NCBI GenBank assembly: GCA_017694295.1
Contig: JADINA010000007.1
Location: 5,754 to 69,753 of the forward strand
DNA length: 64,000 nt
Reading direction: 5' to 3'
Origin: Candidatus Alloenteromonas pullistercoris
Lineage (GTDB): Bacteria > Bacillota_I > Bacilli_A > RFN20 > CAG-826
The translations under genes and the position numbers were made by a program. Below are positions 1-64,000 of the stretch, piece by piece. The notes under the pieces were generated by a model. That model ran no database searches and was not told the origin of the DNA. It saw nothing but the letters and a program-made list of their open reading frames with translations. How positions within the stretch are numbered: the stretch's first letter is position 1; the number at the start of each line of letters is the position of its first letter.

Positions 1-1
1 T

Positions 2-1606
2 TCATGCCGCCCCTCCTTCAAATGACAGGAAAGCCCTCTCGGATTTGGCCTCGAATAGGATGACGGCGGGCACGAATAGGCATAGGCTAAGCCCAAGCAA
101 GAGGATATATGGGGAAATCCCGGAGAAGCCATCGAGGAGGGTGAGCAAAGCCGGGATGCCGGCGAAAAGGAACGGGAGGAGGAAGAAAAGCGATTTGAGG
201 TAGGCCATCTTGCTTTGCCTAAGCCCGGAAAGCCCGGTGAGGGCGGAAAATAGGTAAATCGAGGAAAGGAAGAAGGCGCCGGAAAGCAAAAGGAAGGGGA
301 AGGCGGGCCAAGAGACGTCGCCGAGGATGGAAAGGGAAAGAAGCGAGGCGGCATAGGCTAAAAAGCCCCAGAAAAGGGGAAGGGCGATTTTAGCCCGAAG
401 CTGGGCTTTGGGGGAGATGGGGAAGGTCTTAAGCAAGCTTAGGCGCCTCCCCTCCTTCTCTAGGCTTAGCCCCCCGGCCCCGTTTATGACGAAAAGGAAG
501 AGGAAGATGGTCGCCACCTGGATGAAGAAGCTCCAGCCCGGGAAGAGGTTGGAGATGAAGTTCAGGTTCCCGGTATGGAAGATGACCCCGATGGCGTGGA
601 CGACCGAGACGCTTAGGAAGGGGCTAGCCAAGACGAGGGAAAAGAAGGAAAGGACGCCGTCGCTATTGGAGGAGAGGACGAGGAACTCCTTCGAAAGAAG
701 AGCGTGCATCGGGGAGCGGAGGCCTTTGAAATAGCTTCTTTTCCTTTTTCCCTTGGGCTTCTCCCCCATTATGTAGAAGCGGAAAAAGAAGAAATACAGC
801 AGCGGCGAGAAGAAGGCGAAGCAGGCGATCGGGACGATGGCGCTTAAGCTGAAGAGGTAGAAGGGGTTGGCGATGTGGGCTAGTTTAAGAAACGGGGCGA
901 ACGGATAAAGGGCGTTCCCAATCGCGTTAAGCCTTCCGATGAACTCGGTGGTCAGCGAATAGGAAAGCGAGTTGCCCAAAACCAGATCGATGAAGAGGTT
1001 AAGCAAAAGGGAATACAAATACCCCAAGCCGATCATGAGCAAAAAGGAAAACACCAGCAAAACCCACATATTTTTCTGGATCGCCTTGGAAAGAAACCGA
1101 TATAGCGGCGCGAAAAGGAAGGAAAGGCCGAGGATCAGGAGGGGGAAGATGAAACAGAAAACCCCGCAATAAAGGTAATAAGGGAAATAGGCTTCCGCCA
1201 AGGCCCCATAGCAAATGGCGATGGGGAAGATTAGGAGAAGGACATAGGCGAAAGCGAGGCAATAGAAGAAGGCGGCTTTGGCGAGGAAGACATCGACTGG
1301 CCTAACCGGGACGGGCCCCAATATCCGCCTTTCCCGGGAGTCGAAGAAGGAGGAGGCGACCCGGGGCAAGATGGCAATCGCCCCGGCAAGGGAAAGCAGG
1401 CATAAGAGGATGGCGGTAAGGGAAAGGCTGGCCCCTTGATATGGGGAAAGGAGATTGAAGGCCTCGCGGTAAGCGAAGACCTCGATGCCGACGCATAGGG
1501 CGGCGGAAATCAAAACCAAGACGAGATAAAGCCATTTCGCGGTCCTGCTCCCTTTTGAGAAAATGGGCAAGGAGGAGAATTCGCGGTAAAACAAGACGGT
1601 GATCAT
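2..1606 (-). CDS. ABC-2-type exporter permease (multi-TM); C-terminus truncated by window edge
   Basis: 534-aa ORF of hydrophobic helices; 4-nt overlap (1603..1606) with the ABC ATPase gene upstream indicates translational coupling. Confidence 0.55.
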   Translation of the reverse strand: MITVLFYREFSSLPIFSKGSRTAKWLYLVLVLISAALCVGIEVFAYREAFNLLSPYQGASLSLTAILLCLLSLAGAIAILPRVASSFFDSRERRILGPVPVRPVDVFLAKAAFFYCLAFAYVLLLIFPIAICYGALAEAYFPYYLYCGVFCFIFPLLILGLSFLFAPLYRFLSKAIQKNMWVLLVFSFLLMIGLGYLYSLLLNLFIDLVLGNSLSYSLTTEFIGRLNAIGNALYPFAPFLKLAHIANPFYLFSLSAIVPIACFAFFSPLLYFFFFRFYIMGEKPKGKRKRSYFKGLRSPMHALLSKEFLVLSSNSDGVLSFFSLVLASPFLSVSVVHAIGVIFHTGNLNFISNLFPGWSFFIQVATIFLFLFVINGAGGLSLEKEGRRLSLLKTFPISPKAQLRAKIALPLFWGFLAYAASLLSLSILGDVSWPAFPFLLLSGAFFLSSIYLFSALTGLSGLRQSKMAYLKSLFFLLPFLFAGIPALLTLLDGFSGISPYILLLGLSLCLFVPAVILFEAKSERAFLSFEGGAA

Positions 1607-2370
1607 CTTGGCTTCTCCATCTTCGAAAGCGAAAGGAAATAGGGGGTTACCTCATAACGGAGGGAAGGGTCCTCCCGCAGGTCGAACACCCGGTTGATGA
1701 CCCCGTCGTAGATAATCGCGATGCGGTCGGCGATGGAGGATACCATCTCGATGTTATGCGAGGCGACGAAGACGGTCCGCCCATGCTCGGAGAACTCCTT
1801 CATCATGAGGGTGAGCTCGTGGCTGGTGACGGCGTCTAGCCCCACCGTCGGCTCGTCCATTACCCAAATATGGGGGTTATGGATAAGCGAGGCGATTAGG
1901 CCAAGCTTCTGCTGCATGCCATGGCTATATTCCTTTATCGGGCGGGAAAGGTCCTCGGGGCTTAGGTCAAGCCGCTTGCTTAGGTAATCGAGGTTCTTCT
2001 CGAAAACAGCGTCCTCGACTTTGTAGATCGATCCGATGAACTCAAGGTAGCGGAGGCCCGACATCTGATCATACGAAAGCGGCTCGGAGGGGACGTAGCC
2101 GATAATCTTTTTGGCGGCGATGGCGTCTTCGACGATCGAATGTCCCTCGACGGCTATCTCTCCCTCATCAAAGGTCTTTATGCCGATAAGGGAATCGATG
2201 GTCGTCGATTTGCCAGCCCCGTTGCTGCCGATAAAGGCAAAAAGCTCGCCTTCGCGGACCTCTAGGTCAAGGCCTTTTAGCACCTCATGGGATCCATAGG
2301 ATTTGCGGAGGCCTTTTATGGAGATGGAAACATTCCCTACCATTGGCTTACCTGCCCCGTTATCGTCCAT
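1603..2370 (-). CDS. ABC transporter ATP-binding protein
   Basis: Walker A GSNGAGKST, ABC signature YSHGMQQKLGL, Walker B IWVMDEPTVGLD; true start probably the internal M (MVGNVSI). Confidence 0.9.
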   Translation of the reverse strand: MDDNGAGKPMVGNVSISIKGLRKSYGSHEVLKGLDLEVREGELFAFIGSNGAGKSTTIDSLIGIKTFDEGEIAVEGHSIVEDAIAAKKIIGYVPSEPLSYDQMSGLRYLEFIGSIYKVEDAVFEKNLDYLSKRLDLSPEDLSRPIKEYSHGMQQKLGLIASLIHNPHIWVMDEPTVGLDAVTSHELTLMMKEFSEHGRTVFVASHNIEMVSSIADRIAIIYDGVINRVFDLREDPSLRYEVTPYFLSLSKMEKPR

Positions 2371-4991
2371 CCGGAACTTGAATTATAGCTAACCGACCTG
2401 CAAAGATGGTCATAGTACGTATACACTATGAAGCCGGTGCGAGTCTGAGAATTATTAAAACCGGCAAATTTAAACAATTTAATCGAGGAATCGGAAGCTC
2501 GATAGGGCATAAATCCCCCTTGGTAGAAGGCGTAAGTGGAGCCGTTATAAGTGGCAATATTATTTGAATATGTGACCTGGCGCCACTGCCCGGAAAGCGA
2601 ATTGGTTGTCCCTCCCGACTTGCCATTATAGGAATAATAAACATGCTCAGCCTTCCCGGAGGGGTCATCGTAAATAAAGGCGTAATAGACGTTGTTGCTG
2701 CCGTTTCTGGCATTGATGAGGCCGGTTTTGCGGTCGTAATAGGTGTTTGTTAGGCCGCTTCCGTTTTCCAAAGTCATCCAAATCTCGCCATTGGAAATAA
2801 GCGGGCAGCTATAAAGCGAGGCGACGTTTATCTGATGCATTTCTACGAGTGTACCTAGTTTGGCGGTAGAAGGCCCAGACATAGCCACCGATCCCCAAAG
2901 CTGGACGGAAGAGCCGTTTATATACGAGTCGAAGGCCGACTTGGATGGGAAGTTGATCTCCCCGCCCAAAACGTAGGGAACCGCGTTGCCGGAAGTGAAT
3001 TGGAGTTTTGCATAGCAATCGAAACGGGCCGGTATCTCGGCGTAATAATTCCAAAAACGGCTTCGACTACCCCATGTCCAGGTGCCGTGGCCTTCGTTGC
3101 TGTTGCCATAGGACTTCCTGGTGTCGTACCACCCTTTCCGCTCCTTGGAATCCGGATAAATATCAACGTCATCCGTTTCCTCTGTTATATGTATATTACT
3201 TGCATTCCCGATGTCCGAATTGTAATAGTTTTGGACCAATACCAACCCGGCGGCGCAATTAGTTTTTTGATCATCGGCATAATTCATATAAACGGCATTG
3301 ATGTAATCTCCGATAGACGCGGAACCATGGTCAAAATAAATCGTAGAGGCCGCATCTGCATAAAGATAGCACCCTGGCATGAAGGCGTACTCCTGATGTA
3401 GGCGGATTTTCGAACCGTACGAATAGAAATCGTAATACGGCGGGATCCATTTTTGATAACGGTAGGACGTAATAGATATATCAATACCCAAACCAAAATC
3501 TATATGCATATTGACGGCGAGGGCACATATTTCGATTTCGGCATTGACGAAATAGTATTTTATCTTTTGATAGGTGACGTCCTTATAGGCGCGGTCGTTG
3601 GTCAAAGCTGTGTAATTGGTCCCATGGGCTTTAACGATGGTGTCATAAAGTTCCTTGTTATATTCCATCTTTCGGATGATGGAACCGCTGGAGAGGCGAA
3701 TCCAAGCCGAGGAAGATGGGGACCCGATAATATAAAGATCTGTATAAACGCTTCCTTGGCTTTTGCCAAAGGAGACATATAGCTTCCCATAGAAATTGCA
3801 CCCGGCCTCAAAGACGATTTCGCAATCGAGGTAGGGGCAGCGGAACATCTGCATCCAATCCATGCCCCCGGCGTAAATCTCGGGAATCGAATTCTCGCGC
3901 CACATATCCTCAAAGACGAAAGTCGAATACAAAGTCGCCCCGCTTTTGAGGATGAGGCGGCCATCCCTTTCAGAAGAGGAATCGGTTATCGACCCAAAAG
4001 CATCGATCATCGAACCAGATTCGAGGATGAGGTCATATCCGTTCAGATCCAATTCGGAATAGGGCCCGCAGATGAATCCTTGCGCATTCAGCTGCGTCCA
4101 TTGCAGGTTCATCGAAGTGTCCTCAACGTCTTGCCTTGCAAATCCGGTTAAAGCGCCCAAAGTGAAATTTCCCGACAGAATAACGTCGTTTTGCAGGGTA
4201 AACCGGGCAAAGCAATACTCGCTTTGGTTATTGGCGGCTATCGACCCCCCATTGCTTATATCGGTCCTTTTGCTTAAATCGACTGGCTTGTAGTAATGGT
4301 TGTAAGCCGTATTCGTATTGGCTCCATTCGGATAATCCGCCGGGTGCGTCTCCAAGCCAATTGAGCTTTTGGAATTGGCGAAAGGCCCGTTGGGGACGGA
4401 GGATCCGTTGCGGACCAAATAAGGTTGGGTGCCGTTTTGGTTGCTATGGGCATACCATCTGTCCGAGTTTGTATCCTCCTTATACTGGGCTTGCGTGCCA
4501 GAACTGCTGTTGTAGCAATTGACCAATGGGACCGAGAAATCGATGGCTATGTCGAGCCCGCCGTTGGCATTGCCGATATTGCCGGATCCGCTGGTGTTTA
4601 TCGACGTATTGACCTGCTCCGGGTTTCCCTTTGTATAGGTTTCCAAATACCAATTGTCTAGGGTGACCGACTGAGGGCTTTCAGTCCTAAACGTCAGCTT
4701 CGCCTCCCCAACCGTCACGTGTTTATGGAGGTATTCGCCGGAATCGGATTTCCAAGTATAGAAGGCATTGTTGTATTTGACTCCCGGGGCATCCCCAAGC
4801 GACAAAACGTCGCCGGGGTTGAAATACTCAGTCGTGGTAACCCCGTTGGGGTCGATAAAATCGACTTGGGTCAATCCTTCCTCGCTAAGGTCGGCCTCGC
4901 CGTTTTTCATATCGAGCATCCCGAAAGAGGGGACGGCTAGGCAAAGAAAGGAAACCGCGCCGATTATAAAGGAAGCCGATGCTTTCCTCAT
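2337..4991 (-). CDS. Large secreted Tyr/Asn/Ser/Gly-rich surface protein (884 aa), function unknown
   Basis: N-terminal signal peptide (FIIGAVSFLCLAVPSFG); aromatic/Asn-rich beta-type composition, no recognisable catalytic motif; noticeably lower GC than neighbours. Confidence 0.6.
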   Translation of the reverse strand: MRKASASFIIGAVSFLCLAVPSFGMLDMKNGEADLSEEGLTQVDFIDPNGVTTTEYFNPGDVLSLGDAPGVKYNNAFYTWKSDSGEYLHKHVTVGEAKLTFRTESPQSVTLDNWYLETYTKGNPEQVNTSINTSGSGNIGNANGGLDIAIDFSVPLVNCYNSSSGTQAQYKEDTNSDRWYAHSNQNGTQPYLVRNGSSVPNGPFANSKSSIGLETHPADYPNGANTNTAYNHYYKPVDLSKRTDISNGGSIAANNQSEYCFARFTLQNDVILSGNFTLGALTGFARQDVEDTSMNLQWTQLNAQGFICGPYSELDLNGYDLILESGSMIDAFGSITDSSSERDGRLILKSGATLYSTFVFEDMWRENSIPEIYAGGMDWMQMFRCPYLDCEIVFEAGCNFYGKLYVSFGKSQGSVYTDLYIIGSPSSSAWIRLSSGSIIRKMEYNKELYDTIVKAHGTNYTALTNDRAYKDVTYQKIKYYFVNAEIEICALAVNMHIDFGLGIDISITSYRYQKWIPPYYDFYSYGSKIRLHQEYAFMPGCYLYADAASTIYFDHGSASIGDYINAVYMNYADDQKTNCAAGLVLVQNYYNSDIGNASNIHITEETDDVDIYPDSKERKGWYDTRKSYGNSNEGHGTWTWGSRSRFWNYYAEIPARFDCYAKLQFTSGNAVPYVLGGEINFPSKSAFDSYINGSSVQLWGSVAMSGPSTAKLGTLVEMHQINVASLYSCPLISNGEIWMTLENGSGLTNTYYDRKTGLINARNGSNNVYYAFIYDDPSGKAEHVYYSYNGKSGGTTNSLSGQWRQVTYSNNIATYNGSTYAFYQGGFMPYRASDSSIKLFKFAGFNNSQTRTGFIVYTYYDHLCRSVSYNSSSGWTITGQVSQW

Positions 4992-5623
4992 ATCGCCTCC
5001 TTAAACGAAATGCCAAAGGACGAAAATGACAATCCCGGGTTGGTCGGAGAGCTGACCGGAACCTCGATGGAGCAAGTGAAGTTAAAGGCGTTGATGGTGT
5101 TATTGACCCCCGATTCGCCATATAGGCCCTCGATGCTATCGTGTTCGAAATCGGATGCAAGGTTTTGATCCAAGACGTAATAGGAAATCGCGGCCTGCCC
5201 ATTTGCCGAGGACCGCGAATACGGATTGAAATAGCGGCTCCCTTCGTAATCGGCCAAAAGATAGCAATGGGCGGCATACGCGTCGAAGGTGCCCGAATAG
5301 GCGAAAAGGAAATCGACGGCTTCGAATTCCTTCACCCCGGAGGAGCTATACCAATATTTGCTTATCGATCCGCGGGGGATGGTAAGCGAGGCCGAGGCGA
5401 CGAGGGTATAGCCCCGCGCATCCCTGACTATCCTTTGCGTCGCCGAGTTGATGACGATTATCTCCGGGTCGAAATCGCGGTTTATCGCGACTTCGCCTAG
5501 CCTAACCTGCTCTTTGGCCTCGAAGGCGCCGCTGAGGGAAAGGGCGCCATAGGTCGCGACCGCGCTTGTAAGCGGGAGGCAAAGGGCGAAAGCCATTATG
5601 GAAAGGCGGTTCCCCCACTTCAT
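4988..5623 (-). CDS. Secreted TasA/camelysin-like protein (paralog 2)
   Basis: Signal peptide ending AVATYGALSLSGAFEA, resembling the SipW-dependent TasA N-terminus (GGT[FWY]A.F.D) and the N-terminus of ORF 10534..11181; 4-nt overlaps with both neighbouring genes. Confidence 0.45.
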   Translation of the reverse strand: MKWGNRLSIMAFALCLPLTSAVATYGALSLSGAFEAKEQVRLGEVAINRDFDPEIIVINSATQRIVRDARGYTLVASASLTIPRGSISKYWYSSSGVKEFEAVDFLFAYSGTFDAYAAHCYLLADYEGSRYFNPYSRSSANGQAAISYYVLDQNLASDFEHDSIEGLYGESGVNNTINAFNFTCSIEVPVSSPTNPGLSFSSFGISFKEAI

Positions 5624-6723
5624 GAAGCGTCCTCCGCAAAGCAGGCGTAGGCGGTGAAGTCCTTGGTCACCGGCGTCAAATCAGTGATCTTGGTCGCCGA
5701 AAAGGATTCCTCGCCATAGGGGTTGGTATACCATCCGAGGAAAGTCGACCCCTCCTTCTCGGCCCGAGGCAAAACCGGAAGCGGGCTTCCGGCCTTAACC
5801 CGCTGGGTTGGGCTGAAGGAGGCGGGCACGACGATGCGGCCCCCGTTGGTCTCGGCGTCGAATTTGACGGTGTAATACACCGCTTCGCCCATGGCGAACT
5901 GCAAAACCCAGGCGCCGTCATCATAACGCCAAACGGCCCCGTTGAGGGAATCGAAGTAGAAATCGCCCTCCTTGGCCTCGCGGATGTTGTAGGGATCGCC
6001 GGAATTGGTGAACCACTTGGTCCCGTCCTCAACTTGGGGAAGCGGGAAGGTGAGGGTCTGCGGCTCATCGGTTTGGGTGAAATGGATTATGAGGTAGTAG
6101 TTTTCCTCATCGGAGAAGCTTTCGATGTAGGCGATGCCATTGCCGTCTTTCCCGCTTTGGGAGGGAAGGCGGATCTCGGTGTTGGGGACGGATTCGTCGG
6201 TGTATTCGATGGTGATGAGGACATCCCCGTTTTCCAGGGTTTCCTGCGACACCGAGGCAATTCCGTTGCCGTCTTTCCCCTTTGGCAAATCGAAGGTATG
6301 GTCCTCCCCGTCGTTGGTCGAGATGGTGACGGTCGTCATCCCGGTTTCGGGGTCGTAGGCGCTTTCGATGTCCTCGATCGAGGTGGCGTTTGGGATACTC
6401 CAGACCGAGGGCTCAAGCGAGGCGTCGGTGTAGGTCATGGTGATGATGAGGCTGCTCCCGTCCTCGCTTAGAACCGAATCGACCGAAGCGATGCCGGTCC
6501 CCATCGGGCCCTGCTCGCCCGTCTCCCCTTGGGGGACGTAGAAGACGACGGGGGGTATGTCCTCGTCGGTGAAGGTGATGGTGACCTTGGTTGAGCCATC
6601 TGGCTGCTCTTCGGCCAAAACCGATTCGATGAAAAGCGATTCCTCGCTGCCAAGGAGCATGTTGCAGGAGGATAGGGCGAAAAGCCCGGCGGCCCCCAAA
6701 AGAAGTTTCCTAAGCAGCTTCAT
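5620..6723 (-). CDS. Lipoprotein with collagen-like G-x-x triplet repeats and C-terminal Listeria-Bacteroides (Flg_new) repeat
   Basis: Start moved to in-frame ATG at 6723 (MKLLRKLLLGAAGLFALSSC lipobox) with AAAGGAGA RBS; three ~40-aa repeats (GETGEQGPMGTGIASV / GKDGNGIASV / GKDGNGIAYI); C-terminal YTVKFDAETNGG...GSTFLGWYTNPYGEE...FTAYACF. Confidence 0.6.
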   Translation of the reverse strand: MKLLRKLLLGAAGLFALSSCNMLLGSEESLFIESVLAEEQPDGSTKVTITFTDEDIPPVVFYVPQGETGEQGPMGTGIASVDSVLSEDGSSLIITMTYTDASLEPSVWSIPNATSIEDIESAYDPETGMTTVTISTNDGEDHTFDLPKGKDGNGIASVSQETLENGDVLITIEYTDESVPNTEIRLPSQSGKDGNGIAYIESFSDEENYYLIIHFTQTDEPQTLTFPLPQVEDGTKWFTNSGDPYNIREAKEGDFYFDSLNGAVWRYDDGAWVLQFAMGEAVYYTVKFDAETNGGRIVVPASFSPTQRVKAGSPLPVLPRAEKEGSTFLGWYTNPYGEESFSATKITDLTPVTKDFTAYACFAEDAS

Positions 6724-7831
6724 AGCCATTCTCCTTTCCCCTGAACGGGAGGTCGTAAACCCAAAGGAACCGCTCGCCGTTGCGGTCGTATTCGCCAAAG
6801 AGGGCACCGCATTCGTGACAGCGCCCACCTTCGCGGAGCCCGCCGCAGATCGGGCAATAACGCGGATAGGCGGGGAGAGTAAGGAAAAGCAACTTCAGGG
6901 GCAACGAGGAGTCGATGGCCCCAAAAAGCGAGGCGCTTGCCTTTTTCCCGTCTTCGGAAAGCAATTCGTAACGCGGGTAGAAGAAAGAGGGCCGAGGCAA
7001 AAGGAAATACGACTTAGAAGAGGAATCGAAGGCGTTTTCCCCCTTAACGAGGAGCCCCTCGCCTTTTTTCTCGATGACGATGGAGAAATCCGAATAGGCA
7101 AAGCGGATCCCCGATTTCGTCTTGCTTGGCCGCCTGCCGGAGGAGAAATCGCCGACGATCCTATTCAAATCGGCTTCGGGGTTATAGGAACGGCGGGAGG
7201 AGGCATAAGCCTTATAAAGCGTCCCATAGAGGGGATCGTAGGCCAAGGCGTTGGTCAGATGGACGTCTTGCTCCCTTATCGGCTCTACCGAAAGGAAGAA
7301 GCCGGTTTGCAGCAACCCGGAGGCTTCGGCTCTAAGCGAAAGCAGCTCCTCGAGCATGGAAAGCTTTTCCCTTTGCTTGCCCCGATAGGCGTCTTCGGCG
7401 TAATCGATGATCGGGAGGGCGTTACCGAATTTGGAATAGTCAAGCCCCTCCCCAAGTATCGGGAGGAGCGAGGAATCGCGCCTAAAGGCGGAAGAGGCGG
7501 CGTTAAGCTCGGCGAAAAGCTCGGTTAGGATGAATTTGGCGAAGCGGTTCTCGTAGGTCGAGAAATCGTCCTCGACCTCCGGGCAAAGCACCTCTTTGGG
7601 GGTAAGCCTCCCGTTTAGGTAGCCGAAATGCTTGCTCTTCCTCGCCGTCAAAGCGAAAAGTCGCCTTGAGAAGGAGGAGGCTTGGCTAAGCTTGCGGAGG
7701 GTCTCCTCCTGCCTTAAGCCCTTCCTGGAGAAGCGGACGATGTTCTCAAGGCAATCCAAAATGACGCGGCATGAGGAAGGCGAGGGGGCGAGGGCCCGTT
7801 CGCGGGTATAGGAGGCGAAAGAGAGGCTCAT
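6710..7831 (-). CDS. Cytoplasmic protein with C-terminal zinc ribbon (CPICG...CHECG); candidate partner/effector of the upstream AAA ATPase
   Basis: 373-aa ORF, 4-nt overlap with the ATPase gene; CxxC...CxxC ribbon; a D...E.K-like stretch (SDFSIVIEKK) could be a PD-(D/E)xK nuclease motif but is unverified. Confidence 0.5.
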   Translation of the reverse strand: MSLSFASYTRERALAPSPSSCRVILDCLENIVRFSRKGLRQEETLRKLSQASSFSRRLFALTARKSKHFGYLNGRLTPKEVLCPEVEDDFSTYENRFAKFILTELFAELNAASSAFRRDSSLLPILGEGLDYSKFGNALPIIDYAEDAYRGKQREKLSMLEELLSLRAEASGLLQTGFFLSVEPIREQDVHLTNALAYDPLYGTLYKAYASSRRSYNPEADLNRIVGDFSSGRRPSKTKSGIRFAYSDFSIVIEKKGEGLLVKGENAFDSSSKSYFLLPRPSFFYPRYELLSEDGKKASASLFGAIDSSLPLKLLFLTLPAYPRYCPICGGLREGGRCHECGALFGEYDRNGERFLWVYDLPFRGKENGYEAA

Positions 7832-9609
7832 CCAAGCCTCCTTATCTCGTAATCGATGGAGGAAAGGCTCCTCTTGAAGGAGTCACCATAGGTCTTCTTT
7901 ATATAGCTGGAAAGCTCATGGAGCCCGCCCCGATAGGAGGCGTCGACCCTTCCTTTGGCCTTGCGGAGGACCTTGAAGGCGAATAGGTAATCGAGGGCCC
8001 CCTCCTTCTCGCCGGTCATGGCGGCGTAGCAGGGGGTAAGGTCCTTGGCTTGGTTGAGGAAGCGGTTGCCGGTTTTCACGTCAAGCAGTTCCCCGGCTTT
8101 CCTAAGCAAGTCGGAAAGCTTCTTCATCTCGGCGGAGGAAAGGGAAAGCTTCCTGTCCTTCCTCGCCTCAAGGGCCAATGAATTGAGCTCTTGGTAGGAA
8201 AGGGGCGTTGGCTTGGCCTTGGTTTCGAATTCGATGGGCTCATGGAATTCGTCGAAGTCGAGAACGACCGCCCTATCGATGACCTTGTCGGTGATGGCGA
8301 AGGTCGAGTCGTCGGTGTTGGCGGTCCCGACGAAGCGGGTATTCGGGGTTAAGGCGAGATCGCCCTCGCCTAGGTGGGCCGGAGCCTCGCCGGGGATGTT
8401 ATAAAGGTGGATCTTCCTTTCGCCCTCGGGGAACTCAAGCACCGAGAGGAAGTCGGCGAAATAGTACTCGATGCGGGAGATGTTCATCTCGTCGAGGACC
8501 ATGATGTTGAGGTGGCTTAGCCGGTACGTCGACTCGTAAAGCCGCTTAAGGAACTCGGTCTCGGAGTAAACCCCGGTGAAGTCGTTGTAATAGCCCAGGA
8601 TATCATCGCGGTCCTTATAGGTCATCTGGACGGATTCGAAATAGGCCGTCTCGCCGATGAATTTGGCGAAGTAGCGCGGCAAGCTCGATTTGCCAGTGCC
8701 CGAAACGCCCTCGAGGATGGTGATCGGGGCGGTGAGCAAGGAGGATGCGAACATCGCGAGGTCCTCAAGCGAATAGTAAAGCGAGCAGCTGGTGGCTAGG
8801 TAGTTTTGCAGCTCGGCTACGATCCTCTTTAGGCTAAGGTCTTGCTTGGGCAAGGCGAGGCTTTGCTCGCCAAGGACGAAGCGCGAATCGATTTTGCTTA
8901 GCTCGGGGAACACCCTTTCCCGGTCATAGGATACCGGGGCGGACGCGCCCCCGGAAACAAGGGCCCCGCCGATGGCAACGGTTCCACCCTCCCCCTTCTT
9001 CGAATCGAAGGAGGCGGTGACGTCGTCCTCGCTTGGATCCTTTTTCTCCTCCGTTTCCTCGCCCTTTGGGGCGGCGGCCCCGGAGGCGGGGAGGCTGGGC
9101 CTAGAGGCGAAGGGGAGGGAGAGGATAAGCAAATAGATGGCGAAGACGATGGCGTAGATGCAGGCGAAAGCCAAAAGGCTGATAAGCAGCGACTGCCCGA
9201 CGAATTGGAGGTGGAGGGCAACCCCCTCGGCCCCGTTGGGGATGGAGAAAAGCATGCCGACGCCGATGAAGACGATGAACCCGGCCACCCCGATTAGGAT
9301 CATGTAAAGGAGCAACCCGGAGTCGCGGAGCGTCTTCCCGTCCTCCTTCACCTTGTTGATGACGGCGAAAAGGGCGATCGACCCGGCGATGAGGTAAAGT
9401 CCGAGGAAAAGGAGGATGATGTATCCCCCGATGGCCGGCTCGATCTTCGGGAAGCCAAACAGCTCCCCGATGGAAGCGATGATGTTGTTCTTGTTGAAGA
9501 CGACGTAGCTCGCGTCGAGCCCGCCGGCGACGAAGAAGCTTAGCAAAACGAAGAAAATAACCGAGGCCACGATGGCCTTTTGCCTTGGCGAGAAACGCAA
9601 TATCCTCAT
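7828..9609 (-). CDS. Membrane-anchored McrB/AAA_5-family ATPase (GTPase-like)
   Basis: Four N-terminal TM helices, acidic linker, then Walker A GVSGTGKSS, Walker B MVLDEMN, and NTRFVGTANTDD...VIDRAVVLDF typical of the McrB/dynein-related AAA_5 family. Confidence 0.7.
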   Translation of the reverse strand: MRILRFSPRQKAIVASVIFFVLLSFFVAGGLDASYVVFNKNNIIASIGELFGFPKIEPAIGGYIILLFLGLYLIAGSIALFAVINKVKEDGKTLRDSGLLLYMILIGVAGFIVFIGVGMLFSIPNGAEGVALHLQFVGQSLLISLLAFACIYAIVFAIYLLILSLPFASRPSLPASGAAAPKGEETEEKKDPSEDDVTASFDSKKGEGGTVAIGGALVSGGASAPVSYDRERVFPELSKIDSRFVLGEQSLALPKQDLSLKRIVAELQNYLATSCSLYYSLEDLAMFASSLLTAPITILEGVSGTGKSSLPRYFAKFIGETAYFESVQMTYKDRDDILGYYNDFTGVYSETEFLKRLYESTYRLSHLNIMVLDEMNISRIEYYFADFLSVLEFPEGERKIHLYNIPGEAPAHLGEGDLALTPNTRFVGTANTDDSTFAITDKVIDRAVVLDFDEFHEPIEFETKAKPTPLSYQELNSLALEARKDRKLSLSSAEMKKLSDLLRKAGELLDVKTGNRFLNQAKDLTPCYAAMTGEKEGALDYLFAFKVLRKAKGRVDASYRGGLHELSSYIKKTYGDSFKRSLSSIDYEIRRLG

Positions 9610-9622
9610 TTTGCTTAGCTCC

Positions 9623-10513
9623 TTACTTGCGATAGCTTATGTCTATTTTATCGGACTTGACCTTTTTGTCGACGGTCCCGACGTAGGATGAATCGAATCT
9701 GATGGTGCCTTCCGGGCAGCTGTAGATGACTTCTTTCGCCCCTTTGGCGAAAAGCCCGTCATAGGCTTTCAGCCTTTCCTCCTTCCGCTTGTCGGAGAGG
9801 CCGAAATATATCTCGGCCGCGATGATGCAATAGGCCAGCGAGGACATCCCGAGTATCCCGTAGTCGTCTTGGAGGTAGATGGTTATCGAGCCAAGCACCG
9901 GTATCCTTATCCCGGCGTAGCGGCCGTTGACCATCTCCAGGGTGACGCGGACGTTGTCCGGGGTCGAGTTGGCGTCGCCTTGGGTGAGGAGAGAGCCGTC
10001 GTCGTAGAAGCCGACGACCCGGTGGATGACGTTTATGCCCTCGGGATGGGCGTAGCTCACGATGTCGTAAAGCTTGATGGCCTCTAGGGAATCGACCCTT
10101 TCGATGACGACGATGTCGTCGACCTGCAGCCTTTCATCGTGCCCTTGCAGCTCCTGCGCCCTTTCCGGGGCGAGAGTGGACATCGACGGGGTCAAGACGA
10201 CTCCCAGCGAATAAGGGATCCCCAAGCCCGGCATTGCGCGCGTGAAGATCAAAACCGCGCACACGCCAAGCACCAAGAAGAAGAAGCAGTTGCCCAAAAT
10301 GGCTGCCGCTTTGCGGGCCCCGCGGGCCTTTTTCGAGCGCGAGCAGCTCACCACCTTCTCCTCAAGTATCTCGAAATCGAGCTTCCCCTCGCCCGTTTCC
10401 TTCTTGTCGACGCGAAGCATCCAAATCAAGAAGGCGGTGAGGGCGAGGAGAAGGACGATGACCGATACCAGGACGATGGTGAAGACGATTGAAAGGCAAA
10501 CCGGGAAAGCCAT
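9623..10513 (-). CDS. sipW: SipW-type (ER/archaeal-type) signal peptidase I with extra N-terminal TM and C-terminal extension
   Basis: Box B LTPSMSTL (Ser nucleophile), box C VDDIVVIE, box D NVIHRVVG (His rather than Lys), box E TQGDANSTPD; 296 aa versus ~190 aa for B. subtilis SipW. Confidence 0.7.
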   Translation of the reverse strand: MAFPVCLSIVFTIVLVSVIVLLLALTAFLIWMLRVDKKETGEGKLDFEILEEKVVSCSRSKKARGARKAAAILGNCFFFLVLGVCAVLIFTRAMPGLGIPYSLGVVLTPSMSTLAPERAQELQGHDERLQVDDIVVIERVDSLEAIKLYDIVSYAHPEGINVIHRVVGFYDDGSLLTQGDANSTPDNVRVTLEMVNGRYAGIRIPVLGSITIYLQDDYGILGMSSLAYCIIAAEIYFGLSDKRKEERLKAYDGLFAKGAKEVIYSCPEGTIRFDSSYVGTVDKKVKSDKIDISYRK

Positions 10514-10533
10514 CCCCTATATTATATAAGGAA

Positions 10534-11181
10534 TTAGGCGCCGGCTCCCGAGGCTAGCTGAACCGTGACGGTGCAGGTGATGGTCGTGGAGTTGATGGCG
10601 GTTTGGAAAGCTTCCATCGCATCCCAGGCGCCGTTCCCATCGGGATAGGTGGTGTTGACCCACTTGAGGAAGCCGCCTTGATATTTCGAAGCCCACTCAA
10701 GGGTGATGGGGAGGGTGCAGGTCTTGACGGTGTCGACGCCCTCGCCCTCGCCTTCTTGCGCCCAAGCGGGATCAAGGCTTTCTTTCGCGACGGTGATGGT
10801 TTTGTTAGAAAGAGTCAGATAGGTCTCGTCGCTGATCTTGACGGTGACGGTGACGCTGGCCCAGGATTCGGGATTTCCGGTGACGGAAAGGCCAAGGGAG
10901 AACGTGCGGTCGTTTTTCGCGTCGCCATCGACCTGGCCAATATTGTTGTCGGTCAGGTCCTCGTATCCATCGACATCAAGGACACCTTCTTTGACGGAGG
11001 CGGCGAGGTTAACGACGTTGTTCTGGATGACGACGTCGCTGATGTTGATGCCGTCATTCACGTCTTGCGTCTTGTTCCCGCCGGAGAGGGTGAGGGCGGC
11101 GTAGGTGCCGCCGATCGTCGCAACCGCGCCTAGGACTAGTGCGCTGGTGACGACGAGCTTTATTTTGCTTGTTTTGGTCAT
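10534..11181 (-). CDS. Secreted TasA/camelysin-like protein (paralog 1)
   Basis: Start re-assigned to ATG at 11181 (MTKTSKIKLVVTSALVLGAVATIGGTYAALTLSGG) with GGAGG RBS 8 nt upstream; N-terminus matches the TasA/camelysin signal (GGTFAYFSD-like); lies directly upstream of the SipW-like gene as in tapA-sipW-tasA. Confidence 0.55.
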   Translation of the reverse strand: MTKTSKIKLVVTSALVLGAVATIGGTYAALTLSGGNKTQDVNDGINISDVVIQNNVVNLAASVKEGVLDVDGYEDLTDNNIGQVDGDAKNDRTFSLGLSVTGNPESWASVTVTVKISDETYLTLSNKTITVAKESLDPAWAQEGEGEGVDTVKTCTLPITLEWASKYQGGFLKWVNTTYPDGNGAWDAMEAFQTAINSTTITCTVTVQLASGAGA

Positions 11182-11289
11182 CAAAGTGACCTCCTTGTGA
11201 TTGAAAGATAAGGAGCGATGGAAAGACCTTACAAGCAAAAATTCGAAAAAGTTTGCAATTTGTTTTTTCATTGACGTCCCTTTTAACAT

Positions 11290-11498
11290 ACTTTTGCGGG
11301 TAATTGTGTTGCTTTGCGCCTTTTTCCGACTGCCTCTAAGACGGTTTACAAAGTTGATAGTTTCATTCTAATAAAGTTAGTTTTCGAACTTTTTCCTTAT
11401 TTTGTTTTGAAAATTCGAGGATTTTTCGCAATTTATATATAAGAAAATATGCATGTGGATATTCCAAAACGAGGAAAAAAGACATAAAATACGTATAT
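11290..11498. promoter_or_regulatory. AT-rich divergent intergenic region; probable promoters for the minus-strand TasA/SipW operon and the plus-strand Fic-like gene
   Basis: ~210 bp of markedly AT-rich sequence between divergently oriented genes; contains TTGACG, TTGAAA and TATATAT elements; exact -35/-10 not assigned. Confidence 0.35.
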
Positions 11499-12458
11499 AT
11501 GGATAGGATTTCTTCGCCCTACCGGGCCTCATTCTCCACATCCAACGCGGTGGTCATGGCCTTGACCTCGCTTGCCTTCAAAGCCGGGCGCCTTTCCTCT
11601 TTGGCTTATAAACAAGACATTGACGAAGCCTCCTTGGAGGAATCCAAGGCGTATTTGAGGTCGGTCGGCGTGAAGCTCACGCCCTCCCAGGCCCGCGGCC
11701 TAGGGTTAGGGGAAAACGTGAAATCCGCCCCGATCGCCAAGCCGACGACAGAGCTTTTCAAAGCCGTCAACAGGCAAGGGCCATTGGGGAAGGAGTTCGT
11801 CGAACGCTTTGCCAAAATTCTTTGGGGGGAAGACGTGCCGGTTAGGCTATCCCGCCGGGTCAAGGGCTTCGATTACCCGATCCCGCCCCACGCCAAGGTG
11901 GACGGCCTCCTTGACAAGACCTTTGCCTTCCTCGCCCAGGCCGATGGCAAGGTAAGCCCCCTACTTCTTTCCGGGCTTTGCCTATACATGGTGATGGCGA
12001 TCATGCCCTTTAGCGAGCATACCCTTCTTCTCGCGATACTTTTCGCCAAGGGTGAGCTCATCAGCTTCCGGCGGGAGTTCGTCGGAGTCAATCTGACCAA
12101 GCACCTTTTGGAAAACGAACAGACCCTATCCGAGGCTTACGCGAAAGCAAACGAGAAAAGCGACATGGCCCCCTACCTCATCGCCTATATGGGCGTGGTC
12201 GAGGAGGCGATCGAGGAGGCGATCCGCCGAGGTGTGAGCAAACGGGGCGGTCTCACCCCGATGGCCAAACGGATGGTCGAGTTAATGGAGGATGGCCGCT
12301 ACTACAGCGCCGCCGAGCTGCTTGGCATTTTGGGGTTGAAGTCGAGGCTCGGTTTGCAGAAGAATTACCTTCAGCCGGCCTTAAAGGCCCGGCTCATCGA
12401 GATGAGCAACCCGCTCTCCCCCACCGACAGGAACCAGCGTTACCGCCTCAAGAAATAG
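11499..12458 (+). CDS. Fic/DOC-family-like protein with degenerate active-site motif and C-terminal wHTH
   Basis: Fic-like helical core with MPFSEHTLLLA in place of canonical HPFx(D/E)GNGR; C-terminal SAAELLGILGLKSR...RYRLKK typical of Fic-associated winged helix. Confidence 0.45.
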   Translation: MDRISSPYRASFSTSNAVVMALTSLAFKAGRLSSLAYKQDIDEASLEESKAYLRSVGVKLTPSQARGLGLGENVKSAPIAKPTTELFKAVNRQGPLGKEFVERFAKILWGEDVPVRLSRRVKGFDYPIPPHAKVDGLLDKTFAFLAQADGKVSPLLLSGLCLYMVMAIMPFSEHTLLLAILFAKGELISFRREFVGVNLTKHLLENEQTLSEAYAKANEKSDMAPYLIAYMGVVEEAIEEAIRRGVSKRGGLTPMAKRMVELMEDGRYYSAAELLGILGLKSRLGLQKNYLQPALKARLIEMSNPLSPTDRNQRYRLKK

Positions 12459-12462
12459 AAAA

Positions 12463-12891
12463 ATGGTCTTCGCATCGATATTCTTATTCGCCTTTGTCGC
12501 CTTCATCATCGCCTCCTGCGTCTGTTTTGCGAAAAAAAAGGAAACGGAATGGACTCTTTTGTCCTTGGTCGCGGTCTTCGCCATCGTCTCCGGGATATGC
12601 GCCATCGTCTTTTTTGCTAAAGAACCCAAGCAAATGGACCAGACCGCGAGGAACTGGGCCGGGGCTTCATATTTCCTCTGCGCCCTTTTCCTTTGCGCCA
12701 ACTCTTTTTCCAAGCGCCTCCCCAAATACGGGAAGCCGATCGGCATCGCCTCGCTTTCCCTTTTCCTTATATTCGGATGCGTTTTGCTTGGCCTTCTTTT
12801 CTTTTATGGCCGGGATTGGATCGACAACGAGACCGTCATCTCCTCCTCCAAGCCCTCCTCCCTATTGGCCATTTTGCAAATTGCCTATTGA
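12463..12891 (+). CDS. Small 4-TM membrane protein, unknown function
   Basis: 142-aa hydrophobic ORF immediately downstream of the Fic-like gene. Confidence 0.5.
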   Translation: MVFASIFLFAFVAFIIASCVCFAKKKETEWTLLSLVAVFAIVSGICAIVFFAKEPKQMDQTARNWAGASYFLCALFLCANSFSKRLPKYGKPIGIASLSLFLIFGCVLLGLLFFYGRDWIDNETVISSSKPSSLLAILQIAY

Positions 12892-13012
12892 ATAGCTTCC
12901 CGAAAAGGGTATCATAGCCACGTCGAAAGACGTAGAAAGCAGTCGCGCCGGCGACTCGCCAGATCCCCAACGGGGGTTGGCAACCTGCTACAAAGGAAGA
13001 AAAAGCAGATTC

Positions 13013-13045
13013 AGCCGGAAGATTGCCTTCCGGCTTATTTCGATT
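13013..13045 (+). terminator. Leader hairpin + U-tract upstream of infC (candidate L20-responsive attenuator)
   Basis: Perfect 9-bp stem AGCCGGAAG-attgc-CTTCCGGCT followed by TATTTCGATT, ending just before the infC RBS. Confidence 0.4.
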
Positions 13046-13062
13046 AATGGAGGAAAAACAAC

Positions 13063-13617
13063 ATCGCCTACTTCGACAGACAAGACACGCGCCGCCCCCA
13101 AAAGCGCCTCGACCCCATCAATGAGCATATCCGCTACCCGGAAGTCATGGTCATTGGTCCAGACGGAAACAACCTCGGGAGGATGAGCAGCCGCGCCGCC
13201 AATGAGCTCGCCGCCTCCTACTCCCTCGATTTGTTCTGCGTCGCCCCCAACGCCAACCCCCCGGTGTGCAAGATACTCAACTACGGGAAATACCGTTTCG
13301 AGAAGCAGAAGTCGGAAAGGGCCCAGCGGAAAAACGCCAAGGCCACCCAGCTTAAGGAAATCCAGCTCCACATCTCGATCGGCGAGCACGATCTCCGGAC
13401 CAAAGCCAAGCAATCGGTCAAGTTCCTGGAGGACGGGGACAAAGTCAACATCCGCGTCGTCTTGAAAGGCCGCGAGATGGCCCACCAGGACCTCGGCGAG
13501 GAGCTGCTTAAGCGCTTCGTCGGTGTGTTGGCGGAGTCAACCCCCATCAGCATCGAAAGGCCGCCCTTCTGGGAAGGCAAGGTCTACTCGTCGATCGTCA
13601 GCAAGAAGAAGAAATAG
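13063..13617 (+). CDS. infC: Translation initiation factor IF-3, probably initiated at non-AUG codon (AUC at 13063)
   Basis: Annotated ATG at 13147 removes the conserved N-domain. The in-frame upstream reading (…INEHIRYPEVMVIGPDGNNLG) aligns with the IF3 N-terminus. No ATG/GTG/TTG lies between the in-frame stop at 13045 and 13147. GGAGG at 13049..13053 sits 9 nt before ATC 13063. Confidence 0.85.
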   Translation: MAYFDRQDTRRPQKRLDPINEHIRYPEVMVIGPDGNNLGRMSSRAANELAASYSLDLFCVAPNANPPVCKILNYGKYRFEKQKSERAQRKNAKATQLKEIQLHISIGEHDLRTKAKQSVKFLEDGDKVNIRVVLKGREMAHQDLGEELLKRFVGVLAESTPISIERPPFWEGKVYSSIVSKKKK

Positions 13618-13628
13618 GAGGAACAACC

Positions 13629-13823
13629 ATGCCGAAGATGAAATCCAACCGCTCGTTGATGAAGCGCATCAAGGTCACGGGCAACGGCAAAATCAAATTC
13701 ATTCACGCTTACAAAGGGCACCACGCCCCCTACAAAACCCCGAAGCAGTGCCGCCAATTGCGCCGCTCGGGCATGATGGACAAGACCGACTACAGCCGCG
13801 TCAAGTTCATGATCATCAAGTAA
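13629..13823 (+). CDS. rpmI: 50S ribosomal protein L35
   Basis: [21 protein letters not shown]... basic 64-aa protein in infC-rpmI-rplT order; AGGAGG RBS. Confidence 0.9.
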
Positions 13824-13839
13824 GAGGAGGAAGAAGACA

Positions 13840-14196
13840 ATGGCAAGAGTCAAAGGCGGAACCGTCACCCGCGCCCGCCGCAAGAAGATATTGAAGGCCG
13901 CCGAGGGCTATTTCGGCTCCAAGCACCTTCTGTTCAAAACCGCCAAAGAGCAGGTTTGCCACTCGCTTAAGTACGCTTATGAGTCCCGCCGGCTCATCAA
14001 GCGCGACTTCCGCAAGCTCTGGATCAAGCGCATCAACGCCGCCTGCCACCAAAACGGCCTCTCCTATTCGAAATTCATGAGCGGCTTGAAGAAGAGCGGC
14101 ATCGCCCTCAACCGGAAGATGCTCTCCGAGCTCGCCATCAACGACCCCAAGGCCTTCGCCTCGCTCGCCGAGACCGCCAAAAAGGCCATCGCCTAA
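13840..14196 (+). CDS. rplT: 50S ribosomal protein L20
   Basis: [19 protein letters not shown]... canonical L20. Confidence 0.95.
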
Positions 14197-14210
14197 TCGC
14201 GATTCATATT

Positions 14211-14233
14211 GCCCCGGAGACGGGGCTTTTCTT
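14211..14233 (+). terminator. Rho-independent terminator after rplT
   Basis: GCCCCG-gaga-CGGGGC followed by TTTTCTT. Confidence 0.6.
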
Positions 14234-14261
14234 ATAATTGACAAAAGAAAGGATAAAACAA

Positions 14262-15263
14262 ATGAACAAAAACCTCCTTCTCATCCCCGCTTCCGCCCTA
14301 TTGCTTATCGCCTGCGGCGGAAACGGCCCCTCCGCCGAATTCGACGGCGACCCCGTCACCGACCCCAACGAGGTCGTAAACGCCCTCAACTCCGCCCTTT
14401 CCAACATCGACTTGGCCAAAGGCCTTTCCGTCTCGCTTGAAACCGATGGCCAAAGCGTGGCCAAGACCACCGATACCACGGTGAGCATGCAAATCGAAAG
14501 CACCACCACCGTCGAATACGACGTCAAGCTTGACGCCAAAGTCGCCGGGCTTAAGCAAAACGAGTCCTTCCCGACCAGCGACATCTACGTCGAGGCCGGA
14601 CTTACCGGCTCGGCGAGCCTCTCGGTGGATATGTCGAGCGCTGGCGAATCGCTTATGAACACCGCCTTCGACATCCCCTCCCTCGATGAGCAGCTCCACA
14701 TCAAGGACAACGTCCTTTACGTTGACATAAGCGATGGCGCCGCCGATGCCATCGCCGAGCTGATGGTCGCGGTTTCTGGCTCTACGGGCACGGAAGTGCA
14801 AGTGCCGCAGAAGATATCGATGGATCTCGGCGCCGACACGATCGATGCGATCATGATCCCCGATAGCCTTGGGGAATACGAGGAAACGATAAGGCAGATG
14901 CTTGAGCCCAACGCCGTGAGCTTCGCCACCATCGAAGTCGAGAAGAAGGACGGGGTTTACAACATCAAGATGGACATCGACGCAGACGAGTACAACGCCT
15001 TCATGGAAGAGATGAACGGAGGCGGCGTCTCCACCGGCACCGAGGTCCCGACCTTGGCCAAAGACTGCTCCGCCACCCTCCGCTTCAACGAGGAAGGCAC
15101 CGAGCTGTATTACTTCATGGACGGCTATGACGTGTCCGTCGGGGATGAAACCCGCAGCGTCGTCAACTCGCTTGTCCTCTCCATCGCCGTTGAGGACGTC
15201 TCCACCTCCTGGACGCCAGGGGATGGATACCTCCCGGTTTCCGAAAGCGGGCCGACCGCCTAA
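14262..15263 (+). CDS. Lipoprotein, unknown function
   Basis: Start re-assigned from TTG 14238 to ATG 14262 (MNKNLLLIPASALLLIACGG lipobox) with AAAGGA RBS. Confidence 0.6.
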   Translation: MNKNLLLIPASALLLIACGGNGPSAEFDGDPVTDPNEVVNALNSALSNIDLAKGLSVSLETDGQSVAKTTDTTVSMQIESTTTVEYDVKLDAKVAGLKQNESFPTSDIYVEAGLTGSASLSVDMSSAGESLMNTAFDIPSLDEQLHIKDNVLYVDISDGAADAIAELMVAVSGSTGTEVQVPQKISMDLGADTIDAIMIPDSLGEYEETIRQMLEPNAVSFATIEVEKKDGVYNIKMDIDADEYNAFMEEMNGGGVSTGTEVPTLAKDCSATLRFNEEGTELYYFMDGYDVSVGDETRSVVNSLVLSIAVEDVSTSWTPGDGYLPVSESGPTA

Positions 15264-15275
15264 ATTGGAAAAGAG

Positions 15276-15312
15276 CCGGTTGCCAATTGGCGATCGGCTT
15301 TTTCCTTTGGCG
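15276..15312. terminator. Convergent (bidirectional) terminator between the lipoprotein gene and thiI
   Basis: AGCCG/CGGCT stem around the palindrome GCCAATTGGC, followed by TTTTTCC. Confidence 0.35.
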
Positions 15313-15318
15313 AAACGA

Positions 15319-16482
15319 TTACCTGGAAACGAAGATGGGCGAAATCCCGTTTATGGCCTCCTCGATCATCTTCTCATAATCGAAAAGCGCTTCATAACGG
15401 AGGCAATGGGCCAAATCGGGTTTGGTCTTGGGGTGGCGCGGCTTGAAGATGGTGCAGCAATCCTCAAACGGGCGGATGGAGATGTCGAAGGTTCCGATTT
15501 CCTTGGCCTTGTCGATGACGTCGACTTTGTCACTCACGCATAATGGGCGCAGGAAAGGGAAGGAGGTGACCTCGTTGATGACCTGCATCGACTCAAGGGT
15601 CTGCGAGGCGACTTGCCCGATCGATTCGCCGCTGGCGATGGCCAATGACCCCCTGGAGGCGGCAAGTTTCGCCGCGATGCGGACCATCATGCGGCGCATT
15701 ATGGTGATGCAATATGGCTCGGGGACGTGCTCGTAAATCGCCTCCTGGATCTTGGTGAAGGGGACGACGTCGAGGCGGATGTCGCTTTGATAGGGGGTCA
15801 ATAGATAAAGGATGTCCTTAAGCTTATCGATGACGGCTTCGCTGGTATACGGGGGTGAGGCGAAATGGACGCATTCGATCTTGATGCCGCGCCGAAGCAG
15901 GCTATAGGCGGCGACCGGGGAATCGATCCCCCCGCTTAATAGCATCGTCGCCTTGCCGATGCTCCCTAGCGGATACCCGCCTAATCCCTTTATCGAGCCG
16001 GTGGAAAGATAGCAGCAGCCCTCCCTCACCTGGACTCGCAATGTTAGCTCAGGATGGTGGAGGTCGACGGATAGTCCCTTCCCTTCCTTTAACGCCCTAT
16101 CGGCGATCAGGCGGCAAACCCCATAGGAATCAAGCGGATATCCCTTATCGGCCCTACTGGCCTCGACCTTGAAGGTCTTTTTGCCGGAATCGAGGATAAG
16201 CTTGGCTCCGAATTCGGCAAGCTCCTCGACGTCCTTCCCGCATTCATAGCCCGGGGATATCTTGATGATGCCGGGGACGCAAAGGAGGCGTTTGACGGCC
16301 TCCTCGCCCTCTTTTTGCCCGTTGAGTTTGACGTATATGTGGTCCCTTCTTCCGTTTACCTCGACCGAAAGCCCGGAAAGGGCCCTTTTGACGTTGCGGG
16401 TCAAAATGGAGATGAACTCCCTTCTGTTGTTGCCTTTCGTCGAAAGCTCGCCATAGTGGATAAGCAGGTAATCGCAGTTCAT
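15319..16482 (-). CDS. thiI: tRNA 4-thiouridine synthase / sulfurtransferase ThiI
   Basis: Start re-assigned to ATG 16482 (MNCDYLLIHYGELSTKGNNR, THUMP N-terminus) with AGGAGG RBS; PP-loop SGGIDSPVAA. Confidence 0.85.
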   Translation of the reverse strand: MNCDYLLIHYGELSTKGNNRREFISILTRNVKRALSGLSVEVNGRRDHIYVKLNGQKEGEEAVKRLLCVPGIIKISPGYECGKDVEELAEFGAKLILDSGKKTFKVEASRADKGYPLDSYGVCRLIADRALKEGKGLSVDLHHPELTLRVQVREGCCYLSTGSIKGLGGYPLGSIGKATMLLSGGIDSPVAAYSLLRRGIKIECVHFASPPYTSEAVIDKLKDILYLLTPYQSDIRLDVVPFTKIQEAIYEHVPEPYCITIMRRMMVRIAAKLAASRGSLAIASGESIGQVASQTLESMQVINEVTSFPFLRPLCVSDKVDVIDKAKEIGTFDISIRPFEDCCTIFKPRHPKTKPDLAHCLRYEALFDYEKMIEEAINGISPIFVSR

Positions 16483-17609
16483 AATGGCCTGACCTCCTTG
16501 AATAAAACCGTTAACGCCTCCAATAGCCCATCGACCTCCTCGGGGGTGGAGAAGGCGGAGAAGGAGACGCGGATCGGGTTGGCGCATTCCCTTTCCTCCC
16601 GCCCCATCGCCTTCAAGACGTAGGAGGAATTTTCCCTTTTCGAGGAGCAGGCCGAGACGGAGGAGACGCAATAGCCCATGTTCGAAAGCCCCTCGACGAT
16701 GACCGAGGCCTTGTGGCGGAGGGTGGAGAAGGAAAGGATGAAGGGGGATTGTCGGGGGGATTCGTGTAGCTTTACTAGCCCGGTAAAGGCAGTTAGTCCT
16801 TCCTTAAGGCGGGCGTAAAGCAATGTGGCCCTCTCCTTTGCCGCCTCCTGTTCCTTAACCGATAGCTCAAGGGCGACGGCAAGGGCGGAAGCGGAGGCCA
16901 CGTCGACCGTCCCGGCCCGTAGGCCCAACTCCTGCTCGCCACCATCGATAAGCGGCTTGATCCTAAGCCCTTTGCGGATAACCAAGGCCCCAACTCCCTT
17001 GGGAGCCCCGATTTTATGTCCGGAAAAGGAGATGAAATCGGCTTTTGAGTAATCGAAATCCTCTTTGCCGACGGCTTGGGTGGCGTCGACTAAAAGCAAG
17101 GTCTTCGGGTTATCGCGGCGAAGCGAATAAAACGCATCCAAATCGGAGATGGCCCCGGTTTCGTTGTTGACGGCCATAACGGCGCATAGAATGGCGCCGC
17201 TTATCATCTTTCCGGCCTCCATCGGATCGGGGGCCCCATCGCGGAGGGGAATGGGGAGGGCGGATATCCCAAGGCGGGAAAGAGAGGCGCAGGATTCGAT
17301 GACCGAAGGGTGCTCGCCAGCCCCGTAGATTACCTTGTCGCCGCGGCTATTGAAGGCAAGAGACGTCCCCTTGATGGCGAGGTTGTTGGCCTCGCTGGCC
17401 CCGCTTAGGAAAAGGCAATCGTGCGTTTTGGTTAGCTTAAGGGAGGAAAGGACGCTTTCCCTTGCCTTTGCCAAAACGCGGGCCGCCTTATACCCGGCTT
17501 CGTGGATCGAGGATGGGTTGCCCCAGGATTGGGAATTGACTTCCAGATAGGCCTCAAGGGCCTCTTTCCTTATGAAGCAGGTGGCGGCGAAATCGAGGTA
17601 GGCTTTCAT
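16479..17609 (-). CDS. Cysteine desulfurase (NifS/IscS class V aminotransferase; NifZ-like, paired with ThiI)
   Basis: PLP-lysine motif SFSGHKIGAPKGVGALVIRKG; 4-nt overlap with thiI as in the B. subtilis nifZ-thiI operon. Confidence 0.85.
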   Translation of the reverse strand: MKAYLDFAATCFIRKEALEAYLEVNSQSWGNPSSIHEAGYKAARVLAKARESVLSSLKLTKTHDCLFLSGASEANNLAIKGTSLAFNSRGDKVIYGAGEHPSVIESCASLSRLGISALPIPLRDGAPDPMEAGKMISGAILCAVMAVNNETGAISDLDAFYSLRRDNPKTLLLVDATQAVGKEDFDYSKADFISFSGHKIGAPKGVGALVIRKGLRIKPLIDGGEQELGLRAGTVDVASASALAVALELSVKEQEAAKERATLLYARLKEGLTAFTGLVKLHESPRQSPFILSFSTLRHKASVIVEGLSNMGYCVSSVSACSSKRENSSYVLKAMGREERECANPIRVSFSAFSTPEEVDGLLEALTVLFKEVRPL

Positions 17610-19324
17610 TCTCCGCGAAGCCGCCTTAGCGAGGCGGTAACGTCCTCATAGGCCTTGTCGAATTCCCCTTTGCGGTAAAACTCCTCGGCCTGCTTAAGCT
17701 GGGCGTCGAGGTCGGAGAGGCGGAAGCGGTCGCGGTTGGCGTAGGTGATGGCGGCGTCGGTCGAGACCATCCCCTCGTAATCCCTTTTTATGCCGGAAAG
17801 GGCCTCGTCGCCGACTTTGGTCAAGTCGAAGGCGGCTTCGTTGACCTTGGCCACGTCGATCGGGGTGGTGTGGAGGGTCGAGTAGATCGAATCGATGTCC
17901 TTTAGGCAGGACTCGAGGTTCTTTTCGTATTTCTCGGTCAATGCGGGCAATCCCATCTCGCGGAGGGTGAACTCGGCGTCGAGGATGGCCTTGTGGTATT
18001 TGACGACCTTGGAGAGGGCGGCTTCGCTGTCGGTTTTAAGCGAGACCAGGTAGCGGTTGAAATCCTCGATCCCGGCCTCGTTTTCCTTCGCCTCCTCCTC
18101 AAGCTCGTTCATCTTCTCGACCAAGGCGGAATAGGGTTGCTTGGTGAGAGAATGGATGAGGTTATCGAGGAAGCGCTTGGTGGCCCCCATCTTGTTGATG
18201 GTGCTTTTTATCCGGTTGACGTTCTCGTTTTGCTCAGCGGCGATGACGTAGATCCTCTCGACGTTGGGGAGGGCGTTGCAAAGGCGGGTGAACTTCTTCT
18301 CGACCGAGGTGGAGTAGTCGTAAACCTGGTCGCAGCGCGATTCGAAGGCGACCCGGCAGTCCTTCTCCTTCTCAAAGCCCTCGAGGTAGCCGTCGATGGC
18401 GGCCTGGATGGCGTCGAGGCGGGTTTGGGCCTTGCCGTAATGGAAGGATTTGACGTCGTGGGCGATGGAGTCGAGCTCGTTTTGCAAGTCGTCGATGGCC
18501 CCTTTGCTAAGCAGATGCTGCAGCGGGTACCCCGAGGAGCGCATCTCCTCGTAATGGGCTTGCAGGGAAAGCAGCTTATCGGGGATGACGTGCTCGATGG
18601 AAACGCAGATGTTGGGGAGCTCGGAAAGGGCGCGGGAAAGCTCGGAGAGGACCTTCTCGACGTTGGGGATGAGCTGCCTCGCCTCCTCGTATTGGGCCGA
18701 ATCGACAAGCGAGGCGAATTTGTCGAAGAGGTCGTCGAGCTTGGCGAAGACGGTTTGGAAGGAATCGCGGCAAAGGGAAAGATCGCCCTGCTTCAATGCG
18801 TAATCCTGCTTGATGGCCCTGAATTGCTCCTTCATGTGCAGCGACTTCTCGTTGCATTCCTCCTCCGGGAGTATGAGCTCGTGGAGGTCGTTGTGGAGGG
18901 AGTTGGCGGCGGCGTCGAACTCGTCGATGACTCGCTTCGCCTCAGGAAGGGCGGCTTTTAGCTGCTTGTAGCTATGCTCCTCAAGCATGTCCTTGAGGTC
19001 ATTTATCGCCTTTTGGGCGGCGGCGTCGCCTTTGTCGCGGATGTCCTTGAAGCGCTTCTCGAAGCTTTGGTGGCGGGCGACGAAAAGGAGGTTGGTCGAG
19101 GCGATCCGCTCCAATTGCTTCACCCAATGCGCGTCTTGCCCGATAAGCAGGCTATGGAGGTATTCGAAGCGGCGGATGAGCTCCTTGGCCTGAGCTTTCG
19201 AGCGCATGTGCTGGAAGAAGAAGAAATAGAGCAGGATGGCGATACCGACGAGGGCCAAGAGCACGCCCCCGACGATCAGCCCGATGGCAAGGCCGGAAAG
19301 GTTGATAAGCAAGTAGGTTTCCAT
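17606..19324 (-). CDS. ezrA: Septation ring formation regulator EzrA
   Basis: N-terminal TM (LIVGGVLLALVGIAILLYFFFF) followed by ~540 aa of coiled-coil; length and position (upstream of nifZ-thiI) match B. subtilis ezrA. Confidence 0.8.
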   Translation of the reverse strand: METYLLINLSGLAIGLIVGGVLLALVGIAILLYFFFFQHMRSKAQAKELIRRFEYLHSLLIGQDAHWVKQLERIASTNLLFVARHQSFEKRFKDIRDKGDAAAQKAINDLKDMLEEHSYKQLKAALPEAKRVIDEFDAAANSLHNDLHELILPEEECNEKSLHMKEQFRAIKQDYALKQGDLSLCRDSFQTVFAKLDDLFDKFASLVDSAQYEEARQLIPNVEKVLSELSRALSELPNICVSIEHVIPDKLLSLQAHYEEMRSSGYPLQHLLSKGAIDDLQNELDSIAHDVKSFHYGKAQTRLDAIQAAIDGYLEGFEKEKDCRVAFESRCDQVYDYSTSVEKKFTRLCNALPNVERIYVIAAEQNENVNRIKSTINKMGATKRFLDNLIHSLTKQPYSALVEKMNELEEEAKENEAGIEDFNRYLVSLKTDSEAALSKVVKYHKAILDAEFTLREMGLPALTEKYEKNLESCLKDIDSIYSTLHTTPIDVAKVNEAAFDLTKVGDEALSGIKRDYEGMVSTDAAITYANRDRFRLSDLDAQLKQAEEFYRKGEFDKAYEDVTASLRRLRGE

Positions 19325-19412
19325 AACGTGAATAGTTTAGCACCCATGGGGGCGCGCCCGCGATAGCGAATTTGGCGTTTCGTTTTCTTGAAGGCGGAAT
19401 TGAAGGCGTTTT

Positions 19413-19442
19413 GGGAAAAAGAAAAGCCCTTTTGCGGGCTTT
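19413..19442 (-). terminator. Rho-independent terminator after the amidohydrolase gene
   Basis: AAAGCCC-ttttgc-GGGCTTT; minus-strand T-tract TTTTCTTTTTCCC. Confidence 0.5.
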
Positions 19443-19458
19443 TGCGGTTGTTTTCTCC

Positions 19459-20742
19459 TTACCGGGATTCGAATTCCTTCTTGAGCCGGGAGGTCACTTC
19501 CTCGGCCTCGGCGATGATCGAGTCGACGCTTTGGGGTAGGTTGAAGCCTCCGTCTAGGTAAAGCGGGCGGCCCTCGACCATCGTCATCTTGACGTCGTCT
19601 TTGGCCCCGGAATAGACGAGGTTGTTGGGCAGATCGTTGAATGGGCGCATGTTGGGCCGATTCAAATCGATTAAAAGCAAATCGGCCCGCTGACCGACCT
19701 TTACGTAAAGTGAATCGGATAGCCCCATCGCCTTCGCGCTTCCAACGGTCGCGGCCTTAAGGGCGCTTATGCCCTTGAAGGCGGAGGTGTCGTTTAGGCG
19801 AAGCTTCTGCAAGACGCAGGCAAGGCGCATCTCGTAAAACATGTCGAGGCCGTTGTTGCTCCCGGGCCCATCGGTCCCTAATCCCAAATTGATGCCTTTC
19901 TCCTCCATTTCGACTAACGGCGCGATCCCCGAGGCCAACTTGGCGTTGCTGCCTGGGCAGGAGACGAGGGAAGCGCCCCTAGAGGCGTAGATCTCCATAT
20001 CGCGTTTGGAGAAGGCGACGCCATGGAAACCCCCGCCGCCATAATCCAATAGGCCGAGGCTATCGGCGTATTCGACCGGGCTTAGGCCGTTATGGCGCTT
20101 TTTGCATTCCTCCACCTCGCGAGGCGTCTCCGAGGTATGGGAATAAACCGGGCATTTAAGCAGGTGGCTCGCCTTGGATAGCTCAACGAGTATCTCTTCT
20201 TTGCAGGTGTATTCGGCGTGGAAGCCAAGCTCGTAGCGGATAAGCGGGTTCTTCCCGTTTATGGTCTTGTAGTAATCGACCATCTCCGCGACCGATTCGC
20301 GGTTGTCGTTGACCGTCCCAAGAAGCACGGTTTTGAAGCCAAGTTCCTCGCTGGCCTTGGCCATCTCCAAGGGGGAGTAGTACATGTCGAAGCAGGCGGT
20401 CATGCCGGAGCTTAGGTATTCGAGGATGGCGAGTTTGCAAAGGTGATATTGGTCACCGGGCTTTATAAGATCCTCGAGGGGGAAGATGCGGTTGAAAAGC
20501 CATTCGTGGAGGGGCAGGTCGTCGCTATAGCTCCTTGAGAAGGTCATCGGCGAGTGGGTATGGGCGTTTTTAAAGCCGGGGAGGAGCAGGTTCCCTTGGC
20601 AATCGTAGACGAAATCGGCCTTCCTCTCGATGCCTTGGGCGATCTGCTTGATCTCGCCTTCTTCGATGTAGACGTCGGCTTGGTAAATGTCGCGCCCCGG
20701 CTCCATGGAAAGGATGCTGGCGTCTTTTAGCAATGAGGTCAT
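19459..20742 (-). CDS. Metal-dependent amidohydrolase (MtaD/SsnA-like nucleoside or base deaminase family)
   Basis: Start re-assigned to ATG 20742 (MTSLLKDASIL) with GGGGGA RBS; HxH metal motif (FKNAHTHSPMTF); amidohydrolase_1 fold length. Confidence 0.75.
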   Translation of the reverse strand: MTSLLKDASILSMEPGRDIYQADVYIEEGEIKQIAQGIERKADFVYDCQGNLLLPGFKNAHTHSPMTFSRSYSDDLPLHEWLFNRIFPLEDLIKPGDQYHLCKLAILEYLSSGMTACFDMYYSPLEMAKASEELGFKTVLLGTVNDNRESVAEMVDYYKTINGKNPLIRYELGFHAEYTCKEEILVELSKASHLLKCPVYSHTSETPREVEECKKRHNGLSPVEYADSLGLLDYGGGGFHGVAFSKRDMEIYASRGASLVSCPGSNAKLASGIAPLVEMEEKGINLGLGTDGPGSNNGLDMFYEMRLACVLQKLRLNDTSAFKGISALKAATVGSAKAMGLSDSLYVKVGQRADLLLIDLNRPNMRPFNDLPNNLVYSGAKDDVKMTMVEGRPLYLDGGFNLPQSVDSIIAEAEEVTSRLKKEFESR

Positions 20743-20804
20743 GGGTCTTCCCCCTTTCGCGAACAGGATAAAGTATAGGCCAAATGCCGGCATTCAGAAA
20801 GTGT

Positions 20805-20833
20805 TTGCATCGCGCGGGCGGATGGTCTACAAT
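20805..20833 (+). promoter_or_regulatory. Sigma-A-type promoter of rpsD
   Basis: TTGCAT-17 nt-TACAAT. Confidence 0.45.
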
Positions 20834-20839
20834 TCCGCC

Positions 20840-20981
20840 TGCGTATGAAGCAGCACGGGACCACTCTCCCGCCTGACGTCGCGACAGACAAGTAAGCCAG
20901 AGCTACCTGGCCGAACTCACGACACCCGGGGAGAAGGGGGGACCGCTCACGACTTCGTTCGCGAGAAAGGAGACATGGAAA
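20840..20981 (+). promoter_or_regulatory. rpsD 5' leader (candidate S4 autoregulatory leader)
   Basis: ~140-nt untranslated GC-rich leader between promoter and the rpsD start; structure not modelled. Confidence 0.3.
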
Positions 20982-21587
20982 ATGTCTAGATACACTGACA
21001 GCGTGTGGAAGAAATCACGCCACCTCGGTTTCTCGGTGCTTGAGACCGGGGAAGAGCTCAAGAAGCGCCCCTATGGCCCTGGGCAGCATGGCCAGGACAG
21101 GAAGCGGAAGCCCTCCGAATACGGCGTCCAGCTCCTTGAGAAGCAGAAGCTTCGCAACCTCTACGGGGTCAACGAGAGGCAGTTCCGCCGCCTCTTCGTC
21201 CTCGCCAAGAAGGAACCGACCGTCACCGGCCTCGCCTTCTTCCGGATCCTCGAGTCCAGGCTCGACAACCTCGTCTACCGGATGGGCTTCGCCAGGACCC
21301 GCGCCGCCGCCAGGCAGCTCGTCAATCACGGCCACATCCTCGTCAACGGCAAGAAGTGCGACATCCCCTCCGCCCTTTGCAAGGTCGGGGACAAGATCTC
21401 GATCAAAGGCGAGAAGCAGCTTAAGGTCGTCAAGGAAGCCCTTGACTCCCGCCCCGCCTCCGTCGGCTACGTCGAGGTCAACGCCGAGAAGTTCGAAGGC
21501 GTCTTCACCCGTCAGCCCGAGCGCAACGAGCTCCCGAGCGACATCAACGAGTCGGCCATCATCGAGTACTACAACCGCAAGCTTTAA
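20982..21587 (+). CDS. rpsD: 30S ribosomal protein S4
   Basis: MSRYTDSVWKKSRHLGF...; S4 domain; 201 aa. Confidence 0.95.
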   Translation: MSRYTDSVWKKSRHLGFSVLETGEELKKRPYGPGQHGQDRKRKPSEYGVQLLEKQKLRNLYGVNERQFRRLFVLAKKEPTVTGLAFFRILESRLDNLVYRMGFARTRAAARQLVNHGHILVNGKKCDIPSALCKVGDKISIKGEKQLKVVKEALDSRPASVGYVEVNAEKFEGVFTRQPERNELPSDINESAIIEYYNRKL

Positions 21588-21604
21588 TCCAAAAGCCAAG
21601 CTTA

Positions 21605-21632
21605 GCCTCAGCCAACCGCTGGGGCTTTTTTT
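21605..21632 (+). terminator. rpsD terminator
   Basis: GCCUCAGC-caacc-GCUGGGGC (8 bp with one G-U) then TTTTTTT. Confidence 0.55.
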
Positions 21633-21643
21633 GCTTTCAATGC

Positions 21644-21677
21644 AAAAGAAAAGCCGCATCGCTGCGGCCTTTTTTTG
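21644..21677. terminator. Bidirectional terminator between rpsD and tyrS
   Basis: AAAAGAAAA GCCGCA-tcgc-TGCGGC CTTTTTTT (A-tract 5', T-tract 3'). Confidence 0.6.
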
Positions 21678-21688
21678 GTTAAAGCAAA

Positions 21689-22933
21689 CTAGAATTCGGC
21701 GAGGTAGTAGTTTTTCTTGCCCCGCTTCACCACCACATAACGGCCATGGAGCAAATAGGAGGAATCGACCATCGCCTTCGGGTCGGTGACCTTGGTCCCG
21801 TTAAGCGAGACCGAGTTCCCGGTTATGAAGGTCCTAGCCTCCCTTTTCGAGGTGGCGGCGCCAAGCTCAATCAAAAGATCCTCAAGCATCATCGGGGAGG
21901 CTTTGACCTTGAATTCCCCGAATATCTCCTCGATCTCCTTTTCCGAAAGCGAGGCGACTTCGCCCGAGAAGAGCGCTTCGCTCATCCTGATGGCCTCTTT
22001 GGCCGCCTCCTCGCCATGGATGTCCTTGGTGACCTCGTAGGCGACCCTCTTTTGGCCAATCCGCGCCCCGGGGGCGGCGAAATGCTCCTTGGCGACCTCT
22101 TCGATCTCCTCCTTGCCAAGGAAGGAAAACACCTTGAGGAAGCGGATGGCGTCCTCGTCGGTGACGTTCATGAAGTACTGGTAAAGGGCGTATGGGGAGG
22201 TAAGGGCCGAATCGAGGAAGAGGGCCCCTTTCTCCGATTTGCCGAACTTCTTGCCGTCGCTTCTAAGGATGAGGTGGGCGGTCATGGCCCCGACGGGGGC
22301 GTCATCGCCCTCGATCTTCCTTATAAGCTCAAGGCCCGAGGTCAAATTGCCCCACTGGTCGTTGCCGCCTAGCTGAAGCTTCACGCCCTTTTCCCTATAT
22401 AGATGGAGGAAGTCGGCGGCTTGGAGTATCTGATAGGCGAACTCGGTGAAGGAGATGCCCGACTCCAAACGCGATTTGACTATTTCCTTCGAGAGCATGT
22501 AGTTGATGGGGAAGTATTTGCCATAGTCGCGGAGGAACTCGATGACGGTCATCCCTCCGAGCCAATCGTAGTTGGAGATGACCTCGCCTTTGTCGGGATC
22601 GCTTAAATCGATGTAGCGCTCAAGCTGCGATTTTATCGAGGCGGTGTTCCTTTCAAGCTGCTCAAGGCTTTGGAGGTTGCGTTCCTTGCTCTTCCCCGAA
22701 GGGTCGCCGATCATCCCGGTCGCCCCGCCTACGAGGGCGATGACCTTGTGCCCGGCCATCTGGAAGCGCCGCAAAAGGGAGATCATGACGTAATTGCCTA
22801 AATGCATCGATGAGGCAGAGGGGTCAAACCCGCAGTAGACGGGGGCCTTCTGCTTCAGCAACTCGGCGATCCGCTCCTTGTCGGAGAACTGCTCAATAAG
22901 ATCGCGGTAAGTCAAATCTTCCAATAAATCCAT
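21689..22933 (-). CDS. tyrS: Tyrosine--tRNA ligase
   Basis: HIGH motif (HLGNYV), KMSKS motif (KFGKS), C-terminal S4-like domain; 414 aa. Confidence 0.95.
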   Translation of the reverse strand: MDLLEDLTYRDLIEQFSDKERIAELLKQKAPVYCGFDPSASSMHLGNYVMISLLRRFQMAGHKVIALVGGATGMIGDPSGKSKERNLQSLEQLERNTASIKSQLERYIDLSDPDKGEVISNYDWLGGMTVIEFLRDYGKYFPINYMLSKEIVKSRLESGISFTEFAYQILQAADFLHLYREKGVKLQLGGNDQWGNLTSGLELIRKIEGDDAPVGAMTAHLILRSDGKKFGKSEKGALFLDSALTSPYALYQYFMNVTDEDAIRFLKVFSFLGKEEIEEVAKEHFAAPGARIGQKRVAYEVTKDIHGEEAAKEAIRMSEALFSGEVASLSEKEIEEIFGEFKVKASPMMLEDLLIELGAATSKREARTFITGNSVSLNGTKVTDPKAMVDSSYLLHGRYVVVKRGKKNYYLAEF

Positions 22934-23020
22934 AAAAACACCTCGGACGTCCGCTTTAGCGGAACCGAGGCTATTCTACCCTAAAGGGTATTTAAAACAA
23001 GGAGGAAGAGGGGCTTTCCC

Positions 23021-23557
23021 TCATCTAACCCTAAGCGAAAGTATCGAATCGACGAACTCCGACTTGCCCGCGGTGTAGTTTTTCCTTTCGTTTGGAAAGC
23101 GCTTGGCGAGGCTTTCCTTGAGCTCTTCGTATTCCTTGGCCTTCTCGAGGTGGGAGGAGAGAAAGTCGCGGAAGAAAAGGTAATCCTCGAAGCGGCCATC
23201 ACCTTTTTGGCAGAAATGGACAAAGGCGATGGATTCCCCCTTTTCGTTTTCCATTGCGTAAAGGATCTGATTGGGGACGTCCTCGCCGCGTAAAATAAGT
23301 CCTAGTAGCTCAAGTTCGTCCCTTTTCGCCTTGGCTTGCGAAATATCGGTTAGGCAAACCGCGATATCGGCGATCGGCTTGGCTTTGATGCTTTGGATCG
23401 CCGTGCTCCCAACATGGGCGAACTCGGCGCCAGGAAAAACCGGTTTGAGTCTTTCGATGACCTTGTTGGCTAGTTCCTTTGCCTGCAGATGGCATTCACC
23501 TAGCGCCACCTTTCCCTTTGCAAGTCCAAGTTCCATAACCCAGTTCCAAAAAATCAT
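23021..23557 (-). CDS. GrpB-family (nucleotidyltransferase-fold) protein
   Basis: ~178 aa with HVGSTAI nucleotidyltransferase-like motif characteristic of GrpB/DUF. Confidence 0.6.
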   Translation of the reverse strand: MIFWNWVMELGLAKGKVALGECHLQAKELANKVIERLKPVFPGAEFAHVGSTAIQSIKAKPIADIAVCLTDISQAKAKRDELELLGLILRGEDVPNQILYAMENEKGESIAFVHFCQKGDGRFEDYLFFRDFLSSHLEKAKEYEELKESLAKRFPNERKNYTAGKSEFVDSILSLRVR

Positions 23558-23639
23558 ATCCCCGAGGAAAGAGACAAAGTAAATAGGAAGGCATTTCGAA
23601 TTGTTGAAAAACGCCGATCAGATCTTGATATAATCCGGT

Positions 23640-24944
23640 TTGTTGATTATGGAAAGCAAACCAAAGGCGAAAAACAGGCGGGCCAAGCAGCTGCCACGCG
23701 CGATTGAGCTATTTGCCGGAGTAGGCGGCTTTCGGGTCGGCTTAAACCGCATTCGCTCCCTTGAGAACACGCTAAGAGAGAGAGAGAGAGAGAGATTTAA
23801 TTTCGTCTTCGCCAACCAATTTGAGCCGTCGACCAAAAGGCAAGACGCCTTCATCTGCTACCAAACCCATTTCCCCGACGGCGAGAACTCAAACCTCGAC
23901 ATCGCCAAAGTCGACAAAGCGTCAATCCCCGATTTCGACTTGCTGACGGCCGGCTTCCCCTGCCAAGACTATTCGGTCGCCAGAAGCCTGGCCAACGAGA
24001 AAGGAATCGAGGGGAAGAAAGGCGTCCTTTGGTGGGAGATAAACGATATCCTGCTGACCAAGAAGCCGAAGTTCGCCCTTTTGGAAAACGTCGACCGCCT
24101 CATTAAGGCCCCCTCTAAGCAAAGGGGCCGCGATTTCGGAATTATCCTCCATTGCCTAAACCAAGCCGGATACGGGGTTTTGTATAAGGTGATCAACGCC
24201 GCCGATTACGGTTTCCCTCAAAGGAGGCGTCGCGTTTACATATTCGCCTTCCGCCTCGACACCGCCTATGGGAAAAAGATGTCCTCGATTCCGGCTAAGC
24301 AAGCCATCGAGGAAAAGGGGATATTCGGCAAGAAGTTCCCAATAAAGCCCGAAGGGAAACTCAAGGAAGCTGACTTGACTGCCTATGGTGGTCTATTGGC
24401 TTTGCAAGAGGGGTTCGCGTTTCGCTTCGAGGATGCGGGGATGATGGCAAATGGCCATATATATACGGAAAAGACGACGCCGATTCAGGAAAAGCCGATT
24501 GCCCTTGGGGAGATTCTCGAAGACCTCGTTGATGACCAAAGTCTTTTCCTAAACGAAAGGCAAATCAGAAAATTCGCTTACCTTAAAGGGGCAAAGAAAA
24601 TAAGGCGAAAGGCGAAAAACGGTCATGAATACGTCTATTCGGAAGGGCCGATCGCCAACCCGGACTACCTCGACCGCCCATCGCGGACGATGCTGACAAG
24701 CGAAGGGACCATAAACCGCTCAACCCACGTCGTCCTCGATAAGCAGACGGGAAGGCCCCGCTTGCTTAGCCCGCGGGAATGCGAACGGCTCAACACCTTC
24801 CCCGACGACTGGACCGCGACCATGCCGAAAAATCGCCGCTACTTCATGATGGGCAACGCTTTGGTATGCGGGCTTATAGAGAGAATCGGCGATGAGATAG
24901 AGCTCATTTTCAAGGAGGAGGGGAAAGATGGAACGGGGGATTGA
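23640..24944 (+). CDS. DNA (cytosine-5)-methyltransferase (type II R-M M subunit)
   Basis: Motif I FAGVGGF, motif IV GFPCQDYS, motif VI ENV, motif X-like MGNALV; contains an in-frame (AG)10 tract. Confidence 0.85.
   Translation: MLIMESKPKAKNRRAKQLPRAIELFAGVGGFRVGLNRIRSLENTLRERERERFNFVFANQFEPSTKRQDAFICYQTHFPDGENSNLDIAKVDKASIPDFDLLTAGFPCQDYSVARSLANEKGIEGKKGVLWWEINDILLTKKPKFALLENVDRLIKAPSKQRGRDFGIILHCLNQAGYGVLYKVINAADYGFPQRRRRVYIFAFRLDTAYGKKMSSIPAKQAIEEKGIFGKKFPIKPEGKLKEADLTAYGGLLALQEGFAFRFEDAGMMANGHIYTEKTTPIQEKPIALGEILEDLVDDQSLFLNERQIRKFAYLKGAKKIRRKAKNGHEYVYSEGPIANPDYLDRPSRTMLTSEGTINRSTHVVLDKQTGRPRLLSPRECERLNTFPDDWTATMPKNRRYFMMGNALVCGLIERIGDEIELIFKEEGKDGTGD
23775..23795. repeat. (AG)10A dinucleotide simple-sequence repeat inside the C5-methyltransferase ORF
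   Basis: agagagagagagagagagaga read in frame as RERERER between MTase motifs I and IV. Confidence 0.9.
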
Positions 24945-25602
24945 GGAGATACTCGCTTACCTCAACGGTTTTGCCGGGAAAAGCATCGAAGAGCTCTTTT
25001 CCTACGTCAATCTGGCCACAAAGGCAAAAAACAGGAACCGAATGCTGGCCGAAAAGCTTTTGGAAGCCTATTTGGGACATGGATTTTCGGTTTCAAATGC
25101 CCCATGGCAGTTAAAAACGATAAGGCTAGACAAAAACAACCGGCCCAAGGAATCTTGCGCCTTCCCGACCTTCCGCTGCGCCGATATTGCGAATAACGAC
25201 TTCGCCCATTCGGAAATCAGGAAAACCCTCGATGGGGATTTCCTTTTCTTCGCCACCAAAGATAGCGGGCGCGAGGTATTCGTCGGCGCTTTCATCTACC
25301 GCCTCCCGAAAGCCTACTTGGACGGGGAGGTAAAGGAGGTTTACGAGAAAACCCGGAAGGTCATTCGAAGCGGGGACGTAGTCAAATGCCGAAAGGACAA
25401 CCGCCTCATCCTCAACTTCCCGCGCGAAAGCGAGCAGCGGATCGCCCATGTCCGCCCCCATGGCCGCAACCAATTCGACGTCGACCATTTGCCGGTAAGG
25501 GACATCAAAACCGGCATAACCGACATACCAAAGCATTGCTTTTGGCTTAACAAAGGCTTCATCGAGGAAATCGCAAAAGCCAATCTAAATTTGGAGGCAT
25601 GA
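24928..25602 (+). CDS. MutH/Sau3AI-family endonuclease-like protein (probable cognate REase of the C5 MTase)
   Basis: 224 aa (MutH is 229 aa); C-terminal RIAHVRPHGRNQFD...CFWLNKGFIEEIA resembles MutH LQIRPKAANAKA...GFYLKKNFTSALL; central QLKT where MutH has ELKT; 17-nt overlap with the MTase gene. Confidence 0.55.
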   Translation: MERGIEEILAYLNGFAGKSIEELFSYVNLATKAKNRNRMLAEKLLEAYLGHGFSVSNAPWQLKTIRLDKNNRPKESCAFPTFRCADIANNDFAHSEIRKTLDGDFLFFATKDSGREVFVGAFIYRLPKAYLDGEVKEVYEKTRKVIRSGDVVKCRKDNRLILNFPRESEQRIAHVRPHGRNQFDVDHLPVRDIKTGITDIPKHCFWLNKGFIEEIAKANLNLEA

Positions 25603-25608
25603 TATACA

Positions 25609-26838
25609 ATGATTGACGTCAATTCCGGGCTATTCAAAAAAGGGATAAAGAAAAGGCTACCCCTAAATGGGAGAACCGAGGAAGTAGATACGTATCTCAT
25701 TCCCGTTGAGAAGCTATTCTTCAATGACTTGAATTCCCGCATCGCCACCTATTCGGAAAGCTACAGAAAAGAATACGGGGAGTCGCTTTCCTCACTTTTG
25801 GGAAGGGACAAGGAGAGATACAACGACGTCGTATCCGGCTACATAAAGGAATCCGCGGCCGACGGGGGCGCCTCCTTCCGCGCCACCAAGGAAGACATAA
25901 GGGAAAAAGGGCAAAGGGAGCCCGGCGTCATCCTTACAGACGGGAGGATAGTCGACGGCAACCGCCGCTTCACCTGCATTAGGGAGCTGTTCAAGGAAAC
26001 CGGGAAGGCGGACTTCGGATATTTCGAAGCCGCCGTGCTGGACGCAAGCAAGGTCGACGCCAAGACAATCAAGCGGCTTGAGTTAGCCCTCACCTTCATC
26101 GATCCCCCGAAGGAATACAACAAGGTCGAGCAATGCGCCGGCTTTTACCTTGACGTCATGAAAAACCACATCATCTCCGAAGCCGAATACCAGTATGCCA
26201 CCAACCGCACCGACCCCGAGATGAAAAATCTAAAGAACCTCGTCGAGACGATGCTTGAATACCTAACCTGGCTTAATCAGCCGGAGGCCTTTTACATTAT
26301 TAAGCAAAACCGCCTCGACGGTCCTTTCGAGGAGCTTTACAAATTTAGGTCAAGTATCGGGTCAAACGCCTGGAACGAGAAGAAATTCGCCTTCTTCTCA
26401 TATCTCAAATTCCACAGTAAAGGGGACACGACCAGGGAAATGCGCGAGCTAATAAAATCCGCCAAGGATAGCGGGACGTTATTCAATCGGGTTGAAAAAA
26501 CCGCCAAGGAGAAAAGGGCGGATATCATAAACGCCATTTCGGGAATCGGGGAAAAAGACGAAACCAGGAAAAGGGAAACGCAAAGGATAAGCGACGCCAT
26601 CGTCGCAGACATTAAGAAGTCTTTCGACGCCGGATCGATGGTCGAGAAGCAGGAGAAAACCGCGCTTGAACCGCTTCAGGCAATCGAAAACAGCCGCAAA
26701 AGCCTGCATAAAATCAATACAGCCGCCGTTTCCAGCTTAGATGAGCAAACCAAGGAAAAAGCCCGCAAAGAGCTTTTGGAATTGGAGAAAGTACTGCAAA
26801 AGGTCAAAGATGCCTTCGCTTCGGGAACTGACGCTTAA
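25609..26838 (+). CDS. ParB/Srx-domain (ParB-like nuclease/NTPase N-terminal domain) protein
   Basis: GQREPGVILTDGRIVDGNRRFTCIRE resembles the ParB GERRxRA box; the remaining ~270 aa are alpha-helical with no recognised domain. Confidence 0.55.
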   Translation: MIDVNSGLFKKGIKKRLPLNGRTEEVDTYLIPVEKLFFNDLNSRIATYSESYRKEYGESLSSLLGRDKERYNDVVSGYIKESAADGGASFRATKEDIREKGQREPGVILTDGRIVDGNRRFTCIRELFKETGKADFGYFEAAVLDASKVDAKTIKRLELALTFIDPPKEYNKVEQCAGFYLDVMKNHIISEAEYQYATNRTDPEMKNLKNLVETMLEYLTWLNQPEAFYIIKQNRLDGPFEELYKFRSSIGSNAWNEKKFAFFSYLKFHSKGDTTREMRELIKSAKDSGTLFNRVEKTAKEKRADIINAISGIGEKDETRKRETQRISDAIVADIKKSFDAGSMVEKQEKTALEPLQAIENSRKSLHKINTAAVSSLDEQTKEKARKELLELEKVLQKVKDAFASGTDA

Positions 26839-29413
26839 AGCGACATACGACCCGGCAAGAGACGGGCAAAACACGGTGGATGGTTTTCTTCTGCCCTGCC
26901 TAAAGCGCTCCGTTTCCTATGACCGCCTAAGCGCCTATTTCTCCTCAGCCGCCTTAAAGGTCGCCTCCAAAGGGATAAAGGAGCTAATTGGCAACGGCGG
27001 AAAGATCCGCTTCATCTTCTCCTCGCAGATCGAGGAAAGCGAGATGCGGCAAATCCGCGAGGCCTACCATCGCAAAATGGACGGGATGGCCGAAGAACTA
27101 AAAAACGATCCTTCGCTAAACGACGACTTTGAGGTCGCCAACCTCTCCTATCTTATCGAGTCTGGGCTCGCGGAAGTCAAAATAGCCTTCATGCTCAACA
27201 CCGCCTCCTCCATCTGCCATACGAAACTTGGGGTTTTCAAAGACAATTGTGGCGGCATCATCGCCTTCACCGGATCCGGAAACGAAACCGAGGCCGGTTT
27301 GCTGCGCAATGCCGAGATCTTCTCCGTCTTCAACAACTTCGAAGGCGTTGACCCACACCTTGAAGACGCCGTGAGGATGTTCGAAAGCATATGGGACAAC
27401 ACCTATAGCCCCGCCACCATGGTGGCAGTCTACCCGGATGGCAGATTATTCGACACGTTGATGTCTTATTCCAGGCACCGGGTTGTCGAATCGGAGGAAG
27501 ATTTATGCGAGCAAGACGACTCAGTGCTCATAGACGTCGACAAAGGGAGGGTGCTATTGACCGATAGAACGTCAAGGCGGCAATTGCGGATAAGCGCCGT
27601 TCTTTCCTCCTACTTATCCCATTTCGAGGCCGTTGGGCCCGATGCGTATGACTGCGGGAAGGCGAACGCGCATCTTATCCGCGACGTCATAATCGGAAAT
27701 CTAAAAGACTCAGGCGTCAACTTCCATCTAAGCCTGCGGGCAAGGCTGTTCCTCGAACAATACGATTACAAGTTAAGGCAGCGTGTCAAGTTGGCCTCAG
27801 CCATCAAATCCAATCAAGGGCAAGACCTTTGGCTAAGGCAATACATTGACTTTAAAGAAATCGTCAACAGCAGAACTTCGCCAAAATATCCACTTAAAGA
27901 AAGGCAAATGCATAACGCCTTCTTCCATTCCGTCATGAAAAGCTCGGCGGACTTCTCGGTTCCGGGAACCGGCAAAACCTTCATTTCCTATGGCCTATAC
28001 GCATATTTGCAACATTGCCGTCTAGCCAATCGAATCGTCGTATTCGGCCCTCTCAATTGCTTTTTGGCTTGGAAGGAGGAAGCAAACAAAATATACGAGG
28101 GTAAGCAAACCCTCTCCTTCTTCGACATCAGCGAACACCAAGCCAACTGGCAAAACGAGATTAAGCAAAGGGTATGCGACTGCTATCTGTTCAATTACGA
28201 ATGGCTAAATAGTCCTGCTAAATGTGAGCTTCTCTCCAAATATGTCCTAACCAAGAGAACCCTTTTGGTATTTGACGAAATCCATAAGCTAAAGGCCATC
28301 GACGGTTTTCGATCGAATATGTTTCTAAGTTTCCTCAAGGAAGTAGATGATCCGCCGATATATCGATTGGCTCTTACCGGTACCCCATTGCCGAATTCCT
28401 ACTCCGATCTCTCCAATTGCCTAAACTACCTTTTCCCTGATGACATGGAAGGCGATTTGGCCGGCCTCTCGCCCCTTTCGCTTAAGCAGGCCGACAAAGA
28501 CGGGGAGGCTGCAACCAAGGTTCGGGAAGCCTTATATCCTTTATTTGTCAGGACGACGAAATCCGATCTTCGCGTCCCGCCTCCTGAGCCCGATGATTGC
28601 AACTCCCTTTCCTGCGTCCCAAGCGGAAAGGAGGCAAACCTATATAAGGCCATTTGGAATAGCGGACTTGACCCGCTCGCCAAATACATCCGTCTCATCC
28701 AGGCGAGTTCGAATCCGCCTTTGCTTAAGAAATCCTTATCCCTCGACGACTTCTCGGGGATAGTCGATGACCCGCTCGAAATCAACTTTTCCGAGCTTGA
28801 GGCCAAATCGGAAATAGCCGAAATAGCCTCCGCCATCCCGTTATCCGGCAAAATGCGAAAGACGATCGACTTCCTCGTTTCCGAAATTGGCATCGGGAAA
28901 AAGATAATCGTTTGGTGCCTGTTCATCGATACGATTGATCTGGCGGCAAGGCTATTGCGGGAAAGGGGAATAGAGGCAATCACCATCTGCGGCCGCGACA
29001 CTCAGGCGGATAGACAAGCAAAAATCAACCGATTCAAGCATGGCGGGCCGATGGTTTTGCTCACCAACCCAAACACACTGGCGGAGTCGGTATCCCTCCA
29101 TACCGTCTGCCACGAGGCGGTCTATCTCGAATACGGCTTCAACCTTACCTACCTCCTTCAATCCAAAGACCGCATAAACAGGGTCGGTTTGAAAGACGGG
29201 GAAAAGACCTTCTATTATTTCGCCATCTCCGGAAAGAGGGAATGCGGCGCCGCGTCGCTGGATGCCTTCATTCTCAAACGTCTAAAGGAGAAGGAAATCC
29301 GCATGCTAAGCGCCATCGAATCCGATGACCTGCCCGCCCCGGTCAACATGCCATCCGATATCGATGACATCAAGCGGATCATCGCCGATTACCAATCGGC
29401 TTTGGAAAAATAG
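26810..29413 (+). CDS. PLD-family nuclease / SNF2-family helicase fusion protein
   Basis: Start re-assigned to ATG 26810 (MPSLRELTLK). Single HKD motif HTKLGVFKDNCGGIIAFTGSGNETEAG. Walker A VPGTGKTFIS. Motif II VFDEIHKLK. SNF2 motif III LALTGTPLPNSYSDLSNCLNYLF. Helicase-C motifs (LLTNPNTLAESVSLH...QSKDRINRVG). Confidence 0.75.
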   Translation: MPSLRELTLKATYDPARDGQNTVDGFLLPCLKRSVSYDRLSAYFSSAALKVASKGIKELIGNGGKIRFIFSSQIEESEMRQIREAYHRKMDGMAEELKNDPSLNDDFEVANLSYLIESGLAEVKIAFMLNTASSICHTKLGVFKDNCGGIIAFTGSGNETEAGLLRNAEIFSVFNNFEGVDPHLEDAVRMFESIWDNTYSPATMVAVYPDGRLFDTLMSYSRHRVVESEEDLCEQDDSVLIDVDKGRVLLTDRTSRRQLRISAVLSSYLSHFEAVGPDAYDCGKANAHLIRDVIIGNLKDSGVNFHLSLRARLFLEQYDYKLRQRVKLASAIKSNQGQDLWLRQYIDFKEIVNSRTSPKYPLKERQMHNAFFHSVMKSSADFSVPGTGKTFISYGLYAYLQHCRLANRIVVFGPLNCFLAWKEEANKIYEGKQTLSFFDISEHQANWQNEIKQRVCDCYLFNYEWLNSPAKCELLSKYVLTKRTLLVFDEIHKLKAIDGFRSNMFLSFLKEVDDPPIYRLALTGTPLPNSYSDLSNCLNYLFPDDMEGDLAGLSPLSLKQADKDGEAATKVREALYPLFVRTTKSDLRVPPPEPDDCNSLSCVPSGKEANLYKAIWNSGLDPLAKYIRLIQASSNPPLLKKSLSLDDFSGIVDDPLEINFSELEAKSEIAEIASAIPLSGKMRKTIDFLVSEIGIGKKIIVWCLFIDTIDLAARLLRERGIEAITICGRDTQADRQAKINRFKHGGPMVLLTNPNTLAESVSLHTVCHEAVYLEYGFNLTYLLQSKDRINRVGLKDGEKTFYYFAISGKRECGAASLDAFILKRLKEKEIRMLSAIESDDLPAPVNMPSDIDDIKRIIADYQSALEK

Positions 29414-29495
29414 GCATCGCCTCTGCAAAACGGGACAGGCCAGGTTGTCAACCGATAAGAGGGGTTTTATAATTATTCCAAGGAGGTTTCCGAAA

Positions 29496-30734
29496 ATGGA
29501 AGCTCAGGAAAACAAACGACTTTGCCCCAACTGCAACGCCGAATGCGGTTTAGACGCCGCCTTTTGTCCTAGTTGCGGCGCCCGGATCGATGGGATGAGG
29601 GTGTGCCGCAAATGCAAGAAGAAGACCCCGGAGGGAAGCGAATACTGCATCCATTGCGGAGCCAAAAAGGAAAGCGGCGCGGAAAAGAAGGAAAAAGCCG
29701 CCGCAAGGCTAAGTGCCGTTTCCTCTTTACTCGCGCTCATCTCCGCCTTCTCCTCGATCATCTTCGCCTTCTTCATCGGCGCCGACCAATTAATCGAAAG
29801 CGAATCCTCCACCTCGCAAATAGCCATCTGCGACCTCTATTTCTTCTTCGGCGAGGCCTATGAGTCGATGGCCGCATCAGACAAGTTTGCGATTGGCCTA
29901 GGCACGGCCATCTCCGCCTTGACGTTATTGGGAATCGCGGCAATCGCCGTTTATCTATGCAAAACCCTGCTCGATTGGCTGAATAAAAAGGAGACGAACT
30001 TCCTTAAGCCCGCAATATGGGCCTATGTCTTCTACGGCGCCGCGATGACGCTATTCATGTGGCTGATCGGCCAAAGTGTCTATGATGATGGCATGACCGC
30101 TCTTTTGATCCCCAGCGGCCCAAGCATCGCCGGGCTCGCCATCGCCGGGGTATCGCTATTGGCCTCGCTTGCCTGCTTTAAGGCCAAGGAGGCATTGGAA
30201 ATCGGGGTGGGGTCAATGTTGCGCCATCTTATCCCCGCGCTCTTACTTTGCGTCGCCTTGTTCGCTCCCCTATTCATCTTCTCCAGCGGATTGTGCAAAG
30301 TCAGCCTAGACAGCGGCAGCGTCGCCGAAGGCGGCTTTGCCGCCATTTGGGGGGATGTCGCGATCTTCGAAGGGCGAAGAGGCTACGAGACCGCCTATTG
30401 GACTTCGGTGGCCTTGGTTTCGCTTTTAATACCTTTGCTTCTCGCTTACCTCGTCTTATGCGGGTATATAGCCGGAAGGCTCTTCTTCGATGATGGCCTT
30501 GCGGGCAAGACCCCCTATTTCGGCTTTGCCGCCGCCAGCGTCTTAGCCGCCTACGCCGTCGTTAACATCGTCTTCGTCTCCGTGCCCTACTCCTACTTCG
30601 CGGACGAGGCGCCCATCTTCACCTATATAAACCAAATCGGGTTGTTGGTGCTTTCTGCCATCATCGCCGCCATAAACGCCCTTCCCCTGATTCGGGGCAA
30701 AATAAAAGGCGAAAAGGCGGCTGATTTGCAATAA
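29496..30734 (+). CDS. Double zinc-ribbon (DZR) N-terminal domain fused to a polytopic (~8 TM) membrane protein
   Basis: Start re-assigned to ATG 29496 with AGGAGG RBS (ORF-track start 29325 overlaps the upstream gene). CPNCNAECG...CPSCGA...CRKC...CIHCGA, then multiple hydrophobic helices. Confidence 0.6.
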   Translation: MEAQENKRLCPNCNAECGLDAAFCPSCGARIDGMRVCRKCKKKTPEGSEYCIHCGAKKESGAEKKEKAAARLSAVSSLLALISAFSSIIFAFFIGADQLIESESSTSQIAICDLYFFFGEAYESMAASDKFAIGLGTAISALTLLGIAAIAVYLCKTLLDWLNKKETNFLKPAIWAYVFYGAAMTLFMWLIGQSVYDDGMTALLIPSGPSIAGLAIAGVSLLASLACFKAKEALEIGVGSMLRHLIPALLLCVALFAPLFIFSSGLCKVSLDSGSVAEGGFAAIWGDVAIFEGRRGYETAYWTSVALVSLLIPLLLAYLVLCGYIAGRLFFDDGLAGKTPYFGFAAASVLAAYAVVNIVFVSVPYSYFADEAPIFTYINQIGLLVLSAIIAAINALPLIRGKIKGEKAADLQ

Positions 30735-30764
30735 GCCCACAGCAATAGTATCATTCCTCCGTTT

Positions 30765-31916
30765 ATGAACGTTCCTCTTGCCGAGACACTCGATCCTGAC
30801 TGTAGTAGCTATTTGCCCTTAAACATCCTAAACGGCGCCGACGCGCCTTTGACGGTATACGGGATGCCCCTATGGGGGGCGATCGTCCTAATCGCCGCCT
30901 TGCTTTTGATTTCCGGGTTGTTTTCGGCTTCGGAAAACGCCTTTTCCAACTGCGACAAATACCACTTCAAGATCGAAGCCGACAAAGGGAAGCTGACCTC
31001 GAAGATCATCGTCCGCCTCACCGAGAGGTTCGAGGACACTTTGGTCGCCGTATTGGTCGGCAACAACATCGTCCAGACCCTCATGTCCTCGATTTCGGCC
31101 GTCATCTTCTACGAGGTATGCACCGAGCTTGGCTTTGCCGGGCTTGACGCCATCCTCTCGACCGTCGTCATGGGCTTTTTGGTGTATTTGATAAGCGACA
31201 CCTGCCCCAAGATCCTCTCCAAAGCCATCCCCAATAGGATGGCCATCGTCTTGGCTTGGCCCGATTTCCTTGTCGGCATTCTCCTTTTCCCGCTTATATT
31301 CATCTTCCGCTTCCTTTTAAAGGGGGTCCACCGCATCTTCCGCATAAAAGACGAGAACATGCTCACCAAAGAGGATTTCCTAGAAAGGGCGAAGGAGGCG
31401 AAAAACGTCGAGGATTCCGAGGAGACCGGGGAAAAGGAGGAGGAGACCCTCTTCGAGGAAAACGAGCAGGCTCTCATCTCCAAGGCCTTCGTCTTCGACT
31501 CGATCCCGGTGAAGGACGTCTTCACCAAAAGGGAGGACATATCCTATATCGAGGGGAAGTCGCTTAGCATCGCCAAAGTCAACGCCCTCCTCCTCTCCTC
31601 CCCCTACTCCCGCTTCCCGGTTATGGGCGAAGACGGGGAATGCATCGGCATCCTCTCCTCCAACGTCTACTTCCAGGAATACAACAAAGACGAGCATCTC
31701 TCGATCCTTTCGACCTTGCTCCCGCCCGTCTACGTCGATGAGGAGGAAACCCTCGACGACTGCTTCGACATCCTAAACAACGAGCAAACCCATATGGCGT
31801 TGGTGAAAAACAAAGAAGGGGCCATCACCGGGCTTGTGACGATGGATGACATCCTTAGCGAACTCGTTGGCCACCTCGACGAGATCCCGCCCAAAAGGAG
31901 GGGCAAGGCCTTATGA
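30765..31916 (+). CDS. CNNM/CorC/HlyC-family transporter (DUF21 + CBS pair + CorC_HlyC domain)
   Basis: DUF21 TM region with GNNIVQTLMSS, CBS pair, C-terminal transporter-associated domain; alternative start at internal M (MPLWGAIVL) possible. Confidence 0.8.
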   Translation: MNVPLAETLDPDCSSYLPLNILNGADAPLTVYGMPLWGAIVLIAALLLISGLFSASENAFSNCDKYHFKIEADKGKLTSKIIVRLTERFEDTLVAVLVGNNIVQTLMSSISAVIFYEVCTELGFAGLDAILSTVVMGFLVYLISDTCPKILSKAIPNRMAIVLAWPDFLVGILLFPLIFIFRFLLKGVHRIFRIKDENMLTKEDFLERAKEAKNVEDSEETGEKEEETLFEENEQALISKAFVFDSIPVKDVFTKREDISYIEGKSLSIAKVNALLLSSPYSRFPVMGEDGECIGILSSNVYFQEYNKDEHLSILSTLLPPVYVDEEETLDDCFDILNNEQTHMALVKNKEGAITGLVTMDDILSELVGHLDEIPPKRRGKAL

Positions 31917-33202
31917 CCATCGCCGTGTATTCGATCATCCTGGTCCTGCTCATCGGCCTATCGATGTTCTTTAGTAGCGCCGACATGGCCTTCGGGTCGG
32001 TCTCGCTTTACCGGCTTGAAAGCGAGAAAAAGACCAAGAAACGCGACTTGGCCATCAAACTGTCGAGGGGATACGACAAGACGATTTCGACCATTTTGCT
32101 TTTCAACGACACCGTCAACGCCGCCCTCGACACCGTCTCAACCCTCTTAGGCATACTCATCGCCAAGGAATGGTTCAACGTCTTAAACCCCGACGTCCAG
32201 GAAACCTATGGCCTTATCTGCTCGCTCATCTTCCTCGTCTTGAAGATAATCTTCGGCGAGATAATCGCCAAATCGCTTGGGAAGGTCTATAACCGCGGGC
32301 TGGTCAAGGCCTACGCCTATATCATCGTGGCCTGCTACTACGTCACCTACCCCATCACCTTCCTCGTCGGGGGCTTTGGCTCACTTGCCACCTACCCCAT
32401 CACCAAAAGCGTCAAGGACTTCGCGACCTCCGACGACGAGCTCCATGAGATGACCGACGAGCTCGAGGAGAAGGGGGCCATCGACGAGCAGGCCGCCGAC
32501 TTGCTCCGGGGCACCATCGACTACGCGACCACCGAAGCCTACGAAATCATGACCCCGCGGGCCAAGGTATACGCGATTTGCCTTGAGGACACCTTGAAGG
32601 ACATCTTCGAGGACGAGGAGACCTTCCGGCATAGCCGCCTCCCGGTATACGAGGACGACTTCGACTCGATCCAGGGGTTCGTCAAAAGCAAGGACCTCAT
32701 CCGCCTCCACCTCGAGGGGAAGCAGCTTATCCCCGAACAATCGATCCTCCCGGTTTTGTTCATCCCCCGGACCGTTGAGATCAACGACCTCTTCCAGCGG
32801 ATGAAGAAGGAGAAAGCCCAAATGGCCGTCGTCATGGACGAATACGGGGCGGTCGAGGGCATCATCACGATGGAGGACATCGTCGAGGAGATCGTCGGCG
32901 AGATATGGGATGAGACCGATAAGGCCGACGAGCCGATTGAAGAGGCTGGGGAAAACACCTACATCGTCGACGGATCGGTCACCTTGCGTGAGTTCTGTGG
33001 CGAATTCGACCTCGATTTCGACTCAATCGACACCGAATACGACACCATCGGCGGGTTCTTGGTCGAGCTTTTGGGCGACCGCTTCGCCAAGCAAGGGGAT
33101 GAGATAAAATACAAAAACCTCCTCTTCCACGTCCTCCACGTCGAGGGCACGGCCATCGATAAGCTTGAGGTCAAGGTCCTTGACGAGGAAGAGCAGGATT
33201 AA
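31913..33202 (+). CDS. CNNM/CorC/HlyC-family transporter, tandem paralog
   Basis: Same DUF21-CBS-CorC_HlyC architecture (EIVGEIWDE...); 4-nt overlap with preceding paralog. Confidence 0.85.
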   Translation: MTIAVYSIILVLLIGLSMFFSSADMAFGSVSLYRLESEKKTKKRDLAIKLSRGYDKTISTILLFNDTVNAALDTVSTLLGILIAKEWFNVLNPDVQETYGLICSLIFLVLKIIFGEIIAKSLGKVYNRGLVKAYAYIIVACYYVTYPITFLVGGFGSLATYPITKSVKDFATSDDELHEMTDELEEKGAIDEQAADLLRGTIDYATTEAYEIMTPRAKVYAICLEDTLKDIFEDEETFRHSRLPVYEDDFDSIQGFVKSKDLIRLHLEGKQLIPEQSILPVLFIPRTVEINDLFQRMKKEKAQMAVVMDEYGAVEGIITMEDIVEEIVGEIWDETDKADEPIEEAGENTYIVDGSVTLREFCGEFDLDFDSIDTEYDTIGGFLVELLGDRFAKQGDEIKYKNLLFHVLHVEGTAIDKLEVKVLDEEEQD

Positions 33203-33203
33203 C

Positions 33204-33229
33204 CCCCGGGAACCCCCCGGGGTTTTCCT
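33204..33229 (+). terminator. Rho-independent terminator after the second corC-like gene
   Basis: CCCCGGG-aaccc-CCCGGGG followed by TTTTCC. Confidence 0.55.
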
Positions 33230-33502
33230 TTGCCTTGCCCCGCTTCAACCATTTTCGCGTTAGATAACGATAATTCTAATAGCCAAATGGAAAGCCTCCC
33301 CGCAGTCGCGGCAAAGCCAATACTCAATGTTGCCGGGCTCGGTGCAATTGGCTTCGACCGCCTCGACCATCTCCGGATCGTGGGTTTGGCTGGAGGAAGG
33401 GACGGTTGGGTTTTTTCCCCGCAGCCAAAAAGGAGAAAGAGAATGAGGATTGCTAGGAAAATCTTGGTGCTCACTCTAATAATCTACCCCAAGATTCCGT
33501 CA

Positions 33503-33536
33503 ACAAAAAAACCGCCCATCCGGCTGGGTTGGGCGG
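33503..33536 (-). terminator. groEL terminator
   Basis: CCGCCCA...TGGGCGG stem followed on the minus strand by TTTTTTTTG. Confidence 0.55.
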
Positions 33537-33554
33537 TTAAGGCTTCTTGGGCCA

Positions 33555-35186
<1,632 letters not shown>

Positions 35187-35465
35187 CTATTCGATGGTGG
35201 CGAGGATGTCCTCGTCTTTGAGCAGGATGTATTTCTTCCCCTCGTCCTCGACGTCGGTGCCGGAGTATTCGCGGTAGACGACTTTCTCGCCCACCTTGGC
35301 GTTGACCTCGACGAGGTTGCCCTTCTCGTCCTTCTTCCCGGGGCCGATGGCGACGACGGTGGCGACGTTGCCGGTTTTCTTCTCGGTTGTTAGGACGATC
35401 GAGCCGACTTTCTTTTCGCTTGGGACTTTCTCAAGCAAGACGTAATCATGCAGTGGTTTGATCAT
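35187..35465 (-). CDS. groES: Co-chaperonin GroES (10 kDa)
   Basis: MIKPLHDYVLLEKVPSEKKVGSIVLT...; 92 aa directly upstream of groEL. Confidence 0.95.
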   Translation of the reverse strand: MIKPLHDYVLLEKVPSEKKVGSIVLTTEKKTGNVATVVAIGPGKKDEKGNLVEVNAKVGEKVVYREYSGTDVEDEGKKYILLKDEDILATIE

Positions 35466-35498
35466 TTTTTTGTTTGCTCCTTTGCTTGACCGGCTTAA

Positions 35499-35526
35499 AT
35501 ATTAATAAGTATTTTGGCACTGTCAA
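35499..35526 (-). promoter_or_regulatory. groESL sigma-A-type promoter (-35 TTGACA inside CIRCE, 16-nt spacer, -10 TAATAT)
   Basis: Minus strand reads TTGACA gtgccaaaatacttat TAATAT; ~25-nt leader to a GGAG RBS. Confidence 0.5.
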
Positions 35527-35540
35527 GTGGAGAGTGCTAA
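35514..35540. promoter_or_regulatory. CIRCE operator (HrcA binding site)
   Basis: TTGGCACTG-N9-GAGTGCTAA versus consensus TTAGCACTC-N9-GAGTGCTAA (one arm perfect, other 2 mismatches). Confidence 0.8.
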
Positions 35541-35567
35541 AAAGAGGCGAAATAATGGAAACCGAAC

Positions 35568-35605
35568 GCTAAAAAAGCCCCGCCAAGGTTGCTGGAGGGG
35601 CTTTA
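35568..35605 (-). terminator. Terminator downstream of the LacI-family regulator gene
   Basis: Minus strand GCCCCtCCAgcaaccTTGGcGGGGC followed by TTTTTTAGCG. Confidence 0.45.
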
Positions 35606-35614
35606 AGGATGCCT

Positions 35615-36613
35615 TTATTTGGTGGAGGCGCCTTTGACGAAGGAGGCCTCAAACCTATAGGTTTTGTCGACCAGGTTCGAATTGAGAAGGTCGGTTAGCA
35701 TGTACATCGCCCTCTTCCCGACCTCGGACATGTCGATGTGGAAGCTAGAGAGGGTCGGGCGGACGATGGAGGCGTATTTGGTGCCGACGATGGAAACGAC
35801 CTGGACGTCGTCGGGGATCTTGAGCCCCGAATCGGTGGCGGCGTTCATGACCGCGGCCGCGATGGAGTCGCGGTAGCAGAGGAAGACGCCCTGCTTGACG
35901 GTTTTGAAGTATTTGATGAAGTCGGCGTAGGTCCTGTTGTAGGAGTCGTCGCAGTTGACGACGTTATAGGCTTTGCCGAGCTTATTGTGCATGTTGATGA
36001 ACGAGCGTTCGCACCGATCGAGGAGGCGGCCGCCGTTATGGACGTGGAGGAAGGTCATCTCCGGGGCGGATTGCCTTGCGTAATAGGCCTCGACGAGCCG
36101 CGAGACGTTGGAATCGTAATCGAGGAGGACGTCCCCGATCTTCTCGCCTTTGACTTTCGCGTCGATGACGACGCTTGGGACGTTGTAGGAAGCGATGCGG
36201 TCGACGTCTTCCTGGCCGAGCTGGTCGTCGAAGATGATGGCCCCGTCGACGTGGGAGGTGATGACCTTCTCCATCATCGACAAAGCCTCCTCGCGGGAAT
36301 GCGAGGTCGAGAAGAGGGTGAGGGTATAGCCCTTCTCCCTCCCCACCCCGGTAAGGCCGTTGAGGAAATTGGATATATATACGTAGTTGGCGCTTGGGAT
36401 GATGACGCCGACGTTGGTTGAGCGGTTGGTGGCGAGGGCCTGGGCCAAAGCGCTCGGCTTATAGCCAAGCGAGGCGATGGTCTCCTCGACTTTCCGCCTG
36501 GTCGATTCGGTGACGGAACCCGATTTGTTGATGACGCGGGAGACGGTCGCGAGCGACACCCCCGCCGCTTGGGCCACTTGGTAGATCGTGACCCGGTCTT
36601 TGAGATTTTTCAT
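35615..36613 (-). CDS. LacI-family transcriptional regulator
   Basis: Start re-assigned to ATG 36613 (MKNLKDRVTIYQVAQAAGVSLATVSRVIN HTH) followed by periplasmic-binding-fold sugar-sensor domain. Confidence 0.85.
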   Translation of the reverse strand: MKNLKDRVTIYQVAQAAGVSLATVSRVINKSGSVTESTRRKVEETIASLGYKPSALAQALATNRSTNVGVIIPSANYVYISNFLNGLTGVGREKGYTLTLFSTSHSREEALSMMEKVITSHVDGAIIFDDQLGQEDVDRIASYNVPSVVIDAKVKGEKIGDVLLDYDSNVSRLVEAYYARQSAPEMTFLHVHNGGRLLDRCERSFINMHNKLGKAYNVVNCDDSYNRTYADFIKYFKTVKQGVFLCYRDSIAAAVMNAATDSGLKIPDDVQVVSIVGTKYASIVRPTLSSFHIDMSEVGKRAMYMLTDLLNSNLVDKTYRFEASFVKGASTK

Positions 36614-36792
36614 TTTGGTACCCCCAAAGGGCAATCTTACATATCGACTCGTTTTTGTAAATGAAAATTTTCAATTTTTTTCATTTAATTTACACAATAT
36701 TTGTATTTGTATTTTAGCGAAAATCGATAGTTTGGTGGGAGAAATTCGTTCGACTCCGAAATAATTGGTAGCGGTGAAAATATTTTTCAATT

Positions 36793-37800
36793 TCAATACG
36801 GGTAATTGGCGAGCAGGGAATACAAATAGCCTAGCACGCAGGAAACCGATACGGCGATGCTTGGCATAACGCCGATGAATAGCCTCTTTTTCATGACTGC
36901 CGCGATTAAATAGCAGCCCGGGATTACCGCAAAAAGCCAAAGCGAGTTGAGGTATTGCCCAGGCAAGGGGAGAAGAGCGGAAAGGACCAGCCCAAGCAGG
37001 CAAGGGGGAAAGAGAAAAAGGAATGAGGGAACGGCTTTGATCTTCCCAAGCAGGGAAAGGGCGAAAAGGGCGCCGGAAAGTGCGCAAATAAGGCAATAAA
37101 AGACGATTGAGATGATATCCCCGGGGAATAGGGGAAGGGTGACGACGCCGTTTATCCCGCCATAAAGGGTGTGCTCCATAAGAGAAAAGGGCGTGAAAGG
37201 CGAAAGCCCGAAATACACTTGCGACGCCCCGCGGTAGGAAGGCGCCCACCTGACAAGAGGCAATTCGAGGAGGACGTAATAGGAAAGACTCGCGCCCACG
37301 ACCAAGGAAAGATAGGCAAGGAGGGCCGCGCTTCGCCTATCCGAAACCTCGGTTATGGCGGCGGAAATGGCGTATTGGGAGAAGATGAAAACGGAGGCGA
37401 ATGGGCCAAGGGCGAAATAGTAAAGGTCGCCCGCGGGATTGGTTGAGCATAGCCCCCCGATAAGCGGGAAGAAAAGCCAAAAGGCGACCAATAGCCCAAC
37501 TGCCATATTGAGGTGGCGGAAGAAAGAAAACCGCCTTGCCCCATCGCCTTCGAATTTGTCCTTTTCCTTTTTGAATAGCAAAGGCCATTTGGCGTAAAAG
37601 GGGGCAAACGAGGCAAGGAAGAGGATGGGCAAGCTGACCCATCCGGTGCTCATATATCCTTGGCTGGGTTGGAAGAGAAGGATGGATAAGACAAGGTAAA
37701 TCAAACAGGCGAAAGCCAAATACGGGGCGACCGACTTCAAAGCCGACTTAAAAGGGGATGGGATTGGGGGCTTTTCGCATTCGCTTTCGACCTTTTCCAT
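36793..37800 (-). CDS. Polytopic membrane protein, unknown function
   Basis: 335 aa, ~9 hydrophobic helices; no motif recognised. Confidence 0.5.
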   Translation of the reverse strand: MEKVESECEKPPIPSPFKSALKSVAPYLAFACLIYLVLSILLFQPSQGYMSTGWVSLPILFLASFAPFYAKWPLLFKKEKDKFEGDGARRFSFFRHLNMAVGLLVAFWLFFPLIGGLCSTNPAGDLYYFALGPFASVFIFSQYAISAAITEVSDRRSAALLAYLSLVVGASLSYYVLLELPLVRWAPSYRGASQVYFGLSPFTPFSLMEHTLYGGINGVVTLPLFPGDIISIVFYCLICALSGALFALSLLGKIKAVPSFLFLFPPCLLGLVLSALLPLPGQYLNSLWLFAVIPGCYLIAAVMKKRLFIGVMPSIAVSVSCVLGYLYSLLANYPY

Positions 37801-37937
37801 GGTTTGCTCCTTTCAATGACATTTACAATTCCATCGTCTCCCATCTTCGGAGAATGGCTTATCCAAGTTCAACAAAAGGCAAGGCCCTAAATCCGAGGGT
37901 GGAGGGTTGTTCAATTGGAAAAGCCTCTTCCATCCCG

Positions 37938-38477
37938 CTACCCCTTCGGCATGAACACCAATCGCGTATTTGAGTCTAGAAACCCCAGATCCACGCGCTT
38001 TTCCTTGGTGAACTTCCGCTGCAAAAAGTACATCTCAATGCTGGCGTCCCATGGGTCCCTCCCCTCATAGCCATAGAGGCAGAACACGAGGCTGCCTGCG
38101 ATTTGCCAAAAGGAATATGGCCCCCCGATGTCCGGCCCAAGAACGTTTATCAAGTAATAACCGGTCACCGAACCCTCGGGACTGCCATAGTATTTTTCGC
38201 CGATGAAAAGCTGATTGGCTCCAAGCTCAGACATGACCTCGTCGATAACGAACACGCCCTCGAATTTCTCGATGACGATGCTCGAGTCTGCCCAGGCCGC
38301 GTCATTAGCCGTGCAGTTCACGCCATTCCCTTCGCAGCCGACGTAGGCAAACGTGCCCTCAAATGGGCGGCTGAGCGGATCGTAGGCGACCGAAGGGGCG
38401 CTTAGACCATCGCAGCTTGCCAGGAATGTTCCGATAAGCACAAAGCTTAGCAATCGAAACAATAACCGCATCCGCAC
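37938..38477 (-). CDS. Lipoprotein, unknown function
   Basis: MRMRLLFRLLSFVLIGTFLASCDG lipobox; 179 aa. Confidence 0.5.
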   Translation of the reverse strand: MRMRLLFRLLSFVLIGTFLASCDGLSAPSVAYDPLSRPFEGTFAYVGCEGNGVNCTANDAAWADSSIVIEKFEGVFVIDEVMSELGANQLFIGEKYYGSPEGSVTGYYLINVLGPDIGGPYSFWQIAGSLVFCLYGYEGRDPWDASIEMYFLQRKFTKEKRVDLGFLDSNTRLVFMPKG

Positions 38478-38795
38478 ATCCTCCTAGAAACGCCGCCGGA
38501 ACATTGCCTATATTTGCCTTGCATCCATCCGACCAAATAACCGGAATTTGGCGTTTCGGCCTTATACATTGGCGATGTCTTTAAAGGAAAAAGGCTGAAA
38601 AGCATATTCGCCTACTCCTTTCTTGACTTTTTAAACTTACCAAAAATCACCTCCTAGTCAATAGCAATTCGCAAAAAAGCCTCAGCCGTTTCATAGTCAA
38701 TATACGTTGGCTAGTGCCAAAAACACTTGCAAAAGCCCAGCCACTATTTAAAACTCCCCTCACGCCTTCGCCCCACTATCCCAATTAAGAAGGAT

Positions 38796-38820
38796 AAAAG
38801 AAAACCCGCCGCAAGGCGGG
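38796..38820 (-). terminator. Rho-independent terminator 8 nt after the phosphoribosyltransferase gene
   Basis: Minus strand CCCGCC-ttgc-GGCGGG followed by TTTTCTTTTAT. Confidence 0.55.
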
Positions 38821-38827
38821 CTTCTAT

Positions 38828-39997
38828 TCAATTCATGTCGACCTTCTTCAGCCTGGAAGAGGGGATGTTATGCCTTCCTTCCTTGGCTTCGGGGCGGCCA
38901 TCAAGCTCGACGAGGTCGCCGGTGAAGCCGCAGGTGTCGTTTTTGGTGAGGAAAGTCCCGATGCCGTACATATCCACCGGCACCCCGAGCCTCGTCCATT
39001 CCTCGATCTTCTCCGGGGTAAAGCCGGAGCTCACGACGATCTCGACGTAATCGAAGCCATGGTCGTCAAGCGCCTTCCTAAGCGCAAAGATGAGCTCCTT
39101 GCAAACCCCGTGGGGATCGAATCCGCTGGTATCCTTATCGTCGAAATAATGGTCGATAAGCGATTTCGAGGTGTCGACCCGGATGGCCTTAAGCTTCCTT
39201 CCAAGGTGCTTGGCCAGCGTAATGGCGTCGACCGTGACGTTATTATGGTAATCGATGAGGCAGGTAACCGGGGCGTCGGGGTAGGCCTTTAAATACAAAT
39301 CGGCGGCTGCGCAGACATCGCCCCCGCACACCTCGATGAGGGCATGGGGCATGGTGCCCATCCCCTTTATACCGACCCAGGCCCCTTGGGCGTCGGTGGA
39401 GAAGGCCTTGATGCCCCCGACGTAGGTGGCGTAGCCGTCCCCGGGCTGGGTGAGGTAATCGTCTTGCCTATCGGCCATCGAGAAGGTTCTCGCCCCCCGG
39501 AGGGCCCTGACGGTCCGCATCGTGTTGGTCGCGACCGAGCTGCGCCTAGCCAAGACGGCGTCGATAAGCGACTCAAGGAACCCGAAGTCCTCATAACGCC
39601 CTTTGACCTTGAGCACCGGCTCGTTCGCGTCGATATGATCCCCGTCGTTGAGGGCGTACACCTCAAGTTTATCGGGGTTTACCGCAAACTTCTTCAATAT
39701 GGCGATGCATTCGTCGAGCCCGCACACCATCGCGTCATCGGTCCGCTGAAACCATTGCTCGGTGACGATGTGGCCGGGGGCGAACTTGGCGACGATCTCG
39801 CGCGATTTAAGGAAATAGTTGGCCGAGTAATACCCTTCCCCGATCCGCGGATCGAGCTTGAAGGTCTTGTCGGTGAGGCGGGCGATTTTGCCCTCCTCCT
39901 TCAGTTTTATCTCAAGTTCCTCTTCCATAGGCTCTCTAGGCGAAGTAATCCTCGCCTTCCTCCTTGCTGTTTTCGATATAGGCTTGCTTGCCCTCAT
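38828..39997 (-). CDS. Nicotinate phosphoribosyltransferase-family protein (short, archaeal-type type II PRTase)
   Basis: 389 aa with NAPRTase/quinolinate-PRTase-like core (GMGTMPHALIEV..., RVDTSKSL...); true start may be the internal M at ~39928 directly after the upstream stop. Confidence 0.6.
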   Translation of the reverse strand: MRASKPISKTARRKARITSPREPMEEELEIKLKEEGKIARLTDKTFKLDPRIGEGYYSANYFLKSREIVAKFAPGHIVTEQWFQRTDDAMVCGLDECIAILKKFAVNPDKLEVYALNDGDHIDANEPVLKVKGRYEDFGFLESLIDAVLARRSSVATNTMRTVRALRGARTFSMADRQDDYLTQPGDGYATYVGGIKAFSTDAQGAWVGIKGMGTMPHALIEVCGGDVCAAADLYLKAYPDAPVTCLIDYHNNVTVDAITLAKHLGRKLKAIRVDTSKSLIDHYFDDKDTSGFDPHGVCKELIFALRKALDDHGFDYVEIVVSSGFTPEKIEEWTRLGVPVDMYGIGTFLTKNDTCGFTGDLVELDGRPEAKEGRHNIPSSRLKKVDMN

Positions 39998-40526
39998 CCG
40001 ATGCCTTCAGCTCCAAAGGCGAGCATACTTCGCAGTCGATTGGGATGTTCTTCTCAACCCTAGCCTCGAAGACCGTCCCGTCAAAGCGGTACCCCTCCGT
40101 CTTCACCACGATCTTGTCGCCTACATGGCAATTGGCGTAACGGGTGACGGTCGAGAGGGTTTTGCCCCCAATCGACAAGGTCAATATCCGTGAGGATTCG
40201 AAAACGGGATGCTCCTCCTCCTTGACGATCTTGGCGACCAGGAAATGCGATGATTCGCCATATCCGAAGCCGGCATAGCCTTTGGAGGAAAGCAGCTTCT
40301 CCAACGCGGCTTTATTATCCCCTTTCAAAACGGGGTTAAGGCCCTCGGATAGCTCAAGCCCATGCTCCGAAGGATGCTTCAGGTTGAAGCCAATGGCTTT
40401 ATCGCCATCAAGCAAAGCAAATAGGCCATCGCCAAGGTCTTTGATTTCCTTAGGCTTAGTTAGGCTAAACGACGAATCGGCCAAGAAGGCCTCGTCAAGG
40501 GAAGAATTGTAGAACACGGATTTCAT
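39936..40526 (-). CDS. YtpR-like tRNA-binding protein (B3/B4-like + Myf/EMAP-type tRNA-binding domain)
   Basis: 196 aa; adjacent to trmB as ytpR-trmB(ytmQ) in B. subtilis; C-terminal OB-fold-like VGDKIVVKTEGYRFDG. Confidence 0.5.
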   Translation of the reverse strand: MKSVFYNSSLDEAFLADSSFSLTKPKEIKDLGDGLFALLDGDKAIGFNLKHPSEHGLELSEGLNPVLKGDNKAALEKLLSSKGYAGFGYGESSHFLVAKIVKEEEHPVFESSRILTLSIGGKTLSTVTRYANCHVGDKIVVKTEGYRFDGTVFEARVEKNIPIDCEVCSPLELKASDEGKQAYIENSKEEGEDYFA

Positions 40527-41149
40527 TTGCCTTCCTCCTTTTTAGGGGCGAACACCGCCTTCCTTATGGGGATCCCATAACGGCGGAAATTGGCTTCGTA
40601 TTCGCTTACGGCGTCTTCTTCGCCGACCTGGTAATCCAAGCAGACAAACGCCTCCTCCAGCCCGGCTTGCCTAGCTTGCTCGAGGCTGAATTCGAATAAA
40701 TCGGCGTTGTCGGTCTTAAAGGCGATGGCCCCGCCTTCAGAAAGCAAGGAAGCCATGGCCTTTAGCCTTGGGGCGAAGGTAAGGCGCCTTTTGTGATGCC
40801 TTTTCTTCGGCCAGGGGTCAGGGAAATTGACGAAGATGGTCTTAAACCTCAAGCCCTCCTCGGCGAACTTTGGGCCAAGGAAGTCGAAGTCGCCGGGGGC
40901 GAAGTAAATGCCCGTTGCTTTGGCGTCGAAAGCCTTCCTTCCAGCGGTCGCGAGGACCGAATGGTCGCGGTCGATGGCGAGGTAGCATCCAGGCAATTTG
41001 GAATGCATGGCTAAGGCGAAGTCGCCTTTGCCGCAGCCGATTTCAAGATACAAAGGGCTTTGGCCTTTTAAGAAGGCGAAATCGGCGGGGAAATATTCGG
41101 CGTGGGCCGCCATGAAGGGCTCGGCCCACTTCTTCTTCCGCGAGCGCAT
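40523..41149 (-). CDS. trmB: tRNA (guanine46-N7)-methyltransferase
   Basis: SAM motif LEIGCGKGDF, 208 aa, TrmB fold. Confidence 0.85.
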   Translation of the reverse strand: MRSRKKKWAEPFMAAHAEYFPADFAFLKGQSPLYLEIGCGKGDFALAMHSKLPGCYLAIDRDHSVLATAGRKAFDAKATGIYFAPGDFDFLGPKFAEEGLRFKTIFVNFPDPWPKKRHHKRRLTFAPRLKAMASLLSEGGAIAFKTDNADLFEFSLEQARQAGLEEAFVCLDYQVGEEDAVSEYEANFRRYGIPIRKAVFAPKKEEGK

Positions 41150-41150
41150 C

Positions 41151-42536
41151 TTACTTGCCCTTGTTCTCCTTTAGCTGCCCTAGGCGGTAGATCGCGTCGG
41201 CGTAGATGGCGATCTGGGCGAGGAAATCGCTTATGTAAATATATTCGTTGGGCGCGTGGATGTCGCCGGGATGGCCTTTAAAGGCCGAGCCGTAGGCGAC
41301 GGTGTTTTTCGCTTCCTTGGCATAAGTCCCGCCGCCGATGGCTAGCGGCTTATCGAAGTAGCGATGGGTCATGTGCTTATAGCTCTTCATTAGAGTTGAG
41401 ACAAGCGGCGACTTCTTGTCGAACAATAGGCAGTCGGCTTTCGAGGAGGATTTGAAATCCATGGTGGCGTAATCAGCGAGTTTCTTGGTCGAGGCCTCCC
41501 CATCGACCCCTTCGCCATAGCGGTAATCGACCGAGATGGAGAGATTTTGCTTTGAATCGTATTTGACGACCCCGAAGCAATACGTACCCTTCCCGAGTTC
41601 CTTCGAGCAGGAAGCGGCCCCCCAAAGCGACCCGTCATGGCAAGCGCAAAGCAACCCGAGCTTGCTAAGCAAGGGCTTATCGAGCGCTTCTCCCAAGGCC
41701 GTAAATGCCTTCGAAGCCGCCGAGACGCCAAGTTCCGGAGTTGAGGCGTGGGCGCTTTTGCCCTTGAAGCAGGCGATAGCGATGTCCCCAGCCTCCGAGT
41801 AGTCGCCAAGGGTTTTGTCGGCTTCGAACATCTTTTTGAGGCGGTCGGACTTCGGCAAGGTTACGTAAACCTTGTCGCAGACGGCGTTAAGGGCGCTCCC
41901 CCCTTCGATGGCGACGATCGGGGAAAGGTCGACTTTCTTTTCCAAATATCCGTGGATGATGGCCTTTTCGGCGTAGATGAGGGGGAAATCGGCGTCGGGG
42001 GTGAAGCCGTAATCGGCCTGCTCCTTCTTCCCTTTTGCGAAATAGCTTTCCAAACAGGAGGAGCCGCGCTCCTCATCCCCGCCGGCGACTAACCTCACCC
42101 GGTACCCGTCGATGAGCCCGGCGTCTTTGAGGAGCTTGATCGCGTAATAGGCGGCCACAAGCGGGCCTTTGTCGTCGCTGGCCCCACGTCCGTAAAGCTT
42201 CCTTTCCTTCCCCTCACCCTCTATTTTGGCCCCAAAAGGCGGGTAATCCCATTTCCCGGTGGCCGGGACGACGTCGAGGTGGGCGTAAACCCCGACTAGG
42301 GGGCCTTGCTCGCCAAAGCTCACCTCGGCGCAGCGGTTTAATGTCTTCTCGACTTTGAAGCCATGCTCCTTGGAAAGCTTAAGCAAGGCGTCAAGAGCCC
42401 TATCGACCCCTTTGCCATAGGGGGTATTGGGCGAAACGGTCTTTGGGTCGAAGGTTGAGTCGATCTTGACAAGCTCTTGGAGGGTGAGAATGGCGTTTTT
42501 TTCGTAATTCCTGGCTAACTTTTTGAAATTCGGCAT
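41151..42536 (-). CDS. M20-family dipeptidase (PepV/Sapep-like)
   Basis: 461 aa; M20 metal-ligand motifs (HLDVVP, GASDDKG, GGDEERG). Confidence 0.8.
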   Translation of the reverse strand: MPNFKKLARNYEKNAILTLQELVKIDSTFDPKTVSPNTPYGKGVDRALDALLKLSKEHGFKVEKTLNRCAEVSFGEQGPLVGVYAHLDVVPATGKWDYPPFGAKIEGEGKERKLYGRGASDDKGPLVAAYYAIKLLKDAGLIDGYRVRLVAGGDEERGSSCLESYFAKGKKEQADYGFTPDADFPLIYAEKAIIHGYLEKKVDLSPIVAIEGGSALNAVCDKVYVTLPKSDRLKKMFEADKTLGDYSEAGDIAIACFKGKSAHASTPELGVSAASKAFTALGEALDKPLLSKLGLLCACHDGSLWGAASCSKELGKGTYCFGVVKYDSKQNLSISVDYRYGEGVDGEASTKKLADYATMDFKSSSKADCLLFDKKSPLVSTLMKSYKHMTHRYFDKPLAIGGGTYAKEAKNTVAYGSAFKGHPGDIHAPNEYIYISDFLAQIAIYADAIYRLGQLKENKGK

Positions 42537-42548
42537 AAACGATGTCCT

Positions 42549-43262
42549 TTAGCGCGCGGCGCTTTCCTTCCTTCCCCCAGTAGCTTTGCTTATGGCGAGG
42601 CAAAGCGAGGGCGTGATGGCCCCAGCCAGCGCCATCTCCCCAAGCGCCCCCAAGCCGATGCAGGCGAGGAAGGTGAGGGCCGTCCCCTGGGCCACCGGGG
42701 AGGTGGAGGAGAGGAAGCCGGTTACCTCGTTGGGGTAGAAGATGTAGAGGGTGAGGAAGACGAGCAAGGTGTGGAACAGGGTGAGCCCGCACGATGCCAA
42801 GCCTAAGTATAGGCCTTTGGCCCGGCTTTTTGAAACTTTCCTTATAAAGGAAAAGGCGAGCCCGGCGAAAAAGCCGAAAAGGACCCGGGGCGGGATGGCG
42901 GTCCAGGGGACGGCGAAAAGGAGGTTGAACCCGCTTCCCTGCAGCAATGCCTGCAAATACGAGCATAGCCCGAACACCAAGCCATAGATGGCCCCGCGCT
43001 TGGCCCCGAATAGGCAAGCGCCCACGAGGACGGGGATGTGAAGCAGGGTGAAGGAGATGAAGGGGGTGACGAAGATGAAGCCCATGTTGGGCACGAAGGT
43101 CATGATGATGAGGAGAGCGATGATGACGGCATCGTAGGCCATTTGGCGGACAAAAGCGTGGCCCTCCCGCTTGGCGGGGAAGAAGGCGGAAAAGATGGCG
43201 AAGGTCGAAAGCAAAAGCAGGCAAAGCAAGACGAGCCCGGCGACTTCTAAGGCGTTATTCAC
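42549..43262 (-). CDS. ECF-transporter S-component-like membrane protein (possibly pantothenate-related, next to coaX)
   Basis: 237 aa, 6 TM, S-component-like helices; overlaps coaX by 8 nt. Confidence 0.4.
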   Translation of the reverse strand: MNNALEVAGLVLLCLLLLSTFAIFSAFFPAKREGHAFVRQMAYDAVIIALLIIMTFVPNMGFIFVTPFISFTLLHIPVLVGACLFGAKRGAIYGLVFGLCSYLQALLQGSGFNLLFAVPWTAIPPRVLFGFFAGLAFSFIRKVSKSRAKGLYLGLASCGLTLFHTLLVFLTLYIFYPNEVTGFLSSTSPVAQGTALTFLACIGLGALGEMALAGAITPSLCLAISKATGGRKESAAR

Positions 43263-44043
43263 CTTTGTTCCTCCTATATATCGAATAAAGGCCGGTTAAG
43301 ACAAGGTCGCGGTCGAAAAGATAATCGGGCAGAAGGCCATCGACCTTCTCCGCATATCCCCCGGTGAGAAGAAACAAAGGGTCTTGGAGGTGAGCCGCGA
43401 TCTTCGCGCCGATCTCCTTGATGGCGGCGGCGGTCCCATAAAGGATGCCGGAATCGATGGCGTCAACCGTATTGCGGCCAAGCGGATCGGGGGGGAGAGT
43501 AAGCCCGACTAGGGGCAAAGCGGCCGTCTGCAGGCTAAGCGACTCGGCCGACATCCCAACCCCGGGGAAGATCGATACCCCGATGAAGCCGCGCTGCAAA
43601 GAAAAGCCGATCACCTTGGTCGCGGTCCCCAAATCGGCGATGACGCAGTCGCGATCGTATTTGGCTTTGGCTCCGGCGCAGGAGGCGACTAAGTCGTTGC
43701 CGACCTCGCTTGGGACCGGGACGTCGATCCTGACCCCGGTTTTGAGCTTTTGCCCCATCACCAAAGGGCTCACCCCGAATAGGGCGGGGATGGCTTTGGA
43801 ATAAACCTCGGTTAGAGGCGGGACGACGGAGCAAAGGATGGCCCCGGTAATATCGGACTTTTCTATGCCTAACTGCCCAAGCAAAAGGGAGAGTGAGGCT
43901 TTGGCCTCGTCCTCCGTCCTCCCCTTTTCCTTGAACCGGGCGACTTTAAAAGGCTTCCCCGGTTCGTGGAAGCCCATGTCGGTGAGGGTGTTCCCCACGT
44001 CTAATGTCAAAATCATATGCGCTTTCTCCGGCTTCGGCCCCAT
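43255..44043 (-). CDS. coaX: Type III pantothenate kinase
   Basis: MILTLDVGNTLTDMGF N-terminus, ASKHA fold, 262 aa. Confidence 0.85.
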   Translation of the reverse strand: MGPKPEKAHMILTLDVGNTLTDMGFHEPGKPFKVARFKEKGRTEDEAKASLSLLLGQLGIEKSDITGAILCSVVPPLTEVYSKAIPALFGVSPLVMGQKLKTGVRIDVPVPSEVGNDLVASCAGAKAKYDRDCVIADLGTATKVIGFSLQRGFIGVSIFPGVGMSAESLSLQTAALPLVGLTLPPDPLGRNTVDAIDSGILYGTAAAIKEIGAKIAAHLQDPLFLLTGGYAEKVDGLLPDYLFDRDLVLTGLYSIYRRNKGE

Positions 44044-44092
44044 CGCTTTGGGTGCCTAGCGGGCAAAGCATAAACCAAGGGGAGGGAAAGGG

Positions 44093-46504
44093 TCAAGCGA
44101 GGACGAGGTTGAGGATCCGCCCCTTGACGTAGATGACCTTCTTTATGGATTTCCCCGTTAGATATGGGGCGATCTTGGAAGAGGAGGAAGCCAGTTTCAC
44201 CGCCTCTTCCTCGGTGGCGTCGACGGGCAAGACGATGACGTCGCGGGTCTTCCCGTTTATCGAGACGGCGACCTTCTTGGCCTTAACCTGAAGATTAGCC
44301 GGGTCAAAGGAAGGCCAGGGCTCGTAGGTCAATAGGCCCTCATGCCCAAGCCGATTCCACATCTCCTCGCCCACGAACGGGCAAAGGCAGGAGAATATCT
44401 TGACGAAGCCCTCGAAATAGGGCTTATAAACCTTCTCGGATTTATAGCATTCGTTGATGAAGACCATAAGGGCGCTTACGGCCGTGTTGAAGGCAAGGGA
44501 TTCGTAGTCCTCGGTGCATTTTTTGACCATCGCCGCGTAGGCAAAATCGAGCTTGCCGTCGTTTTCCTCGGCTAGCTTAGAGGAAAGCTCGGGGTCATCG
44601 ACGAAGCGGAAGCACCGCTCGATGAAGCGCTTGCTCCCGTCTAGCCCGGAGGTCGACCAGGGCTTGGCCTCCTCTAGCGGCCCGGCGAACATCTCGAAAA
44701 GGCGGAGCGAATCGGCCCCGTGGGACTTGACTATGTCGTCTGGGTTGACGACGTTGCCCCGCGACTTCGACATCTTCTCCCCGTTGGCCCCGAGTATCAT
44801 CCCCTGGTGGAAAAGACGCTTGAAGGGCTCAGGGCAATTGACTATTCCAAGGTCAAAGAGGAATTTGTGCCAGAAGCGGGCATAAAGAAGATGCAAGACG
44901 GCGTGCTCGGCCCCGCCGACGTAAAGATCGACGGGAAGCCAGTGGTCGAGCAATTCCTTGTCGCCTAGGCAGGAATCGTTATGGGGATCGATGTAGCGGA
45001 TGTAATACCAGCAAGAGCCGGCCCATTGGGGCATGGTGTTGGTTTCCCTTTCCCCGCGCCTTCCGTCTTTGGCGACGTAATCGAGCCATTCTTTCGGCGC
45101 TTTGCTTAGCGGCGGCTTGCCGTCTTTGCTTGGGGTATAGGAATCCAAGGCAGGGAGGGTGAGGGGGAGCTCATCCTCGGGAAGGGGGTATTCGGTCCCA
45201 TCCTCTAGCCTCACCACCGGGATCGGCTCGCCCCAATAACGCTGCCTGGAGAATATCCAGTCGCGCAGCTTGTAGTTGGTGACCTTCCTCCCTTTGCCAA
45301 GCTCCTCGAGCTTTTTGACGACCGCGGCTTTGGCCTGCTCATTGCTTAGCCCATCGGCAAAGGAGGAATTCATATGCCTCCCATCGCCTTCATAAGCCGA
45401 GGTGGAGATGTCGCCCTCGACGACTTGGATTAAGGGGAGGCCATGCTTTTTGGCGAATTCGTAATCGCGACTATCATGGGCCGGGACGGCCATGACAGCC
45501 CCCGAGCCATATCCGCCCAACACGTAATCGGCGACGTAGATTGGCACTTCCCTCCCGTTTATCGGGTTGATGGCGTAGGCCCCGGTGAAGACGCCGGTCT
45601 TCTCCTTTATGGCCTCCTTGCTCCTATTGAGGTCGCTTCTCGATTTGGCCTTTTCGATATAGGCGCTTACCGCCTCCTCCTCCTTTTCCCCGACTATGGA
45701 GGAAAGAAGGGGATGCTCGGGGGCGAGGCAGCAATAAGTGCAGCCGAAGAGGGTGTCGGCCCGGGTGGTGAAGACCTTGAAGGAGGCATCCGTCCCTTTG
45801 ACGGAGAATTCGATTTCGGCCCCGATCGACTTGCCGATCCAGTTTTTCTGCATGTCGAGGGTCGAGGCGGGCCAATCCAACAGCTTAAGGTCCTCCTCGA
45901 GGCGGTCGGCGTAGGCGGTGATTCTAAGCATCCATTGCCTCATCGGCATCCGGATGACCGGGTAGCCGCCCCGCTCGGAAAGCCCGTCTTTGACCTCCTC
46001 GTTGGCTAGTACGGTCCCAAGCTCGGGGCAATAGTTGACCGGGACGTCGGAGACGTAGGCCAGATCGCTTTCTAGCATCTTGGTGAATATCCACTGGGTC
46101 CACTTGTAATAGGAGGGGTCGATGGTGGCGAATTCCTTGCTCCAGTCGTAGGAAAAGCCAAGGTCCTGGATCTGCTTTTTGAAATGGGCGATGTTCTTCC
46201 TGGTGAACTCCTCGGGGTGGACGTTGTTTTTGATGGCGAATTGCTCCGCCGGCAGCCCAAAGGCGTCCCAGCCCATCGGGTGGAGGACGTTAAAGCCCTG
46301 CATCCTCTTCATCCTGGCGATGACGTCTGTCGCGGTGTAGCCCTCCGGGTGGCCGACGTGGAGCCCCTGCCCCGAGGGATAGGGAAACATGTCGAGGACG
46401 TAGTATTTGGGTTTGGAGAAGTCGCGGGTGTCGCAATGGAAGGCGTCCTTTTCCTCCCAAACCCGCTTCCACTTGTTCTCAATGGAGGCGAAATCGTAGC
46501 TCAT
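44093..46504 (-). CDS. leuS: Leucine--tRNA ligase
   Basis: HIGH-type [13 protein letters not shown] (KMSKSRGN), CP1 editing domain; 803 aa. Confidence 0.97.
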
Positions 46505-46512
46505 ACGTGGCG

Positions 46513-46540
46513 ATTATAGCCTTTAAGGCTAATTTGCTAA
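46513..46540 (-). promoter_or_regulatory. leuS promoter (-35 TTAGCA, 16-nt spacer, -10 TATAAT) only 8 nt from the start codon
   Basis: Minus strand reads TTAGCA aattagccttaaaggc TATAAT cgccacgt ATG; no Shine-Dalgarno. Confidence 0.45.
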
Positions 46541-46554
46541 AGGGGGAGTTAAGG

Positions 46555-46594
46555 CAAAAGACAAAAGCCCCCCGCCTAAGCAGGCGAAGGGGCC
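46555..46594 (-). terminator. glgA terminator
   Basis: Minus strand GCCCCttCGCCT-gctt-AGGCGgGGGGC followed by TTTTGTCTTTTG. Confidence 0.55.
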
Positions 46595-46603
46595 AATTGC
46601 CTT

Positions 46604-48037
46604 TTAGCGGCTATAGATGTCGAGGTACTCGGCGGCGGCCTTCTTCCATGAATGGTCGGCTTTCATGGCGTTGCGCCGCATCTTGAGCAGCTTCCCCTTG
46701 TCCTCATATACCTCATAGGCCCGGCTCACGCCGTATCGGAGCCCGCCGAGGTCGTAATCGTTGAAGATGAAGCCGGTCGGCTCCTTGGAGGAGGAGGGAT
46801 CCTCGACCGTGTCGGGCAGCCCGCCGACCCGCCTTACTATCGGCAGGGTCCCGTAGCGCATCGCGACCATCTGCCCGATGCCGCAAGGCTCGAACAGGCT
46901 CGGCATCAGGAAGAAATCGGCCCCGGAGTAGATGAGGTGGGCCCTTTCGTTGGAATAGCCGATGTAGATGCAAACCGATTCGGGATAGTCCCGCCTAAGG
47001 GCCTCAAGCCCCTGCTCCAAGCCGTATTCGCCAGAGCCAAGGACGAATAGATACCCCCCGGCTTCGGCAATCTCGCGGCCAAGGGAGAGCACGAGGTCGA
47101 TGCCCTTTTGGTAGGTGAGGCGGCTCACCAGCCCGAATACCGGGCCCCCGTTATCGGGGAAGAGGGCGACGTCGAATAGCCTCTTCCGGCATTCCCTTTT
47201 GCCCGAGGTGACGTTGGTATAGGAGAAGTTTTTGTATATAAGCGGGTCGCGGAGGGGATCCCATTCGTCGTAGTCGATGCCGTTAACGATCCCGGAGAAG
47301 GCCTCTCCCTTCATCCGCAACACGCCATCTAGGCCGAACCCGCCTTCGGGGGTCAAAAGCTCCTTGGCGTGGTTGGGGGAGACGGTCGTCACGTAATCGC
47401 TATAGACGATGCCGGTCTTAAGGGTCGAGACCATCCCCTCGAAGCGGACTTTGCCGTTAAAGTAAAGCTCGTCGGGGAGCTCGTAGAAATCGCGGAGGAA
47501 GTAACGGTCGATTATGCCCTTGAAGGCCGGGTTATGGATGGTGAAGACGAACTTGGCCTTCGAAAAAGTCGGGTCGAAGCCGTTTTGCTCCCTCACCAAG
47601 CAGGGGATCATCCCGGTTTGCCAGTCATGGCAATGGATGACGTCGGGGACAAAGCCGATGTAGCCGAATAGCCCCCTAGCGGCGGTTTGGAAGAAGGCGA
47701 AGCGCTCGCCATCGTCCATATAGCCGTAAAGCGAGCTGCGCCCAAAGTAGTAGCGGTTGTCCAATAAGTAATAGGAGATGCCGTCGATCTGGGTGGAGTA
47801 AACGTCGCAGTTGGCGTGGCGCCAGCTTAGGCTCACCCCGTAGGAGCCGCGGTAGGCGAACTTGCCGCCTTTGGCCCTTATCGACTGGTAGAAGGGGAGG
47901 ATGCAGATGACCTCGTGTCCGAGCTTGGAAAGCTCCTTGGAAAGGGAGTAGACGACGTCGGCCAGCCCCCCGGATTTGGCAAGCGGATTGATCTCGCTCG
48001 CGATCATGGCGATATTCATGTTTTGACCTCTACTCAC
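46604..48037 (-). CDS. glgA: Glycogen synthase
   Basis: N-terminal IASEINPLAKSGGLADVV (KTGGL-type motif), GT-B fold, 477 aa. Confidence 0.9.
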   Translation of the reverse strand: MSRGQNMNIAMIASEINPLAKSGGLADVVYSLSKELSKLGHEVICILPFYQSIRAKGGKFAYRGSYGVSLSWRHANCDVYSTQIDGISYYLLDNRYYFGRSSLYGYMDDGERFAFFQTAARGLFGYIGFVPDVIHCHDWQTGMIPCLVREQNGFDPTFSKAKFVFTIHNPAFKGIIDRYFLRDFYELPDELYFNGKVRFEGMVSTLKTGIVYSDYVTTVSPNHAKELLTPEGGFGLDGVLRMKGEAFSGIVNGIDYDEWDPLRDPLIYKNFSYTNVTSGKRECRKRLFDVALFPDNGGPVFGLVSRLTYQKGIDLVLSLGREIAEAGGYLFVLGSGEYGLEQGLEALRRDYPESVCIYIGYSNERAHLIYSGADFFLMPSLFEPCGIGQMVAMRYGTLPIVRRVGGLPDTVEDPSSSKEPTGFIFNDYDLGGLRYGVSRAYEVYEDKGKLLKMRRNAMKADHSWKKAAAEYLDIYSR

Positions 48038-49155
48038 AAAATGGCGCCCTGCTGGACGTAAACCGGGCTATTGGGGGTGCCGGTGACCTTGTGGGAGCGC
48101 GTTATGATCGAGTATTTGTCGATGAGGGCGTGGCTCACCACCGCCCCATCGCCGATCATCGAGGAGGAGAAGATTATCGAGTCCTTGACGACCGCGGTCT
48201 TGGCGACCCTGACGTTGCGGGCGACGATCGAGTTGATGACCGTCCCCTCGACGATGGCCCCGTTGGCCACGAAGGAGTTGGAGACGACCGCCTCCTTCCC
48301 ATACATCGCCGGCGGGGTGTCATGGGTGAGGGTGTAAATCGGCCAATCGGAACGGAAGAGCTCAGCGGATTTGCTCCGGTCGAAAAGCTCGAAGGAATAG
48401 TCCATGTAGTGCTTAAACGAATCGATGGAGCGGACGAAGCCGTCGTAGACGTAGACATGAGGCCTGGTCCCGCCTTCCCGCCCCACCGCGTAGATAAGCG
48501 AATCGAGGGAGAGGGTCGGGTTTTTCGGGGCATAGCGGTGGATCATGTCGGCGAGGACGGTCCTATTGACGATGTAGATGCCAAGGCTCACGAGGCTTGA
48601 GCCCTCGATCGTCCCGTCGTTGTCGCGGACGTCCTCGACGTATCCCCCGGCGCCGACGGAGAGGATGCTCTCGGTGAGGAACTCGCTTTTCGGGTCGCGG
48701 CATTTGGTGCCGACGACCGTCACCTTGTCCTTGCGCCTAATATGCTCGGCTAATATCGGCCTCACGTCGATCGAGCCGACGATGTGGGAGGGGGCGATGA
48801 CGATGTAGGAGGCGTCTGAGTCGTAGAGGACCCAGTCGTTCTCCCGGATGTTGTTGATGTCGGTGTTGGTCTCGGGCAGGCGATGGGCCGGCTCGTTGTA
48901 CATGACGATCATCTGCCCGATCTTGGTGTTGTTGACCCAGGCGTCCATCGAGCCTAAGTGCTTCATGACCGAGCGGAGATGGTCTTTGACCAGGATGCCG
49001 ACGGTCTCGATGCCGGCGTTGCAGAAGGCCGAGAGGGGGAAGTCGCAGAAGGCGTAGCGGCCCAAGAAGGAGAAGGTCCCAAGCGGCCGCGAATCGGTGA
49101 GCTGGGGGATCTCGGGGTCGGCGTGGAGGTTGACGATGCCGATGACGTTGTTCAT
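48034..49155 (-). CDS. glgD: Glucose-1-phosphate adenylyltransferase regulatory subunit GlgD
   Basis: ADP-Glc-PPase fold without the conserved catalytic N-terminus, between glgC and glgA as in Bacilli. Confidence 0.8.
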   Translation of the reverse strand: MNNVIGIVNLHADPEIPQLTDSRPLGTFSFLGRYAFCDFPLSAFCNAGIETVGILVKDHLRSVMKHLGSMDAWVNNTKIGQMIVMYNEPAHRLPETNTDINNIRENDWVLYDSDASYIVIAPSHIVGSIDVRPILAEHIRRKDKVTVVGTKCRDPKSEFLTESILSVGAGGYVEDVRDNDGTIEGSSLVSLGIYIVNRTVLADMIHRYAPKNPTLSLDSLIYAVGREGGTRPHVYVYDGFVRSIDSFKHYMDYSFELFDRSKSAELFRSDWPIYTLTHDTPPAMYGKEAVVSNSFVANGAIVEGTVINSIVARNVRVAKTAVVKDSIIFSSSMIGDGAVVSHALIDKYSIITRSHKVTGTPNSPVYVQQGAIL

Positions 49156-50288
49156 TTTATCTCTCCTTTCCCGGTGACGAGGGCGATTTCCTTCCTTTCG
49201 GCGTTAATCACGGTTGACTCGGGGACGACGGCCCCCTCGCCGACGATGGCGTCGAACACCCGCGCCCCCTTCTTTATTGCGGCCCCGTTCATGAGGACGC
49301 AGTTGACGGCCTTGGCCCCGTCTTCGATTAGGACGTCGCTAGAGATCACGCAGTGGTCGGCCTCCCCGCGGATGACGGCCCCTTGGTTGACTAGGCTATC
49401 CTTGACGGTCCCGATCGGGCCGATGTATTGGGGGGTGGCGTGGTTGTCCTCGGTGTAGATTTTGTTCTTCCCTTGGATTAGGAAAAGGTTGACGTTGGGG
49501 TCGCCGGAGAGGAGGAGGTCCATGTTGGCCTGGTGGAGGGAGGAAATGGTCCCGACGTCCTTCCAATAGCCCTTGTAGGTGTAGGCGACGAGCTTCTTGC
49601 CCCGCTCCATGAGCATCGGGATGATGTTCTTGCCGAAGTCGTGGTCGCTTTTCTCGTCCTTGCTATCCTCGACCAAGGCGGCGCGCAATGTTTTGTAGTT
49701 GAAGATGTAGATGCCCATCGAGGCGAGGTTGCTCTTGGGGACCTTGGGCTTCTCCTTGAAGGCGGTGATGACGCCTTCCTCGTCGGTTTCCAATATGCCA
49801 AAGCGGCTCGCCTCCTCCATCGGGACGGGGTAGACGGAGATCGTGCATTCGGCCGATGAGGAGACGTGGCGCTCAAGCATGGCGTCGTAGGTCGTGGCGT
49901 ATATGTGGTCGCCAGAGAGGATGAGGACGTATTCGGGGTCGAGGTTATCGAGCCAATCGATGTTCTGGAAGATGGCGTCGGCCGTCCCCTTATACCAGTT
50001 CGACCCCTCCTCGGTTTCCTTCGGGGTCAAGACGGCGGTAAGGCAGTTGACGCCGTTTAGGCCCCAGTTTTTGCCGTTTCCGACGTAGGTGTTGAGGTCG
50101 CCCGACTCGTATTGGGTCAAGACGGCGACGTGGTTGATGGCCGAATTGGCGCAGTTGGAAAGGGGAAAGTCGATTATCCGGTATTTCCCGCCATAGCTGA
50201 CGGCTGGCTTAGCCGTCTTGCGCGTCAAAGCCTTCAGCCGGGTGCCTTTGCCCCCGGCGAGGATCATCGCGGCGATTTTTATGCCCAT
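49152..50288 (-). CDS. glgC: Glucose-1-phosphate adenylyltransferase
   Basis: AMILAGGKGTRLKALT nucleotide-binding loop, LbH C-terminus. Confidence 0.9.
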   Translation of the reverse strand: MGIKIAAMILAGGKGTRLKALTRKTAKPAVSYGGKYRIIDFPLSNCANSAINHVAVLTQYESGDLNTYVGNGKNWGLNGVNCLTAVLTPKETEEGSNWYKGTADAIFQNIDWLDNLDPEYVLILSGDHIYATTYDAMLERHVSSSAECTISVYPVPMEEASRFGILETDEEGVITAFKEKPKVPKSNLASMGIYIFNYKTLRAALVEDSKDEKSDHDFGKNIIPMLMERGKKLVAYTYKGYWKDVGTISSLHQANMDLLLSGDPNVNLFLIQGKNKIYTEDNHATPQYIGPIGTVKDSLVNQGAVIRGEADHCVISSDVLIEDGAKAVNCVLMNGAAIKKGARVFDAIVGEGAVVPESTVINAERKEIALVTGKGEIK

Positions 50289-50495
50289 ATGCCCTCCTTG
50301 TAATTGTTGTTATGGGGATTTCCAACTCATTATAGGCGCGAGGCGCGCAAGTGGGAAAGGAAATCGTCATTTCGCCCCTTTTGGCCAAGGAAATGCGGGG
50401 AAACAGGGGAAGAACAAGGGGCCTAGAAGCGCACGCGGCAATAAAGTCAAACGCCCCCTTCCCCTTTCCATATTCCTCAATAGGCCAAAAAAACT

Positions 50496-50525
50496 TTGCC
50501 AGGTCGCTTTGGTTTATGCTATATT
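50496..50525 (+). promoter_or_regulatory. rpmB promoter (-35 TTGCCA, 18-nt spacer, extended -10 TGcTATATT)
   Basis: Sequence TTGCCAggtcgctttggtttaTGCTATATT ~35 nt upstream of ATG with GAGAGAGG RBS. Confidence 0.45.
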
Positions 50526-50559
50526 CACCCCTGCGCAATAGCGAGAGAGGTGATTTGAG

Positions 50560-50754
50560 ATGTCAAGATACTGCCCCATAACCGGCAAGGGACCGATGTC
50601 CGGGAACGCCAGGAGCCACTCGGAAAGGGCGACCCGCCGCCGCTGGAACGTCAATCTCCAGAAGTACAAGATCAACATCAACGGCCAAATCGTCGAGGTC
50701 AGGATGTCCGCCAGGGCCTTCCGCACCCTCAACAAGACCGTGAAGGGCAAATAA
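50560..50754 (+). CDS. rpmB: 50S ribosomal protein L28
   Basis: MSRYCPITGKGPMSGNARSHS...NLQKYKI...; 64 aa. Confidence 0.9.
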   Translation: MSRYCPITGKGPMSGNARSHSERATRRRWNVNLQKYKININGQIVEVRMSARAFRTLNKTVKGK

Positions 50755-50764
50755 GCCCCAAAGC

Positions 50765-50795
50765 AAAAAACTCCCCGGCGACGGGGATTTTTTTA
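50765..50795. terminator. Bidirectional terminator between rpmB and the minus-strand membrane-protein gene
   Basis: AAAAAA CTCCCCG-gcga-CGGGGAT TTTTTTA. Confidence 0.6.
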
Positions 50796-50803
50796 TATCC
50801 TTC

Positions 50804-51493
50804 TTAGTAGGTGAGCAGAAACGAGCCGATCGCGATGAGGGCGAAAGAGATGACCCCAGCGTAAAGCCCAAGCCACTCGCTGAAGGCCAAGACGAAAGGC
50901 CGAGGGCGGCAGGTTGAGATCGCCCCATCCTCATCCATGTAGGAGCTTAGCTCCGTCCAGCGGGAAAGCTTCGGGTTGAACAAAAGCGCGACTAAGAACA
51001 GGGCGAGGACAAAAAGCGCGATGGCGATGACCATGACCCAGATTGAGCCGGCAGAGGCCGAATAGGCGTTAAGCAAGACGATCCCCCCCACCGCGTCGAC
51101 CATGATCGAGGAGAAGAAGAAGACGACCGTGGAAAGCAGATGCGGCCCGAAATGGTAAGTCGGGATAAGCGACATCGAGATGGCGCTCGCGGATGAAAGG
51201 AAGGCGAGCACCCCAAGGAAGATGATTAGCCCCATGAAGGAGGAGAAGCCGCTTTCGAAAAGCAAGGAGAAGGAGCCGAAAACCCCGCCGACGAAATACA
51301 AAGAAAGGAACGTCCGCGAGGCGATCCCCAGCGTCGTCCCGGCGTCCCCGTATTCGAAGATGAAGCCGGAAAGGTAATCGTATTTCTTTTTCCTTTCCCG
51401 GCAATCGAGGGCCCCAAGGAGCATAAAGAAGGCAAAGCCGACGGCCATGACGGACAAACTGGCGATTAAGATGCTGATGGAATCCATATTCAA
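50804..51493 (-). CDS. Membrane protein, unknown function
   Basis: 229 aa, 6 hydrophobic helices; co-directional with and overlapping rpe by 4 nt. Confidence 0.5.
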   Translation of the reverse strand: MNMDSISILIASLSVMAVGFAFFMLLGALDCRERKKKYDYLSGFIFEYGDAGTTLGIASRTFLSLYFVGGVFGSFSLLFESGFSSFMGLIIFLGVLAFLSSASAISMSLIPTYHFGPHLLSTVVFFFSSIMVDAVGGIVLLNAYSASAGSIWVMVIAIALFVLALFLVALLFNPKLSRWTELSSYMDEDGAISTCRPRPFVLAFSEWLGLYAGVISFALIAIGSFLLTY

Positions 51494-52137
51494 TCCCCCA
51501 AAAGGGCCTTGATGCGCTCGCGGAAGTCGGGATGGCCGTAAATGTAACTTCCGGCGACCAAGACGTCGGCCCCGCTTTCACGGGCCAAGGCGCCGGTGAG
51601 GCCGTTTATCCCGCCGTCGACCGAAAGCAGGCAAGAATATCCTCCCGCATCGATCGCCTCCCTTAAAGCGCCGATTTTGCCGGTTGAGGAGGGGATGTAC
51701 CCCTGCCCCCCTTTCCCGGGCTCAACCGACATGACCAAAGCCAAGTCGATGTCGCCTAAATAGGGGAAAAGGGCGCTAGCTGGGGTATCGGGCTTAATCG
51801 AGATCCCAACCTTTACCCCTTTAGATCTGATATAGGCTATATCGCCCCTTACGTCATTAGAAGCCTCGAGGTGGAAGGTGAGGCAATCGCTATAGGGGGC
51901 GTAGACATCGACGTAGAATTTGATGTCGCGGACCATTATGTGGGTGTCGCGGAAAACCCTTAGATCCGAAATTAATGGCAGATATTCGATAAGGGAAGTC
52001 GAGTTTTGCACGAATTTCCCGTCCATGATGTCGAGGTGGATGAACTTGGCCCCGGCCTCGACGACCTTCTCTACCTCGCCGCGGAAATCCGATTTGTCGC
52101 AGCTAAGGACGCTTGGGGCGACGATGACCTTCCTCAT
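51490..52137 (-). CDS. rpe: Ribulose-phosphate 3-epimerase
   Basis: MRKVIVAPSVLSCDKSDF...HLDIMDG...; 215 aa. Confidence 0.9.
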   Translation of the reverse strand: MRKVIVAPSVLSCDKSDFRGEVEKVVEAGAKFIHLDIMDGKFVQNSTSLIEYLPLISDLRVFRDTHIMVRDIKFYVDVYAPYSDCLTFHLEASNDVRGDIAYIRSKGVKVGISIKPDTPASALFPYLGDIDLALVMSVEPGKGGQGYIPSSTGKIGALREAIDAGGYSCLLSVDGGINGLTGALARESGADVLVAGSYIYGHPDFRERIKALLGD

Positions 52138-53009
52138 TTGAAGCCGAAGATCCGCGAAAGCAGACCTTTCCTTTCCCCTTTCCAGGATTCCTTCTCCTTC
52201 ATGGCCTCGAGGATGGCCTCGTGCATGGAGGAGGAGGTGAGGTAACGCTCCTCAGGCCTTTTCCGGCACGCCGTGATGACGATCCGCTCAATCGATTTGG
52301 GCAAGGAGGGCACGAGCTTGCTTGGCTCGGGGAAGCGCTTCTTTATTTGCTTAAGCGCCACTTCCTCAAGGCTATTGCCCTCAAAGGGCAATTGGCCGGT
52401 GAGGCACTCATAGAATACGACCCCCATGGAGTAGACGTCATTGGCGATTGAGGCCGGGGCCCCGGTGAGGACCTCGGGGGCGCAATAGTAGATGGTCCCC
52501 TGGATCGAATCCCCGCTGGAGGAATAGCCGATCGGGGCGGCGATGCCGAAATCGGTTATCTTGATGGTGCCGTCGCTTAGGTAAAAGAGGTTGTCGGGCT
52601 TTATGTCGCGATGGATTATCCCGTGCCGGTGGATATAGTCGATCCCCGAGGTGAGCTGGAGCATGACATCGCAGCAGTCGGTGAGGGAAAGGGAAAGGGA
52701 GAAACTCAGCTTATCGCGAAGCGTCTGCCCCTTTATGTACTCATTGGCCATATAGGGCCGCCCATCGACCATCCCCCTTCCGTAAACTTTGACGATGTTG
52801 GGGTGGTTTAAAGAGGCCGCGGCCGCGGTTTCGTTGTTAAAACGGGCCAAATTGGCCGGGTTTTTGAGCAGCTCCTCCTTCATGACCTTGATTGAGACGA
52901 TCCGGCGGCTCACCAAATCGTTGGCTTCGTAGATGTCGGCCATGCCGCCGGAGGCGATCCGGGAGACGATCCGATAACGGGAATCGATGCGGTCGCCGAT
53001 CTTGATCAT
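52134..53009 (-). CDS. Hanks-type Ser/Thr protein kinase, kinase domain only (no TM/PASTA)
   Basis: Subdomain motifs VAIKVMK-like VSIKVMK, HRDIKPDN, DFGIA, APE; 291 aa. Confidence 0.85.
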   Translation of the reverse strand: MIKIGDRIDSRYRIVSRIASGGMADIYEANDLVSRRIVSIKVMKEELLKNPANLARFNNETAAAASLNHPNIVKVYGRGMVDGRPYMANEYIKGQTLRDKLSFSLSLSLTDCCDVMLQLTSGIDYIHRHGIIHRDIKPDNLFYLSDGTIKITDFGIAAPIGYSSSGDSIQGTIYYCAPEVLTGAPASIANDVYSMGVVFYECLTGQLPFEGNSLEEVALKQIKKRFPEPSKLVPSLPKSIERIVITACRKRPEERYLTSSSMHEAILEAMKEKESWKGERKGLLSRIFGFK

Positions 53010-53752
53010 GATCCGTAGGCCTCGAAATAGGCGACGGCGATGTTGTCCGACCCGCCGGAGGCGTTGGCCTCCTCGATGAGGGAGGCGACCTTCTCGTCAG
53101 GGCGCTCCTCGCCTAGGAGGATGGCGCGCATCTCCTCGATCTCCAAATTGTTGTAAAGCCCGTCGGAGCAAAGCAGCACCTTCTCCCCCTGGTAACGGTA
53201 TACGCGGATGTCGGAGGAGGAGGAAGGGTAGATGCCGAGGGCGTTAAGCAGGACGTGGCGGTCGGGCCGCTTGGCGGTTTCGTCCTTGCTTATCTTCCCG
53301 GTCCGGTAAAGATAATCGACGTAGGTTTGGTCTTGGGTTAGCTGGGAAAGCTCGCCGTCATGGAGCCAATAGGCCCGCGAATCCCCGACGTTGCAGACGT
53401 ATAGGCGCGATTTGGAGATGAGGGCGAGACAGCAGGTCGTGCCCATGTCCTTGTAGGTTGGGTTGGCGCTCCCCTGCTCATAGATGAGCTTATTGGCCTT
53501 CTTGACGGAACGCGATATCCAAAATGGCAAAAGGAAGGCGGGGACGCCCCGCTTGGACAAAAAGCTCTCGACTAGATAGTCGCGGGCGAGCTTGGAGGCG
53601 CAATCGCCCTTGTTTTGCCCGCCCATGCCGTCGCAAATAAGCAAAAACACCTCGCCTTCGGAATTGGTGAGGGCGGCCGCCTGGTCCTCGTTGGATATGC
53701 GGACCTTGCCGACGTCGGTAAGCGAGGCGAAGGCCCCTTTGTAGCTTTTCAT
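53006..53752 (-). CDS. PP2C-family Ser/Thr phosphatase (Stp/PrpC-like)
   Basis: DGMGG, metal-binding Asp motifs, 248 aa; 4-nt overlap with the kinase gene. Confidence 0.85.
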   Translation of the reverse strand: MKSYKGAFASLTDVGKVRISNEDQAAALTNSEGEVFLLICDGMGGQNKGDCASKLARDYLVESFLSKRGVPAFLLPFWISRSVKKANKLIYEQGSANPTYKDMGTTCCLALISKSRLYVCNVGDSRAYWLHDGELSQLTQDQTYVDYLYRTGKISKDETAKRPDRHVLLNALGIYPSSSSDIRVYRYQGEKVLLCSDGLYNNLEIEEMRAILLGEERPDEKVASLIEEANASGGSDNIAVAYFEAYGS

Positions 53753-54792
53753 CCACCATTGCCCCTTTCGACTTTGACCCGGAGCTGCCCGCAGGCGGCG
53801 TCGATCCCGCCGCCGAATTCCTTCCTGACGGTGGCGTTTATCCCTTTTCTTAGCAGGCGGTCATGGAATTGCTTGACCCGCTTGCTCCGCCTAAAGGGCA
53901 TCTCCTTGACCTCATTATATGGTATTAGGTTGACGTAGGCGAATAGGCCATTGTCCCGGATGAGCGAGGAAAGCTCGTCGGCGCATTCGTCGGAGTCGTT
54001 TAGCCCGTCGAGGAGGATGTATTCGAAGGTGACCCGCCTCCCGGAGGAGGAAAGGTAGTCTTTTATCGCGTCGATGAGTTTGTCGAGGGGGAAGGCGCGC
54101 GATATCGGCATTATCCTATTCCTTATCGCGTCGTTTGGGGCGTGGAGGGAGATGGCGAGGTTGGTTTGCAGCCCCTCCTTCCCATAACGCCTTATCCCAT
54201 CTGGCAACCCGCAGGTGGAGACGGTGATGTGGCGGGCCCCGATGGCAAGCCCCTCCTGGGCGTTGGCGATCCTTATGAAATCCATCACGGCCTCGTAGTT
54301 ATCAAAAGGCTCGCCCGTCCCCATGACGTTGATGTGGGTGGCACGCAGCCCATAGGGGGATAAAACCTGGTTCATGACGAGCAGCTCGCCCACCATCTCA
54401 GAGGCACTTAGGCCCCGCTTCTTCTTCAATAGCCCGGAGGCGCAGAAGGCGCAGCCCATCGAGCAGCCGACCTCGGAGGAGACGCAGATCGGGGAGCCGT
54501 AGTCATAAGGCATCATGACCTCCTCGACCTTCGATCCGTCATCCATCTGTAGAAGTAGCTTGATGGTCCCATCGTTCCCCTCCTGCTTGGCGAAAACGGT
54601 GGGGAGGGCAAGGCAAAAATCGCGCTTAAGCTCCTCGCGGAAGGCCTTCGAGACGTCGGTCATGGCGTCGAAGGAAAGGATGCCGCGCTGATAAATCCAA
54701 TTGAATACCTGCTTGGCGCGATATTGGCTTTGGCCCCTTTTGAGGAATTCCTCCCTCATCCTCTCCAGGGTGAAGCCGAGGAGGTTCTCCAC
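53749..54792 (-). CDS. rlmN: 23S rRNA m2A2503 / tRNA m2A37 radical-SAM methyltransferase RlmN
   Basis: CxxxCxxC cluster motif (GCSMGCAFCASG), C-terminal Cys (ACGQL). Confidence 0.9.
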   Translation of the reverse strand: MENLLGFTLERMREEFLKRGQSQYRAKQVFNWIYQRGILSFDAMTDVSKAFREELKRDFCLALPTVFAKQEGNDGTIKLLLQMDDGSKVEEVMMPYDYGSPICVSSEVGCSMGCAFCASGLLKKKRGLSASEMVGELLVMNQVLSPYGLRATHINVMGTGEPFDNYEAVMDFIRIANAQEGLAIGARHITVSTCGLPDGIRRYGKEGLQTNLAISLHAPNDAIRNRIMPISRAFPLDKLIDAIKDYLSSSGRRVTFEYILLDGLNDSDECADELSSLIRDNGLFAYVNLIPYNEVKEMPFRRSKRVKQFHDRLLRKGINATVRKEFGGGIDAACGQLRVKVERGNGG

Positions 54793-54807
54793 AGGAAGAG
54801 GCTCCTT

Positions 54808-56133
54808 TTATTGCTTGGCGCTCGCCAAATGGGCCTCGGGGGCCTGCATGGCCCCAAGCTCGGAGACCGGAACCTCAATGGTGGCGAGTTTGTTGCCTTT
54901 TTTGAGTTTGGCGAAATAGAAGGCGGTCCCAAGCTCCTCGAAGGGGAAGCACTGCTTCTCCTGCTCCAAGGTGAACTCGGGATGCTTTTTGAGGAATTCG
55001 GCGACGTTTTGCGCGCCTTCCTTCTTCGAGATGGTCAAAACGCCATATAGCAGCATCCCGCCGTCTTCGACGTATTCGGCGCAGGAATCAAGCGATTCCG
55101 CCTGCTCCTTGAGCCGCGCGTCCATCGCCTCCTTGTCGAAATGGAGGAAGAAATCCGGGGTCGTGGCGATGGAATCGAAGCCGGTGGAGGAGGGAAGGCA
55201 GATGACGAGGTCGCATTTGGAGGAGACGTTGGCCTCAAGCGAAACCTTGTCGTTGTAGTCGAATACCTTGAAATTGCGCAGATTCAGGTTCGAGATAAGC
55301 CGGTTGCATTCAAGCAGCTTCTCGGCTTTTGGGGTGGCGATGTAGCAGGAAACCTCGTTTCCGTATTCGGCGACGAGCTCGCAATCGGCCCCGCCGTTGC
55401 TCTCGCCTAAATATGCCAAGACGGTGCAGGGGGCGGAAACCTTGTTGTCGCTAAGCAACTGCTTGACGGCCGGGCGGACGTCGAATAGCTTCCTGTCGCG
55501 ATATTGGGGGAGGCGGCGGATGGCCTGCTTCCCGAGATAGGAATAGACGTCTTTGACCGGGGTTGGGAGGAAGTCGGGGGATTGGCGGAGCTCATCGAGC
55601 TCGGGGAGATCGCGGAAGCGGACGTATTGGACATAGGGCCGGATGAGCCGCTTGGCGGTCTTGAACATGTTCGAATACCCGTAATGGTGCATTATCTTGA
55701 GGGCGAAGACCGGGATGTTGTAGCGAAGCGATAGGTATTCAAGCTTCGAATGGTCGACGTCGGCGGGTATGTATTCCTCACTATGCCCCGCCTTCGCGGA
55801 AAGCTCGTCGTAGAAGGCGTGGTTGGCCGGATCGATGGCCTTTTTGACCTCCGAATCGAACTCGGAGCGGTCGAAATGGCGGAAATAGTAGGCATTGGCC
55901 AATCCCAAGCACATCGCCCGCTTCTCCGAGGCGGGGAGCTCAGGCAAAGGCGAAAGCAATTTGGTGAAAAGGAGGTCATGGCGCAAGGCACAGCCGACCA
56001 GCCCGGCGACCTCGCGCCGATAGGGCCTGATGTCGGGGTCTTTCTGGAACATGTCCTTGAGGGCGTCGGCGAAATAGACGTTTTCGCCCTCGATCCTCTC
56101 AAGGATCTGCATCGACAGTTCGAATTCCTTCAT
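54808..56133 (-). CDS. RsmB/Sun-family-like protein with NusB-like N-domain; catalytic cysteines not conserved
   Basis: Position (upstream of rlmN) and C-terminus (GTAFYFAKLKK) match RsmB. Motif IV reads CLPSSTG (not DAPCSGTG) and motif VI reads GVLTISKKE (not ATCSxxPEENE). Motif I is degenerate (GESNGGAD). Confidence 0.7.
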   Translation of the reverse strand: MKEFELSMQILERIEGENVYFADALKDMFQKDPDIRPYRREVAGLVGCALRHDLLFTKLLSPLPELPASEKRAMCLGLANAYYFRHFDRSEFDSEVKKAIDPANHAFYDELSAKAGHSEEYIPADVDHSKLEYLSLRYNIPVFALKIMHHYGYSNMFKTAKRLIRPYVQYVRFRDLPELDELRQSPDFLPTPVKDVYSYLGKQAIRRLPQYRDRKLFDVRPAVKQLLSDNKVSAPCTVLAYLGESNGGADCELVAEYGNEVSCYIATPKAEKLLECNRLISNLNLRNFKVFDYNDKVSLEANVSSKCDLVICLPSSTGFDSIATTPDFFLHFDKEAMDARLKEQAESLDSCAEYVEDGGMLLYGVLTISKKEGAQNVAEFLKKHPEFTLEQEKQCFPFEELGTAFYFAKLKKGNKLATIEVPVSELGAMQAPEAHLASAKQ

Positions 56134-56151
56134 GGTGAATCCTCCTCGGGC

Positions 56152-56745
56152 TTACTTGCCCTCTTTCTTCTTCAGCGCTTCCTCGAAGCCCTCGAAGGCG
56201 TTGCCGAGGAATATCTGATTTGGGTCATTGGGGTCGAGATCGGCCCGATCGGCTGGGTTGGGGGCGTCGTTGTCCTCGACCTCTTCCGCATCCTCGCCTT
56301 CGCCCTCCTCCTCGCCATAGGTGAAGGAGACGTCGGCTTCCTTGATGTTGTCCCCGCTTAGGTAGCGCGGGTATTGGGGGTTGATCCGCTCGTAATGGGA
56401 CCCGGGCTCGTAATACTCGAACTCGACTACGACGTGGATCGAGAAAAGGGAGAGGGTGTCCATTATGTAATCGGCGACCGCCTCTTCCCGGGCTTTTTCG
56501 GTGTTCGGGGCTTTGACGACCACGATCGTGTTCCAGCTTGTCTGCTCCGCCCCGGAATGGAAGACCATGGAGTTCGGGGCGTAGAAATTGACCGCGTCCT
56601 CGGGGACGCCGTAAAGCCCGGCGATCTTCGGGGTGTGGTCCTTCGAATAGTGGCCGACCACGAATTGGTCGAGGCCGAGGATGGAGATGGTGATCATCGA
56701 TATTGCCTTTCCGGAAAACAAATATACACCATTTGCCTTAGGCAA
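56152..56745 (-). CDS. Hypothetical protein with Asp/Glu-rich C-terminal tail
   Basis: 197-aa ORF; probable true start at internal M (MITISILGLDQ); no motif recognised. Confidence 0.4.
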   Translation of the reverse strand: MPKANGVYLFSGKAISMITISILGLDQFVVGHYSKDHTPKIAGLYGVPEDAVNFYAPNSMVFHSGAEQTSWNTIVVVKAPNTEKAREEAVADYIMDTLSLFSIHVVVEFEYYEPGSHYERINPQYPRYLSGDNIKEADVSFTYGEEEGEGEDAEEVEDNDAPNPADRADLDPNDPNQIFLGNAFEGFEEALKKKEGK

Positions 56746-56815
56746 GGCGAATAAAAATGCGATGGGGAACCATTTTATGGCCTATGCGCCCAGCAAAAGC
56801 GGGTTTTGAGGCGGA

Positions 56816-57283
56816 TTATGATATGGTTTGGAGGGATTCGGGCATATAGCCGAGGTTGTAATCGAGGGCGAAAGTTTCGCCAAAGCGGGCGTTTTCGCCC
56901 TCTTCCGAGGCGAAGCAGGCGTCGGTTTTGACTTCTAGCCGGAAGCTGAATGGATCGAAGCCGACCGCAATGGAAGGGTCAAGCTCATAAAGGGCATAGC
57001 AATCGAAGGCGAAACTCGCCTTCTCCGGGGAGTGGAGGAACTCTATGTTCCAGGAAAAGCCGTCGTTCCCCCGGGTCATCTGCGAAGAGAAGACCGGGTC
57101 CAAGGTATAGCAATACCCGTCTGGATAGCCGTGGCAGTAGGTCTTCTGAAACGAACTCGGCCCCCGATCAAGCCGCGTGACGCCCGGGGTCCGATAGCCG
57201 TTTAAGGGATCCATGGCATCCGGCATATAGGATTGGATGGCAAACCAGGAAAGCCCGTAATCACCATAACCATCCTCGGACAA
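56816..57283 (-). CDS. Hypothetical protein (155 aa)
   Basis: ORF immediately downstream of the GH81 terminator; Tyr/Asp/Gly-rich, no motif recognised. Confidence 0.35.
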   Translation of the reverse strand: MSEDGYGDYGLSWFAIQSYMPDAMDPLNGYRTPGVTRLDRGPSSFQKTYCHGYPDGYCYTLDPVFSSQMTRGNDGFSWNIEFLHSPEKASFAFDCYALYELDPSIAVGFDPFSFRLEVKTDACFASEEGENARFGETFALDYNLGYMPESLQTIS

Positions 57284-57310
57284 AGAGAGGGCCGCCCTGG
57301 GGGCGATTTG

Positions 57311-57345
57311 TCAAAAAAAGCAAAAGGCCTTCCAAAAGGAAGGCC
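57311..57345 (-). terminator. Rho-independent terminator of the GH81 gene
   Basis: Minus strand GGCCTTCC-tttt-GGAAGGCC followed by TTTTGCTTTTTTT. Confidence 0.6.
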
Positions 57346-57365
57346 GAGTTGGGGGTTTACATCAA

Positions 57366-60300
57366 TCAGAGGGCGTAGGTTTGGAAGCTATTGGCCGCGA
57401 CTTGGACCTCGGTTTCGGTCCCATCGTGGTGGACGGTAACCGTTTTGGCCTCGCCCGGATTCCAGATGACAGCGACCTTGCTTCCGCCATTCTCATACAC
57501 CATCCCGGCGACCATATCGCCGGATTCGACGTAATCAGAGGCGCTGCGGGAACCCAAGGTCTTGTTGGCGTGCACCATGTAGTAGGAGAGGCTAAGCTCG
57601 CTTGGGTATTGCTCGGACAAGATGGTGGAGGCGTCGAAGGAGGAGATGGCGGAATCGGGATCGAAGATCGACTCGATGGCCCAGAGGTAGGAATGCCACA
57701 CCCGCGGCGCCCCGGTCCCGGTGGCCTCGCACATCTGCTCGTAAATCCCCTCGAGGATCGTTAGCTCCTCCGAGCCGAGGGCGTAGGAATTCAGGTATTC
57801 CCCGGTCGGGAGCCAGTGGATGCCGTAGATGAACTCGGGGTTGGGCCCGAACCAGGTCTGGTATTCGTTTTTGGTCCCCCAGACGATGCCGACGGCCCCG
57901 ACGTTGTCCTCAAACGCGTCGATCCAGTTGTCGCCGTCGTAGTTGAACCAGTATTGCTTGATGGCCTCAAGCTCGGTGGTGAAGCCGTAAATCGCGGCGT
58001 CGATGGCCTGTTGGTCCTCCATGACGAGGCCCATCAAATAGCCGCCGACCCAGGAATTGAGCGCTTCGCCCGAGGACTCCTGGTTGTTGCCGTCGGACGC
58101 ATCGCCCTTCCCGTCGGCCCAGGAATGGCCAGCGTAGGGGTCGAAGGTCCTAAATAACGGGAACCTCCCATCCTCCTCGTCGTAATTCATGTAGTCCTTC
58201 ACCATGGTCATTGCCATCTCGCCATAACCTTCCTTGAAGGTCGGGTCGTAATAGGAGAGGACGGCCGAGGCGAAGGTTAAGTAGCCGCCGGTGAAGTGAT
58301 GGTCGGAAAGCCGCGAGGCGGTGGAGAAGTCGTCGTTGCTCCAAATGAGGGAGCCGGCGACCTCGTCGTAATACATGTAGCGCTCATCGGTCGTCCCGGA
58401 ATAGGTCCACCAGTCGACCAAATCACCGCGGAGGATGCCCATGATGTCGCTCTTAGCCTCCTCATCCCCGATCTGGTCGGCGATGATTAGACCCTGCGCC
58501 AGCGGGTAGATGGCTTTGGCGTTCCAATAGGGCCCGGGGGCGTCGATGAAGTTTTGGTTGGCCTCGGTGAAGGCCTCGTCGCTCGGGGTGTTGTGCTCAA
58601 GAAGCGAATCGAGGTATTCCCCCATCGTCGCCTCGTCGAAGGAGGCGTCGGAGGGCTTGGTGAAGCTAGGCAGCAAGCCGGCGAAGCTCATGGTGGTTCT
58701 GATCTCGCTACCCTCGGTCATCTTCATGGTGCCGCGGATGGTCGAAAGGGTATGCTCCTGCCCTATCGCCGAGTCGGAGTTTTTCCATTGGTGCGGGAGC
58801 AATCCGATGATCGGGTTGGCCTCGCCCTCTTTCTCCATGACGTGGACTTTGTAGCCGAGGGTCGTCTTGACCTCATTGGTCGAATGGTCGACCTCATAGG
58901 AATAATAGGTGGAGTCGATGAAGGTCCCCTTTGCTTTGGCGTAGAAGGCGGTTTCGCTGACCGAGGCGAGGGTGCCGACGCTCATGTAGTTGCCTTCCAA
59001 GGCGCCGGTTATCGTCCCGATGTGGCCCGGATCGGAGAAGTCGGGGGCGAAGGTGAATGAGGACCCCTCGGGGGCGAGGACGATGAAGTTCTGCTCCTCG
59101 TAGATTGGCTGGCCAACGCCGGGGTTAGGCCAATTGGGCTGATATCCGATGTGCTTTTTCGGGCAATGGAGGACGAAGCCGGTGGAGACGGAGGAGCTGC
59201 GCCAATCGATCTTGTTGCCGGAAAGGTCATAGACCTCGAATGGCTGGGTGACCCCGCCGCGGGCGAGGGCGATGCTAATTTGGTTGGTGTCGAACTCATA
59301 GAAGCCAAAAGGCGAACCCTGGACCATGGTCGCCACCATGTTGGCCTTGCCCGTGTTTTGGTCTACCATGGCGAGCTTAACCGAGTTCTCCGAGTAAGAG
59401 ACGACCTCGGTTTGGGGGGCGCTAGGCAAGGTGGAGGGCTTGATGGTCAAATCGGCGAAGGTCGGGGTGAAGTTGGACATGGTCGGGCCCTCCACACCAG
59501 TGACGGTGTCGATGGCCTTCTTGAACGACTCCGCCCCGCCGCGATTTATCTCGGTCATGGTGATGCCGTTGGCGTTGGCTCCAAAAACCAGCGGGTTGGC
59601 CGCCGCCCTGGTCTCCCCGCCGTAATTGCCGTAGAAGAAGCCCGAATACCAGGTGTTGGTCGGCACCGGGCCGTCGTTGAAGGCGGAATTGGAAAGGTTG
59701 GTGGCCTCCGGGGAGCGGGCTATCGGCTTGACGGAGCTTTGCCCGGTCTGGGGGTCGTTGTAGGCGACCGTCGGATTGGCCCCGCCCTGGAGGTAGGAGG
59801 CTTCGCCGAGGACGTTGGTCTTTTCCGCGCCATAGGCCCTATTGCGGGCCTCTTCCGCGGGGATGGGCCCGGATTCGACCAAGACGGTCCGCCTCGCGAT
59901 GGCGGGCTCGCCGGAGGTCGCTATCTCGTAAACGAGCTCATACGACCCGGGGACGCCGTAATCGACATGGCCTTTGCAGACGATCCTATCGGTCAAATCG
60001 GCCTCGTTGGTGTCATGGGCCGTCACGCCTTCGAAGACGTCGAAATACTGCCCCGCCTTAATCGTGGCGTTGCCTACCCCATCGAAGGTCACATCCCCCA
60101 CGACCACCGGCTCATCGGGCTCCTCGCTTGAGGAGGAGGTGGAGTCGGAGGAAGAGGAGGAGGAATCAGTCGAATCTTCCGAGGAGGAGTCGCTTGAGGA
60201 ATCGCTCGATTCGGTGGAATCGCCGCTTTCGACTTCGCTTTCCGATGAGGAGGAAGAGGAGGTTTGGCTATCCGAATCGGTTTCCGAGGACTCGATCGGG

Positions 60301-60458
60301 GAGCTTTCCGAGGACTCCGTGTCGCCTGAGGGGGTGGATTGGCTTGGCAAAGACGATTCGCTTTCTTCCGAATCGGGGACTTGGGAGGTCTTTTCACCGC
60401 AGCCCGCGAGGGCCAGCCCGGTCAAAGCCAAGGCTAAGACAAGGGATTTATTTTTCAT
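57366..60458 (-). CDS. GH81-family endo-beta-1,3-glucanase lipoprotein with Ser/Asp/Glu-rich linker and Ig-like (DUF5011-type) domain
   Basis: Start re-assigned to ATG 60458 (MKNKSLVLALALTGLALAGCG lipobox) with GGAAAGGAAAG RBS; GH81 signatures LSDHHFTGGY (cf. NDHHFHYGY) and NQESSGEALNSW (cf. ESTSEAVN catalytic Glu pair). Confidence 0.75.
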   Translation of the reverse strand: MKNKSLVLALALTGLALAGCGEKTSQVPDSEESESSLPSQSTPSGDTESSESSPIESSETDSDSQTSSSSSSESEVESGDSTESSDSSSDSSSEDSTDSSSSSSDSTSSSSEEPDEPVVVGDVTFDGVGNATIKAGQYFDVFEGVTAHDTNEADLTDRIVCKGHVDYGVPGSYELVYEIATSGEPAIARRTVLVESGPIPAEEARNRAYGAEKTNVLGEASYLQGGANPTVAYNDPQTGQSSVKPIARSPEATNLSNSAFNDGPVPTNTWYSGFFYGNYGGETRAAANPLVFGANANGITMTEINRGGAESFKKAIDTVTGVEGPTMSNFTPTFADLTIKPSTLPSAPQTEVVSYSENSVKLAMVDQNTGKANMVATMVQGSPFGFYEFDTNQISIALARGGVTQPFEVYDLSGNKIDWRSSSVSTGFVLHCPKKHIGYQPNWPNPGVGQPIYEEQNFIVLAPEGSSFTFAPDFSDPGHIGTITGALEGNYMSVGTLASVSETAFYAKAKGTFIDSTYYSYEVDHSTNEVKTTLGYKVHVMEKEGEANPIIGLLPHQWKNSDSAIGQEHTLSTIRGTMKMTEGSEIRTTMSFAGLLPSFTKPSDASFDEATMGEYLDSLLEHNTPSDEAFTEANQNFIDAPGPYWNAKAIYPLAQGLIIADQIGDEEAKSDIMGILRGDLVDWWTYSGTTDERYMYYDEVAGSLIWSNDDFSTASRLSDHHFTGGYLTFASAVLSYYDPTFKEGYGEMAMTMVKDYMNYDEEDGRFPLFRTFDPYAGHSWADGKGDASDGNNQESSGEALNSWVGGYLMGLVMEDQQAIDAAIYGFTTELEAIKQYWFNYDGDNWIDAFEDNVGAVGIVWGTKNEYQTWFGPNPEFIYGIHWLPTGEYLNSYALGSEELTILEGIYEQMCEATGTGAPRVWHSYLWAIESIFDPDSAISSFDASTILSEQYPSELSLSYYMVHANKTLGSRSASDYVESGDMVAGMVYENGGSKVAVIWNPGEAKTVTVHHDGTETEVQVAANSFQTYAL
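60108..60374. repeat. Low-complexity GA-rich coding tract encoding an ~89-aa Ser/Asp/Glu/Thr linker of the GH81 lipoprotein
   Basis: Plus strand is GAGGAGGAAGAGGA-type purine-rich; translates on minus strand to SEESESS...SSSSSSESEVESGDSTESSDSSSDSSSEDSTDSSSSSSDS. Confidence 0.8.
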
Positions 60459-60482
60459 CGCTTTCCTTTCCGGTTCAACTTG

Positions 60483-60626
60483 TGAAACCGCTTTCATAAG
60501 TATTGTATTGAGGGTCAAAGGAAAGGTCAAAACTATTAAGAAAGCGGTTTCTCAAATCGATTCGCCAAAAAAGCGAAACCCCGATGCCATCGCTAGGAAA
60601 GAAAAGGGAAACAAAGCGAAACCGGA
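60483..60626. promoter_or_regulatory. Cluster of GAAACCG(C/G)-type repeats upstream of the GH81 gene, including a cre-like site TGAAACCGCTTTCA
   Basis: GAAACCGCTTTC (60484..60495) and its exact reverse complement GAAAGCGGTTTC (60540..60551) 44 nt apart. Further GCGAAACC copies at ~60573 and ~60616. First site fits CcpA cre consensus TGNAANCGNWNNCW and lies ~25 nt upstream of the ATG. Confidence 0.35.
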
Positions 60627-60675
60627 AAAGGGCGTTTGCCTAAAAACCGGATTTTGCCCAAAAAATGGGGGTCGA

Positions 60676-62877
60676 TCAGTACTCAAGCGGGTTGACGTCG
60701 CAGCTTATCCTCACCCCGCCTTTGCCGGAAAGCGAGCCAAGCAAATCGCGGATATAGCTCTTCACCGGCTCATTTTGCCGGAACTTGATGAGCAATTCGC
60801 GGCGGTAGACGCCGTTAAGCGATTCGTAATAGGGGATGAGGGGCCCGAGGGCGTCGACCCCCTCATAGCGGCGCGAGCACAAATCGGCTTTGACCCCGGC
60901 GGCGGCCGCGTTGGCCTTCTCTGGGCTGGAGGCGGAGAAGATGAGGTTGGCCAAAAAGCTATAAGGGGGGTAGCCGGATAGGCGGCGGGATTGCATCTCG
61001 ACCCTAAAGAAGGCGTCGTAATCCTGCTTGGCCCCGAGGGTGATGGCCGGGTTGGTCGGGTTGAAGGTCTGGATGACGGCCTCCCCCTCGCGCTCGCCCC
61101 GGCCGGCCCGCCCCACCGCCTGGGCGATGAGGTCGAAGGTCGACTCTCCGCTTCGGTATGTCGGTATCGAAAGCCCGACGTCGGCTAAAAGGACGCCGAC
61201 CAAAGTCACCAAGGGGAAATCGTGCCCTTTGGCGATCATCTGCGTCCCGACGAGGATGTCGAAATCCCCCTGCTTGAAGGAGGCGGTTATCCTTTCCCCG
61301 TTTTCCTTTATTTTCGAGACGTCGGAGTCGAGCCTGGCGACTTTGGCCTCGGGGAAAAGCTCCTCGAGGGTCTTGCACACCCTCTCCGTCCCATACCCGG
61401 CCCTCGCGATCCTGTCCCCATGGCATTCGGGGCAGGTGCCGTCGAAGTCGTCGACGTAGCCGCAATGGTGGCATTTAAGCAGCATGTCGGCCTTATGGAG
61501 GGTGAGGTGGGCGCCGCAACTAGGGCAAACGAAGACGTGCCCGCAGGAGGTGCAGGTCGAATAGGAGGCATAGCCCCGCCGATTGAGCAGCAATACCGTC
61601 TGCTCCTTTTTCGCTAGGCGGTCTTTGATCTTCGTAAGCAATAGTTTGGAGAACATCGGGGCTTGGCTATAGACTGCACCGCGCCTTCCCAAATCAACGA
61701 TTTCCGTCTTCGGAAGCGGCTTTTTGTTGACCCGCTCGTCAAGCCGGCAGAAGCCATAGACTCCTTTTTCCGCCCTCGCCCGGGTCTCAAGGCTTGGGGT
61801 GGCCGAGCCCAAAACGACTTTGCAATGGTGGCTTTTTCCGCGGAAGATGGCGGCTTCCCGGGCGTGGTAGAAGGGGGAGACATCTTGCTTATAGGATTCG
61901 ACGTGCTCCTCGTCGAGGATGATGAGTCCGATGTCGCTTAGGGGGGCGAAGACGGCGCTTCTGGCCCCGACGACGACTTTGGCCTCGCCCCTGGCGATGC
62001 GGCGGTATTCGTCGTATTTCTCCCCGGGGGTGAGGGAGCTATGGAGGATGGCGACCTGCTCGCCGAAGCGCGAACGGAAATAGGCGACCATGGCCGGGGT
62101 GAGGGAGATCTCGGGGACGAGCATGAGGATGTTTTTCCCTTTGCTTAGGTAATAGGAGGATAGATGAAGGTAGACCTCGGTTTTCCCTGAGCCCGTCACC
62201 CCCTGGAGGAGATAAACCTCCTTGTCCCCCTCGATTATCGCCTCATAGACGCTTTGCTGGGCCGAGGTCAAAGGGAGGGGGGCGCTTGGCTTAATTGAGC
62301 CGAGGTCAAGGCGGTTGACCTCGACCAGCCGCTGCCGCAGATAGCCTTTCTCGATAAGCGATTTGACGACGCTTGGGCTCCCCGCCTCCTTCTTCTTGGC
62401 GGTCTTCGCCTCCTTAAGGAGCCTTACGGCCTCCTTTTGCTTCGGGGTAAGCCCCTCCTCGTCGAAGCGGATGAGGTCGACGTAGCGCTCATAGGCGATC
62501 TTCGGCCCCTTAAGCGAGGAGCGGCGCGGCTTTAGCGAGCTCGGGAGCATGGCCTGGAGCATTTGGATGCGGGGACATAGGTAATAGGAGGAAAGCGACT
62601 CGCTTAGGGCATAGAGGTCTTCGCTAAGCAGCCTTTCCCGGTCGATAACCTCCTCGACGTAGGAAATGGGATAGCCCCGGGCCTTGGAGAGTTCCTCTTG
62701 GCTTAGCGAGGTCTCGGACACCTTGGTCACGAAGCCCATCAGCGGCTTTGGGTTGGAGCCGAATTTGACCAGCACGCGGAAGCCGACCCCGACCTCGATT
62801 CCGTCTTTGACGAGATAGTCAAAGGGGCGGTCAAGGGCGGAGGAAGGCAATTCGATGAGGACCTCGACTAGTTTCAT
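60676..62877 (-). CDS. priA: Primosomal protein N' (replication restart helicase PriA)
   Basis: Start re-assigned from TTG to the in-frame ATG (MKLVEVLIELP); Walker A GVTGSGKT, DEEH box, zinc-binding Cys cluster (CTSCGHVFVCPSCG...CHHCG...CPECHG), helicase C. Confidence 0.85.
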   Translation of the reverse strand: MKLVEVLIELPSSALDRPFDYLVKDGIEVGVGFRVLVKFGSNPKPLMGFVTKVSETSLSQEELSKARGYPISYVEEVIDRERLLSEDLYALSESLSSYYLCPRIQMLQAMLPSSLKPRRSSLKGPKIAYERYVDLIRFDEEGLTPKQKEAVRLLKEAKTAKKKEAGSPSVVKSLIEKGYLRQRLVEVNRLDLGSIKPSAPLPLTSAQQSVYEAIIEGDKEVYLLQGVTGSGKTEVYLHLSSYYLSKGKNILMLVPEISLTPAMVAYFRSRFGEQVAILHSSLTPGEKYDEYRRIARGEAKVVVGARSAVFAPLSDIGLIILDEEHVESYKQDVSPFYHAREAAIFRGKSHHCKVVLGSATPSLETRARAEKGVYGFCRLDERVNKKPLPKTEIVDLGRRGAVYSQAPMFSKLLLTKIKDRLAKKEQTVLLLNRRGYASYSTCTSCGHVFVCPSCGAHLTLHKADMLLKCHHCGYVDDFDGTCPECHGDRIARAGYGTERVCKTLEELFPEAKVARLDSDVSKIKENGERITASFKQGDFDILVGTQMIAKGHDFPLVTLVGVLLADVGLSIPTYRSGESTFDLIAQAVGRAGRGEREGEAVIQTFNPTNPAITLGAKQDYDAFFRVEMQSRRLSGYPPYSFLANLIFSASSPEKANAAAAGVKADLCSRRYEGVDALGPLIPYYESLNGVYRRELLIKFRQNEPVKSYIRDLLGSLSGKGGVRISCDVNPLEY

Positions 62878-62929
62878 GGCCAAATTGTAAAACAAAAGCC
62901 CCCGTCTTTTTTAGAGGGGGCGCGCATTC

Positions 62930-63493
62930 CTATTGGGCTTTTTTGATGATCTGCTCGATCTCGTCGGCGGCCCGGGTGACGGAATCGTTTAAGACGACGT
63001 ATCTATAAAAATGGGACATGGTGAGCTCGCTTCTGGCTTTCGCAAGCCTTTCGGCGATCGCCTCCTCGCTTTCGGTCTTCCTTCCCCTTATCCGCTCCTC
63101 GAGTTCCTGAATCGAAGGGGGCATTAGGAATATCGAGACCGCGTCGGGGCATTGCTTAAGGACCTTCAAGGTGCCGGAAACCTCGATTTCGAGCAAGACG
63201 TTTTTACCCTCCTCGAGCATCTTGGCGACCTTGTCCTTCGGGGTGCCGTAATAGTTGCCGACGAACTCGGCATACTCGAGCAGGTTGCCTTTGGCGATGT
63301 TGTCCTTGAATTGCTCGCGGGTGACGAAATAGTATTCGCGGCCGCTAACCTCGCCTTGGCGCATCGGGCGGGTGGTCATCGATATGGAATAGAAAAGGTT
63401 GAGGCCCGGCCGCTTCATCAATTCGGCGCGCACCGTCCCCTTGCCGACGCCAGATGGGCCGGAGAGGATTATGAGCAAGCCTTTTCTTTCCAT
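62930..63493 (-). CDS. gmk: Guanylate kinase
   Basis: P-loop LSGPSGVGKGT, 187 aa. Confidence 0.92.
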   Translation of the reverse strand: MERKGLLIILSGPSGVGKGTVRAELMKRPGLNLFYSISMTTRPMRQGEVSGREYYFVTREQFKDNIAKGNLLEYAEFVGNYYGTPKDKVAKMLEEGKNVLLEIEVSGTLKVLKQCPDAVSIFLMPPSIQELEERIRGRKTESEEAIAERLAKARSELTMSHFYRYVVLNDSVTRAADEIEQIIKKAQ

Positions 63494-63685
63494 TGTTTCC
63501 TTGGGTTATATGAAACAAATATTATTACCTATGGACAAAGATAATCAAGGGTTAGAGCCTTAAACCGGCCTTTGCCGGTAAATAAAAGGGGCGGTTACGA
63601 TATCATGACTCAAGAAGGCGATCACCCGATTGGCGCAGCATCCGCCCCTTTATCCATATCAAGCATCTTAAGCCGATGATCGCTT

Positions 63686-63994
63686 TCACTCCCCGAAATA
63701 TCTTGCCCTTAACCGTCTGGCCTGCTCAGCCGAAATCAAACCTTCGATTTCGGCGACGTTGATTGAGCTGTTCAATTGGTCGCTATAGCAATCGACCAAA
63801 GTGCTGCCATCGCGAACTGATTTTCTATAGTCGCAAATCGCATCATATAAGAATTGTGGAAGCGATCCTTTTGGCTCTTCATGTTCAAGCGCGAGCAATT
63901 CCTCTATCGAAATTTCCAAGGCTTTGGATATCGCCAAAAGGGTTCTGCCGGAGCATTCAAGCAAATCCGTCTTCGAATAGGCGATATCCGCCAA
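63686..63994 (-). CDS. XRE-family HTH protein (may extend beyond window end)
   Basis: N-terminal helix-turn-helix-like LLAISKALEISIEELLALE; ORF start lies 6 nt from the window edge. Confidence 0.45.
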   Translation of the reverse strand: MADIAYSKTDLLECSGRTLLAISKALEISIEELLALEHEEPKGSLPQFLYDAICDYRKSVRDGSTLVDCYSDQLNSSINVAEIEGLISAEQARRLRARYFGE

Positions 63995-64000
63995 AGTGGT

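What the first reader, a model, noticed from the sequence alone, without database searches (positions are those of the whole stretch)
2..11289. Nine-gene translationally coupled operon: TasA-like x2 + SipW-type peptidase + membrane McrB-like AAA ATPase + zinc-ribbon protein + surface proteins + ABC exporter
All nine ORFs on the minus strand overlap or abut by 4 nt (ATGA-type junctions at 1603/1606, 4988/4991, 5620/5623, 7828/7831), so they are probably one transcript from the AT-rich region at 11290..11498. Known tapA-sipW-tasA loci contain only the peptidase and its fibre substrates. Here the SipW/TasA pair is joined to a cytoplasmic-side AAA_5 (McrB-family) ATPase with a 4-TM anchor, a zinc-ribbon protein, a collagen-like lipoprotein, an 884-aa Tyr/Asn-rich secreted protein and a dedicated ABC-2 exporter. 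I do not know this gene combination as a described system. It could be an ATP-driven secretion/assembly apparatus for a TasA-like fibre or surface layer, or alternatively a membrane-tethered McrBC-like defence module co-transcribed with surface proteins.
Basis: partly seen in the sequence, partly recalled or inferred. Interest (0 to 1): 0.82.

Follow-up and report, generated by a model that had tools for sequence, protein, structure and literature searches.

The report
McrBC-motor surface-protein assembly operon
A tightly packed operon, conserved in uncultured gut bacteria, joins a nuclease-less relative of the McrBC restriction motor, anchored in the membrane, to a SipW-type signal peptidase, its secreted substrates and an ABC transporter; it most likely builds a cell-surface structure and is not a phage defence.

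Summary
The nine minus-strand genes are real and tightly coupled. The operon runs past the window edge and has 11 genes. The combination is not chance. In the 80 closest species genomes that carry the ATPase, the McrC-like gene follows it in 80, the SipW-like peptidase is present in 74, the ABC ATPase in 77, the permease in 71, the 832-aa protein in 68 and the lipoprotein in 66. All sit in one co-diverging locus.

"TasA-like" is not supported. Sequence profiles and fold searches find only a generic beta-sandwich. These proteins do share a highly conserved signal ending in G-F-A-A-W, which resembles the TasA cleavage site.

The best reading is a dedicated surface fibre or appendage assembly system driven or gated by an exapted McrBC-type motor. 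The closest named thing is the uncharacterised "CoCoPALM" class, mentioned in passing in 2024. A defence role is disfavoured. The window holds a separate, genuine defence island about 12 kb away.

The parts
1..5 (-). Start codon of g10, cut by the window edge. g10 is an 832-aa N-terminally anchored extracytoplasmic protein; the full gene is at L002:11602-14100. g11 (228 aa, about 6 TM, L002:14103-14789) follows it outside the window.
   Evidence: The ATGA overlap with the g9 stop is shown. The full genes are on the source contigs. g10 is present in 68 of 80 related loci and is 62% identical in L003. It has no Pfam or PDB sequence match.
2..1606 (-). g9: 534-aa polytopic membrane protein (about 12 or more hydrophobic segments), the presumed permease partner of g8.
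   Evidence: ORF. There is no Pfam or NCBIfam hit. It always follows g8 and is present in 71 of 80 loci.
1603..2343 (-). g8: ABC transporter ATP-binding protein. It is 246 aa from the ATG at 2343; an alternative ATG at 2370 gives 255 aa.
   Evidence: Pfam ABC_tran 2.4e-23 and NCBIfam DrrA subfamily 3.7e-50. It is present in 77 of 80 loci.
2337..4991 (-). g7: 884-aa secreted protein, Tyr+Asn 15.8%. It is the second fastest-evolving component, after g6.
   Evidence: There is no Pfam or PDB match. Relatives occur in 34 loci, usually right after a small g1-like gene. It is 37% identical in L003. Relatives carry looser forms of the same N-terminal signal motif.
4988..5623 (-). g6: 211-aa small secreted protein with a SipW-type-looking signal (…AVATYGALSLSG…). 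It occupies the position held by g1-family paralogues in other loci.
   Evidence: In 7 of 11 window-type loci the gene in this position is g1-like by HMM. The window's g6 itself is not detectably g1-like (hhalign E 0.21). It is the fastest-evolving gene, at 31% and 24% identity.
5620..6723 (-). g5: 367-aa lipoprotein with three ~45-aa repeats that each begin with a short Gly-rich run, and a C-terminal Listeria-Bacteroides repeat (Flg_new) domain.
   Evidence: The lipobox Cys20 is conserved in 97% of homologues. Flg_new scores 3.9e-10. It is present in 66 of 80 loci.
6710..7831 (-). g4: 373-aa cytoplasmic McrC-like protein. It has a DUF2357 (McrC N-terminal) domain and a C-terminal CPxC…CxxC zinc ribbon, and no PD-(D/E)xK nuclease.
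7828..9609 (-). g3: 593-aa protein with four N-terminal TM helices, a disordered acidic/Gly linker and a cytoplasmic McrB-like AAA+ NTPase of the NxD type.
   Evidence: Hydropathy is. Walker A (GxSGTGKSS), Walker B (VLDEMN), the GTAN-x-D-D-ST motif and DKVxDRA are invariant in 20 homologues. AAA_5 matches 19 of 20 members below the Pfam cut-off. PADLOC PDC-M26A scores 8.4e-36. It is 27-37% identical to plasmid McrB-like ATPases that have DUF2357 partners.
9623..10513 (-). g2: 296-aa SipW/archaeal-type (S26B) signal peptidase. Compared with a ~190-aa SipW it has an extra N-terminal TM, a cytoplasmic loop and a C-terminal cytoplasmic tail.
   Evidence: NCBIfam sigpep_I_arch 3.4e-11 and SipW 1.2e-10, both below cut-off. 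Ser110, His164-Arg165, Gly179-Asp180 and Asp186 are conserved in at least 99% of 76 sequences. It is present in 74 of 80 loci, directly upstream of g3.
10534..11181 (-). g1: 215-aa secreted beta-sandwich subunit with a highly conserved signal peptide (…GGTYA|AL…). It is the founding member of a paralogous family present in 1-7 copies upstream of the peptidase in related loci.
   Evidence: The ribosome-binding site and start are. The AF2 core has pLDDT around 80-90, and residues 1-55 are not modelled confidently. The G-F-[AS]-[AST]-W-[IV] motif occurs in 138 of 199 family members against 7 of 1136 background ORFs. Residues 1-35 are 83% identical on average and the rest 45%.
11182..11498 (.). 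AT-rich intergenic region between g1 and the divergent Fic-like gene; it presumably holds the promoter.
   Evidence: GC is 0.416 for 11001-11500. The sigma-70 consensus scan found no strong promoter there, so the promoter position is inferred only.

Best explanation
This is a chromosomal, vertically inherited, 10-11-gene envelope system of uncultured gut Bacillota. The window comes from a Candidatus Alloenteromonas/Enteromonas MAG, and relatives are labelled Bacilli, Mollicutes or Acholeplasmatales. The system most likely exports, processes and assembles a proteinaceous cell-surface structure, such as a sortase-independent fibre, pilus or other appendage.

Proposed mechanism. Shown steps rest on sequence features and conservation; inferred steps are marked.
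1. The small beta-sandwich proteins (g1 family, g6) and the large protein g7 are exported with a special, strongly conserved signal ending in G-F-A|A-W (window: G-T-Y-A|A-L). The motif is shown; the cleavage position is inferred.
2. The dedicated SipW-type peptidase g2, whose active site faces outward, removes the signal. The active-site residues are shown; that these proteins are its substrates is inferred.
3. The new N-terminus and the ~25 unmodelled residues behind it act as an assembly interface, so that subunits polymerise. g6 and g7 are the fast-evolving distal parts, and the lipoprotein g5 is a membrane anchor or base (inferred).
4. A ring of the membrane-anchored McrB-like NTPase g3, with the nuclease-less McrC-like g4 inserted as its activator or 'shaft', supplies NTP-driven force or a gating checkpoint on the cytoplasmic side. 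It may dock on the extra cytoplasmic segments of g2 (inferred by analogy with McrBC architecture).
5. The ABC pair g8/g9, together with the conserved anchored protein g10, forms a second energised module. It either exports a further component or transmits force to g10 (inferred).

The motor has been exapted from a restriction-type McrBC ancestor. It kept the NTPase and the McrC N-domain, lost the DNA-binding and nuclease parts, and gained TM helices and a zinc ribbon.
For: Conserved locus:
- At least 558 species genomes encode a g3 relative.
- In the 80 best loci, iterated HMMs find g4 in 80, g8 in 77, g2 in 74, g1-like genes in 72, g9 in 71, g10 in 68 and g5 in 66. All lie on the same strand in two fixed arrangements that differ only by moving the g5-g6-g7 block.
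- All ten genes co-diverge, and flanking housekeeping synteny (Fic-like, infC-rpmI-rplT) is kept in L003 and L004.

Motor:
- There is no nuclease in g4. No other cytoplasmic protein in the operon exists besides the ABC ATPase.

Peptidase and substrates:
- The g2 catalytic residues are conserved.
- The signal motif is enriched about 100-fold in g1-like proteins and appears in looser form in g7-like proteins.
- The signal region is far better conserved than the mature part, the pattern expected when a dedicated machine recognises it.
- The motif parallels the TasA site, which has an aromatic residue at P2' and needs SipW (PMC10269814 abstract).

Evolutionary rates: cytoplasmic and membrane parts are the most conserved and g6/g7 the least, as expected for machinery versus exposed parts.

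Context:
- Housekeeping genes surround the locus.
- The genome's real defence island lies elsewhere in the window.
- Literature: McrB-like NxD GTPases linked to signal-peptidase or 'pilus assembly' genes have been noted. Related orders lack sortases and standard teichoic-acid pathways.
Against: - No experiment or transcript data exist.
- The mature g1 fold is only a generic beta-sandwich with no specific similarity to TasA or to any pilin, so polymerisation is conjecture.
- I could not model oligomers.
- The roles of g3/g4 and of the ABC module are assigned by analogy only.
- g7, g9, g10 and g11 have no recognisable domains.
- Four related loci carry the g3-g4 pair without the peptidase or ABC genes, so the pair can exist on its own.
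- The 80 loci examined are those most similar to the query, so prevalence among the roughly 480 remaining hits is unknown.
- The g4 model is of low confidence (pLDDT 62).
Confidence: 0.5

Rival explanations
1. The locus is a housekeeping envelope system for a surface layer or glycopolymer. It makes or maintains a non-filamentous coat, such as an S-layer-like protein coat or an exported polymer handled by the ABC-2-type transporter and g10. The McrBC-like pair acts only as a regulator or quality-control ATPase and not as an assembly motor.
For: - The g8 ATPase belongs to the DrrA/ABC-2-like group, whose members commonly export surface polymers (established knowledge).
- g10 is as conserved as the ATPase (62%) and has invariant Asp/Asn/Gly motifs, which suggests an enzyme or structural core.
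- Related orders are predicted to have thin walls and to lack the standard teichoic-acid pathways.
- The g1 fold is a generic beta-sandwich, like many carbohydrate-binding modules.
Against: - The operon has no glycosyltransferase, polymerase or flippase genes.
- The 1-7 tandem paralogues of a small subunit with a machine-specific signal are more typical of fibre or pilus subunits.
- g10 has no match to any lyase or hydrolase family.
Confidence: 0.25
2. The g3/g4 pair is a membrane-tethered McrBC-like anti-phage module. The pair senses infection and the TM domain, or the surface proteins, acts as the effector through abortive infection or receptor masking. It is merely co-transcribed with surface genes.
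For: - g3's NTPase core matches the PADLOC candidate PDC-M26A (8.4e-36).
- It also matches plasmid-borne McrB-like ATPases that sit next to DUF2357/PDDEXK_7 nucleases, an EVE domain and a DNA methylase.
- It belongs to the NxD branch that holds the predicted defence systems CoCoNuT.
- Stand-alone g3-g4 pairs exist, as does an extra TM-McrB/McrC pair in L081.
- TM domains are common effectors in abortive-infection systems (established knowledge).
Against: - There is no nuclease or other recognisable effector. g4 lacks PD-(D/E)xK, and its region 210-320 is unconserved.
- g4 does not match PDC-M26B or any other PADLOC model.
- No plasmid or phage relative covers the TM part.
- Linkage to nine envelope genes is fixed, with co-divergence down to about 33% g3 identity.
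- The neighbours are housekeeping genes with conserved synteny.
- The window's own RM and PLD-helicase island is separate.
Confidence: 0.1
3. The locus is a DNA-translocation (uptake or export) apparatus. g3 has the FtsK/SpoIIIE-like layout of four TM helices, a disordered linker and a hexameric motor. It would pump nucleic acid, with the zinc-ribbon protein g4 binding the nucleic acid and the secreted proteins forming a capture fibre.
For: - The architecture parallels FtsK/SpoIIIE (established knowledge of that family).
- McrB is a DNA-dependent translocating motor (abstracts).
- g4 has a conserved zinc ribbon.
Against: - In solved McrBC complexes McrC occupies the ring's central pore (PMC6624300 abstract), which leaves no channel for DNA.
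- g3 has lost the N-terminal DNA-binding domain.
- The operon has no competence, relaxase or nuclease genes.
Confidence: 0.03
4. The operon is a chance juxtaposition of unrelated genes.
For: None was found.
Against: The same gene set, in the same order and on the same strand, occurs in about 70 of the 80 species genomes examined. The junctions overlap and the genes co-diverge.
Confidence: 0.01

Closest known systems
[quoted passage not shown]
   Same: - The McrB-like NTPase has the NxD(D/E) signature variant.
- It is membrane-anchored.
- It is paired with a McrC homologue.
- It is linked to a signal-peptidase-family gene.
- It is abundant in Bacillota.
   Different: - The described N-terminal fusion is FtsB-like (one TM plus a coiled coil). 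Here there are four TM helices and a disordered linker, and no DivIC/FtsB match in 20 members.
- Coiled coils are not evident.
- The paper gives no gene list, so the ABC pair, g10, the lipoprotein, the subunit family and the signal motif are not described there.
- I could not check whether this family is on their list, because the supplement held does not contain these accessions.
Canonical McrBC type IV restriction enzyme (E. coli, T. gammatolerans)
   Same: - It has an AAA+ (AAA_5) NTPase with Walker A and B, an Asn/Asp signature and an Arg.
- The partner gene overlaps by 4 nt and carries the DUF2357 N-domain.
- The best structural match of g4 is McrC.
   Different: - g3 has no DNA-binding N-domain; it has TM helices in its place.
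- g4 has no PD-(D/E)xK nuclease and carries a zinc ribbon.
- The signature is NxD and not NxxD.
- The pair is embedded in an operon of secreted and membrane proteins.
tapA-sipW-tasA (B. subtilis) and sipW-bsaA-bsaB-bsaC (C. perfringens) matrix-fibre operons
   Same: - A dedicated SipW-type peptidase is encoded next to several small secreted subunits.
- The signal peptides end in small-aromatic-Ala|Ala-aromatic.
- Several paralogous subunits are present.
- No LPXTG motif is present.
   Different: - The subunits are not Peptidase_M73/TasA family by sequence or fold.
- The peptidase has extra cytoplasmic segments.
- The locus adds an NTPase motor, an ABC transporter and three large envelope proteins, none of which is known in TasA systems.
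Type IV pilus/archaellum and flagellar/T3SS export ATPase complexes (PilB-PilC; FliI-FliJ). This is a functional analogy only.
   Same: - A hexameric cytoplasmic NTPase sits at the membrane.
- It may have a central stalk-like partner.
- It is encoded with a dedicated peptidase and with subunits whose N-terminal ~35 residues are the best-conserved part.
   Different: - There is no homology to those ATPases, platform proteins, prepilin peptidases or pilins.
- The signal is Sec/SPase-I type, with cleavage after the hydrophobic segment and not before it.
PADLOC candidate system PDC-M26
   Same: The g3 NTPase core matches PDC-M26A (8.4e-36).
   Different: - Only residues ~259-404 align to a 724-position model.
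- g4 matches no PADLOC model.
- No paper describing PDC-M26 was found.

Membership tests
McrBC (McrB-like NTPase + McrC) | AAA+ domain of the AAA_5/McrB type with intact Walker A, Walker B and an arginine | tested here: met
   G301-K307-S308, D373-E374 and R446 are invariant in 20 homologues. AAA_5 is the best Pfam family in 19 of 20 members, but below the gathering score (best 1.4e-4). The Rhodoferax relative, 37% identical, passes AAA_5 at 26.7 bits.
McrBC (McrB-like NTPase + McrC) | NxxD (or NxD) signature motif after the sensor-1 strand | tested here: met
   The motif GTAN-x-D-[DE]-[ST]-T is invariant in g3 and its relatives and in plasmid McrB-like proteins, including an EVE-domain fusion. 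It corresponds to the NxD variant 'usually followed by E or a second D'.
McrBC (McrB-like NTPase + McrC) | Adjacent partner with the McrC N-terminal domain (DUF2357) | tested here: met
McrBC (McrB-like NTPase + McrC) | PD-(D/E)xK nuclease domain in McrC | tested here: not met
   g4 is 373 aa against 566-608 aa for canonical partners. It has no PDDEXK_7 hit, whereas the Chlorohelix partner has one at 1.9e-10. No acidic/Lys motif is conserved in residues 200-320 across 82 sequences.
McrBC (McrB-like NTPase + McrC) | N-terminal DNA/modified-base-binding domain on McrB | tested here: not met
   The N-terminal 165 residues are four hydrophobic helices. Plasmid relatives align only from about residue 230.
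McrBC (McrB-like NTPase + McrC) | GTP-specific hydrolysis stimulated by McrC | not testable with these tools
   This needs biochemistry.
CoCoPALM (Bell et al. 2024) | NxD-type McrB-like GTPase | tested here: met
CoCoPALM (Bell et al. 2024) | Association with a signal-peptidase-family gene | tested here: met
   g2 lies directly upstream of g3 in 74 of 80 loci.
CoCoPALM (Bell et al. 2024) | GTPase fused to an FtsB-like TM plus coiled-coil domain | tested here: inconclusive
   g3 is membrane-anchored, but with four TM helices and a disordered linker. No DivIC/FtsB Pfam match was found in 20 members. The authors used HHpred, which I could not run, and a short charged helix after TM4 in distant members could give such a hit.
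CoCoPALM (Bell et al. 2024) | Coiled coils in both the McrB and the McrC homologue | tested here: inconclusive
   The g4 model has long helices (18-50, 93-120, 153-174) but low confidence. No coiled-coil predictor was available.
TasA / camelysin (Peptidase_M73) fibre subunits | Sequence membership in Peptidase_M73 or similarity to solved TasA | tested here: not met
   0 of 69 locus-derived members and 0 of 133 library representatives match Peptidase_M73. No NCBIfam TasA or SipW-cognate model matches. The PDB profile search found no TasA.
TasA / camelysin (Peptidase_M73) fibre subunits | TasA-like fold | tested here: not met
SipW-dependent secretion (sipW operons) | S26B (archaeal/ER-type) signal peptidase with Ser/His catalytic residues | tested here: met
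   TIGR02228 scores 3.4e-11 and NF046067 1.2e-10, both below cut-off. Ser110, His164, Asp180 and Asp186 are conserved at 99% or more.
SipW-dependent secretion (sipW operons) | Cognate substrates encoded alongside, with a characteristic signal-peptide end | tested here: inconclusive
   A family-specific motif, G-F-[AS]-[AST]-W-[IV], occurs in 138 of 199 family members against 7 of 1136 background ORFs. It resembles the TasA site, but the NCBIfam SipW-cognate model did not match, and cleavage is untested.
ABC-2-type exporter | ABC ATPase plus ABC-2 family permease | tested here: inconclusive
   The ATPase is clear (ABC_tran 2.4e-23, DrrA subfamily 3.7e-50). The permease g9 has no family match and is assigned by adjacency and hydropathy only.
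Anti-phage defence system (PADLOC PDC-M26 / type IV restriction) | Complete set of system proteins with an effector, in a mobile or defence-island context | tested here: not met
   Only PDC-M26A matches, over the NTPase core. There is no effector. The context is housekeeping genes with conserved synteny. The window's defence island is elsewhere.

The most novel reading that the evidence does not exclude
This would be a previously uncharacterised class of NTP-driven surface-appendage machine. A McrBC restriction motor has lost its nuclease and DNA-binding parts and has become a membrane-embedded ring-and-shaft engine. Together with a dedicated SipW-type peptidase and an ABC module, it assembles (or moves) a sortase-independent fibre made of a new family of beta-sandwich subunits. 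The system is found in hundreds of species of uncultured, genome-reduced gut Bacilli.
Probability: 0.35. Interest if true: 0.9.

Novelty: new variant of a known kind. Interest (0 to 1): 0.72.

Why it matters
**Exaptation.** If the reading is right, it is a clear case of exaptation of a defence motor (McrBC) for cell-surface biogenesis.

**A possible new assembly route.** It would add a new route for assembling surface fibres in Gram-positive-type bacteria, beside sortase pili, type IV pili and spontaneous TasA polymerisation.

**Abundant but uncultured hosts.** The host group comprises RF39-like and related Bacilli of human and animal guts. It is abundant and uncultured, and it is predicted to have thin walls. 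In related orders it lacks sortases and standard teichoic acids (PMC10868615). How these cells display adhesins or contact hosts and partners is therefore an open question that this locus makes testable.

**New protein families.** The locus defines at least six protein families with no Pfam match (g1, g6, g7, g9, g10, g11), plus a recognisable export signal that could be used to predict the secreted repertoire.

**A caution for annotation.** McrB-like or PADLOC hits should not be read as defence without checking for a nuclease and the genomic context.

Tried and rejected
**Searches that found nothing useful**
- PDB sequence-profile searches with the g3, g1, g10 and g7 families gave no meaningful hit. 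McrB itself was not reached by sequence.
- Pfam and NCBIfam scans of g1, g6, g7, g9, g10 and g11 found nothing.
- Rfam and tRNA scans of the window found nothing.
- A word-based homologue search with g4 found only 6 proteins, so the g4 model rests on a shallow alignment (pLDDT 62).
- Literature searches for a CoCoPALM follow-up, for PDC-M26 and for McrB-like with signal peptidase and pilus found only the 2023/2024 CoCoNuT paper.
- The held supplement of that paper does not contain this family's accessions.

**An artefact I corrected**
- My first iterated g7 HMM drifted onto the g1 family through the shared signal region; 189 ORFs were assigned to both. I replaced it with a jackhmmer run restricted to ORFs of at least 450 aa.

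**Ideas rejected**
- TasA family membership.
- g6 as a detectable g1 paralogue.
- A true collagen-like domain in g5.
- Sortase anchoring: no LPXTG in the secreted proteins.
- A known secretion ATPase family for g3: its only matches are AAA_5/McrB-like.
- A second copy of the system in the window.
- Internal terminators that would split the operon.

Full report
**Observation**

Nine ORFs lie head-to-tail on the minus strand between 2 and about 11.2 kb. I number them g1 to g9 in the direction of transcription.

| Gene | Coordinates |
|---|---|
| g1 | 10534-11181 |
| g2 | 9623-10513 |
| g3 | 7828-9609 |
| g4 | 6710-7831 |
| g5 | 5620-6723 |
| g6 | 4988-5623 |
| g7 | 2337-4991 |
| g8 | 1603-2343 (alternative start 2370) |
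| g9 | 2-1606 |

- The other junctions are a 14-nt overlap, a 7- or 34-nt overlap, and gaps of 13 and 20 nt.
- g1 starts at 11181, behind an AAGGAGG site. This gives 215 aa, as called on the public contigs, and the upstream ATG at 11289 is not the start.
- Terminator-like hairpins inside the block are at chance level (18 found, 16.3 expected).

**True extent and origin**

- Exact-match look-ups place the window on ENA gut-metagenome contigs.
- On those contigs the operon continues with g10 (832 aa, ATGA-coupled to g9) and g11 (228 aa, about six TM). It ends at an 11-bp-stem hairpin before the convergent thrS.
- Upstream lie a divergent Fic-like gene, then infC-rpmI-rplT, thiI, a cysteine desulfurase and ezrA.
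- The g3 protein is GenBank MBO8425812.1. It is named under Candidatus Alloenteromonas/Enteromonas pullistercoris, a chicken-gut MAG, which NCBI files as Bacillota incertae sedis.
- From memory, GTDB places this genus in the order RF39.
- The rest of the window is ordinary chromosome: LeuRS, GroEL, PriA and glycogen synthase.

**Is the combination real?**

A degenerate-pattern scan of one genome per GTDB species found at least 558 genomes with a g3 relative. The 80 best were fetched with 10-kb flanks. They are labelled mostly Bacilli, Mollicutes, Acholeplasmatales or Anaeroplasmataceae MAGs, with some Clostridia. I called ORFs in them and searched with phmmer and then iterated HMMs.

| Gene | Loci with the gene (of 80) |
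|---|---|
| g4 | 80 |
| g8 | 77 |
| g2 | 74 |
| g1-like | 72 |
| g9 | 71 |
| g10 | 68 |
| g5 | 66 |
| g7-like | 34 (many cut by the locus end) |

- Two arrangements exist. The common one is [g1-like x1-7]-g2-g3-g4-g8-g9-g10-g5-(g1-like)-(g7-like).
- In the window's clade the g5-g6-g7 block sits between g4 and g8.
- Three modules therefore keep their internal order: subunits-peptidase-motor, ABC-g10, and lipoprotein-small-large.
- All ten proteins co-diverge in successive relatives. Against L003 the identities are g8 78, g3 64, g10 62, g2 58, g4 55, g1 54, g5 54, g9 44, g7 37 and g6 31%.
- L003 and L004 keep the same housekeeping neighbours.
- Chance juxtaposition is excluded.

**The motor pair**

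g3:
- It has four N-terminal hydrophobic helices, an acidic/Gly-rich linker and a C-terminal NTPase.
- The Walker A, Walker B, GTAN-x-D-D-ST and DKVxDRA motifs are invariant.
- Pfam AAA_5 is the consistent best hit in 19 of 20 members, though below threshold.
- PADLOC PDC-M26A matches the core at 8.4e-36.
- tblastn against plasmids finds 27-37% identical ATPases that align only from about residue 230.
- In Rhodoferax and Ca. Chlorohelix these are followed by overlapping DUF2357 proteins. The Chlorohelix pair has an EVE domain, a PDDEXK_7 nuclease and a neighbouring DNA methylase.
- All of these share N-x-D-[DE]-[ST]-T. This is the 'NxD' branch of McrB-like GTPases defined by Bell et al..

g4:
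- It matches DUF2357, the McrC N-terminal domain, above threshold.
- Across 82 homologues the conserved residues are a YEN motif, TN, several aromatics and a CPxC…CxxC zinc ribbon. No nuclease motif is conserved, and the protein is about 200 residues shorter than canonical partners.
- No other operon product is cytoplasmic apart from the ABC ATPase.
- The pair is therefore McrBC-derived, but it cannot be a restriction nuclease.

**Peptidase and substrates**

- g2 matches archaeal-type and SipW signal-peptidase models.
- It keeps Ser110, His164-Arg165, Gly179-Asp180 and Asp186 in at least 99% of 76 sequences.
- Relative to a ~190-residue SipW it has an extra N-terminal TM, a ~45-residue cytoplasmic loop with conserved Gly43/Asp46, and a ~55-residue cytoplasmic tail with conserved Arg247. 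These are candidate docking sites for the motor; this is inference.
- The g1 family has 1-7 tandem copies per locus. It carries a K/R-rich n-region, a hydrophobic core and the motif G-F-[AS]-[AST]-W-[IV]. The motif is present in 138 of 199 members against 7 of 1136 other ORFs. g7-like proteins show looser versions.
- The window has GGTYA|AL in g1 and ATYGAL in g6.
- The motif obeys the -3/-1 rule and has aromatic residues around the site, like TasA. The TasA site has Phe at P2' and needs SipW (PMC10269814). The TasA sequence GGTWA|AF is quoted from memory.
- In g1 orthologues, residues 1-35 are 83% identical on average and the rest 45%.

**Is g1 TasA-like?**

No test supports it.
- No Pfam, NCBIfam or PDB-profile match was found for 69 locus-derived members.
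- An exhaustive HMMER search of 1.84 billion representatives found 278 relatives. None of 133 scanned is Peptidase_M73.
- The AF2 model was built from 36 sequences. Its core pLDDT is about 80-90 and residues 1-55 are not modelled confidently. It is a beta-sandwich with two helices.
- g6 is not detectably related to g1, although g1-like genes occupy its position in 7 of 11 window-type loci.

**Other parts**

- g5 is a lipoprotein (Cys20 conserved in 97%) with three ~45-residue repeats and a Flg_new domain. Its only G-X-Y run has four triplets.
- g8 is a DrrA/ABC-2-like ATPase. g9 is a polytopic membrane protein without a family match.
- g10 is N-terminally anchored and as conserved as the motor. 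It has invariant YGNG, GQDN and similar motifs but no known domain.
- g7 is Tyr/Asn-rich and evolves fast.

**Mechanism proposed (confidence 0.5)**

Sec export delivers g1, g6 and g7, and g2 cleaves them. The subunits then assemble into a surface structure, with g5 as a lipid anchor and g6/g7 as the distal parts. The g3 ring with its g4 shaft energises or gates the process at the membrane, and the ABC/g10 module is a second energised step. Only the sequence features, topology and linkage are shown. Cleavage, polymerisation and motor coupling are inferred.

**Rivals**

- A non-filamentous envelope or glycopolymer system in which McrBC acts as a regulator (0.25).
- A membrane-tethered defence module (0.10). 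Homology to defence-type McrB and the stand-alone g3-g4 pairs in four Clostridia-labelled loci favour it. The absence of any effector, the fixed linkage, the housekeeping context, and a separate RM/PLD-helicase island at 23.6-33.2 kb count against it.
- A DNA translocase (0.03).
- Chance (0.01).

**Comparison with known systems**

- The closest named entity is CoCoPALM. It shares the NxD GTPase, a membrane anchor and signal-peptidase linkage. It is uncharacterised, and no follow-up was found.
- The described FtsB-like fusion and coiled coils are not evident here. Membership could not be checked.
- As a member of McrBC proper the system fails on the nuclease and the DNA-binding domain. As a TasA system it fails on the subunit family.
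- Functionally it resembles peptidase-plus-hexameric-ATPase appendage machines such as type IV pili or the archaellum, without homology to them.

**Novelty and importance**

- I rate it a new variant of a barely known kind.
- The full gene set, the subunit family, the signal motif, the nuclease loss and the phyletic spread are, as far as the searchable literature shows, undescribed.
- The host lineages are predicted to have thin walls. Related orders lack sortases and teichoic-acid pathways. This locus is therefore a concrete candidate for how they build surface structures.

Noticed in passing
window 23640-33202 (+): A genuine defence island lies about 12 kb from the operon. It holds a type II C5 DNA methyltransferase (23640-24944, PADLOC 5.5e-157), a type II restriction enzyme (24928-25602, 1.7e-21), a PLD-nuclease + SNF2 helicase protein resembling PbeA/PLD_Helicase (26741-29413, 3.5e-54), a double-zinc-ribbon protein (29325-30734) and three further genes with no match.
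   Followed up: partly
L002:11602-14789 (beyond window position 1): The operon continues outside the window with g10 (832 aa, conserved, no known domain) and g11 (228 aa, about 6 TM). It ends at a strong bidirectional-looking hairpin (L002:14794-14820) before the convergent thrS.
   Followed up: yes
L081:106-4451: A second, larger membrane McrB-like protein (923 aa, about 12 hydrophobic helices, GTANRDEST motif) and a McrC-like protein with several zinc ribbons (524 aa) sit directly upstream of a complete locus of the common arrangement. The membrane McrBC module therefore has paralogous forms.
   Followed up: partly
L033 and L053 (both from MAG CAJJXG01): One MAG carries both arrangements of the locus: the window-type with a single g1, and the type with six g1 paralogues. 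The two may be paralogous systems that coexist, unless the bin is chimeric.
   Followed up: no
L064, L071, L080, L082: In four Clostridia-labelled MAGs the TM-McrB/McrC-zinc-ribbon pair occurs without the peptidase, ABC or g10 genes. Each pair lies next to a Ser/Glu-rich, lipoprotein or collagen-like surface protein. In L082 the McrC-like protein is 790 aa, with a weak Prok-RING_1 match (25.8 bits, below the 29.1 Pfam cut-off) and zinc-ribbon matches.
   Followed up: partly
window 10534-11181 and homologues (alignment A3): The signal-peptide region of g1 (MTKTSK[IR]KL[IV]VTSALVLGAVAT[IV]G…) is nearly invariant among proteins whose mature parts are only 40-45% identical. This is unusual for an ordinary Sec signal.
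   Followed up: yes
window 11499-12458 (+): The divergently transcribed gene encodes a protein with a Fic-like C-terminal domain (1.6e-14). It is kept next to the locus in the closest relatives (L003, L004) but not in more distant ones.
   Followed up: no
window 57366-60530 (-): This gene encodes a 1054-aa protein with a GH81 (endo-beta-1,3-glucanase family) C-terminal domain and a bacterial surface Ig-like domain. It is another large surface or secreted protein in the same genome.
   Followed up: no
window 6557-7528 (+): A 323-aa ORF lies antisense to g4/g5. It is probably spurious, since the public contigs carry no gene call for it.
   Followed up: no

Follow-up and report, generated by a model that had tools for sequence, protein, structure and literature searches.

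A membrane-anchored McrBC-like gene pair within a conserved secretion and cell-surface operon of uncultured gut Bacilli

The locus described here raises the question of what an ATPase resembling the motor of a restriction enzyme is doing at the membrane, in a translationally coupled pair whose second gene occupies the position of McrC. We asked whether the pair, found in a window of 64,000 nucleotides (the whole stretch of DNA that was analysed), is a restriction system or has been put to some other use.

The gene pair and its membrane-anchored ATPase

Both ORFs claimed in the first-pass annotation are present on the minus strand of the window. The ATPase gene (7828..9609, from the ORF and its translation) encodes a 593-aa membrane-anchored McrB-like AAA+ NTPase, and the partner gene (6710..7831) encodes a 373-aa McrC-like protein that lacks a nuclease. 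The claimed coupling can be read directly from the sequence as an ATGA overlap of stop and start (7828..7831, minus strand; junction ggATGAgc); the partner ATG has AGGAGG 8 nt upstream, and the ATPase gene has a Shine-Dalgarno sequence of its own, AAGGAG. Every motif reported earlier was found, namely GVSGTGKSS, MVLDEMN and NTRFVGTANTDD...VIDRAVVLDF in the ATPase, and CPICG...CHECG and SDFSIVIEKK in the partner. Full-length homologues of the ATPase number more than 3,452 and its genomic loci no fewer than 558, the latter counted in a one-genome-per-species collection, and the partner family comprises 1,121 representatives after 50% clustering. Because homologues and loci are so numerous and the partner C-termini are conserved, we regard the two as genuine genes rather than chance ORFs.

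The ATPase consists of a transmembrane (TM) domain (aa 1-167; nt 9109-9609), an acidic linker (aa 168-228; nt 8926-9108) and a cytoplasmic NTPase module (aa 229-593; nt 7831-8925), all on the minus strand. Four N-terminal TM helices are predicted both by hydropathy and in the AF2 model (residues 8-31, 60-89, 100-120 and 123-164; model pLDDT 80.9), and the linker, with pLDDT below 50, is disordered; the earlier description of four helices and an acidic linker in place of a DNA-binding domain is thus borne out. Counts of K+R in 28 homologues place the N-terminus, loop 2 and the segment after TM4 inside (N-in/C-in), and the AAA+ domain is therefore cytoplasmic, in agreement with the AF2 model. 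Invariant or nearly so are Walker A (G301-S309), Walker B (D373/E374), N431-x-D433-D434 and R446. Because D32 and N42 on the outer face of the TM domain are also near-invariant, that domain is more than an anchor.

Assignment to the McrB family rather than to MoxR, as originally proposed, was upheld by profile comparison: with hhalign, the ATPase family profile matched E. coli McrB with a probability of 89.6% (E 1.9e-6) over 164 columns spanning the entire AAA core, as against 5.6% over 83 columns for the MoxR protein RavA. Identity to E. coli McrB itself is approximately 21%. We considered the alternative that the ATPase is a MoxR-type chaperone that matures or inserts a membrane or secreted complex, with an unrelated adaptor as its partner. 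The top PDB matches of the ATPase model in Foldseek would suit this reading, since MoxR 2r44 (8.4e-6), MCM, NorQ, CbbQ and RavA all outrank McrB 6ut3 (1e-3), and the only Pfam match is to the generic AAA_5, under its gathering score. Because Foldseek places MoxR, MCM and NorQ above McrB, fold alone cannot discriminate within this AAA+ clade. The hhalign preference for McrB runs against a MoxR chaperone, as do the N-x-D-D signature and DEMN Walker B, which align with those of McrB and CnuB. MoxR proteins are accompanied by a VWA protein, and the partner here is instead a DUF2357 protein. We therefore consider a MoxR-type chaperone very improbable.

Within the McrB family, residues ~230-593 of the ATPase are 34-37% identical to CnuB-like ATPases of ~790 aa, which are plasmid-encoded and adjoin DUF2357 genes; among soluble proteins, these CoCoNuT proteins are the nearest to the NTPase module. 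The signature motifs align as GTANTDDST (window ATPase), GTANHDETT (CnuB-like) and GLMNTADRS (E. coli McrB), and this Asn/Asp motif lines up with that of McrB, as does the arginine finger, which answers the question about sensor and finger residues raised at first pass. The signature corresponds to the NxD(+D/E) variant reported by Bell et al. 2024 (PMC11090510), and in PADLOC the AAA module hits PDC-M26A, a candidate-defence model (E 8e-36). A relative with a single TM helix and a coiled coil, at locus L085, is 34% identical over the whole cytoplasmic module (E 3e-61) and has an architecture that fits the published CoCoPALM GTPase. These sequence comparisons place the ATPase among the McrB GTPases, in their "NxD" (CoCoNuT/CoCoPALM) branch.

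The McrC-like partner

The partner gene was said to occupy the McrC position, and its product indeed proved to be a McrC homologue. Its DUF2357 region, corresponding to the McrC N-terminal domain and bearing a YENRF motif (aa 28-116; nt 7484-7750, minus strand), scores 30.4 bits in Pfam against a gathering score of 23.3, and the match recurs in 25 of 34 family members. The protein also has a helical region (aa 93-230), a beta meander of six strands (aa 236-292) and, at C326/C329/C338/C341 (nt 6809-6856, minus strand), a C4 zinc ribbon. In structural comparison the partner model matches McrC only weakly (probability 0.51-0.66, E 0.08-0.26), and hhalign gave no alignment of the partner family profile with E. 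coli McrC.

The zinc ribbon noticed originally is common to all complete partners, the C-terminal CxxC...CxxC being present in all 83 partner ORFs from related loci except one that ends at a contig end. Across alignments of 34 to 126 partners only E94, N95 and the ribbon cysteines are invariant, with the ribbon proline and N194 invariant or nearly so. The suggestion that SDFSIVIEKK might mark a PD-(D/E)xK nuclease did not survive: the stretch is not conserved, no D..(D/E)xK motif is conserved among the 34 to 126 aligned partners, no nuclease Pfam domain occurs in any family member, and fold searches returned no nuclease fold for the partner. On these results, the partner retains the McrC N-terminal domain, has lost the nuclease, and terminates in a universally conserved C4 zinc ribbon.

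The operon and the role of the pair

The ATPase and its partner come third and fourth in an operon of nine or more translationally coupled genes, all on the minus strand, with successive gaps or overlaps of 20, 13, -4, -20, -4, -4, -34 and -4 nt. The first gene (10534..11181) encodes a small secreted protein of about 215 aa from its likely start MTKTSK (the ORF reaches 11289), with a signal peptide ending GGTYAALTLSG and no match to a Pfam or PDB profile; a small-protein gene lies directly upstream of SipW in 67 loci, with the N-terminal motif conserved. The second (9623..10513), 13 nt upstream of the ATPase gene, encodes a signal peptidase I of the SipW/ER type, 296 aa long and with two TM helices at its N-terminus (NCBIfam sigpep_I_arch E 3.4e-11, SipW E 1.2e-10); its orthologue at locus L037 clears the curated cut-off. 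All 76 of 76 homologues keep S110, H164, D180 and D186, among them the catalytic Ser, His and Asp, and by sequence the peptidase is catalytically intact.

Downstream of the pair lie genes for a 369-aa lipoprotein (5620..6729) with lipobox LSSC and a C-terminal Listeria-Bacteroides repeat (Pfam Flg_new, E 1.5e-9); a 211-aa secreted protein (4988..5623; signal peptide ending ATYGALSLSG) that resembles the product of the first gene and is detectable by sequence in close type-1 loci only; and an 884-aa secreted or membrane-anchored protein (2337..4991) without a recognised domain, with homologues in 19 loci. These are followed by a 255-aa ABC-2/DrrA-type transporter ATPase (1603..2370; Pfam ABC_tran E 2.4e-23, NCBIfam drrA E 3.7e-50, GldA E 1.5e-43) and its putative permease partner (2..1606; 534 aa, roughly 12 TM helices by hydropathy). 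The operon extends past the left edge of the window, and at locus L001 an 833-aa gene comes next. Housekeeping genes border the operon: infC-rpmI-rplT, ezrA, cysteine desulfurase and tyrS. Elsewhere in the window, at 23.6-30.7 kb, there are defence-like genes.

Could such an operon serve a membrane-bound translocase for uptake or export of DNA or RNA, in which a McrB-derived motor pulls, the zinc ribbon binds and the small secreted proteins form a pseudopilus-like conduit? McrB of McrBC is a DNA-translocating motor, the ribbon is universal in partners and weakly matches TFIIB, A2L and other nucleic-acid-associated ribbon families, and the small proteins have hydrophobic N-termini. Yet these proteins lack the prepilin G/FxxxE motif, and the operon peptidase is of the SipW rather than the PilD type; a DNA-binding domain, a ComEC-like channel and a prepilin peptidase are all missing, and zinc ribbons are just as often protein-interaction modules. 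We find a nucleic-acid translocase quite improbable.

The gene block recurs at no fewer than 558 loci. Of 85 loci compared, all carry the ATPase, 80 the ABC ATPase, 78 the SipW-type peptidase, 72 the permease and 69 the lipoprotein, and the block persists even where identity falls to 39%. The pair is never found by itself, being fixed with SipW, secreted proteins and the ABC exporter in loci down to 33% identity. The species that carry the block, several hundred of them, are uncultured gut Bacilli of the RF39, Acholeplasmatales and 'Mollicutes'-like lineages, and the sequence identity of the pair tracks relatedness within one lineage. The pair is an integral part of a lineage-wide operon and not a stand-alone restriction-like module.

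This distribution bears directly on a role in anti-phage defence or abortive infection, in which the pair would sense foreign nucleic acid, perhaps via the zinc ribbon, and the four-TM domain would replace the nuclease as a membrane-disrupting effector. McrBC ancestry, the PDC-M26A match and the CoCoNuT-like plasmid systems as closest soluble relatives all speak for defence, and within the NxD branch there are known cases of nuclease loss in which another effector took over (Bell et al. 2024, PMC11090510). Against it stand the constant company of the secretion genes, the housekeeping surroundings in place of a variable island, and a spread over several hundred species of one lineage in which identity follows relatedness; moreover, PADLOC matches no further operon gene, and the window's real defence-like genes are those at 23.6-30.7 kb. 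Nuclease-less McrC homologues, in addition, always adjoin HEPN or other nucleases (Bell et al. 2024, PMC11090510), and this operon has neither. We judge a defence role unlikely.

A restriction system is most likely excluded as the identity of the pair, because it sits in a conserved secretion and surface operon without a nuclease; for the same setting, a restriction-enzyme engine has seemingly been reused for envelope work. We believe that the pair is probably an exapted, nuclease-free McrBC-type NTPase module embedded in that operon, in which a conserved four-helix membrane domain and a disordered acidic linker take the place of the specificity or coiled-coil domain usual at the N-terminus of such ATPases. 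In McrBC, the pore of the hexamer is plugged by the N-terminal (DUF2357) domain of McrC, which also stimulates hydrolysis. The ATPase and partner would form a complex that hydrolyses NTP: six ATPase subunits may assemble as a ring at the inner membrane face, held by a 24-helix collar, and, by homology with McrBC, the DUF2357 finger of the partner would enter the ring and trigger hydrolysis. The conformational cycle might then be relayed through linker and TM helices to partners in the membrane or outside the cytoplasm (SipW, its substrates or the ABC exporter), and so power or control how the surface proteins of the operon are exported, processed or assembled. The NTPase would thus act in secretion or in biogenesis of a surface structure or filament, the filament being a guess from the SipW association and the N-terminal motif. 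If this is true, a McrB restriction motor has been repurposed for envelope work in gut Bacilli.

Comparison with known systems

Relative to canonical McrBC (E. coli and T. gammatolerans; PDB 6hz4, 6ut3-6ut8), Walker A/B, sensor-1 Asn/Asp and the arginine finger of the AAA+ core align gap-free, and an overlapping downstream gene supplies a McrC-N-type domain; the pair differs in being membrane-anchored and in lacking both the N-terminal DNA-binding domain and the PD-(D/E)xK nuclease.

The operon also resembles the SipW-dependent TasA/BsaA/CalY operons in that a small secreted protein comes first, followed by a SipW-type peptidase. The signal peptides have in common a conserved motif near the presumed cleavage site, G-T-Y-A-A-L, where TasA has G-T-W-A-A-F. 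However, no homology between the small secreted proteins and TasA/camelysin, or any pilin, could be detected, and an NTPase and an ABC transporter are conserved here, whereas TasA-type fibres are not known to need either. Background on the sipW-bsaA operon is given in PMC11580942.

CoCoNuTs (CnuB/CnuC) are NxD-branch McrBC derivatives with predicted RNA targeting, whose McrC homologue often lacks an active nuclease (PMC11090510). Shared with them are the 34-37% identity of the NTPase module, an FPxL...D N-terminal element and a GNRxxxQ lid. In contrast, the window pair lacks the long coiled coil, the HEPN or other nuclease, the helicase and the plasmid or island context, and its ATPase is membrane-anchored within an envelope operon.

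A membrane-anchored McrBC-like pair had been called unusual, and this is only partly true because Bell et al. 2024 (PMC11090510) already named CoCoPALM, a membrane-linked McrBC class associated with signal peptidases. The class is named there but never described; its published definition calls for an FtsB-like TM helix and coiled coil, with coiled coils on both proteins (PMC11090510). The window pair shares with CoCoPALM a GTPase of the NxD branch (N-T-D-D), an N-terminal membrane-spanning fusion, a DUF2357 McrC homologue and an adjacent gene of the signal peptidase family. It differs in having a four-TM bundle and acidic disordered linker in place of the FtsB-like TM and coiled coil, in a partner that ends in a C4 zinc ribbon (absent from the L085-type partner), in a signal peptidase that retains its catalytic residues, and in a block that includes an ABC-2 exporter, a lipoprotein and large secreted proteins. 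We would file the pair under CoCoPALM, as a variant with four TM helices and a zinc ribbon.

The gene pair and its operon

The two minus-strand ORFs proposed in the first-pass annotation are present in the window, one of 593 aa at 7828-9609 and one of 373 aa at 6710-7831, and all of the motifs quoted for them were found. We refer to the product of the former, a McrB-like AAA+ protein, as the ATPase, and to that of the latter, a DUF2357/zinc-ribbon protein encoded directly downstream, as its partner. The ATGA overlap of the ATPase stop and the partner start is visible in the sequence, an AGGAGG lies 8 nt 5' of the partner ATG, and the ATPase gene has a Shine-Dalgarno sequence of its own. More than 3,452 full-length homologues of the ATPase (~600 aa) were found, a scan of one genome per species yielded at least 558 loci encoding a relative, and the partner family comprises 1,121 representatives (50% clustering, E <= 1e-3). 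Both ORFs are real genes.

The pair lies inside a tight minus-strand operon in which the genes overlap or are separated by short gaps. In transcription order, the operon opens with a small secreted protein (10534-11181/11289) and a SipW-type signal peptidase (9623-10513), the latter 13 nt upstream of the ATPase, which is the third gene and is followed by the partner. Next come a lipoprotein with a Listeria-Bacteroides repeat (5620-6729), secreted proteins of 211 aa (4988-5623) and 884 aa (2337-4991), an ABC-2/DrrA-type ATPase (1603-2370) and, as the ninth gene, a permease with approximately 12 TM helices (2-1606). The operon extends past the left edge of the window; at L001, a related locus, an 833-aa gene is next. 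Domain searches identified no HEPN or nuclease domain in any gene of the operon. A promoter/terminator scan returned less than random expectation and is therefore uninformative on the operon boundaries, and scans for tRNA genes and Rfam families found none.

To survey conservation we compared all ORFs by phmmer across 85 loci. Homologues were detectable for the ATPase in all 85, the ABC ATPase in 80, the SipW-type peptidase in 78, the permease in 72 and the lipoprotein in 69. The partner was detected by sequence in 60 loci and by position in 83. The block recurs on contigs where identity to the window ATPase drops to 57% and to 39%. Two gene orders were seen. In the order of the window, the small protein, SipW, ATPase, partner and lipoprotein genes precede, after further genes, the ABC ATPase and permease; in the commoner order, small proteins, SipW, ATPase and partner are followed by the ABC ATPase, the permease, a protein of approximately 820 aa and the lipoprotein. 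Because one MAG, ERR321628-bin.40, carries both (the first at L035 with a 375-aa partner, the second at L055 with a 476-aa partner), we suspect that the two orders may be paralogous systems, not rearranged orthologues, if the binning is correct.

The carriers are labeled as uncultured Mollicutes, Acholeplasmatales, Anaeroplasmataceae, Bacilli, Ca. Onthovivens, Ca. Enteromonas, Ca. Scatosoma and Staphylococcus sp. CAG:324, with some MAGs labeled Clostridia. The flanks are housekeeping genes: infC-rpmI-rplT, ezrA, cysteine desulfurase, tyrS, groEL, leuS and priA. A search of a phage collection returned only two weak partial matches, and we therefore see no phage link. A gene with a Fic-like_C domain (11499-12458, plus strand) is divergent from the first gene of the operon, and this neighbor is kept at L001 and at another related locus, L002.

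The SipW-type protein has retained its catalytic residues, with S110, H164, D180 and D186 unchanged across all 76 homologues. The window protein matches the NCBIfam SipW and archaeal signal peptidase I models, and one orthologue exceeds the cut-off of the NCBIfam signal peptidase I model. In 67 loci the gene directly upstream of SipW encodes a protein of 200-330 aa with a common N-terminal pattern: a basic N-terminus, a hydrophobic stretch, a motif of the form GF(A/S)(A/S)W(I/V) or G(A/G)T(F/Y)(A/G)A(L/I), and then GN(I/V)xVGxVxD. There are two to four paralogues of this secreted family per locus; those in the window carry GGTYAALTLSG (10534-11181) and ATYGALSLSG (4988-5623). This N-terminal motif resembles the SipW-cognate signal of TasA and CalY. 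Comparison of 32 of the small secreted proteins with Pfam gave no TasA/camelysin (Peptidase_M73) match, and a profile of the family against PDB sequences matched no TasA, camelysin or any solved structure. We set aside an identity as TasA or a pilin, which the Pfam, NCBIfam and PDB profile searches do not support. The family as a whole has no matching profile in Pfam, NCBIfam or PDB. One family member weakly matches a phage tail-tube model (E 7e-4).

Elsewhere in the window, the plus-strand region 23640-30734 is likely a real defence island. It encodes a C5 cytosine methyltransferase (23640-24944; PADLOC MTase_II, E 5.5e-157), a 409-aa protein without assignment, a PLD and SNF2 helicase fusion (26741-29413; PbeA-like N-terminus, E 3.5e-54; Pfam PLDc_2, SNF2-rel_dom and Helicase_C) and a double-zinc-ribbon protein (29325-30734), and between 24 and 30 kb the GC content falls to ~0.51 and the AT skew is strong. 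A second overlapping minus-strand pair at 16479-19324 (572 and 376 aa), considered as a possible duplicate, is unrelated: it encodes EzrA and a class-V aminotransferase, a cysteine desulfurase.

A membrane-anchored ATPase of the McrB type

An AF2 model of the ATPase (28 sequences, mean pLDDT 80.9) places TM helices at residues 8-31, 60-89, 100-120 and 123-164, a disordered linker at 168-225, and a well-folded alpha/beta and lid module from approximately residue 230. Neither conservation nor the model indicated a coiled coil on the ATPase, which has instead the four TM helices and the disordered acidic linker. Across 28 homologues the mean number of K+R is 3.6 at the N-terminus, 3.2 in loop 2 and 3.7 after TM4, as against 2.1 in loop 1 (in 29 residues) and 0.7 in loop 3 on the outer side. 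From this distribution we assign an N-in/C-in topology with the NTPase in the cytoplasm, where the first-pass annotation had supposed it to be.

The catalytic inventory of the ATPase is intact. Walker A (EGVSGTGKSS) is invariant from G301 to S309 in the 28 homologues and aligns with GPPGVGKT of E. coli McrB (EcMcrB), and Walker B (MVLDEMN) is invariant at D373, E374 and N376 and aligns with IIDEIN. The sensor-1 signature N431-T-D433-D434 is at least 90% conserved, as is the arginine finger R446 (VIDRA), which aligns with R348 of EcMcrB; the GNR motif of the lid (residues 514-516) is invariant or at least 90% conserved. Outside the AAA module, D32 and N42 in the predicted outer loop 1 and G116 in TM3 are nearly invariant among homologues that share only 36-67% identity, and so is F201, in a D-L-x-x-S-F motif inside the otherwise variable acidic linker. 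Conservation at these four positions suggests specific contacts beyond the AAA module, and the TM domain is more than a generic anchor.

The family assignment was not evident from routine searches. Pfam gave only a sub-threshold AAA_5 match, and the best real match in a single-sequence phmmer search of PDB sequences was McrB of T. gammatolerans (E 0.5). A full-length profile against the same sequences was uninformative, picking up nothing but noise from TM and low-complexity segments (enterotoxin H, GPCRs). Foldseek with the ATPase model supports an AAA+ clade-7 fold in which McrB is not separable from MoxR, MCM or dynein: the MoxR protein 2r44, MCM and NorQ rank above McrB 6ut3 (E 1e-3), so the fold alone does not discriminate. 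We made the family comparison by hhalign with the trimmed cytoplasmic module. Against EcMcrB this profile gave 89.6% probability (E 1.9e-6) over 164 columns spanning the whole core, in an alignment without gaps at NTDD/NTAD and R446/R348; against the MoxR protein EcRavA it gave 5.6%. By these comparisons the ATPase is nearer to McrB than to MoxR and other clade-7 AAA+ proteins. A MoxR-type chaperone, the reading that the Foldseek ranking would favor, we consider very improbable given the profile comparison and the DUF2357 partner; the operon also has no VWA domain, and we rejected membership of the MoxR family.

Two further lines, the nearest soluble relatives and the signature motif, also discriminate. 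A tblastn search showed 34-37% identity over residues ~230-593 to 'AAA family ATPase' genes of approximately 790 aa on Rhodoferax and Deinococcus plasmids. Each is followed by a DUF2357 gene, and a large AAA/helicase-like gene and one hypothetical gene lie nearby, a context that looks like that of CoCoNuT, a McrBC-derived class. In a joint alignment the window protein has GTANTDDST, the plasmid CnuB-like proteins (CnuB being a CoCoNuT protein) have GTANHDETT, and EcMcrB has GLMNTADRS. The window motif fits the 'NxD' branch of Bell et al. (eLife 2024, PMC11090510), where E or a second D usually comes next, with the limit that, because both Asp are present, NxD and NxxD are not strictly separable by alignment alone.

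The DUF2357/zinc-ribbon partner

Pfam DUF2357 (PF09823), the N-terminal domain of McrC, matches residues 28-116 of the partner at 30.4 bits (gathering score 23.3), and it is matched by 25 of 34 partners from related loci (best E 3e-13). In the AF2 model (pLDDT 73.4) a beta-finger region (residues 38-89) is followed by long helices (93-230), a six-strand beta meander (236-292) and the zinc ribbon (318-360), and the model has weak structural matches to chains of E. coli McrC (EcMcrC). An hhalign comparison of the partner profile with EcMcrC showed no similarity, a result that we do not count against McrC-like status because EcMcrC belongs to a Pfam family other than DUF2357.

Alignments of 34 and of 126 partners have few conserved positions. 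These are the YENRF motif (Y93-E94-N95-R96-F97), T193-N194 of a PTNIL motif and, in CPxC...CxxC, the proline together with all four cysteines; a C-terminal CxxC...CxxC is present in every complete downstream ORF, in 83 loci. We rejected the stretch SDFSIVIEKK, which had been put forward as a possible D..E.K nuclease site, because it falls in the most variable part of both alignments and is unconserved. No conserved D...(D/E)xK of a PD-(D/E)xK nuclease was found in the partner. Some members of the partner family reach 600-1,100 aa (P0246, P0238, P0212 and P0213) by C-terminal extensions after the zinc ribbon, and these contain no nuclease or recognisable domain; one member is fused to a GNAT acetyltransferase. 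The partner is McrC-like in its N-terminal, McrB-engaging part, and the nuclease is absent. Of the first-pass interpretation, the resemblance to McrBC, the anchoring in the membrane and the cytoplasmic position of the AAA domain hold; the nuclease does not.

Possible function and relation to known systems

The best supported mechanism of those we considered, which we largely infer, would run as follows. By homology with McrBC, the ATPase would form a hexamer with the DUF2357 finger of the partner in its pore, where the finger would act through the Asn/Asp signature to stimulate hydrolysis. The ring, which 24 TM helices with conserved outer-face residues would hold beneath the membrane, might pass NTP-driven asymmetry on to SipW, to membrane-anchored SipW substrates or to the ABC exporter, and so gate or power the steps by which the operon's surface proteins are released, processed or polymerised. 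The zinc ribbon might dock another component of the operon or, possibly, bind nucleic acid. That the pair is a nucleic-acid translocase strikes us as improbable. A further reading, possible rather than probable as a whole, would make the operon a previously unrecognised machine for secretion or surface-filament assembly in monoderm gut Bacilli, in which a McrBC-derived membrane hexamer would be the energy source or gate, the DUF2357/zinc-ribbon protein the trigger of hydrolysis, SipW the subunit-processing enzyme, and the ABC-2 transporter a co-operating component.

McrBC is the textbook GTP-driven restriction motor. In the window family the NTPase and its activating partner are kept with their catalytic motifs intact, and a conserved membrane domain and a zinc ribbon take the place of the DNA-binding and nuclease parts. 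Hundreds of gut Bacilli species, themselves poorly understood, carry the pair as a fixed part of an envelope operon, and the locus offers a clean, widespread, sequence-defined case in which to ask whether a McrBC-type motor was exapted to export proteins or to assemble surface structures. If true, the assembly-machine reading would be a categorically new use of a McrB-type NTPase outside nucleic-acid conflict. The locus also draws attention to approximately 10 kb of surface machinery in RF39-/Acholeplasmatales-like gut bacteria that is conserved and entirely uncharacterised.

The pair could also be part of a membrane-effector defence system. The PADLOC model PDC-M26A, from a candidate defence system, matches the AAA core locally (E 8e-36; residues 259-404 against profile positions 298-442 of 724). 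No other protein of the operon matches PADLOC, leaving the multi-gene PDC-M26 set incomplete here, and a literature search found no paper on PDC-M26. We regard a defence role as unlikely, because the envelope setting is fixed throughout the lineage and the flanking genes are housekeeping genes. The case calls for caution in defence annotation: here the AAA module matches a PADLOC candidate model, yet its surroundings speak against defence.

The closest named class is CoCoPALM, to which Bell et al. (PMC11090510) devote one paragraph, describing NxD GTPases fused to an FtsB-like TM segment and coiled coil, with coiled coils usually on both the McrB and the McrC homologues. The idea of exaptation is raised there only in passing with the name, details are deferred to a forthcoming paper, and the published description makes no mention of a four-TM domain or a zinc-ribbon partner. 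Our literature search found no CoCoPALM follow-up, and another paper that it returned (PMC11580942) mentions McrB merely in a strain genotype. CoCoPALM and the window family have in common an NxD-type motor, a link to the membrane and an association with signal peptidase. They differ in four respects. In the window family the FtsB-like segment gives way to a conserved four-TM domain with an acidic linker, the zinc ribbon of the partner is universally conserved, SipW is catalytically intact, and an ABC-2 exporter, a lipoprotein and large secreted proteins are also conserved.

One related locus, L085, has exactly the CoCoPALM GTPase architecture. Its 501-aa ATPase combines a single TM helix with a short coiled coil and shares 34% identity with that of the window over the cytoplasmic module (E 3e-61), and its 361-aa DUF2357 partner has the YENRF motif and TNVIL, is free of cysteine and is without the zinc ribbon. 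In this system (L085:5417-13191) the pair is accompanied by a PrsA-like rotamase and by a TM coiled-coil protein of 528 aa, with the cell-wall genes for PBP, MraY and FtsW directly downstream; JGI labels the DUF2357 cluster 'peptidase S26B, signal peptidase'.

Other McrBC-derived classes fit less well. According to Bell et al. (PMC11090510), McrC homologues that lack a nuclease always adjoin HEPN or other nucleases, whereas the operon in the window has neither the long GTPase coiled coil nor the tightly associated HEPN or other nucleases of CoCoNuT. Type IV restriction (McrBC) is marked by a DNA-recognition domain, an active nuclease and a self-contained defence module, all lacking here: the N-terminus of the ATPase is a four-TM domain, and the pair is always found in the envelope operon with housekeeping flanks. 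Because we looked for a nuclease, a DNA-binding domain and an island context and found none of the three, we conclude that the pair is not a type IV restriction system. The stand-alone, restriction-like reading of the pair gives way to that of an operon-embedded, CoCoPALM-like module, composed of a McrB-like protein and a partner resembling the N-terminal part of McrC, which we file as a new variant of the named but uncharacterised CoCoPALM kind.

Follow-up and report, generated by a model that had tools for sequence, protein, structure and literature searches.

A cassette of uncultured gut Bacilli combines a SipW-like peptidase, an McrBC-like GTPase pair, and three predicted secreted proteins with a common N-terminal motif

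What might two small secreted proteins build when a gene between theirs encodes a SipW-like signal peptidase, and are they relatives of TasA? The question arises from a 64,000-nt stretch of DNA (the window) of Candidatus Alloenteromonas pullistercoris (GCA_017694295.1, contig JADINA010000007.1, positions 5,754 to 69,753), in which ORF 10534..11181 (protein A) and ORF 4988..5623 (protein B) were read in the initial annotation as TasA/camelysin-like proteins, major and minor subunits of a fiber processed by one dedicated peptidase. That annotation overlooked a third carrier of the motif shared by A and B (2337..4991, here called the giant protein) and a neighboring McrB-like/McrC-like pair. We favor, with moderate confidence, the interpretation that A, B, and the giant protein are Sec substrates processed by a SipW-type peptidase and that they join a single surface assembly, a polymer or complex belonging to a new family. 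The sequences give good support to cleavage, and assembly into a fiber is an inference.

Layout and conservation of the cassette

According to the list of open reading frames, the operon comprises nine genes, all on the minus strand, in which neighbors overlap or lie no more than 20 nt apart:

10534..11181, minus strand: protein A, 215 aa; first gene of the operon, predicted secreted beta-sandwich protein and putative major subunit
9623..10513, minus strand: SipW-like (S26B, ER/archaeal-type) signal peptidase, 296 aa; TIGR02228 and NF046067 matches, both below cut-off
7828..9609, minus strand: membrane-anchored McrB-like AAA+ GTPase, 593 aa; AAA_5 and PDC-M26A matches, NxD signature
6710..7831, minus strand: McrC-like partner, 373 aa; DUF2357 (PF09823)
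5620..6729, minus strand: lipoprotein; lipobox LSSC, Flg_new (PF09479)
4988..5623, minus strand: protein B, 211 aa; fast-evolving, predicted secreted beta-sandwich protein
2337..4991, minus strand: giant protein, 884 aa; third motif carrier, candidate adhesin or tip component
1603..2370, minus strand: ABC transporter ATP-binding subunit (PF00005 at 2.4e-23); constant member of the cassette
2..1606, minus strand: polytopic membrane protein, 534 aa; presumed ABC permease partner, from its ORF and conserved position

The peptidase gene lies between genes A and B, as had been noted before, and begins 20 nt downstream of gene A on the same strand; the end of the GTPase gene and the start of the McrC-like gene share 4 nt. 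The nine-gene order, overlapping genes included, is kept at different chromosomal sites while identity to protein A falls from 95% to ∼25%, and the hosts are reduced-genome uncultured gut Bacilli ("Mollicutes"-type MAGs). Rearranged cassettes (L024, L032, and the L085 type) still link the peptidase, the motif proteins, and the GTPase/McrC pair; the peptidase gene is located downstream of McrC in loci of the L085 type. Altogether the peptidase was detected in 33 + 7 loci with three gene orders. A scan of window positions 1..12000 for promoters and terminators found nothing stronger than in shuffled sequence.

A motif common to three predicted secreted proteins

Protein A starts with MTKTSKIKLVVTSALVLGAVATIGGTYAALTLSGGN. 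A ribosome-binding site (AAGGAGG) located 7 nt before position 11181 backs the start there, as do homologs of 215 aa, one database entry being 100% identical. Of 87 homologs in the database none is annotated, an exhaustive HMM search returned 59, and scans of protein A against Pfam, NCBIfam, and PADLOC gave no match; judged from these comparisons, protein A is the founding member of an unannotated family. In a 73-sequence alignment, family members are 39 to 95% identical overall to the window protein, and 17 of their first 35 residues are invariant, with a further 9 conserved in at least 90% of sequences. Across seven genomes of the window's clade, codons 1 to 35 of gene A show 73% amino acid identity, against 21% in the next 35. 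Because 42% of the identical residues at this 5' end are encoded by different codons, the constraint acts on the protein; these codon differences, together with the absence of any Rfam match in the window, rule out an RNA-level cause.

The conserved stretch contains the sequence TY(A/G)AL(T/S)LSG, which proteins A and B have in common at the same distance from the N terminus (residues 26 to 34 in A and 24 to 32 in B) and which lies in the most conserved region of both families. This confirms the shared motif originally reported. Together with the corresponding segment of the giant protein, the predicted features are as follows (arrows mark predicted cuts):

11098..11181, minus strand: predicted signal peptide of protein A, residues 1 to 28; predicted cut between A28 and A29
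11086..11106, minus strand: protein A motif TYA↓ALTL, in ...GGTYA↓ALTLSGG
5546..5623, minus strand: predicted signal peptide of protein B, residues 1 to 26; predicted cut between G26 and A27
5534..5554, minus strand: protein B motif TYG↓ALSL
4920..4991, minus strand: predicted signal peptide of the giant protein, residues 1 to 24; predicted cut between G24 and M25
4908..4928, minus strand: giant protein motif SFG↓MLDM, in ...PSFG↓MLDM

The predicted signal peptide of protein A has three Lys in its n-region, a 17-aa h-region, Thr at P3, and Ala at P1. Protein B starts with MKWGNRLSIMAFALCLPLTSAVATYGALSLSGAFEA and has the signal region ...VATYG↓ALSLSG. Even when profile searches are included, it has just 11 database homologs; its orthologs are only 26 to 33% identical overall, yet C15, L16, P17, T24, Y25, G26, and A27 are invariant among them. 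The N termini of 21 giant protein orthologs align in register. Scans of protein B and the giant protein against Pfam, NCBIfam, and PADLOC gave no match, and both evolve very fast. We rejected the idea that either is a lipoprotein, since orthologs do not all keep the h-region Cys (it is missing from protein B of locus L001) and the −1 residue is atypical.

Profile-profile comparison aligned the family at the B position with the A family (Prob 96.7%, E 4e-10) and the giant protein N termini with the A family (hhalign Prob 94%, E 1e-7), against E 2e-4 over 10 columns for a control with lipoprotein N termini taken from the same operons. The likeness among the three proteins is limited to the N-terminal ∼50 residues. 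The B-A alignment is confined to the first 50 columns, and matches of the A HMM on B-position proteins span the first 39 to 69 residues, with one extending to 129; homology of A and B over their full length was thus rejected. When the window was scanned in six frames for an n-region and hydrophobic stretch followed by [STAG][FY][GAS]x[LI], three proteins fit the pattern, namely A, B, and the giant protein, out of 395 candidates that start with Met and reach 100 aa or more; because the pattern was built from these same proteins, the count shows specificity, not discovery.

Among 76 proteins from 27 genomes, with the register aligned by eye, every P3 residue is one of A, G, T, S, and C and every P1 residue one of A, G, and S, while 69 proteins have F, Y, or L, usually F or Y, at P2. 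Such a pattern supports reading the motif as a type I signal-peptidase site in which P2 is bulky. Beyond the window's clade, all 56 proteins have an aromatic residue (Y, W, or F) at P2'; within it, all 20 have L or I, in each of the three protein classes. Motif identity across classes averages 3.04 of 7 positions within a genome and 1.84 of 7 between genomes; none of 5,000 permutations reached the observed value. Alignment of the predicted substrates thus shows the motif, its conservation, and its concerted change across A, B, and the giant protein. The concerted P2' switch amounts to a natural experiment on the substrate specificity of SipW-type peptidases. The near-invariance of the entire signal peptide, n-region included, is more than recognition of a cleavage site alone can explain, and a near-invariant signal peptide may, once cleaved, have a function of its own.

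The operon's peptidase matches the archaeal-type signal peptidase model TIGR02228 (3.4e-11, 43.3 bits) and the SipW model NF046067 (1.2e-10, 41.2 bits) below the curated cut-offs of 51.85 and 190, respectively, and the family-HMM match spans residues 128 to 228 only. A Pfam scan gave no match, and comparison with PDB sequences gave no useful one. The protein has an extra N-terminal transmembrane (TM) segment, an insertion after the Ser box, and a C-terminal tail of ∼60 aa. Its predicted catalytic positions are Ser110 (10184-10186), His164 (10022-10024), and Asp180 (9974-9976), and at least 90% of 41 orthologs retain the SM, HR, T.GD, and D boxes, which align with those of SipW. The alignment shows that the catalytic positions are conserved, and the dedicated SipW-type peptidase proposed earlier is supported. 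The same holds for a signal region suited to SipW: the A-family profile aligns GGTYA↓AL with GGTWA↓AF of TasA, whose mature form begins at A28 (cut between A27 and A28), so the predicted site lies in the same register as the proven one. An NCBIfam scan of the first 45 residues of each motif protein gave no match at E ≤ 10, neither to TIGR04088, the SipW-cognate signal peptide class, nor to Haft's "exported by SipW" families, although HMMER filters may lose short models.

Instead of being cleaved, the three N termini might act as signal-anchors, with the motif docking A, B, and the giant protein onto a membrane complex made up of the peptidase-like protein, the ABC permease, and the four-TM GTPase, and with the peptidase serving as a scaffold or cutting some other protein. 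Near-invariance over 35 N-terminal residues would be unusual for a disposable signal peptide, and the sub-cut-off scores of the peptidase point the same way. However, the small residues at P3 and P1 in 76 of 76 proteins suit a cleavage site, Ser, His, and Asp are conserved in the 41 peptidase orthologs, and the register equals that of TasA. We consider permanent anchoring unlikely, and processing of all three proteins by the operon's own peptidase remains our preferred reading.

The GTPase/McrC pair

The GTPase has about four N-terminal hydrophobic (TM) segments followed by a charged linker. Its motifs comprise a Walker A (GVSGTGKS, from 8709), a Walker B (VLDEMN, 8482-8499), and an NxD signature (GTANTDDST, 8302-8328), and all 88 homologs carry N-x-D-D. 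It matches AAA_5 of Pfam at 1.1e-3, and its profile found no match among PDB sequences at E ≤ 0.01. The McrC-like protein matches DUF2357 (the McrC N-terminal domain, PF09823) at 3e-7, above cut-off, and ends in a CxxC...CxxC zinc ribbon with a weak match to DZR_2. An HMM scan detected no nuclease domain in it, although a strongly diverged nuclease might escape such models.

The set of GTPase, McrC-like protein, and peptidase resembles CoCoPALM, a system named in 2024 from the association of an McrB-like GTPase and an McrC homolog with the signal-peptidase family (PMC11090510). Both combine an NxD-branch GTPase, a DUF2357 homolog, and a signal-peptidase-family protein; the branch is defined by a deletion that shortens NxxD, with D or E as the usual next residue (PMC11090510). 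In CoCoPALM, the GTPase carries an FtsB-like single TM segment and a coiled-coil, and both partners have coiled-coils (PMC11090510). Here a charged linker follows about four hydrophobic segments in the GTPase, and DUF2357 is joined to a zinc ribbon in its partner. The same paper gives no substrates, motif, or gene list for CoCoPALM, and our literature search found no follow-up. The cassette would supply concrete candidate substrates and a cleavage motif for the association, as yet undescribed, of signal peptidases with McrB-like GTPases of the NxD branch, and would thereby make the role of an McrBC-type motor outside restriction directly testable.

With McrBC type IV restriction systems the locus shares an AAA_5/McrB-type NTPase with Walker A and B motifs and an adjacent, overlapping DUF2357 gene. 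It differs in its membrane-embedded N-terminal domain, in having NxD in place of NxxD, in the lack of a detected PD-(D/E)xK nuclease, and in its secretion-type operon. A second alternative is that of an McrBC-type phage defense or conflict system whose secreted proteins would be effectors of surface remodeling or exclusion, not fiber subunits. The GTPase core matches the PADLOC candidate phage-defense model PDC-M26A at 8.4e-36, the rest of the NxD McrB branch consists of predicted defense systems (PMC11090510), and rapid evolution of protein B and the giant protein would suit such a role. The GTPase/McrC pair also occurs alone in many Clostridia loci. Against this, the McrC-like protein shows no detectable nuclease, the DNA reader of McrB gives way to a TM domain in the GTPase, PADLOC matched no other gene of the cassette, and the window's clade holds the cassette at a fixed chromosomal site beside infC-rpmI-rplT/thiI/ezrA, not in a variable island. 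A defense function is, in our judgment, distinctly unlikely. Still, at least 22 loci with adequate flanks contain the pair with no detectable peptidase; given these loci and the PDC-M26A match, the link of the GTPase to secretion could be secondary.

Relation to TasA and a proposed assembly

The locus shares several traits with Bacillus SipW systems. In tapA-sipW-tasA (Bacillus subtilis) and sipW-calY (Bacillus cereus), as here, the gene for a dedicated ER/archaeal-type peptidase lies beside those of its substrates; several substrates have a common cleavage region (small-aromatic-small before the cut, then any residue and a hydrophobic or aromatic one); and the substrates are small secreted beta-sandwich proteins (here, AlphaFold2 [AF2] models). 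Differences are equally apparent: in the window's clade P2' is Leu or Ile instead of aromatic, and the nine-gene operon also encodes an McrB-like GTPase with its McrC-like partner, ABC components, a lipoprotein, and a substrate of 884 aa, all of them missing from the Bacillus operons.

The model of protein A has a mean pLDDT of 74, with block means mostly between 83 and 94 in a core of residues 55 to 212. Residues 11 to 54 fall below 50, so 25 residues past the predicted cut have no confident structure, and a confident beta-sandwich follows. Protein B is likewise modeled as a beta-sandwich (mean pLDDT 72). Foldseek searches of the PDB with either model returned 0 matches at E ≤ 0.001 and generic beta-sandwich matches only. 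The best match of protein A was the RrgB pilus backbone (E 0.017, TM 0.2), no convincing likeness to a pilin.

The claim that A and B are divergent TasA/camelysin (Peptidase_M73) members forming a TasA-type biofilm fiber with major and minor subunits has some points in its favor, as a SipW-like gene adjoins gene A, the signal-peptide register is that of TasA, and both models are beta-sandwiches. Yet neither A and B nor 48 relatives matched Peptidase_M73 or any TasA-related Pfam or NCBIfam model, even at E ≤ 1. The A-family profile, searched against PDB sequences that include TasA (8AUR and 5OF1), gave only chance matches (E about 1) and no TasA; hhalign against TasA covered 24 signal-peptide columns only, at Prob 5%; and TasA was missing from the top 50 Foldseek matches of both models. 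With neither a score against camelysin/TasA models nor a shared predicted fold, and with no relationship in sequence or detectable fold to TapA either, the family assignment falls, and membership in the TasA family appears highly improbable. Of the proposal of two subunits served by one peptidase, the dedicated peptidase and the shared motif hold, while a major and a minor subunit of one fold is unproven because A and B have no detectable homology past about residue 50.

Barely credible is a further reading, in which A, B, and the giant protein carry three ordinary Sec signal peptides of shared ancestry cut by a housekeeping enzyme and the neighboring peptidase is coincidental: the signal peptides are indeed alike in composition and the lipoprotein controls also score weakly in hhalign, but in one clade an aliphatic residue takes the place of the aromatic one at P2' in A, B, and the giant protein together, motif similarity is higher within than between genomes, motifs stay invariant where mature parts are at most 21 to 33% identical, and the peptidase is co-inherited with its substrates through several rearrangements.

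Under the reading that we prefer, A, B, and the giant protein would be three Sec-exported substrates of the operon's own SipW-type peptidase, made as precursors with a Lys/Arg n-region, an h-region of ∼17 residues, and a small-aromatic-small site before an x-hydrophobic pair. The peptidase would cut after A28 in A (TYA↓AL), G26 in B (TYG↓AL), and G24 in the giant protein (SFG↓ML). A dedicated ER/archaeal-type enzyme would be needed because ordinary bacterial signal peptidases are poor at such sites, as shown for TasA and SipW; one report describes TasA, with Phe at P2', as poorly cleaved by LepB and handled by SipW (PMC10269814). Cleavage would leave each of the three proteins with a short, hydrophobic strand at its new N terminus (x-L/Y-x-L/I, in many cases with Gly-Gly after it). 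In TasA, inserted N-terminal strands build the filaments, and TapA donates its N terminus (PMC10151520). By analogy, the common strand may join A, B, and the giant protein into one cell surface polymer or complex. Protein A would supply the major subunit; minor, adaptor, or tip components would come from B and the giant protein. Donor-strand pili (chaperone-usher pili and archaeal bundling pili/TasA-like filaments) similarly have beta-sandwich subunits, an N-terminal extension (here lacking structure in the model of the monomer), and the same N-terminal segment in several subunit types. In contrast to them, the locus has no chaperone or usher and the cell no outer membrane, and we infer strand donation.

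Other pilus types fit poorly. Sortase-assembled pilins were rejected, as the C termini (...VQLASGAGA, ...GISFKEAI, and ...TGQVSQW) have no LPXTG-type signal and the cassette has no sortase; related uncultured orders have been reported without sortases, and some lineages are predicted to lack peptidoglycan (PMC10868615). Type IV pilins and pseudopilins were rejected likewise: the hydrophobic segment precedes the motif, and there is neither a G↓FxxxE site nor a prepilin peptidase.

The NxD McrB-like GTPase and its apparently nuclease-less McrC-like partner might act as a motor or regulator of assembly at the cytoplasmic face. A more far-reaching proposal, which we regard as tentative and rather doubtful, is that the cassette encodes a new class of surface filament in reduced-genome gut Bacilli, with a fold other than that of TasA or pilins, maturation by a SipW-type peptidase, joining by strands, and assembly driven or gated by a nuclease-less McrBC-type GTPase. 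If so, a restriction-type motor would have been recruited for building a surface structure. The principle of a dedicated archaeal-type peptidase plus strand-donating subunits would also extend past the TasA fold. "Mollicutes-like" uncultured Bacilli are common in animal and human guts, and their surface structures are so far undescribed; SipW-dependent surface assembly, encoded by an apparently core cassette, would offer a first handle on attachment or matrix building in them.

The lipoprotein and the ABC-type membrane proteins may serve as anchor or export helpers. The lipoprotein, a possible membrane anchor, has the N terminus MAMKLLRKLLLGAAGLFALSSC with the lipobox LSSC, repeated modules, and a C-terminal Listeria-Bacteroides repeat (Flg_new, PF09479, at 3.9e-10), and it is conserved in the cassette. 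Related loci encode an additional membrane protein of ∼650 to 830 aa after the permease position, which here lies past the edge of the window.

Operon organization and the SipW-like peptidase

The protein that we call A is encoded at one end of a compact operon of nine minus-strand genes (2..11181), in which neighbors overlap or lie no more than 20 nt apart. The second candidate substrate, B, and an 884-aa protein, here termed the giant protein, belong to the same cassette.

10534..11181, minus strand: A, 215 aa
9623..10513, minus strand: SipW-like peptidase (matches to NCBIfam-type models)
7828..9609, minus strand: membrane-anchored AAA_5/McrB-like protein (domain match)
6710..7831, minus strand: DUF2357 (McrC N-terminal domain) protein (domain match)
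5620..6729, minus strand: lipoprotein with Flg_new repeat (domain match)
4988..5623, minus strand: B, 211 aa
2337..4991, minus strand: giant protein, 884 aa
1603..2370, minus strand: ABC ATPase (domain match)
2..1606, minus strand: polytopic membrane protein, 534 aa (open reading frame)

An AAGGAGG site and 215-aa homologs back the start of A at 11181; one homolog, from a "Firmicutes bacterium" MAG, is 100% identical. Divergent from the operon, at 11499..12891 (plus strand), are two genes, one for a 319-aa protein with a Fic-like_C domain and one for a small protein of 142 aa with 4 TM segments; their synteny with the cassette holds in every close relative (loci L001 to L006). The mature N-terminal parts of the lipoprotein, the giant protein, and their orthologs have a segment of ∼40 columns in common (hhalign Prob 94.7%, E 6e-8; pattern ...VTF.D..G....Y...G..LSL.DAP), which could reflect a shared domain or an effect of composition.

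Two models recognized the peptidase, that for archaeal-type SPase I (3.4e-11) and that for SipW (1.2e-10), with a score below the curated cutoff in each case. Its SM, HR, T.GD, and D boxes (catalytic-box residues S110, H164, and D180 in the window) are at least 90% conserved in 41 orthologs and line up with the boxes that hold Ser, His, and Asp in Bacillus subtilis SipW. Relative to SipW, the cassette peptidase has one more TM segment at the N-terminus, carries an insert following the Ser box, and ends in a C-terminal tail of ∼60 residues.

The shared N-terminal motif as a probable cleavage site

The initial annotation proposed that A and B are TasA/camelysin-like proteins sharing a motif processed by the peptidase encoded between them. 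Their N-termini read as given there, and the shared motif is real: it is conserved in both families, and the profile match between them is limited to the N-terminus. In a 73-sequence alignment of the A family, whose members are 39 to 95% identical overall to the window protein, the first 35 residues comprise 17 invariant and 9 nearly invariant positions. Across the seven genomes of the window's clade, amino acid identity is 73% in codons 1 to 35 versus only 21% in the next 35, and 42% of identical residues are encoded by different codons, showing that selection acts on the A peptide rather than on RNA. The A signal peptide (11086..11181 and orthologs) is near-invariant throughout the 73 sequences, including the n-region MTKTSK.KL. 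This conservation far exceeds the needs of cleavage-site recognition; a dedicated targeting step or a role of the released peptide are possible reasons.

The evolution of B is very rapid; a search of 5.8 billion proteins, profile search included, recovered only 11 clusters, and orthologs are 26 to 33% identical, with C15, L16, P17, T24, Y25, G26, and A27 invariant. When a profile of 17 B-position proteins was compared with that of the A family, the two matched with Prob 96.7% and E 4e-10 over the first 50 columns only. The giant protein bears the same element (PSFG|ML), and its N-terminal profile matched A with Prob 94% and E 1e-7, while control lipoprotein N-termini from the same operons reached no better than E 2e-4 over 10 columns. 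A pattern built from A, B, and the giant protein, and so informative about specificity only, fits just these three ORFs in the whole window.

N-termini of these three classes were read from 27 genomes (76 proteins) in a single register set by eye. All 76 have a small residue at P3 (A, G, T, S, or C) and at P1 (A, G, or S); F, Y, or L occupies P2 in 69, and I, V, or L predominates at P3' and P4'. Read from sequence, the motif follows the (-3, -1) rule for type I signal peptidases, with a bulky residue at P2. The A-family profile places GGTYA|AL on GGTWA|AF of TasA, exactly the mature-TasA register, although the match is not significant as homology (E 0.008); the TasA sequence used is identical to PDB 8AUR, in which the mature chain begins at A28.

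We considered whether these are ordinary signal peptides cut by a housekeeping enzyme. According to PMC10269814, the Phe at P2' of TasA is what Escherichia coli LepB handles poorly, and SipW is the dedicated enzyme. Aromatic P2' residues (Y, W, or F) are present in 56 of 56 proteins outside the window's clade, and L or I takes their place in 20 of 20 within it (seven genomes), in all three protein classes. Motif likeness across classes averages 3.04 of 7 positions within genomes versus 1.84 of 7 between genomes, and the observed value was reached in 0 of 5,000 permutations. This concerted change argues for a common partner, which could be the S' pockets of the peptidase, a common acceptor site, or both. 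We also considered uncleaved signal-anchors as a rival reading. Cleavage by the dedicated peptidase, taken alone, is probable and well supported by these statistics.

A membrane protein of ∼650 to 830 aa follows the presumed permease in every cassette (L009:19842-21788, L014:19148-21592, and the same position in ∼18 loci); here its gene would lie beyond the left window edge. Its N-terminus, MKKKAFLFLLLIPF.IAILAFVT(S/A)T(Y/F)VIR.VE.DI, contains an AFVTxTYVI stretch resembling the substrate motif (hhalign versus giant N-termini, Prob 85%, E 6e-6). This stretch keeps its Tyr (FTTSDYLIK) in the window's clade, whereas the three substrates have changed to Leu. The protein may represent a fourth substrate or a partner that stays uncleaved.

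The McrBC-like pair and cassette distribution

The GTPase has approximately four N-terminal hydrophobic segments and a charged linker, with Walker A GVSGTGKS, Walker B VLDEMN, and signature GTANTDDST. N-x-D-D occurs in 88 of 88 homologs and corresponds to the branch that Bell et al. (PMC11090510) define as "NxD." That 2024 paper flags a link between McrB-like GTPases and signal peptidases in one sentence; our literature search found no follow-up to this remark. The cassette shares two stated features of their CoCoPALM system, the NxD motif and peptidase association, and may differ from it in the others, an FtsB-like TM-coiled-coil fusion and coiled-coils on both partners. A defense system with surface effectors was also weighed. 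The GTPase core matches the PADLOC candidate PDC-M26A (8.4e-36). Its partner carries the N-terminal domain of McrC plus a zinc ribbon; no nuclease was detectable by domain search or in the sequence.

Gene content and order of the nine-gene cassette are preserved in relatives whose A is 40 to 54% identical, at the same chromosomal site adjoining Fic/infC-rpmI-rplT/thiI/ezrA, and also in a low-GC organism (A ∼25 to 30% identical) at a different site. Scanning one genome per species with the GTPase as query yielded 120 relatives, from which 80 loci were kept. All are from uncultured gut MAGs, with record titles including Bacilli, Mollicutes, Acholeplasmatales, "Candidatus" Alloenteromonas, Onthovivens, Enteromonas, Caccosoma, Scatosoma, and Alectryobacillus, and Clostridia/Christensenellaceae for more distant loci. 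The peptidase adjoins the GTPase/McrC pair in 33 loci and lies downstream of McrC in 7 more; in at least 22 loci whose flanks are adequate, the pair stands alone. Where the cassette is rearranged (several A paralogs, or the giant gene moved beside the peptidase), motif proteins, peptidase, and pair are still together.

In L085 (7608-19651), L075, L077, L078, L080, L083, and L088, the gene order differs: secreted proteins, GTPase, long McrC-like protein, and then SipW-like peptidase. L085 encodes a 374-aa protein with a TasA-like site (...TSTYA|WFAV) and, directly downstream, two EAL-domain (c-di-GMP phosphodiesterase) membrane proteins, a hint of c-di-GMP control. Contigs L076, L080, L081, L083, and L086, which carry this Bacillota-type GTPase/McrC/peptidase module, are titled as "cleanbin" MAGs of Escherichia coli, Bacteroides uniformis, Hallerella, Sodaliphilus, and Faecalibacterium prausnitzii; they are probably misbinned or mislabeled.

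Relation to TasA and a proposed mechanism

True TasA membership did not survive HMM scoring or fold search: A, B, and 48 relatives matched neither Peptidase_M73/TasA nor any NCBIfam SipW-substrate model, and Foldseek with the predicted structures of A and B against the PDB returned nothing at E ≤ 0.001, with TasA absent from the top 50. This is the outcome that the initial annotation had named as refuting TasA membership. The functional analogy, dedicated SipW-type processing, stands. With an exhaustive HMM search, the A family grew to 59 representatives, none annotated and all ∼200 to 300 aa except two long multirepeat matches, with N-termini such as ...SSALAAYIITGG, ...TTTFATFIITGG, and ...GFAAWVI and a C-terminal WGxxF...NPxxYY motif. 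The AlphaFold2 model of A (mean pLDDT 74) is a beta-sandwich with two C-terminal helices; block means are mostly 83 to 94 in the core (residues 55 to 212) and below 50 for residues 11 to 54. B is also modeled as a beta-sandwich (mean pLDDT 72).

Following Sec export, the peptidase would cleave on the C-terminal side of A28 in A, G26 in B, and G24 in the giant protein, so that all three expose a common short hydrophobic strand at their N-termini. In TasA, the N-terminal strand of each protomer is inserted into the following one, and TapA acts as a donor of its own N-terminus (PMC10151520); by this analogy, we infer that A, B, and the giant protein would join one surface polymer or complex through the freed strand, with the lipoprotein as a putative anchor and the membrane GTPase/McrC-like pair as a putative motor or regulator. 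The principle of a SipW-type peptidase with cognate substrates is already known. We found no earlier description of substrate families without detectable relation to TasA, of the three-substrate motif and its concerted evolution, or of the nine-gene cassette in reduced-genome gut Bacilli.

Elsewhere in the window, 23640..30734 (plus strand) is a probable defense island, where GC drops to ∼0.51 from ∼0.57 in the flanks and which also holds two proteins without a Pfam match.

23640..24944, plus strand: C-5 cytosine methylase
26741..29413, plus strand: PLD-nuclease and SNF2 helicase fusion, 890 aa
29325..30734, plus strand: double-zinc-ribbon protein

The minus strand carries a glycogen synthesis cluster at 46604..50288 (two NTP_transferase glgC/glgD-like genes and a starch synthase) and, at 57366..60530, a 1,054-aa GH81 glucanase with a bacterial surface Ig-like domain.
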